Position numbers and translations under genes: made by a program
Notes under the pieces: generated by a model
Databases searched by the model: none
What the model was told of the DNA's origin: nothing
Seen by the model: the letters and a program-made list of their open reading frames with translations, nothing else
Shown: piece by piece, positions 1 to 64,000 of the stretch
Layout: each line of letters opens with the position of its first letter
Numbering within the stretch: the stretch's first letter is position 1
NCBI GenBank assembly: GCA_965113315.1
Contig: OZ220366.1
From: Podarcis vaucheri
Lineage: Eukaryota
Strand: one strand, 5' to 3'
Length of the DNA: 64,000 bases

Positions 1-946
1 TTGTATTTTAATCTGAGTGGGGAGTATTTTTCCAGTCCAAGCGCTGCATTTTCCCTTGGACAATCATTCAGGGACCATTTGCCAACAGAGAGTGTGGCCA
101 AAGTAGACAAACACACTTGCTGTCACACACACCAATAGAAGCTTTTGTTTGCAAGTGAGGAGGTGATACTGAGGGCTAGGCAGGAAGGTCCAACTGGCTG
201 CATCTGGCCCATTAGCAACCAGTCCGTCACATCTAATTTAATGGTTAATTAAGTAAACAGAAGCTCAGTGGTTAAATTTTGCAGAACTGCAGGCCACAGG
301 TGTTGCTGCATCAATGTTAAATCATTAATTTATCTCAATTTTTTAATCAAAAATTTTCAGTATACAAGGGGCTTAAGTGCTACTGAGACTGATTTGAGGA
401 ATTATTTAAAATTACATTTATTACAGAATGATCCTGAATAACAATTTTATCTAGTTACTAACTTGCCTCCTTCCCATGCTTTCAGAGTTTAGGAACTCAA
501 AAGGGGCATATGACAAGTTAATGTTCAAATAACCTAATCTAATCTTTAGATTGTGTTAGCACTAGAATGTCAGAACTTGAAGCCTTTACAAACAGTTTTC
601 ACTATCTTTTTGCTATGATTGCACCCAATTTAGATAATGAAAACAGACCACACTTGGATTTCAAATTTTAAAGGATTTCAAAGGAACGGACCACTATGAC
701 GATCAACATTAATCTAATGTTTTAGGTCATAAAATATGTATTTTAGATGGTTTTGTTCTTTACTTAAATGCATTTACACTAAACATAAAATCAAAATATA
801 CTTGATGGCCCCACCATTTCTTATTTTCATCAACGCGCACATAAAAATGCCTAATAAATACAGACTCAATTCAGCGTTCCTTATGGACCATACAAATCTA
901 AGTCATTGCAAACTATATGAATACAGATAAGCATCTTGCTTCATAT

Positions 947-1087
947 ATCTGAAGAAGTGTATCTGAAGAAGTGTGCATGCACACGAAAGCTTATACCAAG
1001 AACTAACTTAGTTGGTCTTTAAGGTGCTACAGGAAGGAATTTTTTTTATTTTGACTATGGCAGACCAACACGGCTACCCATCTGTAA
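947..1087 (+). mobile_element. Short Penelope-like (PLE) terminal-repeat fragment carrying a hammerhead ribozyme core
   Basis: CTGAAGAA-GTGTGCATGCACAC-GAAAGCTTATAC followed by TTAGTTGGTCTTTAAGGTGCTAC...CAGACCAACACGGCTAC, which resembles reptile Penelope termini. Flanked by the 12-bp direct repeat CTTGCTTCATAT (935-946 and 1088-1099). Confidence 0.7.
959..996 (+). ncRNA. Minimal type I hammerhead ribozyme motif
   Basis: Stem I GTAT(959-962)/ATAC(993-996); core CTGAAGA (963-969); palindromic stem II GTGTGCATGCACAC (971-984); GAAA (985-988); minimal AGCT stem III; UH = TT (991-992). Confidence 0.6.
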
Positions 1088-2620
1088 CTTGCTTCATATG
1101 TGATTAATAAATTTCTTAGTGAGCATTGCACACTGCTTTCATCACAAACATTTTAAAAAGCAATTATCGTTCCATGAATTGATTCTCAACTGCAGTTCCT
1201 GCACAAAAACATACAGAATACCTAAGTCTGGTTCTAGATCATATGAAATCACTGTGTCAATATGCCTACAAGTGGCCCCATTTTCCTCCAAAAATCAAAA
1301 CCAGAACAAGACATCTTTGCTAGCTCCAAATATTCTATGCACATGACTCAAAACTGATTACTCAGAATTTGTTATTCTGTTATTTATTTATCTTCAAATT
1401 ACATTCTGCACTGGTAAATATGCATGTAACCCACATGGAGGGATATATAACACCAACAATAAGTTTTAAAGTGATAAATATCTGTTTCACTTTTAGATAT
1501 AATGACATTAGTCTTAGACATTTGTAGGGAAGTATTCCACATTGAACAAAATGCATCTTCAGGGATTACTATTTCCAAATCCCTTTTCCTCAAACCATTA
1601 CTTCTCTGGACCTGAGGTATTAGTTTTTTCAATTTTGTGATGTCTGTCTTGGCCACATACCATCACTATTGATCGATTACATGACTAATTTCAATAATAA
1701 TAATAATTTTGCACCCCGCTCATCTGCCTGGGTTGTCCAGACATTCTGGGCAACAAAAAACAAGTTTTTGTCTTGGTTTATTATTCTTGTTACCTGATCA
1801 TATAAAATTCCTGAGCCATTTAATGCCCTCTAAATTCAGAGAGTTCCTTTTACCCCTAAATGAACATATACATAAATAGCTGGTATTGATCTATTATTCA
1901 CAATAGAATTACATAAATGGAGGGGGGGATCCTGAACATAGGAATGCTTTGTTCCCCTCCCCAACTCTGAAAAATGGCTTTTACTCAGTTGTTATAGCAA
2001 AACTCTCGTTTCAATCAATCATTTCAATACAGCTTCCCGCAATGCTTTCCATTTCATTCTATTAAGATTCAAATCCTTATACCATTCTTTAAACATTTAT
2101 AATTTAGCTCTGTGCTAATATTTAACACTCCTGAGAACTTCATGTCTCCTGCATTCAGTGGTTTACATAATGTGGAAATCACTATTCTAGCATTATCTCC
2201 TATTCCAAACAAACTTACCACAAAGCTTTTATCAAACTTGCAAAGTCAGCTTTTTCACTTATAAAGGAACACTTAGAAGTAGAAATAAGATTTTTTTTGG
2301 CTGAATGTTCCATTTATCAGCAGCTGTTGTGCTTCAGTTTAATTTACATCAGTGTTCTCTAGACTATTTTTCACTGACCAAAACATTATTATGATTAATA
2401 CTTTTTCAAGGGAGAAAAAGAAAGAAAAGAAATCCATATCCCTAAATATTTCACATACGGTAGTTTTTCAAAAGTATTTTACAAATCTAGGAGAGCCAGT
2501 GCCTTGAAGTTTGATCCTAACCATACTGAATTGTTTACAAAATCTGATGCAGGTATATAATGAAAATGTTGTAGTGTATCAGACACTTAAAATTATATCT
2601 AATTGTCTGCAAAAACTTTA

Positions 2621-2663
2621 AAGGTAAAGGTAAAGGGACCCCTGACCATTAAGTCCGCGTCCC
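2621..2663 (-). mobile_element. Internally deleted Sauria SINE (43 bp, both termini retained)
   Basis: SINE tail AAGGTAAAGGTAAAGGGACCCCTGACCATT joined to the SINE head CGCGTCCC (reverse complement of GGGACGCG). Perfect TSD GCAAAAACTTTA at 2609-2620 and 2664-2675. Confidence 0.75.
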
Positions 2664-3432
2664 GCAAAAACTTTACACTTAATATAAAAAGGCTACACAA
2701 CATATGAAACAATTTAACACACTAAAGATAAAACAGGACCACAGGAATTCATAAGAAAACTACCTCTCTTAGGAAAAAAAGCAATGACAAGAAAATCAAC
2801 ATCTCATTCAGCCTACAAAAGCAAGTCCAAACAAAACCTTACTATATCCCCTAAAAAAAAAATCTACTCAGGCAAGGGCTCAAGCTGGCTTCCCATAGAA
2901 GAGAGGATATAGAAAACAACAATGCTTGGTACAAATCTTAGGTGTGGAACCTGTGGCCCTCCAGATGTTGCTCAACGACAACGCCCATCGCTCCTAACCA
3001 CTGGCCATGCTGGTTGGGTTTTATAGGAATTTGTCTTCATCACTTGCAGAGTCACAGGTTCCCCACCTCTGATGATATGCTATCCAGTTGCTATGGCCAG
3101 CCTTCAACAGTTCCACTCACCATAGCTAATACAGGGCTGCTCTCTAGCAAGCATGACAAACGGCTAGTATTGTCCACAACTTTGAAGATGCAGATGGAGG
3201 AACAGATTGCCTCAGTAGTTGAGCAGCAACACATTTGCAGCTGTGCAATAGGTTGGGGGCTGTTTGGCACCTTCATGGACAAGACATCTGGAAAACTTTT
3301 GCCGTGCTAAACTGACAACCCCAAATAAGACTTTCTTTCTCCGGGAAAGGCTGTGAGGCTGGGTCTTAGGTGCTGCTCCTTGCAGGTGATCAAGCAGCAG
3401 CACATATCCACTTCCCTCTGCCTGAGTAGATA

Positions 3433-3802
3433 ACGGTAAAGGACCCCTGGATGGTTAAGTCCAGACAAAGGCGACTATGGGATGTGGCGCTCATCTCGCT
3501 TCAGGCTGAGGGAGCCAGAGTTTGTCCACAGACAGCTTTCTGGGTCACGTGACCAGCATGACTAAACTGCTTCTGGCAGAACAGAACACCGTGACGGAAA
3601 CCAGAGTGCACGGAAGCACTGTTTACCTTCCTGCCACAGTGGTACCTATTTATCTACTTGCACTGGTGTGCTTTCGAACTACAAGGTTGGCAGGAGCTGG
3701 GACAGAGCAACAGGAGTTCACCACCGCTGAGCAGATTCGAACCACCGACCTTCCAATCAGCAAGCCCAAGAGGCTCTGTGTTTAGACCACAGCACCCACA
3801 TG
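3433..3802 (-). mobile_element. Sauria SINE
   Basis: GGTAAAGGACCCCTG tail, ACCTATTTATCTACTTGCAC core, GATTCGAACC B-box; TSD TGCCTGAGTA(G/C)ATA. Confidence 0.85.
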
Positions 3803-6102
3803 TGCCTGAGTACATACCTACCAAGTAGTAGGAAAAAGCTGTACTGTAATTGTTTTAACATGCTAAGGTGAATTGTTTGGAGTTCCACAACAGGAAGTGA
3901 AAACCATTTAGTTGCAAGCCCTTTCTTCTCAAAAAAGCTCAGTATTCCCAAGACACAAACCACAGCAATAAAAAAACACAAAGTGCATACATGGCCAAGA
4001 AGAGGGATATAAGATCCCAGAGTTTTCACATTACTATTGCTTTCTGGGAAGAATTTGCTTAACCTTCAAAACCCTTAGTGACTGACGCCTGCTGCGTGTC
4101 TCCCTGAGATGCTGATCTGTCAGCCAAGCATAATGTTTTGGTGAGGCTCTGAACAAAAGAGTAAATAATAAAATGAGAGAACAAAGAAAAAGAATGAACT
4201 AGGCAAGGACACAAAATGCATTTGGAATTAGATTTGGGGAAAGGTTTAACAAAAAATGCCTTTGCCCACACTGGATAGTGCCTTGCAAAACGCAGGCTCA
4301 CATTTTGCATACTAAGACAAAGTGTCACAGAACTTGTTGTTGATGGAACTGCCCACTATTATCACTGCAGCAAGAACTAAAAAACAACAATCCTGCCGCA
4401 TTGTAGTTTTCCTGTGGAGCCCAATAAAACACTTCCTTCCTCTCAGAATATATTCCCTTTCAGAATACTCCCAATAGGGCACTGGTGGGGAATGTCCAGC
4501 TCATGGGCCTAATTATGAGTGCCAGGCTGTTCCGGGCAAACCATGCACATGTTTCATCATATACAATGTCAGACATGAGAAAGTTCAAGCTGCAACTAAT
4601 AGGAAGAAGTATCAGATTTGTAAGTGTACTGCAACAGAGAAATGTGCCAAACTAAAGAAGTGCCAACTTTTTTTTGGATAAAAATTAATAACTGGAAGAA
4701 CACTTAAGAGTGTGCTCTTAATTTTTCCTTTGCAGCCACATGCTGAATTCAAGCCATGCCTGCAAAGAAACATTTTTCATATTCTTTTGCAGGTGTGATT
4801 TAAGTTCAGGCTGCATCTACAAAAGAATTCAAGCCACAGCTACCAAGGGAAAAAGTTCATTTGCAGGCCTAACCTGGATGTAAACCACACCAGCAAAGGA
4901 AGAACAGGAAATGCACTTAGAATACACTCCTAATTCTTCCTTTTTTAACAGAATCATGGTGACATCAGGTGACTGACACCTGTCAGTCTTACTCACATGC
5001 CAAAGTGACCCACTACAGGTGTAGAATTACAGAACTGCAGAGTTGGAAGGGACCACAAGAGTCACCACCTCGCTGAAGTTAAGGAGGTCTGGGTTCAGTC
5101 AGTGCCTGAACAGATGACAGCCCTCAAAACAACATTATACATCGCCTTTGGGTCCATGATAGAAAAAAGGCAGGATATACAGGTAAGCATATAGATAAAT
5201 AAATTGCTAAATCATGAAACCTTGTTTTGAAGTGAGCATTATTGTTCTAAAGTTAGCATTAAGTTGTCTAGATAGGATGGCACGGCAAATTGTGATTAGA
5301 CAAAACCTGGAAATTTCAGTGGGCTGGAGGATGAGCCTTTGGGCCTGCTCCCAATAAGCCATGGTTTGGCGAATCAATTCAGAAGATCTAAATTGGCCCA
5401 AGGAATGGTCTGAAAACAGGCGATGCAGCTGCTGTTCAGTACCTGGGCAGGAAATCATCTGCATACTTTACGTATGCCAGCTTGAGCTGCTGGAAGAATA
5501 TAATGAATGCTTAAATAGACTGAGGCACTGACACTGGTCAACTTTTCCCTGGATCCTCCCCTTGTTTTCCTGGTAAGGAACTTGCCTGCAACAGCTGCAC
5601 CACACACAGAAATGAAGAGGTGGTGTTTCGTCCTCACATCTGTTGAGCTTCTGCCTGCCCAGGAGTTGAACCCTACCTTTCCTAACCATATTTACCAACT
5701 CAATACACCCCTAAAACACACATACACACCCCTCCTCCTGAAATGCAGTCGACTAATAAGTTTTATATACCAGTCCTTCTCCACTGGCCCTTAACCCTTT
5801 GGGGAAGCTCCTCAGAAGCCCCTCCACACCCCCAGGTCCTCAGTTACCCGGATTCTTCCGCTTGTTTTGGCCCCCGCCCCACCTCCGGCCTTGCGAAAGG
5901 CAAGTCAGTGACGTCACACAAACACACCGGGGAAGGGCAGCGGGCTTCCTTCTCCTGTCCCCCCCCCAGCCCCACCTCCCACCCCGCGTTCCTCACGGCT
6001 AGGAGCGAAAGAGCAGCGGCGGGAGGAGGAGGCGGCGCCCGCCCTCCCGCGCTTGTTGTTTGGTTTGGCGCGGCGTGCAGGTGCCTCTCCGTCGTCACTC
6101 AC

Positions 6103-6208
6103 CGAAGTCCAGGAACTGCTTGATGGAGAGCGGCGACGGGGAGAAGCGGGAGTAGTACTCGATCTGTTTGGGGATGGGGCTCTTCAGGAGCGCCCCGCAC
6201 AGCCGCAT
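6103..6208 (-). CDS. PDK3: Pyruvate dehydrogenase kinase 3, first coding exon (gene continues beyond window start; intron 1 covers 1-6102)
   Basis: MRLCGALLKSPIPKQIEYYSRFSPSPLSIKQFLDF+G matches the PDK3 N-terminus. 106-nt coding exon ends at donor G|GTGAGT (6102). Kozak GCCATG. Lies downstream of ZFX on the same strand, as in human Xp22.11. Confidence 0.95.
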
Positions 6209-6300
6209 GGCGCTGCTGGGTCGGTCGGCCGGCCGGCAGGTCGGTGGGTGAGGGAGACGGAGAGGAGCAGGAAGGAGAGGGGAAGGCGCGTGCGCGCGCA

Positions 6301-6324
6301 CAGCAGCAGCAGCAGCAGCAGCAG
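6301..6324. repeat. (CAG)8 / (CTG)8 trinucleotide repeat upstream of the PDK3 ATG
   Basis: Read directly: cagcagcagcagcagcagcagcag. Confidence 0.95.
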
Positions 6325-8158
6325 CGCCTGCGGGGCCCCTGGACGAACCGGCCGAGCAACTGCCTGGCGGCGCGTGCGGAGACTCACGCACGCAAAACAC
6401 CGCGGGCGCGCGGGAGGGGGCGGGGAGGCGAAGGCGCTCGCAACTGTCACCGCGGCCCAGCAGCTCCTCGCTGCCGGCCTAGCGGAAGGCGGCGGTATCG
6501 GCCTCTTTGCCCTCCACACGACGGCCGCCCCCTCGTGTATCAAGGGGCCGGGCGCACCGCTGCAGCTCGACCCGGCCGGTATCCCCCGGCCCGGCAGCGA
6601 CGGCGAGCGCCCGCCTCCTGGCCTTACGCGGCCTTCTGACTGGGCGACGAGCAGCCAGCATTGCCGCCGCCGCTGCCGCCTTCCTTGGCCTTTCTCGGTC
6701 GCCCGAGTAAGCGCCGCCTGCCATCACCATGACGCCCAAAGGCATGCGCACGCGCCGATGGGCGCCGGTTGATTTCCGGGCCTACAGCTCGATTTGAAAG
6801 TGAGGAGACCGGGGCACGTGTGGTTTCAGGCACATAACACGGATCGCAGCCTGAGGGCAAGATGCCCTTCTGCTTTTCTTTATTCTCCAAGAGCTTGTCC
6901 TGCTTCTTCACCCACCACCACAAACAATGCTTAAGAGCAGGGATGAAGGATTTGTTGCCTTCCAGATCAGTCTTTCTCAACCTGGTGGTGGGGTGTCCCA
7001 CATGTTGTTGAACTACAACTCCCATCATCCATTGCCAGCAGGGGCAGCAGTCAGGGATGATGGTAGTCCAAACCTATGACCAGAACTGGAATCATCATGT
7101 ACACTTCGGAAACCATGATCTACGTCATATCACACACCTTCAGCTATCTTAAATATTACTATCCATTTCTGGACTGTCTTAAAATTTCCTTCCCTTGAGC
7201 CAATGTTTCGTAACAACCAACCCCTGATATTAAAAATGGAACAATTTCTCCTTAAGGGATACATTAGCCTGTGGTTTCTACAAGGATGCTGACCGGCCCA
7301 AGAGAAAATAACAAACATTAGAGGCATGGAAACAGGCAGAGAAGGAAAGCAAAAGGAATCTAGCTAAGTCAAAGATGATTCCACTCTTGTACACATCCAC
7401 CTGGTGTAAAACAGGCTTAAAGAAGAGAGGTGATGCATGGAACAATCTCGTGGGAGAAAGGCTTAACAATTTGGGCATCTACAAGATGCACAGTTATAAG
7501 AAAGAAGCTTCCTAGATCCATCCACCTTAAGGACAGGGGATGGACAGAAGGGACATGAAGTGCAAATTAACTCAAGTTCTGTAGCAAGGTGTATCAATAC
7601 AACTTTCCCTCCTCAGAATAGCAGGGTAGTCATGATGGGTCTCTGGCCAATGAGAACTGACAACCAGCTGACTAAGGTATCCATTGTGGGGAAAGGCAGT
7701 GGCACTTTCCTAGCAAACTCAGTCTAATTACTGATGAAAGATGCTTGCTGGAGGAAACCTTCAGGGGAAATTAATGGCTGAATAAGGATATACACCAAGG
7801 TTCTGGGGACTAATTAGGTATCTGCCTATTCACCTTGCTCTTGCTGCTGCTGTGGGAGGTCATTCAGCTGAAAACAATGTTGCCTCCTCTGTTGCTTCCA
7901 AGTACCCCAATGCGCACACAGTGAAGAATCGTTAAATGGTTCTGAGGCATGTGTAGAATTCCAGTGAAAATGAACTTCTTGGTAATACATGAAATCCATA
8001 GCTCATACAATCCCCAGAAGAAGCATTTGAGTCCTGCTGTGGGACCAACACGCAGCACGCAGCTTGTTTTCTTGCAGAAAGTTAGGCAGACAAACTGACA
8101 AGATCCATTTCCAAATATTTCAGTTCAGAAGAGTGATAAATACAAGCTTCTGATCTTC

Positions 8159-8470
8159 ATGGTGGGACTGATTGGGCTGCTGTTGCTGAGGACTTGGTCT
8201 GCAACAATGGATTTAACCTTGGGTGAAGCTTGGAGCCAATGGAAGATCACACATTCTAAAGAATACTCCCCAGAGGAAGAGGAACACCGGAGAATTGTGT
8301 GGGAGAACAACTGGAAAATGATTGAGCAACACAACCGTGAGACTGCGCAAGGGAAACACACCTACACAATGGGAATGAACCAATTTGCCGATTTGACTGA
8401 TGAAGAGTTTAATCAAAAAATGGTTAATAATAATAATAATAAAGTTATTACTTATACCCCACCCATCTGA
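8159..8470 (+). CDS. Intronless cathepsin L propeptide-only ORF (signal peptide + I29 inhibitor domain; CTLA-2-like). Functional retrogene or truncated processed pseudogene
   Basis: Hydrophobic leader MVGLIGLLLLRTWSA; WxxWK..H.K.Y; exact ERWNIN spacing (EEEHRRIVWENNWKMIEQHN); GxNxFxD (GMNQFAD); LTDEEF. No mature protease domain nearby. No introns where vertebrate CTSL genes have them. Confidence 0.75.
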   Translation: MVGLIGLLLLRTWSATMDLTLGEAWSQWKITHSKEYSPEEEEHRRIVWENNWKMIEQHNRETAQGKHTYTMGMNQFADLTDEEFNQKMVNNNNNKVITYTPPI

Positions 8471-8496
8471 CTGGGTTTCCCAAGCCACTTTGGGCT
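8425..8496 (-). mobile_element. 3' tail fragment of a LINE-like repeat with an (AAT)n tail; supplies the C-terminus and stop of the I29 ORF
   Basis: (AAT)n...TATACCCCACCCATCTGACTGGGTTTCCCAAGCCACT; the same motif recurs at ~1694-1755 and ~34666-34752. Confidence 0.7.
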
Positions 8497-10626
8497 TAGG
8501 TTCAGTCCTGAGTCATATTCAGTAATCAATGAATAATGTTTCTGGCAAACTCAAGGTCATTAGATGAAGTAAGTTTTTAAGTGTAATTGTTTTTTAGAAT
8601 GTTTTGATCTGTTTCTATTTCATTTTTGTTTTTAAATTGTATATCCGTTTGTTGTCCTGGGCTCCTTGAGGAAGGGTAGGATATAAATTCAATTATTAAT
8701 AATAATAATAATAATATGATGGACAAAGAAAACTATAAACTCCAACAGCAATCTCACAAGACTGCACACAGTGAGATGCCTGGTAGTTCTAGGAGAGCCC
8801 AGTGTGCAGTAGGAAGCAGGTAATTTGAATGCAAGTCCCACTACTGGGAGATGGTGAGATTACCTCCACAAGCAGAGCACAGCTTTTGGATGTCATGCCA
8901 CCAATGATAAATTTGAGTGGAAAAATAAGAATTGGCAGGACAAGAACCTACGTCTCCTTCTTCAAAGAACTACACCCTCATCCTGCAAACAGATGGGAGG
9001 GAGACACACAATGGAGCCCATCTAGTCTTCCTAGACCCAGCCTATGATATGCTTCACCATAAAAATCTGAAGAGGCTCTGTGCAGAGCTATCGCTCACTG
9101 ATGCTTCTGTGGGTCTTGTTGAACTGTTGCTAAGAACATGCTTAAACTACACTGGTATTTACTCTTGCACAAGGACACTCTGGCATAATGGAATCACAAA
9201 ATGGCTTTATTTAAAAAGAAAAATTAGAAGAAAAACCCAGTTTCAAATGGTTACTCATAAGTGCATCTCACTGATTTCAGTGAGGGTTATTTTCAAGTCA
9301 GTTTTCATAGGATTGCAGTCCCTAGTTCATGTTATTGGTGAGTTAAAATTATTGTGTGATACAGATTTTCCAGCATATATAGAGTTATTCTTGTGCTATT
9401 CCTGCCCCCAAACATAGCATTTCATAACTATGATAATTTATATACAAATGTATGCTAGGTAGGCACAAAGTTTCTTGTCATGCTTTTTTGTAGTTAAATA
9501 ATCAGGATTATTTAATTATTTTCTGAACCAAACATTCAGGATGTCAACTTGCCATCTGTAAGCTCTTAGGAAAACATTTTCTTCTTTCTAATAAAGCACT
9601 TGGTGGCCTTGCAAGCCGACAGTTGGCATCTGATGTAATAAACTTTGAGTAATAAATTTTAGGGCGATATCAAAGCGGTTGAATTGTAGGTTAGATCAGA
9701 AAACAAGGAGCAAGTGCTGAACATTTTACTCCAGCTCTTGCTGAAACATTTAGTTCATAACATCTTGACGAAAAGGTTGTTCTTAGAATTATTGTCATTC
9801 CCCTTGAGAATCATCAAGTTCAGACTCTCAAATATTGAGAACAGAAAATACATTTGAAAAGTTAACAATACTGACCAGTAACCTGGGGGTGGGGGTGGAG
9901 CGTGTAAGGAGTAGAGTCAGACCAAGAAGAAAGAATTACGGTCTGAAACTGCATTTTACAAAATTACAGAAAAAGAGATAGAGAAACAAGATACCAGGGA
10001 ATTATACAGTTGCCCATCTGGAGCATCTGTCTCTTACAAATTATATTTTCACAGTGTTCATTTTTCTCAACAATATTCTAAGAAAAACTGCTAGGAAAAG
10101 TACAGTTCTTTTCAGCTGGATTATAGCAATAGATGGTCAAAAGGTATAAGAGCCACCAGGAGATCACTTCTTGCCCATTTTCTGAAGAGAGGAGACAATG
10201 CCAACATTCACGCTCCCCCAACTTAAAAACCCATCACTGTTTTCAATCACTTATCCTTTTGCCTATGGTGCTTGAAAGATAGGAAGGATGCTGCTGAGAA
10301 GAAACTACAGCTAAAATAATAATAAATGCACAGTAAAAAAAACCTTTCTCATTTCAGGCCTACCTGTAAGTCTGTACTTTATACATAAGCTACCTCACCT
10401 CATCCCAGATGATGTGTTGAATTTTGTTTTGTTGATTTTGGACCAGTTTTCCATTCTATCAATATCATTTCAAAGTTTATTTTCATCCCTCCTCTTTTTG
10501 TGTCATCTGCAAAGTTGACAAGGATCTCCTCTAGCCCTTCATCTAAATCACGAAAATTAAGATAAATTACATCAACATAATTCCCACAAAAAGAGATATG
10601 ATTAGTCCGGCAGGTTTTATTATTGA

Positions 10627-10805
10627 GCGCTGCTCTGGTTTTGCCAGAAGAGGCTTAGTCATGCTGGCCACATGACCCGGAAAAACTGTCTGCAGAAGCG
10701 GACAAATGCCAGCTCCTTCAGCCTTTAAAGCAAAATGAGCTCCGCAACCCCAGAGTTGTTCATGACTAGACTTAATTGTCAGGGGTCCCTTTACCTTTAC
10801 CTTTA
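10627..10805 (+). mobile_element. Sauria SINE, 3' half
   Basis: GGCTTAGTCATGCTGGCCACATGACCCGG...GTCAGGGGTCCCTTTACCTTTACCTTT tail. Confidence 0.8.
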
Positions 10806-11036
10806 TGCTGGCTTCTACTAATCACTGCATTGTTATCAATATGCTTACAAACTGAAACCTTGCTCTAGTATCTCCCCTGGTATCGAAGTCAGACTGAGTG
10901 ATCTGTTGTTTCCTGGATCTTTCTGTGCCTCTTTTTTGTAAACTGGAATCTTCACTGGAAGACTTCCTCTACTCTCTGAGGTGAGGCAAGTACCTATGAG
11001 AAGCTATTAGAAGCTATTAGAAAGCCTTTTGAGTAG

Positions 11037-11516
11037 TGGCGTCCCAGTTACGGAAGGACACTGACAAACTGGAACGTGTCCAGAGGAGCGCAACCAAAAT
11101 GGTCAAAGGCCTGGAAATGATGCCTTATGAGGAACGGCTAAGGGAGCTGGGCATGTTTAGCCTGGGGAAGAGGAGGTTAAGGGGTGATATGATAGCCATG
11201 TTCAAATATATAAAAGGATGTCACATAGAGGAGGGAGAATAGTTGTTTTCTGCTGCTCCAGAGAAGCGGACACGGAGCAATGGATCCAAACTACAAGAAA
11301 GAAGATTCCACCTAAACATTAGGAAGAACTTCCTGACAGTAAGAGCTGTTCGACAGTGGAATTTGCTGCCAAGGAGTGGTGGAGTCTCCTTCTTTGGAGG
11401 TCTTTAAGCAGAGGCTTGACAATCATATGTCAGGAGTGCTCTGATGGCGTTTCCTGCTTGGCAGGGGGTTGGACTCGATGGCCCTTGTGGTCTCTTCCAA
11501 CTCTATGATTCTATGA
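11037..11516 (+). mobile_element. CR1 LINE 3' end (5'-truncated)
   Basis: Translates to [53 protein letters not shown] (CR1 ORF2 C-terminus). Ends in the CTCTATGATTCTATGA tail. Confidence 0.9.
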
Positions 11517-12456
11517 CTTTCCCCAAAGAGATTGGCCTGGACCCAATACAGTTTGCTGACTCAGGAGAATAACAGGATTCTACAAACAAAAGATGGTTGG
11601 TAGTTGAATCTTATTTAAACACTGGTGACAGGACAGTAGCCTTCATCATCACAGAGAGAGCTGACCTCTAACATCCCACCACTGCTTTCCACCCTCCACC
11701 CAATGCCCTAAGTGTTCCCTCTGTTCTAATGGTAGGATCCTATTGATCTTTTGGTGCCAGGCCTATCCATATTTCTGGCCTTTTTAGATGCAATTTTAAT
11801 CTTATGACCTACCGTATTTTATGCTGCTTGTGTGACTTCATGGCTTTAGCTTACGTAATGAGCAGACACTCTTGCCTTCCTTGCAAGGTGTAGGACCGCT
11901 GAGAGGTACAGGTTGTGTAATTTATGGAAAAGTAACACTGCCACCATCCTCACTGTGTTACTAAAGACTGTGTACACAGTGCAGTTTAGTGTGCATTCAG
12001 TGCACTCCATATGCTGGTTGTTTCTGTGTTGTACAAATAACCACAACCCCAATCTAAACGTATGCTATTTCTTTCTATGATTTAATGCCTTTTATCCCAA
12101 ACCAATTTTTATGCTAAAGGAGATTTTCAAAGTGAATGAATTTGCACTTCAGTCCATGCATGCATGAACAGGAGAGCATGCAAACAGTAATTTTCTTGCG
12201 TGGGGGGGGGGGAGGGAGGAGTTTAGTCACCCACAAGTGAAGTGATGTGAATATCCAATCGGATACGATCCTGGGATTTTCCAGATCCAGCACGTATGAA
12301 GGATGACCTTTCTTAATAGGGAAATAGCTCTTAAGACGAGTAAACATGAGGATAAATCTCTCTTCACTTCCTGACAATTCCTTCTGTGTATTCAGCAAGG
12401 TTTCAGCTTATTTGCCTTTCTGGCTTCTTTCTGATGGAGAGGTGATTCTTAAAGGG

Positions 12457-12728
12457 CAGGGGTGTATCTAAGAGCTGACCAGGTTGACCCCCACAAAGGG
12501 CACAGGCCCAAGAGGGTGCAAAAAAGCATGGCTCTCCACTCTGGCTCGGGGAGTCCTGTCTGCCTGGCACTTGCTCCTCAGGGCAGGTTGCTCCTCTGCT
12601 GCTCTGGGTGGCTAGACATGCTATTCTACCTCCTGTGGGCGCCTTTGCAGAGGAGCACAAGAAACACGGGAAGGGGGCACCCATACAGCTCCTTGCTAAG
12701 GGCACAAGGGAGCCTAGATGCACCTCTG
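12457..12728. mobile_element. Non-autonomous DNA transposon (hAT-like MITE)
   Basis: Imperfect TIRs CAGGGGTGTATCTA ... TAGATGCACCTCTG; TSD degraded. Confidence 0.55.
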
Positions 12729-14587
12729 TGAAAGACACAGAGAGTTAGCCTTGCTTTGCACAGAAATATATAGATATAAAATTTACATTTCAACTGTTCT
12801 GTTCTTTTTTGCAAACTACCTCGGGAATGTAATTGAAGGGTGATATAAAATATTTACAATGCATGAATGATTAAGGAGGGGAGGAAGTTGGAATACCATT
12901 ATCTGATGGAGCTTCTTGAGCTACTAAATCCATATTTAGGTATGACTTTCATTCATTTGGCTTGCTTGACACCCAGTGACTTTTTATCCTCCAAATGCTT
13001 GCATCTAAAATCTGTTTTATCGCCAACTAAATATCTATCCAGTTACCCAGTCAGGGTGGATTTTTATTCTTGTCTAATTTCTACATTCTGTATTACAAAA
13101 CACATTGAAACATACAGAAACTTGCAATGTAAACCTTTTTTCTGATAGCTGTGACCTTTAAAAACACACACTATTTGCTGATACTCTGCCATGGATCTGG
13201 GGCTTCCTGCCAAATTAGTAAAGTCAGGAGCATGTAGCTCTTCTGGGATATGCAGCAAAATGCAAATATTTATTAAAAGTGCATGAGGTTCCTTAATTTT
13301 GCTCTTTTCTGGACAGACACACACACTGTGCAAACACTAGCACATTTATTCGTCTTGAAGCAGGAGGAGTACAGAGTACCAAAGGTGAAAGTTCACATCC
13401 AGTTTCCCTTTTCTTGCTCTGAACGAATTTGATATAATTGAGACCATCACACAGTGTCTACACTAAATGAAAATGATTAATATTTTTGTTCTTTATCTAA
13501 CTATCCTGTGGAAGCTCAGCCCCCAAAGTCCCCTTTATTTAAGTCATATATGCCCTACTATTTGCCGGAAGCTCTGCTGGCTGTGTGTCACCTGTAGATT
13601 TCACCCTCAGTTGCTGAAGACAGCTTCACTGTTCAGCCTGCCACATTAAGGCATCCTCTGTCCACTCCCTTTTGTTTCCTATTTCACTTTCTTAACTAAA
13701 AAGCATAATTTGTCTAAGTGATTTGCATTATTTCTATCTAAGAACTGAATTGCTAGAAAAGGGAAAAGTCATCAGGAATATAAATATTAACATTATGGAG
13801 AGGCAGAAGAGCCACAGAGCCTTTAAGCAGTATAATTTAAATGCACCTCCTGCCATCTTTTCAATGGCTACACAACATGGAAGTGTTTTTTAATCACCGT
13901 GCTCCAGACTCCGAGCTGAAACATCCAGCTGACATACAACTTCAAACCGTTTTGCCTCTCCGGCTAAGGAAAGCTTAGAAGTCTCTTTATTCCAAACAAA
14001 ACAGGATTAAAGCTGGGAAGATGTGGTGTTTGCTTTGAAAATGAGCAAATCTAAAGTAGCGCAAATGGCTAATAGCTTGTGTTTATTTATAGCTTTTCCA
14101 CTGTCACAGTAAAGACCAAATTTAGTACAACACAAAGGAGAGGAAAAAGGATGCTCACAACCATGTTGATGTACTCCTTGCAGGAAACATGAAAAATATA
14201 AGGAATACTGTAAAGGGGTGGAAACAGAGATATAAACTTCTCCTTATTCTGCATGTGTGCTAGGAGGAGGGTAGCCACTGCCAGACACCTCTCATTTTCT
14301 GCCTAATGTTCTTGTGTTTGGATAAGTGGTACTCAAAGTCTGTAGAAATGAAGAACTGGAATACAGCTATACCTTTTCCCACACTAGCAAGGACACACAC
14401 GGTGCTTCCAGACTATTCCTGTTTTCAGGTGGGGCTCAATCCAATACTGGCACATTCAGGTTGTACAATTAAAGTTGATTTGACACTCTTGTGCAGCAAA
14501 CCCACTTCCTTTTTGTGATAAGGAAAGTGCTGGGAAGAAAATGTGCTGGGAAGTGTGACACAACGATGGCCTGACACAGCGTCATAT

Positions 14588-14928
14588 AGGTAAAGGGACC
14601 CCTGACCATTAGGTCCAGTCGTGACCGACTCTGGGGTTGTGGCACACGTCTCGCTTTATTGGCCGAGGGAGCCGGCATACAGCTTCCGGGTCATGTGGCC
14701 AGCATGACTAAGCCGCTTCTGGCGAACCAGAGCAGCACATGGAAATGCCATTTACCTTCCCGCCAGAGTGGTATCTATTTATCTACTTGCACTTTGATGT
14801 GCTTTCGCACTGCTAAGTTGGCAGGAGCAGGGACCAAGCAACGGGAGCTCACCCCATTGCGGGGATTCGAACCACCAACCTTCTGATTGGCAAGTCCTAG
14901 GCTCTGTGGTTTAACCCACAGTGCTACC
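14588..14928 (-). mobile_element. Sauria SINE
   Basis: Full tail-to-head sequence; TSD CACAGC(G/A)TCATAT. Confidence 0.9.
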
Positions 14929-16042
14929 CACAGCATCATATCGCTCCCTACAAATACCTCCCTGCAAATAAATCAGAATGAATGCTCACTAAACAGGTGA
15001 TGCCTGAAGTGACCATATACATCTGACTTTGTTCCTGGTGGAGGCTGCTCCATTAGGGCAAATGGGGCACTACCCCTACCAACCTCTTTGTACTCTCAGC
15101 CAGCCCTGCTTTCTTTCAGTCAGGGGCGGGGGGTCACTGTATGTCAGCATCTTCCTAATTCCTTGGTCTCAGTGTTGCCTCTGGTAAAACTCAACAGGGA
15201 GAATGATAAGGACAAAATTAGAAATAGCTGGCTCTACCTGTCATTGACACTGGCTACATCCATTGTTGGTCTCCCTGCCTTCCAACCTACCAGTTCCAAT
15301 GGCACCAGGAACCACTGATGTTACCCATGTCTCTCTTACTGGCATTGACATTGGCTCTTTTTCTGTCTCATGAGAGATACCAATTTCTTTGTAAAATTGG
15401 TCATTTCTTGTCTACAACTGGAGCCAAGCTGATGCAGGATGCTAACTTGGGGTTCCACTAAAGATTATACTGGTGCACAGACTTGAAGAAGCTGTGGCAG
15501 TGCTGGGCAAGCTGACTTCCAGCTGTTTTTTATTACTAAGGAACCCCTTAAAGGTTACAGGTTCTACTACAATCAGCAGGAAGATGAACATCCTTGATAA
15601 TTGGCCATGATGACAGTGACAGAAGGGAATTGGAGTCCAACATCTGGAGGGCCACAGATGAGCCACCCTTTATTAAATAGTCCCATTATATTATTGCCAA
15701 AATAAACCTCTCCCTCACCAAGCTAGATGCTTTTGAATGGCCAGCCATATTGAATTGCTTGGAAGAAGGCAGAGGCAAGTCTGGGGAGAAAAACCAAAGG
15801 GACAGGAGACAGACAGGGCAAAAAGTGGAGACATGGAGTGGAAATTCTGTTAAGGACAACTGGTCAAGAAGTCCAGAGGCAACCCAGAACTTATAAAAAT
15901 GGAAAGGACCATGCTGGAAGTCCTATGATGAGACAGACATTTAGTTATGTGTGTATATGAGAGGCTGGAGGTCCACCAGATGAAATTGAGATGGAAAAAC
16001 CTTACTGGGTCTCTGAGAAGCTCATTTAGGAAACTAATAATA

Positions 16043-16288
16043 AGAAGAAGAAAAGTTTGGATTTGATATCCTGCTTTATCGCTACCCGAAGGAGTCTCAA
16101 AGCGGCTAACATTCTCCTTTCCCTTCCTCCCCCACAACAAACACTCTGTGAGGTGAGTGAGGCTGAGAGACTTCAAAGAAGTGTGACTGGCCCAAGGTCA
16201 CCCAGCAGCTGCATGTGGAGGAGCAGAGACACAATCCGGTTCACCAGATTAGGAGTCTACCGCTCTTAACCACTACACCACACTGGCT
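16043..16288 (-). mobile_element. tRNA-derived lizard SINE with (CTT)n tail (Squam3-like)
   Basis: Reverse complement of AGCCAGTGTGGTGTAGTGGTTAAGAGCGG...GATATCAAATCCAAACT; same family at 37621-37936. Confidence 0.8.
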
Positions 16289-17427
16289 CATAAATAAAAC
16301 ACTGTGTTTTATTTCCCTTAAGGGAGAATGTAGATATATTTTCCTGTTATATATTTTGTGGGAAGGTGAGTGCATTGCCAGTCTTTCTTCAATGAAATGG
16401 GTATTTTGTGGTTCCTACAACACTTTCTTAGATTTCCAAATGTGCTCCCAGTCTCAAAAGTTTAGGGATCTGTGCTCTGTGTTCTGTTGTCTTCTCCCTT
16501 AGCTCAGGGCTTGTTTTATGATCAGCTCCTTGTACACCTTTTTACAAATAGCAAAAGAAGCATTCCCACATTTCCTCCAAAGGGGTGATGATTTTGTCCC
16601 CATGTGGATTTAAATGGTACATTATATTGCTTCAGGCCAAAAAACAGATGTGAAGACCATGTCCTACAAAAACATCATGCAATATTAGCAAATTTATTCA
16701 CATACATATACAGTGCTTTTTCTGGGGGTACTCAAATGTATGCAGTACTGGCCCCCTTTTTCCTTTAAAAAAAGCACTCACTGCATATGCCTAGTATGTT
16801 AAATATCTTACCAGAGGCAATTGCCTGCCTCAAACAAATTTAGGCTACAATCCTATACTCAGTTACCTGGAACTAAGTCAAATTGATCTTGATGGGACTT
16901 TCCTTTGAGTAGACATGTGTAGGATTGCATTGTCAAGCTGCATGATAGACACGCTTTCATATTTAAGTTAACTGTTAATACGTCTTTAAAGCTTGTAGCT
17001 TTACATATTTCTTTTTGTAACTGAAAAGAAGAGTTGACGGGGAAAATGTTCACAGTCATGTTGTAATAATAGCTGTCTACTGTTTTAAAATGCACATTTT
17101 GTAATATGAATTTGAAGGGGCTTTGTCACCTTAAATCTGCCAAGATTCTTTACCATTACAATTTTTTAAGGCATAAAGAAGAGAGTTAATTAAGCAGCTG
17201 TGGGTTTGGAAAGGGGTTGTTTAATTCTTTTTATTGAGTTATAATATTATATCAGGTCCATAATACATAGAGTGCTAAAAACGAACTGAAAAATATTAAC
17301 ATAATAAAAGAAAAACAATTGCAGTGCAGATTTAAAGTAAGAATTTATCTTTTGGAAATCATTTCAGATGTATGATAATTAAAATGTCTCTAACAAAATT
17401 AAATAATCTTTTTGTTTCATATTACAG

Positions 17428-17610
17428 TTCCAGGATGTAGAGCCACACAAGGAGGAGAAATGACGAAAGGAAAACAAGAATTTAAGAAACTCAGATCAAC
17501 TAGATCCATTAAAAAGCTGGAGGTGGAAAGCTCCATTGTCCCTGAATATTAACATAAGTTACAAAATTGTACCAAAATAAATTGCATCCAAATAAATGTG
17601 TGTTTTTTCA
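17428..17610 (+). other. Candidate 3'-terminal exon of an unassigned + strand transcript
   Basis: Pyrimidine-rich acceptor TCTTTTTGTTTCATATTACAG| at 17427, purine-rich exon-like body, two AATAAA (17576-17581, 17591-17596), then a TGTGTGTTTTTT GU-rich element. Confidence 0.35.
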
Positions 17611-18491
17611 CGTTGGCCTCTGAGTACTCTTAATTTAAATGCCAATTTTCCCAATGGTGTGATGTTCTATACTTTTGTGTCCCAAGCAGCTATGGTTTTG
17701 ATATTAACATTTTTGAGGTTTACACGAATTTTTATAAGATGTTGATTATAAGTTGTATGTGCTGTATTTTCATATTTGGCATGTATTAATTTGATTTTAA
17801 ATAAGTTAGTATTGTGAACTTCTGAAGTCTAAGATTATTATGTCTTCTCTGCAAAATTTTGTTATTAGATAGAAAACCATTTAACGTGACATATTTGAAA
17901 CAAACTTTTTATGGGGAAAAACAACCTCGCTAATATTTTTCTTCTGGAATTTTTATGAGTGTGTGGGTGTCTTTTCCTCATTCTACAAAACTTGAGTTAG
18001 ATTTTGTTTTGATTTTTGCTCAAAACTTACATCCCACCCCATAAAGGGGTGGGGTTTTCATGCTATATCCTATTCTGTAGTCCAAAAGTGAGTCAAACGG
18101 ATTCTATAGTACCAAGTGGGAAGATTTGGACCTGTCACTGATTCAGAGAGTCCTTAAGCCACAGTTACAAACTGCCCTACAATATAAAAAGCAACAAAGG
18201 TTGCAACCCTATACATGCTTAGTTGGGAGGGAACCCTGTTGTAAAGAATGAAGCTTTCTTTTGAGCCAGACAGCACTGAAAACGAATTGTTGAAAAATCT
18301 TAAACAGGGGTAGCAGTTTGATTTCCCACATCCAGGATTAATAAAACTGTGTATTGATCAGAAACCATCAAACGATCAGTTAAAGCAAAACAAAGCATAA
18401 AGTCTGTTCACTTCCTTCCCCTTTCTGCCTTTAAACCTTATTAACAGATGAAACACTGAGCAGGGAGGAAATCCATAACGGTGAATTTAGT

Positions 18492-18523
18492 GTGCCATCT
18501 AGTGACCATTTATTTTGCCGCAG
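18492..18523 (-). promoter_or_regulatory. CTCF-like binding site with upstream motif
   Basis: Minus strand CTGCGG-CAAAATAAA-TGGTCACTAGATGGCAC resembles the CTCF core plus the TGCAG-type upstream module. Confidence 0.5.
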
Positions 18524-18579
18524 GAACCACATACATTTCTCCTGTAGTTAAGAAAAGTTGTTGGTCTTAGACCAGAGAT

Positions 18580-18785
18580 CAGGGCCAGCTCACCCATGAG
18601 GCAAGGTGAGGTGACCATCTCAGGCAGCAGGGTCCACCGGGTCAGCAGATCCTGATTTCAATCTTTCTTTCACTGCTTGTTCCTAGTGTAGACCTTCCCT
18701 AAGCCCTCCTTTGCTAGCAAGTGGCGGGGGGCGGGCACCATTTTAGGGTTTGCCTCAGGTACCAAAAACTCTTGGAACGGCTCTG
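18580..18785. mobile_element. hAT-type MITE
   Basis: Imperfect TIRs CAGGGCC.../...GGCTCTG; perfect 8-bp TSD CCAGAGAT (18572-18579, 18786-18793). Confidence 0.8.
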
Positions 18786-19699
18786 CCAGAGATACAGCAC
18801 AGAAATGATTGGACATCTGGTTGGGCACTGTGAGCATGGGATGAAGAGCTAGATGGGCCTTTTATCTGACCCTGAGGGTTCTTCTTATGTTCTTGCATCT
18901 CCAGACTAAACTTCAGAATGCCCTGCATCGTCAAGAAGAAGACCTGAAATCAACCTTCTGTCTCCATTGTCACAAACTGCAGTTCTTATCAGCTCTGAGA
19001 AGACAGAACTGCAGCACAGACTGTTGTTACAATGACACAGCAGGACTAATTTCTGAGTAGACATCCATAGGATTGGACTGTATATTCAGTATGCACATCT
19101 ACAATATGAATATGCATTTGACACAAAATGGGCTGGGCTCATCAATCACAGAATTCTGAATTGTCTCTTGAGGATAATTGCCATTGGTTCTCCTCACCTG
19201 TTGCGCCCAAATCTTCCCCTCTGGATGAAAAGGAGTAAGAAGCCCTCCTTGCCCCCGGAATTGTATTGCAGCTCATTCATCTGTGAAGCTTATATTTGTA
19301 ATCTGTATCTATATAGCCAGTGCAGGGGGTTTGCTGAAGCTGGATTGTCCATATAAAGCCACGGAGAGAATGTTTACTCTTCTCAAAAAAATAGGAAAGG
19401 GAAAAGGTTGCAAAGAAGCACTTTAATTTATTGCTCTAAAGGACCCAGCACACAGCAAACTGCCTGTATCCAGAGCAACCAAATCACATATGAAAGATTT
19501 CTATTGTACATAGTACAGGGGTAGTGGCTGCTAGTGCCATTGACAACAGCAGGTAGGCTCATGGTAACAGGGCAATAGACAAAAGATAATGGAACTGGAA
19601 TGCTGAATCCAAGGAGCAACAAACAATCCAGAGATAATGAGTGAGGAAAACTGAGGGTCGGAGGAAATTGCAAGAGAAATCTCCATGACTATATAGGCG

Positions 19700-20030
19700 A
19701 GCTCAGAACTGCTGCTCGTGCAGCACTATTGCTGCTTGACAAGCCTGCACGTGTACGATTGGTAATTGTGTTCCCTATGATATTGATATTCCATTTACAA
19801 TCAGCACGACAAAATTATCAAGGCTCAGCTTCGCAGGCGTCTCATCTCTTTGTTTGGTACAAAGCATAGCTGTGATCGGTCGCGTTCTATAGAACAAAGA
19901 TCGCCCACTGGTCTGGAGCCAAAGGTTCCTTTCCTTTGAGAGAAGGAATCTTCCTCCATCCAACGAAGGAGAACTTCCATGGAAGGAAGCTGCTTCTATC
20001 AGAAGATCTTTGGATCCAAACTACTGTATT
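19700..20030 (+). mobile_element. Possible degenerate L1/Tx1 ORF2 fragment
   Basis: Broken frames give ARVRLVIVFPMILIFHLQS ... FVWYK ... GL ... LWIQ, resembling the post-RT GRI..IK..LP.L.F.FQ..FIW..GGL region. Confidence 0.3.
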
Positions 20031-21594
20031 TTATAATGTGGTTAAAAAACAAACAAACCTAACTTCATTTGGTTTATAGGATTTATTACAAATCACAAAA
20101 AAGGAGATAATAAACATCAGATATTATCTTTACCACCTCAGCCCACACCAAAATTTCACCTGTGTATCATGTCTTATTTTAAAATATTAGATTGATAATT
20201 AATTTAAATATAATAAAAATATTACATCTGACGTTTTCCTATATACCAAGTAATTGCCTGCCACTTATGATAAGGGGCAAGACTAGAGAAGGAGATGAAC
20301 TTTTAGGAAATGTGTTCCTTTTTCTGAAATTCACACACTGGGCATACTGGTAGGTTTGCAGAAATACGTCCCGGCGTTTCTGTGGCAATTGCGCAATCGC
20401 AGTGCCATGTTGAGTAGAACAAACTCTTTTCATGAAACCACAACACTGTTTCCGTCAGCCTGACTATAAATGGTCCATCAGATACAACACAAATTTGCTA
20501 GGTTTTAAATTCCCTGAAAATTCTGATATGAGGTAGGTAATAATAATGCTACCAACCCTGTTAAAGGCTGTTTTTTTCATATGCCATGGTATAAATAATA
20601 ATAATACTGCCAGCTTTTAGTTATGCCAAAATTACTTTACTGCTCCCCTGCCCTCTTTTATCTCTAGATGAATGCTTGGCCATGGTACCATCAGGAGGAG
20701 GACTTTAGGATCAGCATCCTGGGCCACACAGCAGAATGAGTAAGAGGACCTCCAAACACAGTACTGTATATTTTGAAGTAAGTGAGACAATATACATTAC
20801 TATCTAAAGAGCCCCCCACCCCAGGTAATTAAGTCCAGAGTCAAAAATTATCTAACTGCATTGCTGATATTTGGATCTTGGTATGACATCAGGAGACAGA
20901 TTGCTGGTGTTGGTCCTCATTCAGTGTGTACTAGCTTTGCAAGAGGAAAGAAACTGCCCAAGCCTAGCTTCTGTTTTAGAAAGGAGCTTCAGGCAATGGT
21001 AGCTTTTCCCCTCAGCAATAAGTTTGTTACCTGGAATGGCTGTATAACGGTCACAGCATTTCTCTGCATTTATTTATGTTACACTCTGTGAACCCAAGTA
21101 GAGTCTTGAAGCCGGAACAGACCAAAGGTCCACCCAGTCTAGCAGCCTGCTTGTCCACAGTGACACAGCCACGTGTTTCCCGGAAGTCGATAAGCTGGGG
21201 GCAAAGGCATGAGCCTTCGCACACCAGCTCAGCAGTACATCACTATGCCGTGGTGGAGAATTTGGGTGGCTGTGGGTGTGGGGAGCCAAAGCTGCACCTT
21301 GCGGTTTTTTTCTCTACGCAGCTCCTTGGAAGACTATAAATTACCAGTAATTCTATTAAGCAGGGATGTCAATGTGAATAAAATGGGGGGGGCAGCTAAG
21401 CTCCACCCCACATAATCACATGATGCGGCATTTGCACACCATTTGAATGGCAGTGCCCATCAACTTTGGGGTGAGCCTTGCAGGGAGCCTCAGAGGCAAC
21501 TAAGCGAAATAATACACATTGCCATGTAAGAGTCACCTCCCACTACAACACCATAAAGTCCAGAGTCTAAAATTACCTAATAGCAGCACTGGTA

Positions 21595-21940
21595 AAAGTT
21601 AAAGGTAAAGGGACCCCTGGCCATTAGGTCCAGTCGTGGCCAACTCTGGGGTTGTGGCGCTCATCTCGCTTTATTGGCCAAGGGAGCCGGCGTACAGCTT
21701 CCGGGTCATGTGGCCAGAGTGACTAAGCCACTTCTGGCGAACCAGAGGAGCGCATGGAAACGCCGTTTACCTTCCCACCAGAGTGGTACCTATTTATCTA
21801 CTTGCACTTTGACGTGCTTTAGAACTGCTAGGTTGGCAGGAGCAGGGACCAAGCAATTGGAGGTCACCCCGTCACGGGGAGTCGAACCACCGACCTTCTG
21901 ATCGGCTAGTCCTAGGCTCTGTGGTTTAACCCACAGCGCC
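21595..21940 (-). mobile_element. Sauria SINE
   Basis: Near full length; TSD AGCAGCACTGGTA (21582-21594, 21941-21953). Confidence 0.9.
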
Positions 21941-22722
21941 AGCAGCACTGGTACCATCAACCTATTACCATGCTGTGGTTTGGGTTTCATATATACAGTG
22001 CCCTGGTTTGCACTCATAAAAATCTGTGATTGAAACTAAGAGCATAACAAATGTTTGTTTCCTGTAAAGGAAGTGCATACAGTCTCATTTGCATTATAGG
22101 TATAATACAAATGAGCATCTCCATATTTGGAATCGCAATGACGCAAACCAGATAGAGCATCTAAAACAGGCCTGAATTTTTTGAATGCTTTTTAACATTT
22201 TAGCACCTTCTTGAAATCAGTCATTTTAGTATGGGAACAGAGCTAAATACAGAATCAAGGTAAGTTGAAGCAATCACTGGGACAGTCTCTGAAAGTTCTT
22301 GAGCATACGAGAGGCTCACATGTGTATTTCATGAAAGAAGCTATACAGCAACCTAAATCACTTCAGCTCTTTTTCTAATCCCAAAGAAATGAATCCCTCT
22401 CTCATTAGGCTCCACATAGGTTCAGATGTTATACATTGTGGTAATTATTTCCAAATCACAAGTGCAAACACTCACCCTGATTGGAAAATTAGCAGATTTC
22501 AAACTCGGGTAATTTGTTCTTAATGAGGAACTTGTTGAACTGAATTTAACAATTAGCTCACTCCCTTTGCTGGCTGAATGTGATAGGGTTATGTGGAAGA
22601 GATCAAATATTCATCTAAGTGATTTCAGCCAAAATGTGAGGGGAGGCGATCAAGGTTGTAATCTTACACACACTTACTTGGGAGTAAGTGCCACTGAATT
22701 TAATGGGACCTATTTCTGAGTA

Positions 22723-23085
22723 TTATGGGACGCAGGGTGGCGCTGTGGGTAAAACCTCAGCGCCTAGGACTTGCCGATCACATGGTCGGCGGTTCGAATC
22801 CCCGCAGCGGGGTGAGCTCCCGTCGTTCGGTCCCAGCTCCTGCCCACCTAGCAGTTCGAAAGCACCCTTAAAGTGCAAGTAGATAAATAGGTACCGCTTT
22901 ATAGCGGGAAGGTAAACGGCGTTTCCGTGTGCTGCGCTGGTGCTGGCTCACCAGAGCAGCTTCGTCACGCTGGCCACGTGACCCAGAAGTGTCTTTGGAC
23001 AGCGCCGACTCCCGGCCTCTAGAGTGAGATGAGCGCACAACCCTAGAGTCTGTCAAGACTGGCCCGTACGGGCAGGGGTACCTTT
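22723..23085 (+). mobile_element. Sauria SINE nested in a short palindromic MITE-like repeat
   Basis: GGGACGCAGGGTGGCGCTGTGG head, GGTTCGAATCC B-box; TSD TATTTCTGAGTA (22711-22722, 23086-23097). Confidence 0.9.
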
Positions 23086-26043
23086 TATTTCTGAGTATAC
23101 ATACTTAGGATCTGGCTGCAGAAAAAGTCAGTACTCAATACTTCTATTCCTCCAGTGCTATTATGAAGCAGCCAAGACTGTGATTCTAAAAGGAGGTGTA
23201 TAGTTGATCATTCTTCAGACCTGAAGATGATAGAACAGAATAAGGATGGATGGATCTGCCAGTCTCACTTTCTCTCTCTTTCTCATTTTCACGGTCTGAA
23301 ATTCAGTTCACTACATTTTTGTATCAGTTTCTGTCTTAAAAATATAAAAAAGTCATCACCAAAAATTACCAGCATTTTAAGGTGTATTTCCCTTAATATA
23401 CACATTTGGATGCAATTTTCCCAACTAGAAGCACTTTCAATGCTTTTTTTCACTAATACATATATTGTTATGCACACCTTCCCCTAATATACACATTTTT
23501 TTGTCTGGAGAACTGCATTGCATAATTTGGAAAGTATGGATTTTGGAAACTAACTGTGTGTAGGTAGATTTGTATTAAAATGCAAACTGACCCAAGTTTC
23601 TCTTCCTTCCCTGTAATAGAAGTACAGTTGCCTGTGGGTGCAGATATTCTTGTGCGGGGGGGGGGGGGAGAGAAGTGAGTCCCACTAACAGTAGCTGGTC
23701 ACACAGGCTTTACAGGCATTTCAAGCACTACAAAAAAGAAAAGAAAAGAAAAGAAAAGAAAAAGCTTGTGTGGGACAGAAAAAAATGTGTTTCAACCCAC
23801 CAGTCAACACTAGTTCTATCCCAACACCAATATCTCCAGAAAACTATAGTGTCTACCTAGCAAGAGGAAGAGAGGAAGGGACTCCTGCACTTTGAAGAGT
23901 TGTGTGAAGAAGTGAATTTCAGCAAGCGTAACTTGTGTGGCAATCTAAACCTCCTGACATTCGGATTTCTACACAACCGTTAAAGATGTAGGATCTGTTA
24001 TCTCTCACACATCTGAGCCCCCTACATGATTCTTTAACAGTCCAATCTTATGTATGTTTATGCAGAAGAAAGTCCCAAAGGGGCCCGCTACCAAATAAGT
24101 GTGCATAGGATTTCTTTGTAAGCCTAATTTAAGAGAGCAGCCAGTGCTGTGTGTTAGATTCTTGAAAATAAGTGGCAAGCTTTGGCCTAGTGTGGGCACA
24201 GTCCAATAAACCATATTTGTTAGATGAAGAACAGGGATGGTTCTACTCCATCTTTATTCATTTTCCCTCGTTAGGAGTGGGAACCTTGTGCACCTCCCAC
24301 CCAGATGTTGCTAGTATACAACTTCCATCTGTTCTAACCAGCATGACCAACGGTTATGGATTAAAGGAGCAGGATGTAAAAGTCTTTTCTACTTGTTTTA
24401 TGAATGACATTTTATTGTTAATTTTATGTTGTTCACTGCCATGACATGTTGGAGGTATATAGAAATTTGCCAATAAATAAAATAGAATGATCTCATAAAC
24501 CAGTGAATCTAATGAGACATTCATAGGGTTTATTAAGACACAGTTTAATCACAGTTCTTGGTTTTGACCCATGAGATTAAACCTGGATCAGATATAACGG
24601 GAAACTATGATTTAACAAGGTCTGGAAGACTTGCCAGAACGATGCAATGACCTTTTTCACACAGGTCTCTTGCATGAGAGGTTGCATTTTCAAGTAGCTA
24701 CCTCGTCAGTGATTGTATGTATAAATCAGATCTTGCCTCTTGAGCCCGGGAGTAAAATTACAAGACGGCATTCAGAATAGCACTTAAAGCAACATGTGTG
24801 GGATGGTGCGGCTGCATAAGCACACGGGCTCTGCCCTCCATCATCAGCACCTGTGTCCAGCAGGAAAACCACCTCTATATGTGGAGGAAAACCAAGGTTT
24901 CATAACCCTGATTTCCCAGGGTGTTAAAATGCACAGAAACCACCCTCTATAGAGTAGGCTTCCCCAGCACAGTCAGTCACCCTGGATGATGCAGAGTGCA
25001 ACATGGAAATGGGGGAACCAGAACTAGCTCATGCACACTCTCTGCTCCTTGCATGTTCCTTGAAGCCCTAGGATCTGTGAGACCTTTGGTTTTCCCATGT
25101 TACTGGCTGGCAAAACGGAACCAGGAACAAAGGAACTTAAACTATGATGCATGTGTTTTTCTTTTACTGTATTGTTATACACTCAGGGATATAGATACTA
25201 AGCACAGTTCAATAAACTGATATTTGTCCTAGGGCAACTCTGCTTGTTCTCAGCTCTTTGGCTTACTCTCCTGTTCCTCCTCATAGCATTGGTGGCACCT
25301 AGGAAGGGGATGCTGACCTCCTGGCCCCTTCTTTTTTCTTGTCTATTCTCTGCCACATCCTAGTGCTGCTTCGGCATCCAATATTAGTCACATGCCATTC
25401 TGTGCGCCACCACAGCAATGCACAACTACAGGATCAGGATCAGTGTGTAGTAAAACTTGGGTGACAGTTGTTGAGATAGTCTGAATCATTACTTCTACCC
25501 ATCATAAAGGCAACAGAAAATACATTTTTGTTTGTTCTAATGCAACACCTTGGAATTTGGAACAAGGCTCCATATAATGCACAATTTTCCGGCAGATTAA
25601 GCTACATTGTTCTATGACACCTGTGTAAAAATTAAACCATGCTACTTGGAGATAAGTTGTTCTCCAGTCCAATTTTTGTTTTACATTTCTACATTTTAAG
25701 GCTCAATTAGCTTTAACCATCATGAGTAATAGCTACACTTATCACAAACTTCTTTTTTTTACAATATCAGATGATTATGGGAAAGTTAGCTAAAGTTGGC
25801 ACTTGTGAGCTCTCCTTATAATAGTCCTCATTATGTCAAAGCATAACATGGCATCACTGGATGATTCCTTTAGCTAATGCGCACTGCATCAGTTTAGTTC
25901 TGGACACCCACTTCCCAGCCCTGAATGCCCGGCTCATGTGGATTTATTCCACTAGTGCCAATATTACATTGCCATGGAAAATGTATTGGTCAGAATCTTG
26001 GCTGTCCCAGTTAATATCTGATCAGCCCTTAAATTACTGGTGC

Positions 26044-26216
26044 TTACTTTAAAAAAATGTTGCCCTCCACACTGATCCTGCTGTTCTGTTTGTTTCCCTT
26101 AGTTTCCTGGTCTGAAACCACTGGAAGCTCCAGGTCATCGTTTCCTTTCCTGTAGACGACTCGTGAGATCAGAGTTATGAGAAACATTTCCATAATGAGT
26201 AGCTGTTGGTCCATAT
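26044..26216 (-). CDS. SLC51A-like: OSTalpha-like coding exon 8 (last): (Y)[27 protein letters not shown]...GNIFLK*
   Basis: Acceptor TTCGATTTTCCAG| at 26217; TAA at 26046-26044. Confidence 0.88.
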
Positions 26217-27364
26217 CTGGAAAATCGAAAGGGAACAAAAGAGCAAGAGGTTTAAGGACCAGGAATGAAAATAAGGTGGGCTCAAACTTGCTTTCATTAA
26301 ACTCTTGTAGTGGACAACTGTTGGAATGGGTAATGCTACGTGGAGCATCAGATGTCATGATCTCAATGACAGTTGGACTTTTACAGTGGCCCTGCAGAGG
26401 CGGAATACATAATTTACAGAGGTGGAATACATTATAAGTGAATATAGAAATGAACCCACTTTAGCCTGTCATAGAAACTGAAATCCAAGCAACTTACATG
26501 CTCCTCTTGCTGAAGAAGAAAGTGGAGGCACACAAGCAATTACCCCTTCCATAGCCAATATGTTGATGATGGTTGCCTGGAGCTGACTCAAAATGAGGGC
26601 AAACTACATAAACACACAGAAAAAGAAAATTGTAAAATTGTGAATGCGATTCAATAAAAACTATATACATTTTCCACCTTAAATTAAAATAAAGAGGTAA
26701 ATCCCCATGAGGGGGATGACACCACAGAAGGTTCTCTGTTTGGAAGTAGCATGAGGGGGAGGGTGGCGTACATTTAGGCTGATGTTGAAAGATGAATACT
26801 CATAGTGCATGTTTTCTCAAGGTGAAAGAACATAGTGCCCATGGAGAAGAATCCTGAAGGGTGAACTAGAGAATAGATGGCCCAAGAGAGGGGCAAGTTG
26901 CACATTCCTATATGTAATGTTTTGTTGTTTCTCCAGCCTTCCCCAATAGGGTGTCTTCCAGATGTCTTGGACCAAAGCATCTGGACGCTACCTGGTTGTA
27001 GAAAACTGCATTATGCCCTCAGCGTATTCCCACCTTAGTGGGAAGAATGTACTTGCACTTACCAAAATTTATGGACTTGATTCAAACTGTGAAGATTTGT
27101 ATTGAGTGGCAGAGAGGCAGCCCAGAAACTGCTATCTCCTGTGTCCACCATGTTATTGGGTGGGGCACAAGAGGAGGAGGCGTGGCTGCTTGCTATGGCG
27201 TTCACCTTGCAGTGGAAAACGGTAGGCTAGAAGGAGAACTAAAGTACCTTATAAGAGCACACTCAGCAATGGACTGCCCAGGCTTAAAAGCCAGCAGAGT
27301 CAGATCCATGGGGTGTGGATCAGTTTGGGATGCTACAGACAGTGTGTCAGGAGCCAATGAAACA

Positions 27365-27406
<42 letters not shown>

Positions 27407-30400
27407 TCTGTATGTGTGCGCGTGGGGGCACACATGCGCTTACATGAAGAGAAGTGAGGTTTTTTATTTATTGGTTACATTCCCCCACTTCCTCAGTCCT
27501 TCTTCCTAGTGGCTCAAGACAGCATGCATGGCTTTCCCGCTGCCTGTTTTATCATTCCAAGATTCTTGGGAAGTAATATACTGATTGCCTTAAAACCAGA
27601 TCACCCATAAAGTATTATAGTACAGTAGGAATCTGAACTCCTTCTCCCCAGTCCACCCCTTTACACCAGCTCTCTCCTTTGCATATTGGGGCAATTAAAA
27701 ATAAATTGTGGGTTGGGTCCAACTAAGTTGAATTTAGGTTCTATCAATGGGACAAATTAGCACCCCTACACACTCTGACATGGGAGTAGATCCCATTTAA
27801 CTTAATGGAGTTTACTCTGTTTGAAGTTGACATATATAGGAGAAACAGCACAAAATAAACTGTGGTGCTCTGAAACCATTTAGACAATCATATTTTTACC
27901 AGTACCTACCATGGTCTTTAGAAGTACGCCCTGGGATTTAGTCTTGTATCACAGGATATGTCTTTGTTCTACACCACTTCCTTCCATGCAGGGAAAAGGA
28001 ACTCGGTGTGCGCTGCATTTTTACCACCCAAATTTTTAGGAAGACTGAAAACTCTAAATATTGCTCAGTTCTCCATTGTCACCCAAAAATGTTGAAAGAA
28101 GCTATCACAAAGGAGTTAGCTACAAAGAAGACCTTTCATACTTCAAAGGCTTTAAGTAATAAAGTCTTTGATCTTGAATTCCTCTTTTAGGTTTGCAGCA
28201 CCTGACTATAGAGCTGTCTTCCAGAAGCATTTCAAATGAAGGCCTGCAATGTAGTCTTAACTATCTCACCTGATAAAGTGCAAATTTAGGGATAATCTTC
28301 TTGCAGTTAAGGAGAGCGCGGACTCGTTGGAACATGATTCCGATTGGCCACAGGGCAATGATAGTAAGGACACCTATGAAGCAGTTAATCCATATGGCAG
28401 CTCCGTTGGGAGATAACTGAAAAGGTACATTGAACAGATACACAGATTATATTCCACAGCAGGTCCTTTTCTGCTTCCAGAACAAACTTATTTGTATAAC
28501 TCATATAGACACTCAGCAGCGCCAAAAGCATCCACACCACCCTCAGAGCAGGCCTATTGAAATCAATACGTTCAAGTTGGTGGGGAAGGTTAAAAAACCT
28601 CTCCACGTCTTTCCCCAACACCAATTCCCTCCTCCCTGCTGCTATTTCTGGAGTAGGGAACCTTTTCCAGCAACCTTCTGGGGCTCACATATGAGTGGTG
28701 GGTGGGGTTGGGGCCAGGGAGCAAAGGTGGTTATGGCAACAAATACAAATTTTACCTTTGTAAAGCAGTTTTTACACATGCACCACTCTCTGTGCTCTGT
28801 TCAGACAAGCAAGAGGCTTTATCAGAGTTCAATTCCAGCCAAAACACAAGCAAGGCCTGTGAGGGGTATGGCTTGGGAGAGGGGGTGTGACTTAGGAGAG
28901 TTCCAAGGGCCAGAGAGAAGCTAGGAGGGCCACATTTGCCTCCTGGAGGTTTCCCCCTATTAAATGCCATCACACATGTAACATTGCCTACAGTAGTTTG
29001 GCTCTGTTCCATGCGTCTGCCAGTAACTAAGCAGGTCAACTAAAGACATGTTTGTTTCAATTAGCTTTTCCAGTGGAATGGAAAGGTCTCTGCCCTAGGT
29101 ATTTATTTTGAATTATTTAAAAACCTATATTTAGTTGGTTTTCTACTGTTATTAGAGCTTTTTAGTTCTTTTTATTCTATGTTTGTATTCTGTGTCATAG
29201 TATAGCAAGACCATGGTGATTTATGCCTACAGTACATTCTGACTGGTACTTTTTAGTTCAAAACAGTTTTAGGTGTACAGATATTTCTTATCATCCTCTG
29301 TTAAGTTTCAATAAATTCTTCAAACCTTTGCTTACATCAGAGGGACTGTAGTTTCCATTGGTCCAAAGTACTATTGATAGAAACATTAGCACAGGGCGGA
29401 GGAATGCAAACTGGAAAGTCCCCAGCTTCAGTAAAAATAGTGTTCGCCTGCCAAATAAAAAAAGGGGGAAGGAAAAATTCATAATCTTAAAGGAGATTGA
29501 GGCAGTAATCTTGATCCACTGGCACGTATTGGGCTTTTGCCTTGGACAATCTGAGTAGTAAATATCCCTACCCCACGCCAACCCCCCCCCCCATTACATC
29601 TTTCTTTCCTTCCTCTCTTTATTCAGATATCCAACCTCCTTCTCTTTCCACCTCAGACACTCTCATTAATGAAGGCAAGCTGCTATTTAATGTACTCTGT
29701 GCTATATTAATGAACTTTGGCTTAATATAATTGCTCAATTAATACAGCCATAATTGCATAATAATGATATAATTATAGTGGCAATTTTACTCCTGCAAAT
29801 AATTACAGAACTATAAACAGTACAAACGAGTGTACAAATGAGCTGGCAGATCACCCTCTTTTTGCTTTCTTGAAGAAGCAAAGGAACTGTTTGAGAACAT
29901 GCAAGCTTCAGTGACATCTCTACCCTCTGTCAATCTAAGGACCAAATAATATATAGAATCATAGAATTGTAGAGTTGGAAGGGACCCCGAATCTCATCTA
30001 GTCCAATCCCCTGCAATGCAGGAATCTCAACTAGATCAAGCATGACAGCTGGCCATCCAACCTCTGCTTAAAAACCTCCAAGGAAGGAGAGTCCACCACC
30101 TCTTGTGGGAGTCTGTTCCATTGTCAAACAGCTCATACTGTCAGAAACTTCTTACAATCAGAATGTTTAGTCTGAATCTCCTTTCTTGTAACTTGAAGCC
30201 ATTGATTCTCATCCTACCCTCTGGAGCAGGAGAAAACAAGCTTGCTCCATTATCCATTTGACAGCTGTTTAGCTATTTGAAGATGGCTATCATATCTCTT
30301 CTCAGTCTCCTCTAGGCTAAACATACCCAGCTACCTCAGAGACAGTTTTAGGGTAGTGTAACCAGTTTGGCCACACTGGGTGCCGCACTGCAAGGGGTGC

Positions 30401-33400
30401 CACAACAATACTGTAGAGCGGAGCACCGAATTTTAGCGTTACATAGAGCGCCTCTGAAATTTGAGAGCTCAAAGTCCACCACTGCTCACAAGGCTTGGTT
30501 TCTGTCATCAGATCTCCCATGGATTATTCATATTTTAATAATCCTATGGCGCAAAGATGGTGAATCAGAGTAAGGAAGTGGTTTTAAAAGAGGGATTTGG
30601 AACCTCAGGCCTTGGGGCCTAAATGTGGTCCTCCAGTTCTTTCTACCTAGTGCTAGGAACTCTTCCTTGGCCACCCTGCTCACCGGTCCCACGTTACACC
30701 CTGGGTATTTCTGCCTCACTGAAATGTGTTCTTGAACTCTGATGGTGCCTCTCGTTGGTCTGGGTGGAGGATAGAGAGGGGTGTGTGCAGAAACTAGCCT
30801 GCTGTACAAAGGTACAATTTACATTAATTGCCACGCCCACATTTGACTCTGGCTCCACCCACCGCTGGCATGTGGCCCTCAGAAGGTTGTCCAGAAGGGA
30901 ATGCTGCCCTTGCACTGAAGCTGACTTTCCACCTATTTCCCACATCTTTTTTCACAGTCTAGATCCTCCATTCTAAGCAAGGCTTTTGCGTGTGGCCCAT
31001 ATGGAGCCAATAAGTTAGCACGGTCACATGTTAACTCATGCTGACTAAAAACATGGAGAGGAAACAGAAGTAATCAGTGAGGGAAGGATAGGTTGCCTTT
31101 CTGTCTATTGCCGCCCCCGCCCCCCCGGTTCAACTAACTTATTGCAAACGTCTGTTCTTGTTTTAGGACCAAGAGAGTGGAGCTTGCAGTCCATCTACTC
31201 CAAACCCATGCTCAGTGCAGAGAATCCAGAGCTAAAGCATCTGCAAAAGATGGCTGTCCAATCTCTGCATCCTAGAAGAATTCCAAGGCAGCACTTGGTC
31301 CAGATATGCAGGTATATTTGTCTTTGAGCTTCCTTTAAGTATATGATTGAAACCAAAACACTGCCCAGTGGGGTATGTTACCTTGGGTTCCAGGATGGAA
31401 GGAAGGTGGTACAGTGGTGCCTCGCAAGACGAAAAGAATCCGTTCTGTGATTCTCTTTGTCTAGCGGTTTTTTCGTCTTGCGAAGCAAGCCCATTGACGG
31501 ATTAGCGGATTAGCGCTATTAGCGCTATTAGCGCTATTAGCGGCTTTTAGCGGCTTATCTGCTGATCGGATCAGCTGATAAGCGGCTTAGCGGCTTAGAA
31601 AAAGGGGGGGAGGGGAAAAAACCAGCAGGAACTCGCAAGACATTGTCGTCTTGCAAAGCAAGCCCATAGGAAATTCGTTTTGCGAAGCACCTCCAAAATG
31701 GAAAACTCTTTCGTCTAGCGAGTTTTCTGTCTTGTGAGGCATTCGTCTTGCGGGGCACCACTGTATGTCAGTGTAAGAAAACGGATGTGAATGTGCTGAC
31801 TTTAAACCACACCCTTTCCCTTTAATAATAACAATACTCTGATTATACCAAAGCCTTTCCAACTCAAATGTTTTGCAGATTTCCCTCCCTTCACCTTCAG
31901 AACTGGTAGGTTTTATAGAGAAACTCACCTATTGATGCGTATATGTGGGAGGCAAAGGCAACAGCAGCAGCAGGGGCCTGTGCTTATCTTGAAGTGGTCG
32001 TTCTCAAAGTGCCTGAGGAATAGTTTTTGACCCCCACATTCTTTAATCATCATGAGCAGGAACTTGTGGATGACGATAGCAAAAAATCTATGGGAAGGAG
32101 GGAAAGGCACCTACATGTTAAGATATACAGGGCTGCTCTCCTGTCTATGCATTTGTCACACATGACTGTCATGGCTGCAGGCTTGAGCTCAGAAGAGGAA
32201 GAGCTGGCTGAGCCCAGGTCTGCTGTTCTGCTAGCTGAGGAATTGGAGAAGGCTGCTGACACTGGTGGATCGGAGCCTGAGCCTGAACCCTCACAGGGGC
32301 TGTCCCCCAGTTTTGACTTGCCAGGGTAATTGAGTGCTTCTCATAGTAGCATAGCTGCTCAACAGGGCACCACTCAGGAGGTTACAGTACAGACACAGAG
32401 AGTTGGCCCTTTAAGACCCACAGTCTCCAGGCCTAAAGGATGGAGCCTGGAAGAATTGGACTCATAAGACCTCAGTTCACCTCCAGCCTTTGCTGGTGCA
32501 AGTTGTTGTTGTTCATTTGGAGCTATCCATGGTGCAGTAACTACTGGGATGCCTTGAGTTGCCATGCCCTGAAAAACCTACCGGTACCTTGTTTTTGAAA
32601 GAGTGAGACAACTTTATTTTAGGAGAAATAGCGGGGGGGGGGGGGATTTAAATATTCCCTTCCTCAGGGCCACTGCATCAGTCTAATTTGCATCCCCCAC
32701 AGCTGCTTTGGGGTTGCTGTTGTTTTCTTTTTTTAGAAAAAAGAACAAAAAGCCAAAGGATGCAAACTATTTTCTCTTCCTTTACAGTATGTGTTACAGC
32801 TGACAAGCCTCATCACACAGATCTCCAACTTGGGTTATTTTCCTATATTGGTGTACTTCTTTTCAGCAGTGTTTTTTTTTTTTTTTGGTTAAAAAAAAGA
32901 AACTGCAATGTGCCATTTAGAAAAGACTGGTGAAATGCCACTCACAGGTCAGAATCTTGCTCTAAAGAATACGTTTGAGAAATCAAAGGGGCTCTGCTGT
33001 TTCAATCCAGCTGCCAGTCAAAGGAGTCTGTGGACTTTTAAAGTGCACTAACTAAAGAATACCCCCCCACACACACACGTTTAACATTCCATTCTTTTAT
33101 CTAGTTGGTGCCATTATTAGTTTCTACACTATCATCAAAGTCTGAGTTAACAGTATACTCTCCTCACGCAAAAAAACCCAACAACTGATAAAGGATTCTA
33201 TTTTAACAAAAGGGCTGTTCCTACAAATACAAGATAACTATTTGTTTCCTTAATGCTGGAAACATTTTGCCTAAAAATGGAAACAGATAGGTAAATGCAT
33301 ATCTAAAAAGATAGAGAAAACATACACTGCTGCAGTAAAATCTGTAAACATTGTTGAGCGAGGAATCCACATCCCAATACATGACGTAGTGGCAATCACC

Positions 33401-34664
33401 TGGAAAGAGAGAGGAACATTCAGGGCAAAAACTATTTATTAACTAAATAGATTTGGGGGCAGGGGGCGGTGGAATCTATTATCTTCTAAATGAATATCCC
33501 TTCAATTCAGATTTAGACACAATTCAATATTATCTAGTCTCGAGTTAGGCATCAGATCAGAACATCAGATTTGAGCTCTTTCTAAAGAACTTTTCCTTCA
33601 GAAAACATCAGATGGAGAAGCCCTACCTAGGGAAGTCCAATATCCAAGTGGCATCATAGGAAGTGGCATTGTAAGTTATCATACTATTTGTCCAAGTAGG
33701 CCAGTATTGTCTATTTTGATTGGCAGCAGGAATCCAGAGTCATTGGCTATTCATTGTTTTAACTCAGGAGTGGGAAGCCTGTTTCAGCCTGAGGTCCACC
33801 TTCCCATGTGCACAGACTTCTGGGTGTTACATGCCAGTGTTGGGTGTGGTAAAAGGGGATGTGGCCAGACACACCATTCTCTATTTTCCATCCATCCAGG
33901 CAAGCAAGCAAGAGATATTAACACACTTCGAGCACTTTCCAGCCACATGAAATCACTGAAAGAGAGCTGAGAGCAACGCCAGTGAGAGATATTGCCTGGG
34001 TGTGTGTCGCTTGGGAAAATTCTTAACAGCTGGGTAGAGAGGGCTGGAGGGCCACATTTGGCCCCTGGGTCTGATGGTTCCCCACTCCAGTTTTAGCTGA
34101 AGATGCCAGGGATTGGACCTGAGAATTTCTGCATGCAAATAATGTATGCTGCTGCCTGTCCCTAAAAGGAAGGCATTGCCAGAGACCCAGTAATAGGGTC
34201 ATCTCTGGATGCCCTTACGTGAGTACTAAGAGGGTTTTCCATGCTTAGGTAAAGGTAAAGGTAACCCTTCCCGTACGGGCCAATCATGTCCGACTCTGGG
34301 GTTGCACGCCCATCTCGCTTAAGAGGCCGGGGGCCAGCGCTGTCCGAAGACACTTCCGGGTCACGTTATCTCCAATACATACTCATGGTGCCAGTAGGAT
34401 TTCCTTTGCTGACGGAAAATCTGCATCTGGCGAGCCAGCGCAGCACACGGAAACGTCGTTTACTTTCCCGCTAGTAAGCAGTCCCTATTTATCTACTTGC
34501 ACCCGGGGATGCTTTCGAACTGCTAGGTTGGCAGGCACTGGGACCGAGCAACGGGAGCGCACCCTGCTGCGGGGATTCGAACCGCCGACCTGACGATCGG
34601 CAAGTCCTAGGTGCTGAGGTTTTACCCACAGTGCCACTCGCGTCTCTTTTCCATGCGTAGTGTA

Positions 34665-34698
<34 letters not shown>

Positions 34699-35461
34699 TT
34701 ATATCCCACCCATCTGACCGGGTTTCCCTAGCCACTCTGGGTGGCTTACAACATATATAAAAACACAACAGAACATTAAATATTGAAAAAGAAAATATCC
34801 TATACAAGCAACAAACAAACCAAGAAATCAATAGAAAACAACACAACAACAACAACAACCAGCTTGCTGTTATACTCAAATTAAAATAACCACCAACCCC
34901 AACTAAACATATAACCCACACCAACCCAACAAAAACAAAACAGAGGAACCAAAATTAGAACTCTAAAACATTTTAAAACATTTTAGCCAGTTGCTAAACT
35001 ACCATAATTTATTTATTCAACTTACTGGAGCAGCTGCATTTATCCAAATAAAAATGGATCTTTTGGAGGGTGGGATTTTGCGGTAAATATAGAAGACTTC
35101 CTCCACAAATACCAGGTCAGCAGTCAGTGTCATTAAAGTCAGGATAGCAAAGAGCAATATTCCTGTCAAATCAAGGCCTGAAAGGATAAAGAGTTGTGGC
35201 AAATTTAAACAACAAGCTGCAGCACATAAAGAAATGGAATACTTCAGCCTAGTAAAAGCAAGCAAGCATGCTTAATATAAGGTAAGTATATCCTTAATTC
35301 ACAATCCAGGGCCTTAGAATTCATATTGGTATGGTTACAAGTTAACTGTACCCTTAGTAGACCGATTGCTAGTTAATTACTTGGATCAGTCAGTTTCATC
35401 ACTGGGACTTAAGCTTGAGCAGAAAAAAATAGTTTGGGATTTTGAAACTGAGACACTGTGG

Positions 35462-35528
<67 letters not shown>

Positions 35529-36503
35529 ATGTTTCTAGTTGGTCTTAGCTGAAACTGGGGATAAGGGCTTGTTTGGCATCCAAACTTCTGAACAGTCATA
35601 TCTTGGATCCCGAACGCCTTGGTAGTCGAACGTTTTGACTCCTGAGCACCACAAACCCGGAAGTGAGCGTTCTGGTTTGTAAACATTCTTTGGAACCTGA
35701 GAGTCTGGCGGAGCTTCCAGGGCTTCTGATTGGCTGCAGGAGCCTCCTGCAACCAATCAGAAGCTGCACTTTGGTTTCCGAATGCTTTGGAAGTCGAACA
35801 TAGTTCCAGAACAGATTCCGTTCGACTTCCAAGGTACGGCTGTATTACGTATTTTTTTCTCCTGGTAGGGCTCATTTCCACTTTCAGAGCCCCACCTCTA
35901 AGGAAGGGAAAAACAGTTGAGGCATTGCTGTTACAGGGTGAAAAGGATTTGGAAACCCATATTACATACTCCATTATCAGTATGTATTAATACAAGAATG
36001 TGGGAAGAGGCTAAACAATCAAGTTCCATAAAGGAAGAACAAGGAAGTATTGGTAGTGGCAAAACACTGCAGCAGTGCAGCAATGCGTTGTGGCGTAGGT
36101 AGAACTTAGGTCTTCACTCTAAAGCTACAGAATGAGTACATAACTAGGGGTAGGACCGCACAGCAACCACAGAGCACTACAAAAGCAGCCACGGCCGTCT
36201 TAGGCCCACATTTAATAAACAAGCGCGGTTCCCCCACATTTATCACATGGTACATTGGCTGCCTGAATTCACTCCCCCTTTCTTTTACTTGAGCTTTTCT
36301 GGCCAAAAATGTTCACATTAATGAAGCACTATACCTATTTGTTTTTGTTTTTTAAGTGCTTAAAATCACAAACACAGTTTAGTAATGCCTATAATTATTA
36401 ATTAGTATTTTTTTAAAAAAATAAAGGAATAAAATTTGGTATAATCAGGAATAGTAGACTATGTACCTGTTTGGGTGCATGTGCAAAATAATTCAGTAAC
36501 AAG

Positions 36504-36535
<32 letters not shown>

Positions 36536-38405
36536 TGTACACTCTCCTCCCCACCCCTTAAGCAATAAACTGCTATCAAAGAGAATCATAGTTCTCTTGT
36601 ATTGCTAGTTAGCTGTGTCAATTACATCTAGAATCAGGAACAATTGTTCTACACAGTCATAATTATATCTGGGATTTGCTGTATGATATCTGTAAATTCA
36701 TTGATGCAAATTCTTATCCATGGCAAGCTTTTGCATCAATCGAATCATACCTTCTTCTTTCATTGCTAGGGGATTTATATTTTTCCATTTCGCTGCAGTC
36801 TGGAACTTTGCCACCACAAAAATATGAGCCATTGGCTCTCTCCTAATCTGTGATATCTCTTCCTAGTCAGTAACATTCATCAAGATGGGTTATAGAACCA
36901 AAGGGCAATCCCACATCTTTTTAACACGATGCTTTGTGAATGACCTCTAAAAAAAAGAAAAAAAGAATGCTTTGCCACTGATTAATTGGCAGTAAACTGT
37001 GACTGTGATCCCAGATAAACAGACCCAGTGCTGTAACTACGGGGACTGATTCCAGGGAAAATGCAGCCCTTCCAGACACCACCCCAGTGTTGCTCACAGC
37101 ATTGCAGAACCTAATAAGTTCAGCTCATTAAAAAATAAATATGTGGGCGAGTCTAAGTGCAGGTGCCCTGCACTGAGGCTAGTTGTGCCGTTAGTGTCTA
37201 TATACAGCTACACATTCATTCCTGTACTACTGTTATATAATAGTTCAAGAAGTTTTAAACTTTCCCCTCCCCTTCCCCTTGCCATTTTCTGTGTCCACAT
37301 GGCCCCATACTTGAGAACAGCAGGAAAGCTTTGACACTTAATTTCTAGCAGGTGGAACTGCTCATACAATGCAAAGGCAGAGGCACTGTGGGAAGTGCCT
37401 GTTTTGAGCCACACACCTAAAGTTCCCCATTTCTTATCAGTAGGTATTGCTCATTCCCATGAGAACAGTGACTAATAAACAGAGTTATCACACATATTGC
37501 CCATTCTGCATTTGTTTTATACGGCAGCACCTGCACTCTGGAACTCCTTGCCGATTGAAATCAATCAGGCACCTTCACTGTACTCTTTTTTGTGCCTGCT
37601 AAAAATATTCCTGTTTAGAGAGCCAGTGTGGTGTAATGGTTAAGAGCCTTTTATCTGACTTGAGACTTATTGCAAACCTTTTAACCTTTTATCTGACTTG
37701 AGATGCCTTGCTCACAGCTTACTCCAACCCGTAATCTGGGGAACTGGGTTCGCGTCTCCGCTCCTCCACATGCAGCTGCTGGGTGACCTTGGGCCAGTCA
37801 CACTTCTCTGAAGTCTCTCAGCCCCACTCACCTCACAGAGTGTTTGTTGTGGGGGAGGAAGGGAAAGGAGATTGTGAGCCACTTTGAGACTCCTTTGGGT
37901 GGTGATAAAACGGGATATCAAATCCAAACTCTTCTTAAACTAGCTTACCCAGATGCTTAGAAAGTTGAGGTGATTTTAATCTGTTTTAGTATTTTAACTT
38001 TTGTTTTATGTTTTAAAGTATGGTTGTAATTTTTATTTTATTTTATCGTTTTATCATTTTGTAAATTGCTTTGAGTGGGTTTTTTTTTACAATCAAGCGG
38101 TATATACATTTTATAAAATAAATAATATTATCATAATTATCAACAACAATCATATATGTTTGGAATTCTTCCTGCACAAGCCCTGCTGAAAAGGAGCATC
38201 TTTCTGTTTTTATGGTTTAAACTCTTTTTAATTTTAAAGTTACAGGTGAAAGGTATTTGCCATTCAGAGTCATTATGCATTCATCAACACTAGATTACGT
38301 TTGCCTTTAAGCCTTTCTGATGAACATTAATGTGTCCTCCTCATTTCAAATGCCATTTAAAAAGTAGGTCAGTCCAGAACAACAGTGAAAGAAAAAGCTT
38401 CTCAT

Positions 38406-38442
<37 letters not shown>

Positions 38443-38601
38443 GATTAATCTGGTAAAAAAAACCCCAAAAGGATTTATTCACAAAGACTTATGTTGTTCT
38501 CAACAGTGAATAAACTTACTTTCTAATATTACTTGTGAGTATGGACCTTCATTTGCAGAACAGACAGGATCCAATGTCCCATTATTTCCCGCTTCTTCCA
38601 T
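26044..38601 (-). CDS. SLC51A-like: Organic solute transporter subunit alpha-like gene (SLC51A paralog): 8 coding exons, 1005 nt, 334 aa
   Basis: Exons 38601-38520, 35177-35026, 33399-33326, 32087-31929, 29447-29336, 28416-28270, 26603-26498, 26216-26044. All GT-AG and phase-compatible, with no internal stop. OSTalpha motifs: [73 protein letters not shown]. Confidence 0.93.
26498..26603 (-). CDS. SLC51A-like: OSTalpha-like coding exon 7: [35 protein letters not shown]
   Basis: TTTATGTAG| acceptor, |GTAAGT donor; 106 nt. Confidence 0.92.
27365..27422. repeat. (GT)n/(GC)n alternating purine-pyrimidine tract
   Basis: tgtgtg...cgcgcgtgtg read directly; intronic. Confidence 0.9.
28270..28416 (-). 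CDS. SLC51A-like: OSTalpha-like coding exon 6: [49 protein letters not shown]
   Basis: CCTTTTCAG| acceptor, CAG|GTGAGA donor; 147 nt. Confidence 0.93.
29336..29447 (-). CDS. SLC51A-like: OSTalpha-like coding exon 5: [37 protein letters not shown]
   Basis: TTTTATTTGGCAG| acceptor, |GTAAGC donor; 112 nt. Confidence 0.93.
29953..30335 (-). mobile_element. CR1 LINE 3' end
   Basis: ATAGAATCATAGAAT tail and body similar to the reverse complement of the CR1 at 11037-11516. Confidence 0.85.
31412..31763. mobile_element. Tc1/mariner-type MITE with internal ATTAGCGCT minisatellite
   Basis: TIRs CAGTGGTGCCTCGCAAGACGAA / TTCGTCTTGCGGGGCACCACTG; TA on both sides. Confidence 0.85.
31929..32087 (-). CDS. 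SLC51A-like: OSTalpha-like coding exon 4: [20 protein letters not shown]...[18 protein letters not shown]
   Basis: CCTTCCCATAG| acceptor, AG|GTGAGT donor; 159 nt; signature cysteine cluster. Confidence 0.95.
33326..33399 (-). CDS. SLC51A-like: OSTalpha-like coding exon 3: [25 protein letters not shown]
   Basis: CTCTCTCTTTCCAG| acceptor, |GTATGT donor; 74 nt. Confidence 0.93.
34247..34646 (-). mobile_element. Sauria SINE with internal ~60-bp replacement
   Basis: AGGTAAAGGTAAAGG tail, B-box; TSD TTTTCCATGC(T/G)TAG. Confidence 0.85.
35026..35177 (-). CDS. SLC51A-like: OSTalpha-like coding exon 2: [50 protein letters not shown]
   Basis: TTTATCCTTTCAG| acceptor, |GTAAGT donor; 152 nt; first TM segment. 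Confidence 0.92.
35463..35525. repeat. Compound (GT)n(GA)n microsatellite
   Basis: Read directly. Confidence 0.95.
35593..35842. mobile_element. Tc1/mariner-type MITE
   Basis: Imperfect TIRs CAGTCATATCTTGGA / TCCAAGGTACGGCTG-TA; internal CTGATTGG...CCAATCAG inverted repeat. Confidence 0.7.
36620..36920 (-). mobile_element. Degenerate L1 ORF2 C-terminal fragment
   Basis: MWDCPLV ... [16 protein letters not shown] resembles the L1 C-terminal HxxWxCP and AKxxIAxxWK motifs. Confidence 0.45.
37621..37936 (+). mobile_element. tRNA-derived SINE (Squam3-like) nested in an L2-like 3' fragment (~37520-38120)
   Basis: AGCCAGTGTGGTGTAATGGTTAAGAG head, ATCAAATCCAAACTCTTCTT tail; flanks read as one continuous L2-like 3' end. 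Confidence 0.8.
38520..38601 (-). CDS. SLC51A-like: OSTalpha-like coding exon 1: [27 protein letters not shown]
   Basis: AAAATGG Kozak context, A|GTAAGT phase-1 donor matching the phase-1 acceptor of exon 2; C...P....L spacing as in OSTalpha N-termini. Confidence 0.85.
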
Positions 38602-38832
38602 TTTAGGAACTTTCTTCAGGGACGCTTTCCCTTCTTTTCTCTCTAGCCCTCCCTGTTCAGATTCTTTTCTTTCTCTGAGTGCTGCAGCTGTAAGGAAGAC
38701 TGGGATCAGCTTTCTGCTAGTTCCTTTTTGTTCTTCCAGTCAAGCTCTGCTGGCTGAGGTGACAGGCACGTCTGAAATCAGTGAAACATTGACTGTCCAA
38801 ATGCTCTGCTACTTTCCTTCTACAGTTCCACA

Positions 38833-38906
38833 AGATAAGAAGCGGCAAAACAATAGTCAGGTGAAACACAGAGATCTGGCACTAGCAGCCAGGTCCTAAG
38901 AGGTCA
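38833..38906. promoter_or_regulatory. Candidate OSTalpha-like proximal regulatory module: GATA site plus DR4 nuclear-receptor element
   Basis: AGATAAG (38833-38839) and AGGTCC-TAAG-AGGTCA (38891-38906), 230-305 bp upstream of the ATG. Confidence 0.45.
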
Positions 38907-41811
38907 ACTAGAGAAAGAGACAGGGCGATGTGAGACTGAAAGGGCTGTCTCTTCTGGCCAGGATGTTTGGTATGCCACACCTTTTCCACCAACTGTTACC
39001 AGCTTCACTGCCCTCAGCAGGGTGCAATGTTGTAAACCGCAACCTGTTCTCATGGTACACAGTAACATGTGAAATGGTTCTGTATAAAAGATGACATTGT
39101 GCTTTGAACGTTTCCTTTTGCTGAGCCTTAACAATTGAACAATATACTGTACCATGCAGAAGGGTGTTGCTCGAGGGTTTTTTTTGCAAGTGATACTATT
39201 TCAGTATTAGTTGTTGTCAGTGGGAAAGACTGAGCAATAAATCAAAGGTGTATTACGTGGTTTTCTGATAATCTCAGGCCAGGAAACCCACTTTTTCACA
39301 TAAACCCGTCTGCATGTCTGCCATAGGATCCCTGCGCATCTACAATATAATCCCAATGCTTTGCAGAGGACCCTAATCTTAGAATATGTTCCATATTCCA
39401 TTCATACTGGAATGCACCTAAACATTTCTACAACTATGCAGTGCCAGGGGAGAAATGGCTAATGTCAGATAAGTCGCCTTTTCGAGAAAGTTGCTCACCG
39501 TTATAGCTCTTTTCACTGAGAAACTGACAATAAGGAACCACATTGGTTTCCCCAGAACACAGTTTGAAAAGCACTGTTTTAGCCACTATAGATTTAATGT
39601 TCAAATTCTTGCTAAAGGAAATGGATAAACTGATTTGGCTGTTGTACACCTGATGTGCAAGGCAGCCTGTTTATTTTTGGAGAAGCTTTCCTGCTACAGC
39701 AAGCTATTCATAATAGGGCCACTTGCCAAATCAAAATGTTTGCCTACAAGCCACCCTACCTCTTCGCAGCCACTGCATGTGAGCACAGGCAACTTCCAAT
39801 TTACATGAGGGAGGGGGTTACATTCCAAGGCACCACACCTGAAATCACATATATTTGAAAAACCATTGGAAAAACCTGCAAACACCCCATTCCGACCCTG
39901 ACCCGGCCCCCCTCCGCCTCTTTCTGTGATGTTTTTAGGTCACTTCCGGGTTCAGCACAATGTGCACGTGTGCAATCGCACACATATTGGACATGCCTAA
40001 AACAGTTGCTGCCTGTATTATGAAGGGGAAAACCTTGATTTATAAGTGTTTGTGTGTGTACGCACCCTTCATCCATGACAGGCCTACCTGAGCATAAGAT
40101 GTTCCATGAGAATCATGGCCTTATCATGTAAAACCTAAACATAAAAAAGAAGGCATTAATGGTGAAATTTCTGTATAGAAAAGCAATAACAGAGAAACGG
40201 TCCACTTCAGTGCATGATCACATAGGCCTGAATAAGATGATTCATTTCAGCTAGCACCCAGCATCAAATTTCATCTATGCTTAGAACATTACTTAGAAAG
40301 TCGAGGTAATTTGAATCTCTTTTAGTATTTTAACTTTTGTATGTTTAAAGTAGGGCTGTGAATTTTTCTTGTTCTTACTGTTTTATCTTTTGTTAAACGC
40401 TTTGAGGTTTTCTACACTCAAGTGGAGTTCATTTTTTATGAGATAAAGAACAAAATAAATAAATACATGTAAATACAGGAGGCAGATAAGCCTAAATAAG
40501 GCTGCAATGGTATACACACAAACCTGGCTCAGAGTATGTCCCATTGGACCCAATGTGACTTACTTTGAGGAGCCAGCATAGAATTGCCCTGTTAAACATT
40601 CTGAAGCATGCTCCATTGTGTTCAATGGGACTTCCAACCAGGTGAGTATAAGATTTCTGCATTAGAATTCATTTAGATCTATGAAATAATGAAGCATGTG
40701 TTTAAAAATTTCCCTCTAGAATCAAAGGGACTTGAGATGTGTTCTTTAGTTGCTTTATATACAGAAACACACACAGAAAGAAACACCCACCCACCCACCT
40801 GTTAGCAGATAAGCTATTCTGGTGTGTGGTGATTGACCTTTTCAACTATGCAGCCTTTCCTGATTGGGTTTAGGTGCTTAGCAGCATTAGGTATTTATAT
40901 GGTCCTCATATCTGATGTAGCAAAGTACAGTCTCTAAATAGTAAACCTTGATAACATCTCAAACTTTAGATAAGTTCAATATTTTTCTTTCTGCATCGAA
41001 GATTTCCGGGTGCCTCTTATGAAGTACGTCTATGTCCTTGTGGAATTGGAGAATCTGGGTTTGTAACATGTATCTTTTTATGTTGTCTGTTTTGCACCCA
41101 GATTAGATTAGAGTTATTGTTAGATTTAAGGGAATCCTGAAATAAGTTAATCGGGAGATGTCAGGTTGGGTTTGGTTTTGCTCTGTGCCTTCCTTGAGTG
41201 CTTCTGGAGGGATGTAAATTTGAATTGTTCTAGTGTATCTCATTTGCCTGGGTGAGGAGGGGATGGAGATTTTTGCCTGGCTGGAATGAAGCTTTTTGTA
41301 CAAAGATGCACATCCATTGCTGCACTAAGTTTGGCCAGGGGCTTTTCCCACTGCTGGTATGTGGGCCCCTGGAAGGGGATATGGTCCTCATGCTAAAAAA
41401 AAAGTTCCCTGCCCTTGATTTAAATTATGGTAATTATTTCTACACATCTATAGTAATCATTTTAAAATTTGTCCTCCTTTGTCCTCTTTCTTGACCACCC
41501 TAAAGACAAATCAGCTAAGAGTGAGAGTGGGGAACAGACATGGAATGCGGAAGGAGAGAGACTTGAAGGTTAGTATTATTATCATCCTCATCCTCATTAT
41601 TAAATTTGTATACCACCCTCTATCTGCAGGTCTCATGGCGGTTCAAAACATAAAAACACAATATACTAACACAAAATACATAATAAAAATAAAAACAAGA
41701 AAAAAACCAGTAATCCCCCCCTTCCCCAACACATTTTAAAAGCGCATTGGATGTCAATCAGCCAAAGGCCTGGTTAAAGAGGAACTTTTTTGCCTGGTTC
41801 CTAAAGGTATA

Positions 41812-42043
41812 CAGTGGTACCTCGGGTTAAGTACTTAATTCGTCCCAGAGGTCCGTTCTTAACCTGAAACTGTACTTAACCTGAAGCACCACTTTAGCTA
41901 ATGGGGCCTGCTGCTGCTGCTGCTGCCGCGCCGCCGGAGCACGATTTCTGTTTTCATCCTGAAGCAAAGTTCTTAACCCAAGGTACTATTTCTGGGTTAG
42001 CGGAGTCTGTAACCTGAAGTGTATGTAACCTGAGGTACCACTG
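41812..42043. mobile_element. Tc1/mariner-type MITE (CAGTGGTACCTC family) nested in an L2-like fragment
   Basis: TA-CAGTGGTACCTC ... GAGGTACCACTG-TA. Confidence 0.9.
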
Positions 42044-42189
42044 TATAATGAAACCTCCCTGGGCAGAGCATTGCACAAATGAGAAGCCACTGCAGAGAAG
42101 GCCCATTCTTGTGTTGCCACCCTCCAGGTCTCCAGGAAGAGGCTCACAAAGAAGGACCTCAGAAGATGATCTCCGGTAGGTTAATATAG

Positions 42190-42830
42190 AGAAAGGAAGT
42201 CATTGAGGTAGACCTGTATGGAAATGGCCTCTTGACGTTTGCAGGCAGAGAAACTGTGGGTCCCATTTCACCCTGTTTCTTCAGGGGGAAGAAGAAATTC
42301 TCCAATAGTTCCTCAGGGGTGGCATTCACCATTAGCAGTGACAATAGCACAGTTTCTTTTGCTCTTCCTAAGATTTTATTTTGTTATTCTTTCAATGCTG
42401 CCACAAATGGTAGTAGCAGCTATATTAGCAGCCTGGCCACCATTTTGTATTCCCCACGATGCCATGGGCCTAGCATTATTCTGGGGCATTGTGGAGGAGA
42501 AAATGCCAGTCAGAATATTGGTGCCCTTCTTGGAGTTGGGAGAAGTAAGAAAAAGTAAATATCCAAAATGTTCTTTAGGAAATGACTTGTGACAAATTTT
42601 GGGTCAGCTCTAATCAGAGCAGAGACAGCCTTGGAGAAGGCACACACTCCAGGCTGGGAAATATATGCCATGGAGAGAATATTTTGGCTGCTTAAAGGGC
42701 CTTTGAAGAGGCGAATCACAGTTCCATCACTCCAAGAAGTAGTGATGGATAATTATGGTGGCATCATCAGGTAGGCAGCTGGAGGACTGAATTTTCCAAA
42801 TGCTTTTATTCAAACTGAATTAGTCAAAAT
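42190..42830 (+). mobile_element. Degenerate L1/Tx1 ORF2 fragment
   Basis: LLTFAGR ... LPKILF ... MLP ... GGLNFPN motifs in broken frames. Confidence 0.45.
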
Positions 42831-44704
42831 GAGGGAAGTATTGTTTACATAGTAGCAAAGAGATTGATTCCTCAGCTGATTGGAACTCTGTTTTGACATT
42901 ATTTGGATGGTAGTCAACCAAGTATTACTCACAGCAGACTTAGTGAAATTTATGGGCCGACTTAGTCATGTTCATTATTTCAGTGGGTTTATTCTGAGTA
43001 AAACTTAGGTGAATACCACCCTTTGGTTCCTAATTTTTACCTACTGGATAATGTATTTCCCCCTTCTATCTGGAAATTGCCACAAATGCCTATCGGATAT
43101 TCAGTCCCTTAACTCATTTTAAAGGGTATGCATTAATGTCAAATGGAATGTTTTTAATCAACATATCAAACCCTAGGAATCTGGATTCCACAGGAGACGT
43201 CTGTATTTTAGCATGAAATAATGAGAATTAATATAGGAGTTCCAGGACCAAGAAATAAAAAAATTAATACCCAATAAGCAACTTCACATGTATTTTTTTT
43301 TACTGCACAAAATACAACATCTGTAGTTGTGCATTTCTTATGTGTCTGGTTATGCATACAACCCTGTAATAGGACTCTTAATAGCAGTGGTTTCAAATGC
43401 ATAAGTTCTACCTTATCCTAATGTAAATCTTAGAACACTGCCATTATGCTGCCAGCAGCGTTAATGTACAAGGCCCCTCCAAAGTGATGCATTAAGTAAA
43501 CTGGGTGGAAATCCACAAAGTAAGTAATGGAAAATCATTTGAATTGGAAAAAGCATTGACCTTCATATCAGCCTTTGCGATTCCATTGTATGTCAAAGCA
43601 GCTGTTTTCTTCTACATGCAGCTATTCTGTTTGTTGCCATTCAAAATATTTCATCTTCTTGAAATGCTCATTGTCAAAAATATTATGTAGAAATGCATTA
43701 AGTATGGAACTTGGCCCCTCAAACTGGAGGCAAAATAGACTTTTAGCATGAGGCCCGTGCCTGCTACAAGATACACAAAGGCATGTGAGCACATGCATAG
43801 CATTTCTATACATGTGAAGGGAATTTTCAAATTTTATTATCTGCTGGAAATTGTCGTGTGCTGTTTTGGCAGATCACACCATGCAATTGGAATGGGAAGA
43901 CTGAAAAACTGTCATGCACAGAGTTGCAAGCAATTGTTCTTCAGCAATAATGGAAGGGAAAGAAGTATGAAACTAATAGGTGAGGTGTGCATAGCCTATG
44001 GACTTCCAGATGTTGAACTACAGCTCCCATCATCCCTGGACAGTGGCCAGGCTCGCCAGGGCTCATGGGAGATGCAGTCAGTTCAGCAGCACCCACAGGT
44101 TCCCTACATCTGCAATTGGTAATCAAAGGTCCCCAAAACTTTTCAAACAAGACCTTGTCGCATGGGAATGATTTTAAAAGCTATCAATTTAGGACATCTT
44201 ATAAAATGTTTATATCCATCTTCTGAACTGTTAAGCGTTCCAAACAACCCATAAAGAAACAGATATATTTCATTAATATGAGAATAAACAAAGAAGGCAA
44301 ATGCAGAATATTAGAGTCACAATTCTTCATATAACAAATAGTATATTTTAGGAAGTGTCCAATTGGACCATATGTCAACAAAAAATGAACGTACTGGTAA
44401 GAAGAGCCTGCTGGATCCGGCCAGTGGCCCATCTAGTCCAGCATGCTGTTCTCAGAGTGGCCAACCAGATGCCTGTAAGAAACCTGCAAACAGAACCTGA
44501 ACACAAGAGCATTCTACCCTGCCCTATGGTTTCCAGCAACTGGTATTCATAAGCATTTACTGGCTCCAATCGTGGAGGCAAAACATAGCCATAATGGCTA
44601 GTAGCTGTTGATAGTTTATCCTCCATGAGTGAGCCATCCAAGTTAGTGGTCATCACTGCCGCTGTGGGAGCAAGTTCCATAGTTTAACTATGGGCTGCAT
44701 GAAG

Positions 44705-45049
44705 CAGGTGGCGCTGTGGTCTAAACCACCAATCCTCTGGGGCTTTCTGATCATAAAGTTGGCAGTGAGCCCTCATTGCTTTGTCCCAGCTCCTGCCAAC
44801 CTAGCAGTCTGAAAGCATGCCAGCATGAGTATATAAATAGGTACTGCTGCAGCGGGAAGGTAAATGACGTTTCTGCGCTCTCTGGCACTTGTCACGGTGT
44901 CCTGTTGCACCAGAAGCGGTTTAGCCATGCTGGCCACATGACCCACAAAAGCTGTCTGTGGACAAATGCCGGCTCCCTTGTCCTGAAAATGGAGATGAAA
45001 TCAAATTCAACTGGACTTAAACATCCAGGGGTCCTTTTCCTTTAAGTTT
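44705..45049 (+). mobile_element. Sauria SINE nested in a CR1-like 3' fragment (~44398-45090)
   Basis: GGTGGCGCTGTGG head, AATAGGTAC core, GGGGTCCTTTTCCTTT tail; TSD TGCATGAAG (44696-44704, 45050-45058). Confidence 0.8.
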
Positions 45050-48000
45050 TGCATGAAGAAGTAGTTCCTTTTGTCTGTCCTGAATCTTCCAACTTTATTC
45101 TCCTGGACAGATTCTAGAGACGTTTGGCCGCAAACCATAAAAATTAAAGCCCACCCCCCACCTTTGGTACTGTGTGTTTGCTTTGGACCATCTAGTTGGC
45201 TTCATTTAGACATCTGGCCATGCAAAAAGGAGGCCGCTTGCCATTGCTATTCTGTCTTGGCCTTACTTCTGGAGTGGCTTGCTACAGTAGACTCCTCAGG
45301 CAAGCCAGAAAACAACAGAGATGCCAGTGGAGGTTGACTCTGTGGCAGAAATGAGTGCCTTTTACTCTGCCAGAGTGCCAGAACATTTGAAATCCCAAAA
45401 ATGTCAGTGGGATCTCTGTGCTAAAGGGCAGTTTAGCAACTGAACGAGCAGATAAATAAATGGCTTTGTTGCCTAATCATTTTGCCCCTTAGGGTGACTT
45501 GCTCCATGCTGTTATCATGGCCATAAAACACTGTTGTGAATGCAAATATCCCATTGATTTAAACACCTTGCAGATTCCCAATGACCCTTGGTTTCTGCTT
45601 GTGTATATGTGCCTTGTTCCCTCTCCCATAATGTGTCTGGGATGAAAGCCCTGTTCTGTCTGTCTTCCATTGCCTTTTCTCTCCAGTGGCACCTATAATA
45701 ACCTCTTTGCTTTATCTGTACCCTCTCAGTCATAATGTTGTCCTTCTCCTGCTTACTTGTTCCCCGATTACCACTGAATTCACATGCTATCTGATAAGTG
45801 CAGGTATCTTCTTTTCTCCCTTGTAAAAAAAATTGGAAGCAGAAAGTGTTCCTAATTCTGTCAAGAAAATGACTTTCGATCCCCCTCCCTTGCATATTAT
45901 TCTCGTGAGGGTCAGATGTGAATCGATTTCTGACGTGGGTTTTTTTCATGGCTGTAAAGTGGTAAAATGTGGAGTGCTTTGAAGTTAGAAATGTAATTGT
46001 GGAGACATAAAAATTGTATCTATAGCCATCACAGAGATATTTATCTCAAGATGACTGTCTCAGTGTCCTTCAGAGCAATAACTGCAACAGCCGAGAACAT
46101 AACAGAGGGAGCTGAAATGTTATGACTCATTTACTTCTAACAAGTCTAATACACTTCAGTGAAAACGTATTGCACATGACATAAGGGACTCTCTGATATA
46201 CTGGAACAAGCTTCAAAGGCCATTGAAATAAAATACCAGCCATTACTACTGTTCAAATATTCTTCAGTGTCTAAATTAGGCCACCAATACCAAAGATTGT
46301 AATTGCGTTATTCTCTCTGATTCCTTGTCGCTCAGAGAAATGTCTATGTTTTGCACACTCTTTTGTCCAGGAGGAGTGAGGTAGATAAACCAGGCTCATA
46401 AAACATGTTATTTTTTATTGTCATGTGCAACATTACTATTGCAATGTTATTTAAGATGTTAAAATGTTCACACTTTAAATGCATAAAAATATCTGTAATG
46501 GCTTCCTCTGACTATGACATAGGGAATTCAGAGGAAAGCGTTCAGGACGCAATGCAGAATGTCTTTGTGAATGGGGAAGCGGTGGACAATTAATGCTGTG
46601 TACACATTGCCGGGGTAGGTTGTCTTTTTCTCAATTTGGATCAAAGCTGGTTTGGGGGGGGGACACATCAAAAATGCAGCATCGATATATATGGATTGGG
46701 ACTAACGTCATATGTACTCCACTTCCCAAACCAGTTGTGGGAGTGCACTGGATGAAGAGTAAACAGAAGAGGGGACACAGCTTAATTAACCTAAAATGGG
46801 GGGTCTCTCTCTCTTTCTCACTACAGTATGTACTTGGAAATAGGTGCAGTATTCCCAGGTGTGCCATCCACTGGCCATCACCCTGGACACGACCAACCAG
46901 CAGCAATGGACACAGGAAGCAGCCTTAATTGAGATGAAGTGATTTACCCTTCTACTCCAGTATTGTTTGGCTACCCGCAGTGGTTCTCCCCAGAGTCTTG
47001 GGCAAAAAGCCTTCCCATCACTTCCTTTTTGGTCCTTCTACCTGGAGATGTCATGGATTGAACCTGGGGGCTTCTGCATGCAAAATGTAGGTGCTCTACT
47101 ACTGAGCTATGGTGCCTTCTCTGGCAACGTAAGCCGACTTCGCGTGGCAAGGTACGCCACCTTCATATCGAAGCCATTAATTCAGCTTTCAGGCATCTTA
47201 TCGTGCTTGCATCTTGAACCTCCAGCTCAGGCTAATGGTTTTTAATTCACAGGATCCCAAGGATGCTCTGTTGGTGAGCCCCTCACCATCTTCACAGGAC
47301 TGATTCTCCCTGGTCCCTGTGGAAAAGCCCAAAAAGTTGCCCTGCTTTTCAATCTGTAGTGCAAACAAAGCCTTTGGTTTAGTCACCTGTTTCAGTTAGT
47401 CCTGCCACACCCAAACTCTCAGTGTCTCTCCCTTTTGTAGCTTTTTGTCCTTGTCCTCCCCTTAATTTGTCAAACATATTGTGTGTGTGTGTATGCATGC
47501 GTTTGTATACACACAGATACACTCTACCGTTAATAAAAGATCATTAAATACAGACCATAATCACAAGATTATTTAAAGAAATGTTTCTTTTAAAATGCAA
47601 TTCTCTTTTACGGCGAAAGTCCTAGAGATGCTGTAGCACATTCAAACACACACACACACAATCGGGTTTAAATGTGTGAAGAGTAATCACGGAAACTGTC
47701 ACAGAGCTTAAGGGAGGGTGTTTGCCCAAATCAGGGTTCTATTCTTTGGCAGAAAGCAATACTGTAGTTTAAATTAGTGTGGTGCAGCTGAACCCTCATT
47801 TAAAATGTGTTCCACTGACATTGCACGAAGAGGGTGTCTTTGTTTAATAGCGCTGGCAGAACAGCACATTTTCCGCCGAAACCCGTTGGAGTTTAGACCT
47901 TTTAATAGAAAGTGACAATTTAAATTGCCATGACGGTGGCCTAATGGTGCTTAAAACTATTACTAACTGATGCTACAGTTGGCTCCAGACCAGTTTGTTA

Positions 48001-48414
48001 ACGCTCAAGAAAAAGGTAGATGGGAGTGGGCAATTAAGCGATGAATAATTAGTCATTCCTTTATTCTTGACTATAATACCATTAGTCAAAGATGAACTCA
48101 TTTGCCTGTACTGTTAATTCCATTGTAGCTCTGGGCTAGTTAACTCTCAGGGCAAGGAGACCTGACCATTGGTCAGCACTTCCCCACCCCCACGCCATGC
48201 TTTCCCTTTCAGTGGATTGCCTCCAGTCTCTCTCACCCCTTCCCTTTTCTTGGCACGTAAAATAGTATCAGTTTGTGCCATTTATTTGCTCGAGGTCTGG
48301 CCTAGCTAGTGTTAAAAGACTTGTTGGCACTCCTGCTATTTCCCATTCAGGACGACAGGAAATATAGGATGGGGGCACAAGGCAGTTTATGTTTTAAGAA
48401 AAAGTCTTACAGTA

Positions 48415-48674
48415 CAGTGGTACCTCTGGTTGCGAACAGGATGCGTTCCGGAGCCCTGTTCGCAACCTGAAAGGAATGCAATCTGCGTCTGCATGTTTGC
48501 GCATGCGCGGGTCACAATTTGCCGCTTCTGCGCATGCGTGTGATGTCATTTTGTGCGTCTGAGCATGCGCGAGCGGCGAAACCCAGAAGTAACCCTTTCC
48601 GGTACTTCCAGGTCGCCGTGGGATGCAACCTGAAAATGCACAACCTGAAGCAAACGTAACATGAGGTATGACTG
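48415..48674. mobile_element. Tc1/mariner-type MITE with repeated GCGCATGCG motifs
   Basis: TA-CAGTGGTACCTC ... GAGGTATGACTG-TA. Confidence 0.8.
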
Positions 48675-48849
48675 TAGTAGGGTGCGCAAGGAAACATTGT
48701 CTTCTTGGAGAGGCAGTCAGTGCAAGCACATCAGAATTTTTGCTGCTAGCTGCCAAAGCAATCAGAAATGCTTATATGAAGTATGAAGTCTTTTACAGCC
48801 GTTCTTCACTGTATGCATAATGAAGCTATGCTACTCTGCCGTAACGGAT

Positions 48850-49165
48850 TCATTTCGTTTATACCTTGTACCATTCTGCACTTATTGGTGAGTTTCTCAA
48901 CAAGTGCCAATTTCCAGACCTTATTATACCAATTCGTCAAAGAGGCTCCTTCCACATATATTTCTGGTGCCTAGTTACAACGATCTTTGCTGCGAAAAAT
49001 AGTCGGTGGTTTAAAGCGCATGCCTGCATTTTCCCCACCGAAAAGATTTAACAAAGCCAATTCTGGGAATTTAGCCACCTTTTGTCCAGCAATTTTGTGG
49101 ATATCATTAAACATTCATCCCAAAATTTAGCTAGCTTTCTACACGTCAGCCACATTTGTTGGAAT
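48850..49165 (-). mobile_element. Degenerate L1 ORF2 C-terminal fragment
   Basis: MWLTCRKLAKFW ... PELALLNLF ... AAKIVV ... WYNKVWKLALVEKLT across frameshifts. Confidence 0.6.
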
Positions 49166-49286
49166 GAGCTCCACTGCAGAACTTTTAGCCCTTAAGAAAA
49201 ACAGTGTCTGTCACCTCAAGCTTGAGATTTTGCTTTGGTATCCAGCTTGGATATATTTCAGTAGTTATATGTATTACAGGAACTAC

Positions 49287-49321
<35 letters not shown>

Positions 49322-49345
49322 GAGAGAGAGAGAGAGTGTGTGTGT
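49287..49345. repeat. Compound (CT)11(AT)6(AG)8(TG)n microsatellite
   Basis: Read directly; 49293-49336 is a perfect palindrome. Confidence 0.95.
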
Positions 49346-50040
49346 ACAACTGTGGCCTTTATGATTGCTAAACAGCACAGACACCTTGCTAACTACCATG
49401 CTTGTGCCAGGCAGCACAGTCTACTTCATGCGCATCTGGAATGAGCTGAAAGTCAGGCATCCAATAATTTTTTTTAGGCACACGGGTAATGTGCCTGAAT
49501 CCTATGAACAGGGTCAGGAAAATTAACATATAACTGGCCATGAAAGGCACAGAATAGGCATAGACAAAACTGTTCTTTAAATCCAATTTGCACATCTATT
49601 TTATTTAATTAATGCTAAAAAATAAGTGTTCAGAATCAATTATGCATATTAAATATTTGATTATATGTGGTTTGATCAATTTAATGTGCTAATAGAATGC
49701 AGGCTTTAAACAAAACTGGAATTTATATCAGATATTTGAGCAGCAACAAATACTTAGTAGAGGGAACAGAGGGGTATGGTTACTGTCGTTAGATTATCAT
49801 GCAGAATGGTCAACAAATCCCCACTTCTTCTATCTTTGATGTCGTGCCCAGCTCTGCTCAGATCTCTTTAGACCATGCCCAAATTTTATCTGTAGCCATG
49901 GAAGATTAATATATGCTTTAAAAAAAAAAAAAGAGCTGGCTATTTTTGCACCAGTTTTCAAATCTGGACTTCCCCGCCCAAAACTGGGCACAATAATTCA
50001 CAGGCCACATCAGACCACATTTTCTGACTCAAGTAAGATA

Positions 50041-50339
50041 CCGTACTTTTCCATGTATAAGACTAGGTTTAAGACTAGGTCTGCGTCAATGGCTGGTGTT
50101 GATTGGCTGATGCTGTGGTAATTGGGCTGGCGATTGACAGCTTCTGCCGGCAAGGGGACAGACGTGAGATGGTTATTTTGACACGTGCAGATGAGCGGTT
50201 TTCGGCAATCCCCCCCAAAAGCTAACCCCCCCCAAAGCTCAACAACTCTGAGCCATCTTCCCCCATTTTCTTAAATTTGAGTCCCCCAAAATAGGGGGCG
50301 TCTTCTACATGGGGGTGTCTAATACACGGAAAAGTATGG
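50041..50339. mobile_element. Tigger/pogo-like MITE
   Basis: TA-CCGTACTTTTCC ... GGAAAAGTATGG-TA. Confidence 0.75.
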
Positions 50340-50451
50340 TAATTACATTTTTAAATACTGCCACACTCATGAAAATAGTCAAAGTTCAGCAGAGTCAGGA
50401 TCACCTAGGAGCTATTTAATGTGAGACTGCCATCTTTCTGGCTATTTGTTA

Positions 50452-50653
50452 CAGTGGTACCTCAGGTTACAGACGCTTCAGGTTACAGACTCCACTAACC
50501 CAGAAATAGTACCTCGGGTTAAGAACTTTGCTTCCGGATGAGAACAGAAATCGCACGGCCCCATTAGCTAAAGTGGTACCTCAGGTTATGAAAAGTGTCA
50601 AGTTAAGAACAAACCTCCAGAATGAATTAAGTTCTTAACCCGGGGCACCACTG
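50452..50653. mobile_element. Tc1/mariner-type MITE (CAGTGGTACCTC family)
   Basis: TA-flanked TIRs; inverted relative to the 41812 copy. Confidence 0.88.
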
Positions 50654-51090
50654 TATTGCAATGCATGTGGTTGTGTTTCCCTCATTACCCATCGCGAGCC
50701 TCTGACATGGCTCCCACAGGTCCACACTCGAACCATTACGCCACACTTGCTCATTAAAAAGAAACCCAGTGCATCTCACCATCGTAGGGGTGCCTCCTCA
50801 GTCTGTGGTGCTGTGTCGATGGGCAACTTCAGTGCCCCTCTTTTTCTCCCTTCCTACGGTTCTTTAGCTTTAAACTAGACCTTGGACTGACAGGCCTACA
50901 AACAGAAGATTCCTTCACTGAAGAACATGCTCGCCAGGCCACCCTACCTACAGCAAGGCCCATTTAAGTCAATGTGATTTATTTCTACAGGGTTCTGCTG
51001 CATGCCCTATCATTAAATGGAAATCTCTCCTAGGTTTTATATGATAAAATGCCATTATCCTAACAGTTATTTGGGAGCATGTTTAAAATA

Positions 51091-51324
51091 CAGTGGTACC
51101 TCGGGTTACATACGCTTCAGGTTACATACGCTTCAGGTTACAGACTCCGCTAACCCAGAAATAGTGCTTCAGGTTAAGAACTTTGCTTCAGGATGAGAAC
51201 AGAAATCAGGCTGCGGCAGCAGCAGGAGGCCCCATTAGCTAAAGTGGTGCTTCAGGTTAAGAACAGTTTCAGGTTAAGAACGGACCTCCAGAACGAATTA
51301 AGTACTTAACCCGAGGTACCACTG
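51091..51324. mobile_element. Tc1/mariner-type MITE (CAGTGGTACCTC family)
   Basis: TA-CAGTGGTACCTCGGGTTA ... TAACCCGAGGTACCACTG-TA. Confidence 0.92.
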
Positions 51325-51734
51325 TAAATGGCATCAGGGAAGGCCAAATGAGTCTTCTTTGCACAAACAGCAGCTGAAATGGGAAGCTTTTGATAGGGGC
51401 GTGCTAAAATGTCCACAATGACTTAAAACTAAATAAATAAAAGGAAGCTGGCACAAGAGCAAAGGGCCTTGGTGCACATTTCTCTGCGGATACACACTGC
51501 ATTGTGCTCAGAGACATGTGAAAATGTTATGAAGTAGAAAGTTCTTTAAATAGCATTGTGACAATATCTGCTTTTCCAAACAAAAACAAGTGATGAATAG
51601 CAGCCCCACACCACCCCACACTTGTAGTACAGAGATTATATTGTCTGTGTCTCATGTTTTTGTCTAGGATTAGTTGGAAAACTTCTTTTTAAGAGTGGTG
51701 TGGGGGAGATGTTACTTCAGTTTTTATCCTTTAT

Positions 51735-51749
51735 TGCCACCTATTGGCG
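51735..51749 (-). promoter_or_regulatory. CTCF-like binding site
   Basis: Minus strand CGCCAATAGGTGGCA, close to CCASYAGRKGGCR. Confidence 0.4.
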
Positions 51750-52638
51750 AAGGCTTCAGTCCACAATGATGAAACCTGCTGTACAGATGAGCTGGACAGT
51801 TATCTTTTACGTTTTCTTGATGACTCATATTCTGCAACATTCAATGCTGCATTATATAGCCCAGTGCAATGCACTTGAAGATCAAAACTAGGTAATTAAA
51901 ACATCAATAAAGCTGTAAGAGCCAAGCCAATTATTTGAGAACATCATCTGAAGGCCTCAGGTTGGTCAAGGCTCCTATAGCTCTGCTGCAGAAATGGCAA
52001 GTGTGCTCAGCACTTGACGGTCGCTTCTAATGCATGTTCTTAACTTCCCGATTTTCCATATCATTCTGAAGCAGTCCCCCGTCAGTTGTAACTAGAACTT
52101 TGCCCCTGAGAAATATTTGTAGATGCTGTGCTAGTTTTTTTCCTTGTATGAGAACTGACAACCTATACTTTAAAGGTGAAGTAAAAAGCAAGATCCCGTA
52201 TTTTTCTGTTTTGTTGTCTCATAGTATTTATTTATAATCTGTTATTTATTTGGCTAAATTGTTTGCTATGCATTTGGACACCTCTTAGGTATCATCACCA
52301 AAATTTGAGGTCAAGGAGCAGGTTTTTGTGTATGTTTGGATGCAATTGGGACACCATTTTAAATCAAGAGTGGACTTCACCAATTATTTGGTTTTTTAGA
52401 ATTTCTGAGCAACACTGGGTAGAAGGCTGCTGGTTTCTAATGTTTCATGGCTCTTTTAATTATGTTTTTATTTTATTTTGCAAGCTCTTCCAGGCTTTGC
52501 AATACTATAGCAATTAAATAATGTCCCATTCTGTAGACAATGGAATCTTAATTTTGCCAATCCTGCGAATTTGGAGGCAGTCCCTAGGCACTTATCTTTA
52601 CATCAAGAGCTTTAGAAAAATAGTTTAAAAAAGGAATA

Positions 52639-52857
52639 CAGTGGTACCTCTGGTTAAGAACTTAATTCGTTCTGAAGGTCCGTTCTTAACCTGAAACTGT
52701 TCTTAACCTGAGGTACCACTTTAGCTAATGGGGCCTCCCGCTGCACAATTTCTGTTCTCATCCTGAAGCAAAGTTCTTAACCCGAGGTACTATTTCTGGG
52801 TTAGCGGAGTCTGTAACCTGAAGCGTCTGTAACACGCTTGTGTACAGTGGAACACTG
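52639..52857. mobile_element. Tc1/mariner-type MITE (CAGTGGTACCTC family), rearranged right end
   Basis: Left TIR intact; right end replaced by the small hairpin TGTACAGTG-GAA-CACTGTACA. Confidence 0.8.
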
Positions 52858-53104
52858 TACACAAAAAATCACAAAACAAAATTCACTATTTATAGAGAAA
52901 GGAACTGGTGGAATCCTAGTGTCAACATCAGTTTCATCATATATTACACAGTACCCTTGAAGAATGTCCCAGATTTAGTTCCCAACATCTCTGAATGTTC
53001 CAGAGAAATAATATTCTGCTCAGCTAACAAGTTTATGGTAAGAGGAAACAGCATGAATTTTAGTGGCAATATGTGAAAGTTAGCTTATCAAATGAATATT
53101 CATT

Positions 53105-55824
53105 AACAGGAAAATAGTCTGATTTTTATTTTTTTTCACATTATCATCAAGTACACAATACAACGTTACACATCCCTATATAGGACTCTATTTCTTTTCT
53201 TTTTCTTTTTTTACAAAGTGTACACAGGGAGGGACATATAGTATTTAACAAGCATTTTTACAGAACAATTATTTATATTATGTTCTCAGTTGGTGTTTTT
53301 TTAATGTACCATTTAAAACATGGAACTGAAACATCAATTTTATAGCATTCGCTAATCAAATAAAACTAGCCTGTAACTATTATTACATTAACAATAACTA
53401 GTTTTGATTTGCTCTTTTTACAGATACATTGTACAAAATCCACTTCACTAAACTCTGAATTGCATACGTTTCCAAAATTATGCTTCAAAACAAGTATTTA
53501 CGATTCCAGATGATGTTACAAAAATAGGAAGTGGGTCACTTTTTTGTTCTTAATTTGAGTAATTGTCCAAGAAGAGTTTTTCAATATGGATAATACTTTT
53601 CAGCAGCAGACTGAGAATTTGAGGTTTGCTAACTTTTTAACAGGCTTGAAAATAACTTTTGTAAATTATTTGGAAATCTGGGCAGGACTTCAATGAAAAT
53701 TGAGGTACCTAAGTTTCCACTGAATCAATGAGTACAAGTGCTTTTAGGACCAGGCTTTCAGGCCATAATCCCACAGTAAAGAAACCACCTAGAATCTTTT
53801 ACAGGATTCTACACAAGCGCTGCTTAAATCTACTAAAAGATAAAGAAATGGCCATGTGCATCTTGGAGCAGAAGTCATGAGTGCATTTGATTACTAGAGG
53901 ATTACTAGAGGTCCCCACTATCTATTCCAGGAGTTTGGTGAACATGCAACAGTCCAAACACATAAGGTCAGAAACAAACATAGCTGCACATAAATCCGAC
54001 ACACTTAGGTTTGTATAAAACAAAACGTTTTATGTTAGCATATCAAGTGTTTATGTTTACATATGGCTGTCTCAAGTAATTCTTGTTTCCATTAAGCAAA
54101 ACCAATCAACCCAGGAATACTGAGGTATTTATTTGAAGAAATGTACAGACATTGTATTTTCTGGCCACATAGGGATATTGTGTTTCTGATGAGAGGTGAA
54201 GGAAGCACAGAGGAAAAACTGTAATTTGGAACATGCGTCTCATCTCATTATATTTGACCAGTGTACTTTTGGGACCAAAACAGAAGGGAAGGGGTTGAAG
54301 AAGCCAACAAGCCAAACACACCAGACTATGTACGTTCACTAAGATGTCATCCCTTACAGCATGCTTTGGAGTCCCTGCCCCACCCTGTTTTACTGCACTT
54401 TGCAAATTCATAACAGTACATTGTTTGCCGTGAAGCAGGTTGTGGCAGCCTTAGCTTTCAGAGCACAGGTGATCATTGCAACATCTATCCAGAAGGGTAT
54501 AAATGGATAAGGAAGAACTAGACAAACTCTAGATAATTACTACTTAATAAACTGATTGGAAGGACCACTACACGCTTGTTACTGAAACGATTCTTTAAGA
54601 AAAGCTGTGACATCTAATGTTTCACAGGGGGAAGGAGACAATTACTCCTCCTCATAGCTCTCTGTGCTCCATCAAAATCTGCTCTGGAAGTTTGAGGACT
54701 CTCCACAGTAGATTTTTGGAGGGGCTGCACTGGGGAGGAGGAATCAATGAAAACTGCCTTGTTTGCCTACCGACATCGACTCCTTCCATCAGCTGAGGGA
54801 GAAACATTGGATATCACCCTGTGTTCCTAAGAGAGTAATAGAGAAAATATACAAAAAGTTGCTGGAAAACAAGTTCTTCATGAAGATAGCATCTGTTTCT
54901 ATTCTTTATTGCTCCATCTAATGTGCTCCCTTTATACAGTTTATATTCTTTGAAAAGCTGTCCAAAGCTGCTGGTGGATAGTTAAAAATATGATTGGACC
55001 AAATATTTCATGGAGTCTTGTAACAAAAATGATTTTTAATTTGGGGTAACCTTAACAACCGTCAATTGATCCTGCCAACAACTGAAACAAATGTATCCAT
55101 ATGCACTATGAATCAGCAATAAGTTTCAAAACACAAATGCATTTGTAATACAGAACCAAAAGAGAAGCACATAGTTAATATGCATGAACAAATGCCTGAA
55201 GTTTTAAATTCACACTTCCTGAAAATAAATGCTCCCAGCAACCAACTATTACTTATCATGGAAGAATTAAACATTATGTAAAAAGAACTCCAAATGATGG
55301 AGAATAGTAATGAGTAACTACTCAAATGAAGATTGTGTCACAATTTTTTAAATATCAGATGAAACAATAAGTGGGTCCTATGGTACAATGTTATCTTCTT
55401 TCATTAATTTCCTCCAGTTTATTTTATACAATCTTTTTATGACTGCTTTATTAAGAGCAAATTAAAAATATATCTTTAACTCATGACAAAACTGTTAATA
55501 TGGTCACTGAATATGAACCATGTCAGTAAGGTATATATTTCAGAGAACAAATGTGGTTGAAAAATTCATTTTGAGACAGGGTTTACTTTATTAAATGCAA
55601 CTTTATTGTTGCTATCCTTCCTCATTTATTAAACGGAAGAGAATTCAGAACACACTAATGAACAAAATGTATAAAAGTCAACTAGAAGCAATAATCCTAT
55701 CTGTATACAGCACTAAATCAAATGCACGCTAGTTTGTTTGTGTGATCTGCTTTATAATACAATGACTGCCTAGAAAGCGAATCTTTTACACACACCCTTC
55801 TAAATTTCATAGAATAAAGAGTCC
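53105..55824 (-). other. ZFX: ZFX 3'UTR (~2.7 kb) with distal and proximal poly(A) signals
   Basis: AT-rich, TE-poor stretch after the stop. Minus-strand AATAAA at 53130-53125 and a cluster at ~55588-55629. Confidence 0.6.
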
Positions 55825-57011
55825 TCACGGCAGCCCAATGTCTTTATGATGCCGCATAATGTGCTGGTTCTTCTCTGAAGGTCTTCTGAAGCCTTTTTTG
55901 CAGAACTCACAACGGTGAGGGTAGTCTTTTGTATGAATGGAAATAACATGCCGTTTGAAACCTGAGGCATCTGTAGTGCTATACTCACAGAACTCACACT
56001 GATAAACTTTTCTACCACTGTGTGTTTTCATGTGTTTTTTGAGTTCCATTTGCAGCTTGAAGCCCTTCTTACATCTCTTGCACCTGAACGGAAGATCCTT
56101 TGTGTGAACTGAGAGAATATGGCGACTTAGAACAAACGGATCTGCAATCTTAAAGTCACAATGTCTACACTGGTGCAATTTTTTGCCTTTGTGCACTGCA
56201 ACATGTTTTTTCAGTTCTGAGGGCCTGTGAAAGCCTTTGTCACACATGTCACACTTATGGGGGTAATCCTTTGTGTGAACGGAAATTATGTGTCGCTTTA
56301 AATCACTCGAGTTTGAACTTTTGTGGTCACAGTGCAGACACTGATGTGTTTTGCTTTCTTGATGCATAATGATGTGCTGTTGCAGCTCTTTGGTATCTGA
56401 AAATATCTGAAAACAAATGTCACATTTGAAGGGCATTTCCTTACTGTGTCTAGTCTTTACGTGAGTTTTCAGGTTGGAAGAGTCAGCCGATCTATACTCA
56501 CAATATTGGCACTGGTAGGGCTTTTCACCGGTGTGGATTCGCATGTGTTTCTTGAGCTCTGACGGATGCCGAAATCCTTTGCCACATTCCACACAAATGT
56601 GTGGAAAGTTCTTGCTGTGCACAGCCAGAAGGTGACGATTCAGTAATCCCTGCTCTGCTGTCTCATACTCGCAGAATTTGCACTTGTGCATTTTGTTTGC
56701 TGCCTTGTCCCTGTGCACCATCTTGTGTGTAAACAAAGCTCCTGCATGAGAGAAACTTTTCCCACATTCGTCACATTCAATTAGCTTCTCGGTCTTTGTA
56801 GTAAGCTTGTGGCTCTCTAGATGGTTATGCAAACTTAACTTTTTGTTTGTAGTGTAATCGCAATCAGTACATCGATATTTTTTCTTAGCAAGAAGGTGCT
56901 CCGGGTGGTTTTTCATGTGCCTTTTCAGGAAGCCTCTAGATTTAAACTTCTTCCCACAAATCATACAGGGGTAGACTGTCAAAGGATGGCCATCGGGCCC
57001 AATTATTATTG
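55825..57011 (-). CDS. ZFX: ZFX last coding exon: 13 C2H2 zinc fingers
   Basis: TTTTATTTTACAG| acceptor; (A)[31 protein letters not shown]...[22 protein letters not shown], near-identical to the ZFX/ZFY finger domain. Confidence 0.97.
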
Positions 57012-57859
57012 CTGTAAAATAAAAGCAAAACCCAGATCATGAAAATGGCACTGCTTAAACAGAAAAGAAATATGCTGATATGTGTATTAACAGCTATGTA
57101 AGTTGAAGTTATGCACTTCAAAATCTTAATCATTTCAGTGACACAGTCAAGCACATACTTATTAGTGCAACCCTATATATGTCTGAGTTAACAAGGCATA
57201 TTCCCAGATAAGTAGGTAAAGGATTGCTGTCCCACTCACTGAAATCCATAGGATTTAAATATTGGCTGGCAATATTACCTCTGTTAAATTAAATTAGCCA
57301 CAATAATGTGTCAGAACTAAAGCAAAATCATTCAACACAAATGGGGGAAGACTTGCAGCACTTCAGTATTTGGTAGCAATGTCAAGTGCTAACACATCCT
57401 TTAATTAAGCAAATTAAACCTGCATAAAGGAATACCTTGACATGTCAGTAACTGCAGAACCCAAGATCTCTTAAAGGTGCCTTGTAATAATAGGAGTCTT
57501 TGCAGTGGATGAATCAGGTTTGTCAGGTTTGAGGACAACTGTTTCCAAAAGAGTCCACCAGTACAGGAATTTCTAATTTTAAAACTGAAGATAACTATTT
57601 GTTCTCTGTTGCTTTGTATGGCTCTCAGATAAGTGAGTAAGCTACTAGAAATGTTAATATTAACTATAATCCAAAATAACAGTTGCAAACAGATAGCATG
57701 AGATAAGAATTATATATAATCATTGTGCAATCAAAACAAATATGAGAAGCAAGTCAATCCAGACATAGAATACATGGAGCTTGATGAAATGTTTTATTAT
57801 GTATTTTCATTTCATATTTTTTTGTTGTGAACCATCCTGTGATCTTTGAATGGTGGCAT

Positions 57860-57899
<40 letters not shown>

Positions 57900-58839
57900 A
57901 AAAAAAAACATGTTTCCACCACCGGAGCTACGCCAAAAGGGCAGAACTGTTATAGTAATCCCTCCCCTCTTTATGAACCATGCATGCGTATTACGTAACT
58001 GTTGGGGCTGCCAGGAATGCAGTGCTCATAGCTGCTATAATAGGCCTATGCTTCCAGTAGGAGCACAACAGATGCGTATATCCTCTCACATTTTATGCAT
58101 CAGTCACTGGCAGTAGTTGCAAGAGAATAATGTATCTAACAACTTCTTTTCTCCTTAAAACGTTGGGGGTATGTTTGCATCAGTACGACTTCATAGGTGG
58201 TGTTGGGTAGGGTTTACTTTAACTGCTGCCTTCGTCAGTGAGTCCACGTGCTCTATCTTAGTGCAATTTCATTTTCTTTGCATTTTGGTTACTAGGGACT
58301 TGTGCATTCTTAAAGAGAAAAACACTTGCGTCAACCCATCTTTACAATGAGATGAGTCACATCTTGAGGATTTATAATTTATAAGTTGATGTAATTTATT
58401 ACACTGAGTCCATTAGAGATGTTTCTAAATATTACAAGCTTTTTGTCTAACCCTCATCCCCACCCCAAAACAAAATGCCAGAAACTGAACAATCTTTTGG
58501 TAAAAGGTACTCTATATTGAAATAATGCACAGAGCATACCTACGTATGCAATCTACATTATCTCCCACTATAATTAAGTGAGTGCATGTTACTCTCCTTT
58601 GAGGTTCCAACCAACCAAGTTGTCTTCCAGGATACTACAGTTCACCCTGCACTCCACCACCAAAAATTAGTTAGCATTCCAGTTCAGTTCTCACTGCAAT
58701 GTTTTTGGCTCTGGCCCACTCAAGCTTTTCCCCCCTTAAAGGTTTGTTTTTGGGTGTGTGTGTATAGTTTTACAAACTTCAGGGTTCCAAAACCTACCGC
58801 TATCTCCCTTTTGTGTGTGAATAGTGCTGTTTGGGCTAT

Positions 58840-59451
58840 AGGTGGCGCTGTGGGTTAAACCACAGAGCCTAGGGCTTTCTGATCAGAAGGTCGGTGGTTC
58901 GAATCCCCGTGATGCGGTGAGCTCCCATTGCTCGGTCCCTGCTCCTGCCAACCTAGCAGTTCGAAAGCACATAAAAGTGCAAGTAGATAAATAGGTACGG
59001 CTATTTTATTCATATCTTGGCACTGAGAACAGCCTTTCCTGTGGGAAGTGCTTGGAGTGCAGAGCTCAAAGTGAGTAGTGACTGATAAATTCAACATGTT
59101 TTTGTGGTTTCTTGATGCTGGTATTTCCCCTGTCATTCCAGCTTCACCCTTTCTTAAAAGAAATCCAGTGTTTGAATACTTCCAGGGGGACACTCTGTTT
59201 GGGTGGGAATTGGGAGATGCCTCCTGACTTTGATATATTGAACTGGGTGATGTTTCCCAATGAGTCTCGTGTCCATGTGAAGGTAAACGGCGTTTCCATG
59301 CTCTGCTCTGGTTCGCCAGAAGCGGCTTAGTCATGCTGGTCACATGACCCGGAAGCTGTATGCCAGCTCCTTCGGCCAGTAAAGTGAAATGAGCGCCGCA
59401 ACCCCAGAGTTGTCCGTGACTGGACCTAACGGTCAGGGGTCCCTTTACCTG
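58840..59451 (+). mobile_element. Sauria SINE interrupted by a ~275-bp insert (~59003-59279)
   Basis: Head GGTGGCGCTGTGGGTTAAACC to AATAGGTACGGCT; resumes at AAGGTAAACGGCG; tail GGGGTCCCTTTACCT. Confidence 0.85.
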
Positions 59452-59528
59452 TACTTGGTGATTTACATTAATAGGTGTACACGGTGTGTCTATGAATAAT
59501 TTTCTGCCGAAACCTGACTTTTCAAGTA

Positions 59529-59787
59529 CCGTATTTTTTGCTCTATAAGACTCACTTTTTCCCTCCTAAAAAGTAAGGGGAAATGTGTGTGCGTCTTATG
59601 GAGCGAATGCAGGCTGCGCAGCTATCACAGAAGCCAGAACAGCAAGAGGGATTGCTGCTTTCACTGCGCAGCGATCCCTCTTGCTGTTCTGGCTTCTGAG
59701 ATTCAGTATATATTTTTTTCTTGTTTTCCTCCTCCAAAAACTTGTGCGTCTTGTGGTCTGGTGCGTCTTATAGAGCGAAAAATACGG
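59529..59787. mobile_element. Tigger/pogo-like MITE with long internal hairpin
   Basis: TA-CCGTATTTTTTGCTCTATAAGAC ... GTCTTATAGAGCGAAAAATACGG-TA. Confidence 0.88.
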
Positions 59788-59980
59788 TAATTTATTCGTT
59801 CTTTCTGTTAAAAGTTCTAAATTTGTGTTCTTGTGATATTGTTAAAGTACAAAACCACAAAAAGAATGCATCTACATGGTTGTGCTTTTAAAACCTTTAA
59901 AATGCTCACAGAAAATGCATTTCTATTCTCTTTCTCTTGACAGGCAATCATCATAGTCACTAGAGTCGCTGGGTACCTAC

Positions 59981-60121
59981 CTGTTTGATATTGTCTGGAT
60001 TCCAATCTCCTCCTTTTCTTTGGTTTTTGTTTTGCTAGCCTTCCAAGACCAGCAGACTCATCTATGTGTAAGAGAGCACTAGCTGTTCCATTTCGGTTTT
60101 CAACTGCATCTGTGTTATTAC
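59981..60121 (-). CDS. ZFX: ZFX coding exon with NLS: GNNTDAVENRNGTASALLHIDESAGLGRLAKQKPKKRRRLESRQYQT
   Basis: TTCCATTAG| acceptor, CAG|GTAGGT donor; 141 nt. Confidence 0.96.
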
Positions 60122-60536
60122 CTAATGGAAGATTGAATGTTACATATCATCAGCACTCTAAGGAATATTCAAAATACAGAATCTATACATGGTAATAAAA
60201 TACTAAGTTAGTAAATGGTTGTTCTGTGCCTTTTTGCAGTCAACCTGGGCACTGAATGAAGTCAGATTCACATTCAAATAGAAACCTTTGGATGCTGCTC
60301 CACACAGTGAGCCTCTTGCTACACTTGTTCGTGACTCATACTATGGATTTCATCACCCTATCACAAACCAACATTGTTGGATAATAAAAAGATGCCAAAA
60401 GCAAACATTACCCATAAACTGCTCACGACCCAGCAGCCGCCATGTGGCTGCTTGTTTGCACAAAATAGGAGTGGGAGCCAATTTCATTTGGCATGAGCTA
60501 ATACTACAGGGAAGTGTCTTTTGATTTACAACATAC

Positions 60537-60671
60537 CATAAGCTGCTGCCCAAGCTATCGGCATAAAGCTTTTAATATCATTCTCATCAATTTGCTGTTC
60601 GTGAACAGCTGCTGCGTCTTCCTCTCCTACAATTACCTCCATATATACCTCATCAGCAATTTCTGCAACAT
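60537..60671 (-). CDS. ZFX: ZFX coding exon: (N)VAEIADEVYMEVIVGEEDAAAVHEQQIDENDIKSFMPIAWAAAY
   Basis: TTCTCTTAG| acceptor, G|GTATGT donor; 135 nt. Confidence 0.96.
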
Positions 60672-60754
60672 CTAAGAGAAGAAAAAACAATATAATACAA
60701 ATTTTGTGTCATTTTAAACAAATTCTTAACCCTAAATAAAGGTCAAATACTTAC

Positions 60755-60898
60755 TTAAATCTTCATCTTCATGCTGGGAATCATTTACTGTCATATAAAC
60801 CATTTTTTCCCTTGGAATGCGAACACTGCTATTTTGATTCATTAATGTGTCTCCATTGTCATTTTCAGATTCACTTTCCACAATATCTACTGTGCCTC
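60755..60898 (-). CDS. ZFX: ZFX coding exon: GGTVDIVESESEND...RIPREKMVYMTVNDSQHEDEDL
   Basis: CCCCCACCCAG| acceptor, |GTAAGT donor; 144 nt. Confidence 0.96.
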
Positions 60899-61313
60899 CT
60901 GGGTGGGGGAGGAAAAGTTGGTCAAAGTATTTTGTAAAAGCATCTTTCTACTAAATTATGGTTGAAATATAAGCAATAGAAAATAATCTACACTTTCCCC
61001 ACACGACATCTGAAAGAAGCCCGAGTCAAATAAAAGGAGATACTATGAAAGGTTAAGACTCAGCAACTAATTTCCTGGAGATACGTTGAGAAGAACAAGG
61101 GATAGTGGGCCTAAACCTTAACTTCCACTTTCTATTGCTACCAGCCAACATGTCAGAAAGGCCAAATTCTCCACCATTTTTATTTCTAGTTTGGCAACTA
61201 GAGGGAAAGGAGGAGTCTCATGATAGCTCTCAAAAGCACAGCTTTTGTCCTTCGACCTCCAATTACTGATGTTTAGATTAAGTTTAAAAATAAAATAAAA
61301 TAGAATGCTGTAC

Positions 61314-61463
61314 CTAAGTCATCTTCCCCTGGATCAGCTTTGAAAATGTACACCTTGATGACTTCTGGGCAAATGCCATCCATTTTACAAGGATCATTTT
61401 CTGACACAGTTTTTCTTGTCAGGTCAACAGAATCATCAGTTTCTGCCTTGACAGCATCATCCA
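61314..61463 (-). CDS. ZFX: ZFX coding exon: (L)DDAVKAETDD...DGICPEVIKVYIFKADPGEDDL
   Basis: TTTTTCTCTGTAG| acceptor, AG|GTACAG donor; 150 nt. Confidence 0.95.
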
Positions 61464-63771
61464 CTACAGAGAAAAACAATAAAATGGTCAATCCAACATA
61501 AACTGATTGCAGTAAGCCAAAAATTTATCATTTCAATTGTAGAAATGTTTTAAAATGCAGTAAAACTATAAATGACAGTGAAAGAAATGTTTATATAATT
61601 TATTATTCTAGTTACATGAAAACTAGTGAGATATGTTAAGAAGATAAATTGAAAATGCTCTCCTGCACTGCCTCACTGAATAAAATATTTCTCTTAATTA
61701 GCTTGTAACTGTGACCAAACTTGAAAAATGGTAATAAATCAGGGAAGCAACATGGGCTGGGGAACTGGAACAGGCTGGTGGGTTGGATCATTATCTCTTC
61801 CACCCCTAGGGAACCAAGCATTTCCTAAAAGTTCTCATACTGGAGTTGGATCCTTAGCTGGCTCAGTCACATACATTGGGCTTCACAGCTGACTGACTGC
61901 AGTTTATGGACTAGACCCACCAACCAGCTCACTGTGGAAATTCTGCAGACTTCTGTGCACAGTACTCACAAGCCCCAACAACCTGATTGCCAGAACTTTG
62001 TGAGCACTATACACTGGGTTTTGCAAGACCCACCAATCAGCTGACTGTGGGTGCTTGCAAATCCCTCTTTACACATCAGCTGATCAATGGTGCATCCAAA
62101 GCCCTTTTGGCTTGTGCTTTCATCTGCCCCACACCAGATAAAATCTTGAGTAGGGTAGGTGACTGTGGCTTGTCCAAACCGGTCTTGCAAGTCAAATGGA
62201 GAAGCCTGGTGAGCCTAATTAGGCCTGGGGGCTAGAGGATCCCACATGCCAAAGTCACAGAATAGCCGTGTTAAAAGTAAAATGCGAGTTTCTTTGTAGT
62301 TTGCCTTCGTAATAGCCAATTGTGAAACAATTAATCTGTAATTGCCTTGAGGAAAGCGGGGTGATTGTAAATAGAAAAAAAATGATTTGAGGTTTTTGCT
62401 ACAATCAAGCAGTATATAATTTTCATGAAATAAAATAACTAACTAAATTATGCTCTCATGATCTATCAACAGACAGTGAAAATGCTGATGATGATGCAGC
62501 ACAGCACAATTCTACCTAGAAGTATATATGAGGTGGTGCACACCTCTATTTGTGCCACAACAGCTGAAATGGAATTCTATGCAAGGCAAGCTCATACAGC
62601 CTGTCTCATCAATTTCCATTCCACCCTGCTTGCTACATCTTTTGTTTTTGCCAATACTAGGTTGCGACTTTACCAGGAATGGGATGGAGACACTGTGAGT
62701 TTGAGAACCACTGCCGAAGCCTCAGAACACTCCTTCTACAGTTTGCCACATGGCACATTAAACAGATACATGAATTATGTAAAAAGTGGAGATTTGAGTT
62801 TAGAAGCATGTTTTCATTTTGCTTGATAAACTGCTACATACTGGCCAAGGCAACACCAAATTAGGCATCAAACTCATGACTTAAAAACTGGTAGAGCTTG
62901 TTTGGGAGGCTGAAAGCAAAGAATGAGGTAATAGGGAAACTTTCACTTGGCATAATTATTGTATAAGCATTCTCATCAAATTATAAAGGGTGTGGATTTA
63001 TATTTTGTTTGAAGAGAAGAACAAGTATATATAGTTTTAGAACAGACTAAGAATTTAGAACATTGATGTATGAGAATACAGAGGTGGGGTCTATTATCTT
63101 TATAAGAGGTAATAGCTGAGTAACATAAGGTTGCATCTTATAGCTATGCATAGCTATGCTAGTGCACTTTATTGATATCCTGTGCCTAGGCTATAAACAA
63201 ACTCACCCATCCTACTATGCTTCTAGAAAGTTCTAAAAATTCTACTATGCCTCATACAGCATTACATTGGTGGAATCATGCTAGCTAAATAGCCTAACAA
63301 TTATGAGAGTTATCCCCAAACAATTCCTACCACATGCTTTCTCTGCCCAGTGCTATGCCTTGAAATGACTTTGTGCATTGCTGCTATGTTGCATTTGACA
63401 AATGTATGCCATTTGTCAGCATAGTATTACCAAGGTATAGTGCTGTGCTGACATAACATACAGGGTCAGTTCATGTTACAGCAACCATCCTAAACCCTGC
63501 ATACCCTTCTCGTCCAGCTCATCCTGGGTTCTTCTTGACAAAGTGGTGGTGGAGAGCAATCAAATCAAGACTCACAACCACTGAGCAATATGATGGTTGC
63601 CATCTTCTCTCCACCCCTCCCCAACAGCTACTTAAATTACTACAAGTGTACTTAGCATAGAGTAACACCACAGAAGTCCAAGGGATTAAAAGTGAAGCAA
63701 TAGAAGTACTCTGGATTAAGGAATTTGTAAATAAATTTGTGGCTTTTGAAATACTTCACCCAGACGCTTAC

Positions 63772-64000
63772 AGGAAATCATAAGGTAGTCTTCACAGTTG
63801 CCCTTGTCATTATCATGTTCCACAGGTATTCCACTGGCATCAATTACAGCTTCAGAGGCACAATCTGCTACCAAAACTTCAGAAACTACATCTTCTCCCA
63901 GAGAACCTGTGGCAATTTCTGCTTCTACAACATTACTATGATCATGAACAACATGTTCCAATTGTCCAACATCAGGTACGTGCATTGATGCACTTGTGAG
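63772..64000 (-). CDS. ZFX: ZFX acidic-domain exon (partial; begins beyond window end): ...VVSEVLVADCASEAVIDASGIPVEHDNDKGNCEDYLMIS
   Basis: Conserved ZFX acidic-domain motifs; donor T|GTAAGC at 63771. Confidence 0.95.

Follow-up and report, generated by a model that had tools for sequence, protein, structure and literature searches.

Does the open reading frame (ORF) at positions 8159 to 8470 on the plus strand of the Podarcis vaucheri window (the whole 64-kb stretch of DNA that was analyzed) encode a working cathepsin inhibitor? A preliminary description, made from the letters of the sequence, had read it as a stand-alone I29 propeptide retroposed from a cathepsin-L-like mRNA, with the 5' inhibitory module kept intact, as expected if it had been exapted as an inhibitor in lizards. 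A peptidase-free I29 domain is likewise found in CTLA-2α and CTLA-2β of the mouse, crammer of Drosophila, and BCPI of Bombyx (MEROPS family I29), and the Trp core, the ERFNIN-type and GNFD-type motifs, and the N-terminal hydrophobic leader of CTLA-2, crammer, and BCPI all recur in the ORF. A literature search found no paper on lizard I29-only genes or on cathepsin retrogenes.

RESULTS

A complete I29 domain and no peptidase in the window

The ORF is present as described, with 103 uninterrupted codons. Its predicted product, which would contain the peptide ...EEFNQKMVNNNNNK, matched the Pfam profile Inhibitor_I29 (PF08246) with residues 25 to 84 over the whole length of the model, at an E value of 7.2e-23 and with a score of 81 bits against a cut-off of 24.4 bits. 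The domain lies at 8231 to 8410 (plus strand), where the Trp core and the ERWNIN and GxNxFxD motifs accompany the Pfam and PDB matches. The ERWNIN spacing, GMNQFAD, and LTDEEFNQKM, to which the preliminary description had pointed, were each confirmed. Among solved structures in the PDB, procathepsin L matched the ORF at E values of 1e-19 to 1e-21, and the best matches were procathepsins L, K, and S together with Drosophila crammer. Columns were counted as family conserved when ≥80% of the 227 homologues had the same residue; the ORF departs from none of the 23 columns so defined, a degree of core conservation that exceeds that of the median real cathepsin.

Colinearity with the N terminus of squamate procathepsin-L-like proteins was found by alignment and blastp from 8144 to 8422 (plus strand). 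The 93 homologous codons begin with the signal peptide, reach the end of propeptide helix α3, and contain no intron, stop, or frameshift.

The window was then compared by tblastn with 30 full-length cathepsins, and matches with E values of up to 10 were considered. Beyond 8144 to 8533, the best match had an E value of 0.012, which is at chance level, and no other cathepsin sequence was detected in the 64 kb. Since only chance-level matches occur outside the ORF region, the window holds no remnant of a C1 peptidase, and the earlier statement that the protease is missing held up. A reading of N-G-F-D-L that invokes a frameshift at ∼8594 to 8612 was rejected as a coincidence; it falls in AT-rich sequence that forms the body of the second repeat described below.

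The I29 fragment and PDK3 are divergently oriented on opposite strands, with the fragment ∼1.9 kb upstream of the gene. Coding exon 1 of PDK3 (6101 to 6211, minus strand) is located within a CpG island at ∼5750 to 6750. The terminal zinc-finger exon of ZFX, a 385-codon ORF, was found at 55825 to 56982 on the minus strand, so that the ZFX and PDK3 exons in the window share the minus strand. Very high-copy repeats occupy 10615 to 10814 and 11015 to 11614, with summed contig depths of ∼0.6 to 2.7 million in whole-genome runs; one of them ends in (CCTTTA)3, and they are abundant in RNA reads and SINE/LINE-like.

Evidence for a processed origin

The proposal of a retroposed mRNA was borne out by exon structure: the 93 codons cross, uninterrupted, the family exon boundary located just before the EE..RR helix. 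The position of this boundary was inferred from models with alternative N termini in Podarcis muralis (P0233) and Sceloporus (P0288). A second CTSL/K/S exon boundary, which we take to follow GxNxFxD, is also crossed by the window codons. Two introns had been claimed to be absent; gene models of relatives uphold the claim at the boundary before EE..RR, and general knowledge of the family supplies the boundary after GxNxFxD. An eight-exon organization is common to CTSK, CTSL, and CTSS (PMC9698382). With the structure of the parent inferred from relatives, comparison of the sequences supports the view that the ORF is an intronless processed copy that would have originated by way of RNA.

A poly(A) tail and target-site duplications were sought around the copy, and short or chance-level direct repeats alone were found. 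Because the 3' part is missing, neither feature is demonstrable. Ordinary processed pseudogenes are likewise intronless, single copy, and situated apart from their gene family, and they likewise carry disabling lesions such as a lost start or a truncation. In contrast to these, the window copy is truncated at the 3' rather than the 5' end, is free of internal stops, and has a core that is unusually clean given its distance from any known parent.

Loss of the ancestral start codon

Family homology begins at 8144, five codons before the ATG of the ORF. In the window, KLLIFMVGLIGLLLLRT aligns with MLLISAMALTGLVLLRT of P0173, a Podarcis raffonei protein, in register from residue 1, and in this ungapped register the initiator Met position of the family (8144 to 8146, plus strand) is now AAG (Lys). 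The ATG at 8159, with which the 103-codon ORF opens, corresponds to residue 6 of the ancestral signal peptide; it stands in the context ATCTTCATGG, which is poor at −3. A start at this internal ATG leaves MVGLIGLLLLRTWSA as the leader of the ORF product, and a 9-residue hydrophobic core is retained after the new Met. The signal peptide of the preliminary description was therefore only partly upheld: a hydrophobic leader is present, but it is shortened, the ancestral Met1 is lost, and the frame restarts at the residue-6 position.

Replacement of the 3' end by repeat DNA

At the other end, family homology stops at M88 of the ORF, the equivalent of M75 in human procathepsin L (M75p), C72 in crammer, and L77 in BCPI. 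The remainder of the ORF (8423 to 8470, plus strand) consists of the nonhomologous tail VNNNNNKVITYTPPI and the stop codon; it is repeat DNA and replaces N76-G77-F78-Q79 of human procathepsin L. The last 15 codons of the ORF, the stop codon, and an AATAAA all derive from a (TAA)6 array and an adjoining dispersed-repeat fragment. These elements extend from 8425 to 8494, with (TAA)6 at 8425 to 8442, AATAAA at 8438 to 8443 (just after the I29 domain and repeat-derived), and then the dispersed repeat fragment.

Further copies of the dispersed repeat fragment occur in the window at 34671 to 34741 (87% identity) and at 1693 to 1751. Of the four copies, the one at the end of the ORF is the least diverged, departing from the majority at 1 of 42 positions, and these comparisons suggest that the repeat adjoining the break is young. 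The coincidence of a young repeat insertion with the break offers an ordinary explanation for the retention of the 5' end alone. A second repeat, of a related family, older and inverted, occupies 8600 to 8716 and ends in a (TAA)n array at 8697 to 8716. The motif GATGAAG.AGTTT.AA was seen on either side of the young repeat, at 8400 to 8414 and 8567 to 8585; it may be what remains of a target-site duplication or may be due to chance.

Absence of the cleft-contact segment

The position of the break bears directly on inhibition. In I29 proteins, the residues that come right after helix α3 touch the active site of the protease (Nga et al. 2014, PMC4089206). In human procathepsin L, the cleft contacts are made by M75-N-G-F-Q79 (PMC4089206). 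Crammer with the substitution G73A has a Ki of >1000 nM, BCPI cut back to ...EQQSR does not inhibit, the BCPI double substitution L77A/G78A loses ∼500-fold, and C75 of CTLA-2α is essential for inhibition (PMC4089206).

After the first cleft-contact position, the window copy reads V-N-N-N, encoded by the (TAA)6 repeat. Because the copy ends at the M75p equivalent, the cleft-contact residues needed for inhibition are absent. CTLA-2α (C75), crammer (C72-G73), and BCPI (L77-R80) extend into the cleft segment, whereas the ORF has the repeat-derived VNNNNN in its place; unlike CTLA-2, crammer, and BCPI, it has also lost its ancestral start, and its expression is putative. If the ORF is a relic, it would serve mainly as a caution that an open frame and perfect family motifs are insufficient for calling an inhibitor: the residues that actually block the protease come just after the Pfam domain. 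The claim of an intact inhibitory module, as expected of an exapted gene, was not supported: the cleft segment is absent, the ancestral ATG is gone, and the divergence of the ORF equals that of its flanks (see below).

Inhibition is not the one activity on record for such proteins. Stabilization of cathepsin L at neutral pH by CTLA-2α needs the Trp core, and C75 is dispensable for it (PMC4089206). Since CTLA-2α can stabilize cathepsin L without C75, a non-inhibitory binding role is conceivable for the ORF product.

Relatives of the ORF and the search for a parent

The nearest proteins, P0173 of P. raffonei and P0199 of Phrynocephalus, were 62 to 64% identical to the ORF product; in the blastp alignment with P0173, query residues 2 to 93 fell on subject residues 2 to 93 at 62% identity. 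No protein closer than 64% was returned by searches with the ORF, with a family profile, or with an ORF-weighted profile or by a search of 1.84 billion representatives, and no near-identical protein was found among 5.8 billion sequences, the Podarcis and Zootoca proteomes included. P0173 and its squamate orthologues (Hemicordylus, Pogona, Liasis, and Elgaria) are the closest full-length relatives. P0173 and the ORF share the leader MLLI..LTGLVLLRT as well as HSKEYSxEEE and EEFNQK(L/M). Unlike the ORF, P0173 is a full-length protein that includes a C1 peptidase domain, and its gene presumably has several exons. It is as distant from the ORF as from its own orthologues in lizards of other families (57 to 66% identity).

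In whole-genome contigs of two relatives, the sequence was present at single-copy depth at ≥90% likeness. Because the depth was that of a single copy in both, any recent parent must since have been deleted. In a tree built on 93 columns, the ORF had an end branch of 0.40 in a polytomy of a noncanonical squamate paralogue group and was a weak sister of P0173 (support, 51/82); alternative placements with snake I29-only proteins (p-AU, 0.3) or with canonical CTSL were not rejected. Ninety-three columns are too few to fix the position of the ORF in the tree.

Squamates possess a large noncanonical group of procathepsin-L-like paralogues, distinct from canonical CTSL, with several copies per genome in Podarcis, Pogona, Hemicordylus, Candoia, Pantherophis, and Rhineura. 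The propeptides of this group evolve fast, with 57 to 66% identity between families. In the uterus of a pregnant skink, cathepsin L genes were among those most strongly induced (PMC3318437).

I29-only proteins are annotated in snakes: XP_007434449.1 of Python bivittatus (99 aa, "cathepsin L1-like") and KAM6463654/5 of Liasis olivaceus ("CTLA-2-alpha/beta-like"). The propeptide-only proteins measure 99 to 153 aa; they are P0017, P0152, and P0153, from Python bivittatus and Liasis olivaceus, and P0022, from a Logan contig. The snake I29-only proteins belong to the same noncanonical procathepsin-L-like group and are 48 to 51% identical to the ORF. Unlike the ORF, they keep Met1 and a ..NQRLTGK.. 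contact segment, and they form a clade of their own (100/100). A common origin of these proteins with the ORF was neither demonstrated nor rejected, and the independent, lizard-specific birth proposed in the preliminary description is putative. Since they retain the cleft segment, they are better candidates for a squamate analogue of CTLA-2 than the window ORF is.

Recent divergence of the fragment

The fragment is present in at least three related species. In contigs of relatives, both the fragment and its junction with the repeat were common to at least organisms A and D, and organism B had no gap in 8155 to 8382. Between the window and organism B, the ORF differed at 6 of 228 positions (2.6%), and the unique flanks differed at 82 of 3190 (2.6%). 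The divergence of the ORF is close to the neutral prediction and ∼2.5 times that predicted for an omega of 0.2 to 0.3, in a test of recent constraint that is based on just six substitutions, taken as totals per contig.

Under neutral simulation, the intact state (open frame, untouched core, and no frameshift) was reached with a probability of 0.16 at 2% divergence and 0.06 at 3%, and at ≥5% divergence since inactivation the probability was <0.01. According to this model, survival of the open frame by chance may be possible at 2 to 3% divergence. The intact core, the distance from known proteins, and the simulation, taken together, imply that selection must have acted on the lineage for the greater part of its existence.

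Transcription of the locus

RNA sequencing lent the ORF no support. In run X23, from a close relative, zero reads fell on the unique sequence from 7215 to 8414, and the depth over the PDK3 5' UTR was 1.4. X23 is authenticated RNA-seq of which ∼12% of the run was read, from one tissue of unrecorded kind, and its result is a weak negative. The preliminary description had also allowed for transcripts that splice on to a protease domain elsewhere; joints or loose ends at 8422 were found in no run.

The stretch was also contained in 14 small runs whose library type is unrecorded (X1 to X14). In X1, an unspliced contig of 1921 nt and depth 50 spans 6773 to 8668; beyond 8668, the depth is 6.8, 4, and 2.5, and the signal ends at 9654, beside three AATAAA sequences (9590 to 9651). 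One end of this contig is at the edge of the PDK3 CpG island and the other lies close to the second (TAA)n array, and the interval from 6773 to 9654 appears in runs of two related species. Ratios of repeat depth, compared with those of whole-genome runs and true RNA runs, did not discriminate the type of X1 to X14. The X1 signal from 6773 to 9654 would represent either capture data or divergent, unspliced transcription from the PDK3 promoter. If a transcript starts near 6770, then 31 ATGs precede the ORF, and its prospects of being translated would be poor.

DISCUSSION

The ORF at 8159 to 8470 is best explained as a 3'-truncated processed copy of a cathepsin-L-like gene, and it is probably nonfunctional now. 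The parent would have been a squamate-specific procathepsin-L-like gene, the mRNA of which was retroposed to a site ∼1.9 kb upstream of PDK3. The first 93 codons alone survive, with the original start mutated to AAG, and the copy breaks off one residue into the active-site-cleft segment, where a young, (TAA)n-tailed repeat fragment by chance provides the last 15 codons, the stop codon, and a poly(A) signal. At most, the fragment may be a passive passenger on a divergent, unspliced transcript that the CpG-island promoter of PDK3 initiates. The clean I29 core points to a long functional past, either in a lost parent gene or in a once full-length retrogene, and the truncation was presumably fairly recent. 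Given the young repeat, the lost start, and the flank-like divergence, past selection on a full-length gene is the simplest account. We infer that no working inhibitor gene exists at 8159 to 8470 today. What a plain pseudogene leaves unexplained, and what speaks against it, is an intact core at 62 to 64% identity to any known protein with no surviving close parent.

One way around that difficulty is a variant of the main account, different in its history alone, that places the long functional past at the locus itself. A full-length intronless retrogene would have resided here, would have lost all but its propeptide through a repeat-associated deletion not long before these species radiated, and would have been decaying since then. 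Such a history accounts for long conservation without invoking a lost parent, and it is consistent with a young repeat at the break point, the loss of the start codon, and the flank-like recent divergence. It is nevertheless unlikely: among the annotated proteins of Zootoca, Podarcis, and other squamates, none that is full length exceeds 64% identity, and no trace of a catalytic domain is found downstream.

Conservation of the core could also mean that the gene is alive. A lineage-specific I29-only gene might use the internal ATG, be secreted by way of the shortened signal peptide, and bind cathepsin-L-like peptidases through the I29 scaffold, whether to stabilize them or to inhibit them weakly or atypically, with a C terminus and a poly(A) signal taken from the repeat. 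The frame is open, and 23 of 23 conserved I29 residues are kept despite 36 to 38% divergence from known relatives, in an orphan single-copy lineage; the new Met is followed by the 9-residue hydrophobic core, an AATAAA follows the domain, and X1 to X14 may be RNA. The CTLA-2α mutant that lacks the cleft cysteine still stabilizes cathepsin L at neutral pH (PMC4089206), and arms-race change outside the core could likewise yield divergence like that of the flanks. We consider a live gene quite improbable, however, in view of the absent cleft segment with its Gly/Cys, the lost ancestral start, and the poor −3 context of the new ATG. A protein model is missing from every annotated lizard searched, zero reads were found in the one verified RNA run, X23, and the divergence of the ORF equals that of the flanks. 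The repeat that makes the C terminus is also young, and the present form of the gene would therefore be much younger than the conserved history of the lineage.

There is very little chance that the ORF forms exon 1 of a spliced gene that continues to a protease domain beyond the window. In favor of such a gene, the homology ends at ATG|GT, formally a GT dinucleotide; against it, this GT leads into a repeat copy found elsewhere in the window, family introns are not at this position (P0233 and P0288 models and general knowledge of CTSL), no run has joints or loose ends at 8422, and PDK3 flanks the site.

What the locus means for the biology of I29 proteins depends on which account is correct. 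It is doubtful that, in a wall-lizard lineage, the 3'-truncated retrocopy of a fast-evolving cathepsin-L-like gene became a secreted mini-protein on the I29 scaffold, with its C terminus, stop, and poly(A) signal taken from a SINE-like repeat and its transcription driven by a bidirectional PDK3 CpG-island promoter. If this were true, cathepsins would be bound or stabilized without the canonical cleft-blocking segment, and the locus would be a natural test of what the I29 scaffold does when that segment is absent. It would also represent a further independent birth of propeptide-only cathepsin regulators, of which CTLA-2, crammer, BCPI, and salarin are known, by a new route that combines retroposition with exonization of a transposon. 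If the ORF is instead a relic, as our preferred reading of a truncated processed copy holds, it would be an ordinary by-product of the large, fast-turnover procathepsin-L-like family of squamates.

Follow-up and report, generated by a model that had tools for sequence, protein, structure and literature searches.

The 64,000-nucleotide window from Podarcis vaucheri (the whole stretch of DNA that was analysed) carries an OSTα gene that is almost certainly an ancient paralog of canonical SLC51A. The SLC51 transporter is taught as one α and one β subunit, and as essential and non-redundant in mammals. The overall explanation that we favor, with reasonable confidence, is an intact, spliced OSTα gene of a separate clade (clade B), which probably originated by genome duplication and would encode a basolateral exporter paired with OSTβ. 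Canonical SLC51A forms clade A, and two further clades are called C and D. A literature search found no account of the A/B paralogy, and it is not discussed in the excerpts of PMC13651202, PMC7011509, PMC13207980, PMC11342244 and PMC5942847 that were available.

Results

Structure and splicing of the OSTα gene

Eight coding exons were recovered on the minus strand, in the place and with the lengths given by an initial annotation of this DNA. All seven introns are GT-AG, and the exons join into a single open frame of 334 amino acids that contains [12 protein letters not shown], as had been claimed. The features of the window are as follows.

55828..57036, minus strand: last, zinc-finger exon of ZFX, the upstream neighbor (77% identical to a paralog on contig C42)
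38520..38601, minus strand: OSTα clade-B coding exon 1, 82 nt, with the ATG (residues 1-29 of protein P0001 match here)
35026..35177, minus strand: coding exon 2, 152 nt (AG/GT bounded)
33326..33399, minus strand: coding exon 3, 74 nt, with D98 corresponding to human gate residue E116 (contiguous with exon 4 in X10)
31929..32087, minus strand: coding exon 4, 159 nt, with the cysteine-rich loop [13 protein letters not shown]142-C148 (Pfam, contig joins)
29336..29447, minus strand: coding exon 5, 112 nt, with R173 and P191 corresponding to human K191 and P209 (Pfam, contig joins)
28270..28416, minus strand: coding exon 6, 147 nt, with W216, Q223, R226 and Q242 corresponding to human W234, R241, R244 and Q260 (Pfam, contig joins)
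26498..26603, minus strand: coding exon 7, 106 nt (Pfam, splice sites)
26044..26216, minus strand: coding exon 8, 173 nt, to the stop codon (splice sites, protein match)
6103..6208, minus strand: PDK3 coding exon 1, approximate ends, the downstream neighbor (best PDB match PDK isozyme 3, E 3.9e-10)

Two candidate AG/GT-bounded intervals exist for exon 4, and only 32087-31929 keeps the frame open. Exon 1 also encodes an N-glycosylation sequon at N7. Over 332 amino acids, the encoded protein shares 99.1% identity with a Podarcis muralis protein named 'OST alpha-like', and protein matches mark the genome as that of a lacertid lizard. The Pfam domain Solute_trans_a (PF03619) was matched by four of seven exon translations, one of them above the cut-off, and is present in all full-length orthologs of the window protein.

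Runs X1, X5 and X10 each include a contig in which exons 6, 5 and 4 are contiguous, the X10 contig also including exon 3, and the junctions agree with the predicted boundaries within one ambiguous base. These runs come from three studies and were guessed to be RNA, none of the sequence sets listed with the window DNA being recorded as such; in these probable-RNA contigs, exons 3 to 6 are spliced together. The roughly 12% of reads examined from the raw RNA run X23 gave no depth over the exons.

Genomic neighborhood and other OSTα-family genes

The initial annotation placed the gene between ZFX and PDK3, and this position was borne out by the PDB match of the downstream exon to PDK isozyme 3 and by the activation-domain exons of ZFX at about 59985-64000, whose Zfx_Zfy_act score is the best in the genome. 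A CpG island at 6001-7000 holds PDK3 coding exon 1. The zinc-finger gene was named ZFX rather than ZNF711 because of this score, synteny with chicken, and motifs that we presume to be those of ZFX; a PDB search with its zinc-finger exon did not point to ZFX.

A PCYT1 exon lies on the plus strand of the same contig (C18), about 75 kb from the OSTα stop codon with PDK3 in between. The PCYT1A-linked canonical SLC51A that the initial annotation had suggested looking for was found on contig C19, about 12 kb from a plus-strand PCYT1 exon. OSTα and PCYT1 are convergent (tail-to-tail) on both contigs, and the PCYT1 exons matched CCTα with 109.9 bits on C19 and 94 bits on C18. The internal exons of the C19 gene (155, 74, 159, 112, 147 and 106 nt) correspond in length and phase to those of the window gene.

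A third OSTα copy, belonging to clade C, adjoins PORCN and is likely older than the window and canonical pair. The SLC51B (OSTβ) gene is also present in the lizard genome, where one intron-bearing copy was found. Three loci scored higher than the OSTα genes in a PF03619 profile search, and these are probably TMEM184A, TMEM184B and TMEM184C. They share the Solute_trans_a domain with the window OSTα, but the ortholog of the window gene matched no exon series in them.

Phylogeny and origin of the window gene

The main tree contained 37 rows, of which 33 were non-outgroup (29 named vertebrates and 4 others) and the remainder were a tunicate and three more outgroup rows; zebrafish and skate sequences were outside the row set. 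The 33 rows split from the tunicate (Styela) and its three companions at 99/96, with no amphioxus row named. Clade B, with the window gene, was supported at 97/96, clade A at 100/100 and clade D at 100/98. Clade B contains shark, sawfish, arowana, lungfish, amphibian, sauropsid and monotreme proteins, and the members of clade D came from lungfish, coelacanth and early-branching ray-finned fish only. Lungfish has four paralogs, assigned to A (P0584), B (P0389), D (P0379) and C (P0179). A first tree had taken proteins of coelacanth, sturgeon, bichir, arowana and one from lungfish as B orthologs; a second lungfish protein led to the separate clade D, and in this revision an AU test rejected the lobe-finned clade (p 0.0016).

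Forcing the window protein together with mammalian and sauropsid SLC51A was rejected (p-AU 2e-74). Based on the separate clade and this failed grouping, we reject one-to-one orthology with human SLC51A. There is thus hardly any chance that the window gene is an ordinary SLC51A ortholog that relocated, or a young lizard copy. Such a reading would suit the plain name 'organic solute transporter subunit alpha' that some databases give to the clade-B proteins of chicken, alligator and Anolis, but it is at odds with the rejected grouping, with a canonical copy beside PCYT1A that is 63% identical to the human protein (versus 37.6% for the window protein), and with platypus and echidna, which each have A and B proteins. 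The PCYT1A-linked copy and the rejected one-to-one grouping both go against the simple translocation that the initial annotation had considered.

Styela falls outside and sharks fall within B, placing the A/B split after the tunicates and before the jawed-vertebrate radiation. With clade C as root, B and D grouped at 95/93; with invertebrate roots, A and B grouped at 29/76 and B with D was also allowed (p 0.47). Lamprey and hagfish rows fell in an A/B/D polytomy. Clade C groups with presumably invertebrate rows (FastTree 96) and is therefore likely pre-vertebrate. The picture of a paralogous pair in the initial annotation holds for A and B and is incomplete, since clades C and D also exist.

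We conclude that the window gene very probably originated in the early vertebrate genome duplications (1R or 2R). The proposal of a genome-duplication ohnolog on the PCYT1B paralogon fits the PCYT1B-side linkage, the convergent PCYT1 orientation and the trio of SOXB1 matches (SOXp) on C19, C42 and C18; sox1, sox2 and sox3 are described as 2R ohnologs (PMC8244163). A local duplication of the PCYT1-OSTα block early in vertebrates could have produced the A/B pair instead, and would agree with PCYT1 being the only flanking pair in common at the micro scale, with a branching of A, B and D that varies with the root, and with the lack of an OSTα remnant or fourth copy in the 160 kb surrounding the ZFX paralog on C42; the profile used there did recover six exons of the C39 gene. 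No C42 locus emerged when the genome was searched with PF03619, with P0001 or with a clade-D protein. We nevertheless regard local duplication as very unlikely, as both host contigs also bear SOXB1 paralogs (giving C18 and C19 two paralog families in common, and two only), and the three vertebrate clades part rapidly after the tunicate, as two genome doublings would give.

Distribution of clade B and its probable loss in therian mammals

The claim that the gene was kept in sauropsids was correct but too narrow, as clade B spans sharks to monotremes among the jawed vertebrates sampled. No therian clade-B member was present among 101 protein matches (99 named, with 4 monotreme rows) in a word-limited search, which also failed to return the elephant-shark B protein, although 15 of 48 words are shared. 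Snakes and frogs were likewise absent from these matches. Since B is present in monotremes, its loss was therian at the latest. Loss in therian mammals, both marsupial and placental, is highly probable, and clade B would have been gone since the therian ancestor. Sequence constraint is stronger in B than in A (lizard-bird 85 versus 68%, lizard-turtle 87 versus 74%, lizard-echidna 72 versus 64%). Specialization for C27 bile salts was rejected as a simple reason for keeping B, because the monotremes (>95% C24) and most birds (C24) keep it (PMC2886068).

Predicted fold and key residues

The window protein is predicted to adopt the seven-TM fold of human OSTα. An AlphaFold2 model was built on P0001, which is 99% identical to the window protein, from an alignment that included clade-A rows; it had a pLDDT of 79.5 and matched human OSTα 9ljg with TM 0.83, rmsd 2.8 and E 4e-20. 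A structure search with this model found no fold besides OSTα under E 0.001, and an ESM Atlas search gave the same family only.

Residues named in PMC13346981 were counted, in human numbering, over 136 clade-B rows, a redundant set. C161 was conserved in all 136, W234 in 133, R244 as R in 130 and Q260 in 125; position 191 was R in 129, and position 116 was D or E in 132. Position 209 was L in 99 of 136. Position 241 was R in just 29 of the 136 clade-B rows and Q in 91, compared with R in 110 of 112 clade-A rows; alanine substitution of human R241 lowers taurocholate uptake (PMC13346981). A residue other than R at 241 was also found in lamprey, shark, clade D and lungfish A, and this state therefore looks ancestral rather than B-specific.

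Discussion

The window protein probably exports bile salts or steroids together with OSTβ; the OSTα family is characterized by obligate pairing with OSTβ (SLC51B) and by a transport of bile salts and steroid sulfates that does not depend on sodium. Clade-B OSTα would pair with the small OSTβ (SLC51B) subunit, the sole intron-bearing SLC51B found would be the partner common to the lizard OSTα copies, and bile salts and steroid conjugates would exit through the basolateral membrane by facilitated diffusion. Subunits from human and skate, which are 41% identical, complement each other (PMC4924846). The human structure suggests that a lateral groove on TM5-TM6 would be bordered by the palmitoylated cysteine loop, that R226 and Q242 would bind the sulfate or sulfonate of the substrate, and that R173 would hand it along a tunnel whose gate is formed by P191 and D98. 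Anion preference may differ, with Q223 replacing human R241. FXR IR-1-like sites, scored against an IR-1 consensus, showed no excess in the window (24 versus 29.6 expected), and none with fewer than two mismatches to that consensus was found near the start codon.

The gene called slc51a in zebrafish and other teleosts is very likely the ortholog of the lizard window gene rather than of human SLC51A. In teleosts, slc51a and pdk3 are reported to flank zdhhc20b (PMC13662582), and because of this proximity to pdk3 we consider zebrafish slc51a probably a clade-B gene; in zebrafish it is an Fxr-dependent ileocyte gene (PMC8302129). The 'second' export system of the initial annotation thus probably does not apply everywhere, since teleost slc51a, with its expression and Fxr data, appears to belong to clade B. 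Tentatively, we suggest a handover in which B was the early jawed-vertebrate ileal exporter, A acquired R241 in tetrapods and assumed this role, and B was then lost in therians; the orthology of B would then perhaps extend to the founder skate Ostα. If this is true, lizards, birds and platypus run both genes and show the handover underway.

It is also conceivable, although unlikely, that B has the same origin but in amniotes has come to serve other cargo (steroid conjugates or neutral sterols) or other tissues (kidney, adrenal, gonad or brain), leaving the ileal role to A. Such a shift would accord with the lack of conservation of R241 in B and the frequent L in place of P209, with eighteen columns that differ between A and B yet are conserved to at least 90% (the B set still including D rows), and with the retention of both genes in lizards, birds and monotremes over hundreds of millions of years, B being the more constrained. 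In contrast, the apparently ancestral state at 241, the ileal and Fxr-dependent expression of the probable teleost ortholog, and a retention of B that does not follow bile-salt chemistry (PMC2886068) speak against it.

This is an event of an ordinary kind, a retained and differentially lost duplicate, and the databases already use the name 'OSTα-like', as the initial annotation had guessed. Non-therian vertebrates have two to four α genes, the lizard having three α genes and the one intron-bearing β found. Should fish slc51a belong to clade B, the gene disrupted in zebrafish models of SLC51A deficiency would be a paralog with about 37% protein identity to human, and 'OSTα' annotations in birds and reptiles would cover two different genes. 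Furthermore, the natural variants at R241 and P209, together with the human cryo-EM structures, open direct tests of substrate choice.

Comparison with known OSTα proteins

Chicken E1BTD2 (P0367) is an ortholog, 76% identical to the window protein; it lies in the same interval between EIF2S3 and PCYT1B, on GGA1, and is an uncharacterized positional candidate for a meat-pH QTL (PMC4592991). The lizard, turtle, crocodilian, bird, monotreme, caecilian and salamander proteins called 'OST alpha-like' at NCBI are orthologs known by auto-annotation only. The arowana 'SLC51 member A' and the elephant shark and sawfish 'OST alpha' fall within clade B, and teleost slc51a is treated as the OSTα bile transporter in the excerpts of the literature that we drew on, which do not comment on orthology. 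The founder skate Ostα, 41% identical to human (PMC4924846), could be A or B; shark and sawfish B proteins are 37-38% and lungfish A is 43% identical to human.

Clade C (the zebrafish si:dkey-16n15.6 group) and clade D have the family and the cysteine loop in common with the window OSTα. Clade C shares all of its intron positions except one, yet is only 26-29% identical and has PORCN as its neighbor.

Human OSTα (SLC51A; Q86UW1; PDB 9ljg, 9unv and 9uo2) belongs to a clade that has been apart from that of the window protein since before the shark/bony-fish split, and the window gene is linked to PDK3 and PCYT1B, not to PCYT1A. Six of the seven cysteines of the human palmitoylated loop are kept, with C167 being L. 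W234 (the partner Trp of C161 in this loop), R244, Q260 and P209 are identical in the window protein, and K191 to R and E116 to D are conservative replacements. In contrast, human R241 is replaced by Q, and the residue that follows is Arg.

Gene structure and neighbours

The eight exons of the OSTα paralog lie on the minus strand at the following positions.

Exons of the window gene
38601-38520, minus strand, exon 1; GT-AG, in the joined frame
35177-35026, minus strand, exon 2; GT-AG, in the joined frame
33399-33326, minus strand, exon 3; GT-AG, joined to exons 4-6 in one run
32087-31929, minus strand, exon 4; GT-AG, joined to exons 5 and 6 in three runs
29447-29336, minus strand, exon 5; GT-AG, joined to exons 4 and 6 in three runs
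28416-28270, minus strand, exon 6; GT-AG, joined to exons 4 and 5 in three runs
26603-26498, minus strand, exon 7; GT-AG, in the joined frame
26216-26044, minus strand, exon 8; joined frame to the stop

The GT-AG exons proposed in the initial annotation were confirmed at these positions, and the spliced frame encodes 334 aa with a single terminal stop. Exons 6, 5 and 4 were contiguous without introns in single contigs from three of four runs (region 27500-33500), and one of the three also joined exon 3 to them. These three runs represent three studies and two organisms and are presumed to be RNA; the fourth, of raw RNA reads, had no depth over the exons in the same region. The gene is already in databases as 'OSTα-like', as had been suspected: close relatives have such automatically annotated records, and the 'OST alpha-like' record of Podarcis muralis is 99.1% identical to the window protein, which marks the genome as that of a lacertid. 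We conclude that the window gene is real, ancient and expressed (given contigs presumed to be RNA), a paralog from a family already known; events of this sort are ordinary, though this one has a useful twist.

The proposed position between ZFX (~17 kb upstream) and PDK3 (~20 kb downstream) also held, with all three genes on the minus strand. Head-to-head with the PDK3 start, ~2 kb away, is a 103-aa open frame (8159-8470, plus strand) with a hydrophobic start and a cathepsin propeptide inhibitor domain (PF08246, E 1.2e-22). No introns interrupt this frame, whereas the corresponding pieces form individual exons in the cathepsin-like genes of contig C40, and no protease domain was found downstream; it could be a truncated retrocopy or a propeptide inhibitor in its own right.

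OSTα and OSTβ copies in the lizard genome

Genome searches identified three OSTα genes, on C18 (the window gene), C19 and C39. The C19 gene, with internal exons of 155, 74, 159, 112, 147 and 106 nt, is 63% identical to human OSTα versus 37.6% for the window gene. It lies tail-to-tail with a PCYT1 gene ~12 kb away, an exon of which is almost identical to CCTα; thus the genome does contain a PCYT1A-linked SLC51A. A second PCYT1 gene, resembling CCTα more weakly, is found on C18 ~75 kb beyond the window gene, convergent as on C19 and with PDK3 in between. SOXB1 paralogs occur on C18 and C19, with a third on C42, and sox1-3 have been described as products of both vertebrate genome duplications (PMC8244163). 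Two ZNF711-like genes (C42, 21.636-21.648 Mb; C41, 11.114-11.160 Mb, with much longer introns) may represent Z and W copies. Two open frames of 349 and 1343 codons (C19:3,880,288-3,885,278, minus strand), lying immediately upstream of the catalytic exons of PCYT1A, resemble gag and pol from an LTR retroelement on inspection by eye.

The C39 gene (6,252,390-6,262,126) adjoins PORCN and has no intron dividing exon 6 from exon 7. It belongs to clade C, the zebrafish si:dkey-16n15.6 group. Its C-terminal tail is long and its pocket differs (K241, I260, Y234); in a bichir gene model the clade-C gene is fused to PORCN. SLC51B, encoding the β subunit, gave three matches, among them an intron-bearing gene (C36, 25.976 Mb) and an intronless copy (C37, 44.263 Mb). 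The latter, an almost identical 198-codon open frame, is a young retrocopy and could be the source of a second β subunit.

Phylogeny, range and likely therian loss

Exon queries with the three lizard genes listed 101 of 101, 120 of 226 and 120 of 191 proteins among their matches. A profile search over all representatives returned the best 150 of 3130, with ten rows named: lungfish and axolotl in clade A (canonical SLC51A), elephant shark, sawfish and arowana in clade B (the window gene), and lampreys, hagfish and a tunicate. In a tree of 37 chosen rows, support was 97/96 for B, 100/100 for A and 100/98 for D, and the tunicate, together with three unnamed outgroup rows, was separated from all three clades with support of 99/96; no single branching order among them was supported. 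The window protein is distinct from mammalian SLC51A, as originally claimed: constraining it to group with amniote SLC51A lowers the log-likelihood by 202 units (p-AU 2e-74).

Several fish proteins assigned to the window-gene clade in a first tree were moved by a separate AU test and a second lungfish protein to the fourth clade, D. This clade (P0379, P0100, P0095, P0097, P0101, P0386) was seen only in lungfish, coelacanth, sturgeon, paddlefish, bichirs and osteoglossomorphs. Clade C grouped with unnamed, presumably invertebrate rows (FastTree, 104 rows), and so probably predates vertebrates; neither bird nor mammal was present among its 120 of 226 rows listed. Lungfish carry all four clades.

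Named clade-B sources are cartilaginous fish, arowana, lungfish, caecilians, salamanders, tuatara, lizards, turtles, crocodilians, birds, platypus and echidna. The proposed retention in sauropsids therefore stands for birds, turtles, crocodilians, lizards and tuatara, but is not theirs alone, extending from cartilaginous fish to monotremes. No marsupial, placental, frog or snake was among the 99 named rows of the window-gene exon query (101 matches). Of its 48 query words, the platypus and lungfish B proteins share 25, and the query also reached clade-D proteins sharing 10-13, yet it missed elephant-shark B with 15. From this non-exhaustive protein query, loss of clade B in therians is likely. 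The human ZFX-PDK3 interval is not known to contain an SLC51 gene.

The chicken ortholog is E1BTD2 (P0367), described as uncharacterized and located in the EIF2S3-PCYT1B interval of chromosome 1 (PMC4592991). The same study lists an F129I variant in a meat-pH QTL; if its numbering fits this record, the variant changes a position where 135 of 136 clade-B rows carry F.

Probable hidden paralogy in fish

In the 37-row tree, clade B takes in an arowana protein named 'SLC51 member A' as well as proteins from shark and sawfish named 'OST alpha'. Seven further rows, all unnamed, cluster with the arowana protein. In croaker, grouper and zebrafish, zdhhc20b is flanked by slc51a and pdk3 (PMC13662582). 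Given these placements, from a tree without zebrafish or skate rows, and the pdk3 linkage, what has served as 'the' OSTα of fish is probably the window-gene ortholog. Zebrafish slc51a is an ileal cell marker lowered in fxr mutants (PMC8302129). Skate Ostα, 41% identical to human, fits either clade, A or B. Clade A has an unnamed fragment, P0530, branching at its base, so some fish may retain A. No account of vertebrate OSTα paralogs, their therian loss or the fish naming problem was found among papers in open PMC and bioRxiv.

Predicted fold and transport

A model of the ortholog P0001 (pLDDT 79.5) matched human OSTα at TM 0.83, with no other match under E 0.001. Human OSTα-OSTβ is a dimer of αβ pairs. 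In OSTα, the cysteine loop is palmitoylated and places C161 on W234; R241, R244 and Q260 belong to a lateral groove, P209 and E116 form a gate, and K191 lies in the tunnel (PMC13346981, a research highlight on two structure papers). The window protein has C142-146 plus C148, W216, R226, Q242, P191, D98 and R173. Across 136 redundant clade-B rows, each of at least 270 aa, the named sites are conserved in 125-136 rows; the exceptions are position 241, with R in 29 rows, and position 209, with P in 32. Conservation was stronger in B than in A in each of three matched comparisons. Human and skate OST subunits are 41% identical and complement one another (PMC4924846).

Based on this fold, the retained sites, the conservation and the complementation, the window protein probably exports bile salts and steroid conjugates in a manner that requires β but not sodium. 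The main rival, that amniote clade B shifted to other cargo or tissues, we consider unlikely. No excess of FXR IR-1-like sites was found in the window. The putative exporter differs from human OSTα in carrying Q223 in place of R241. This arginine is also absent from lamprey, shark, clade D and lungfish A, and thus looks like a tetrapod gain within clade A.
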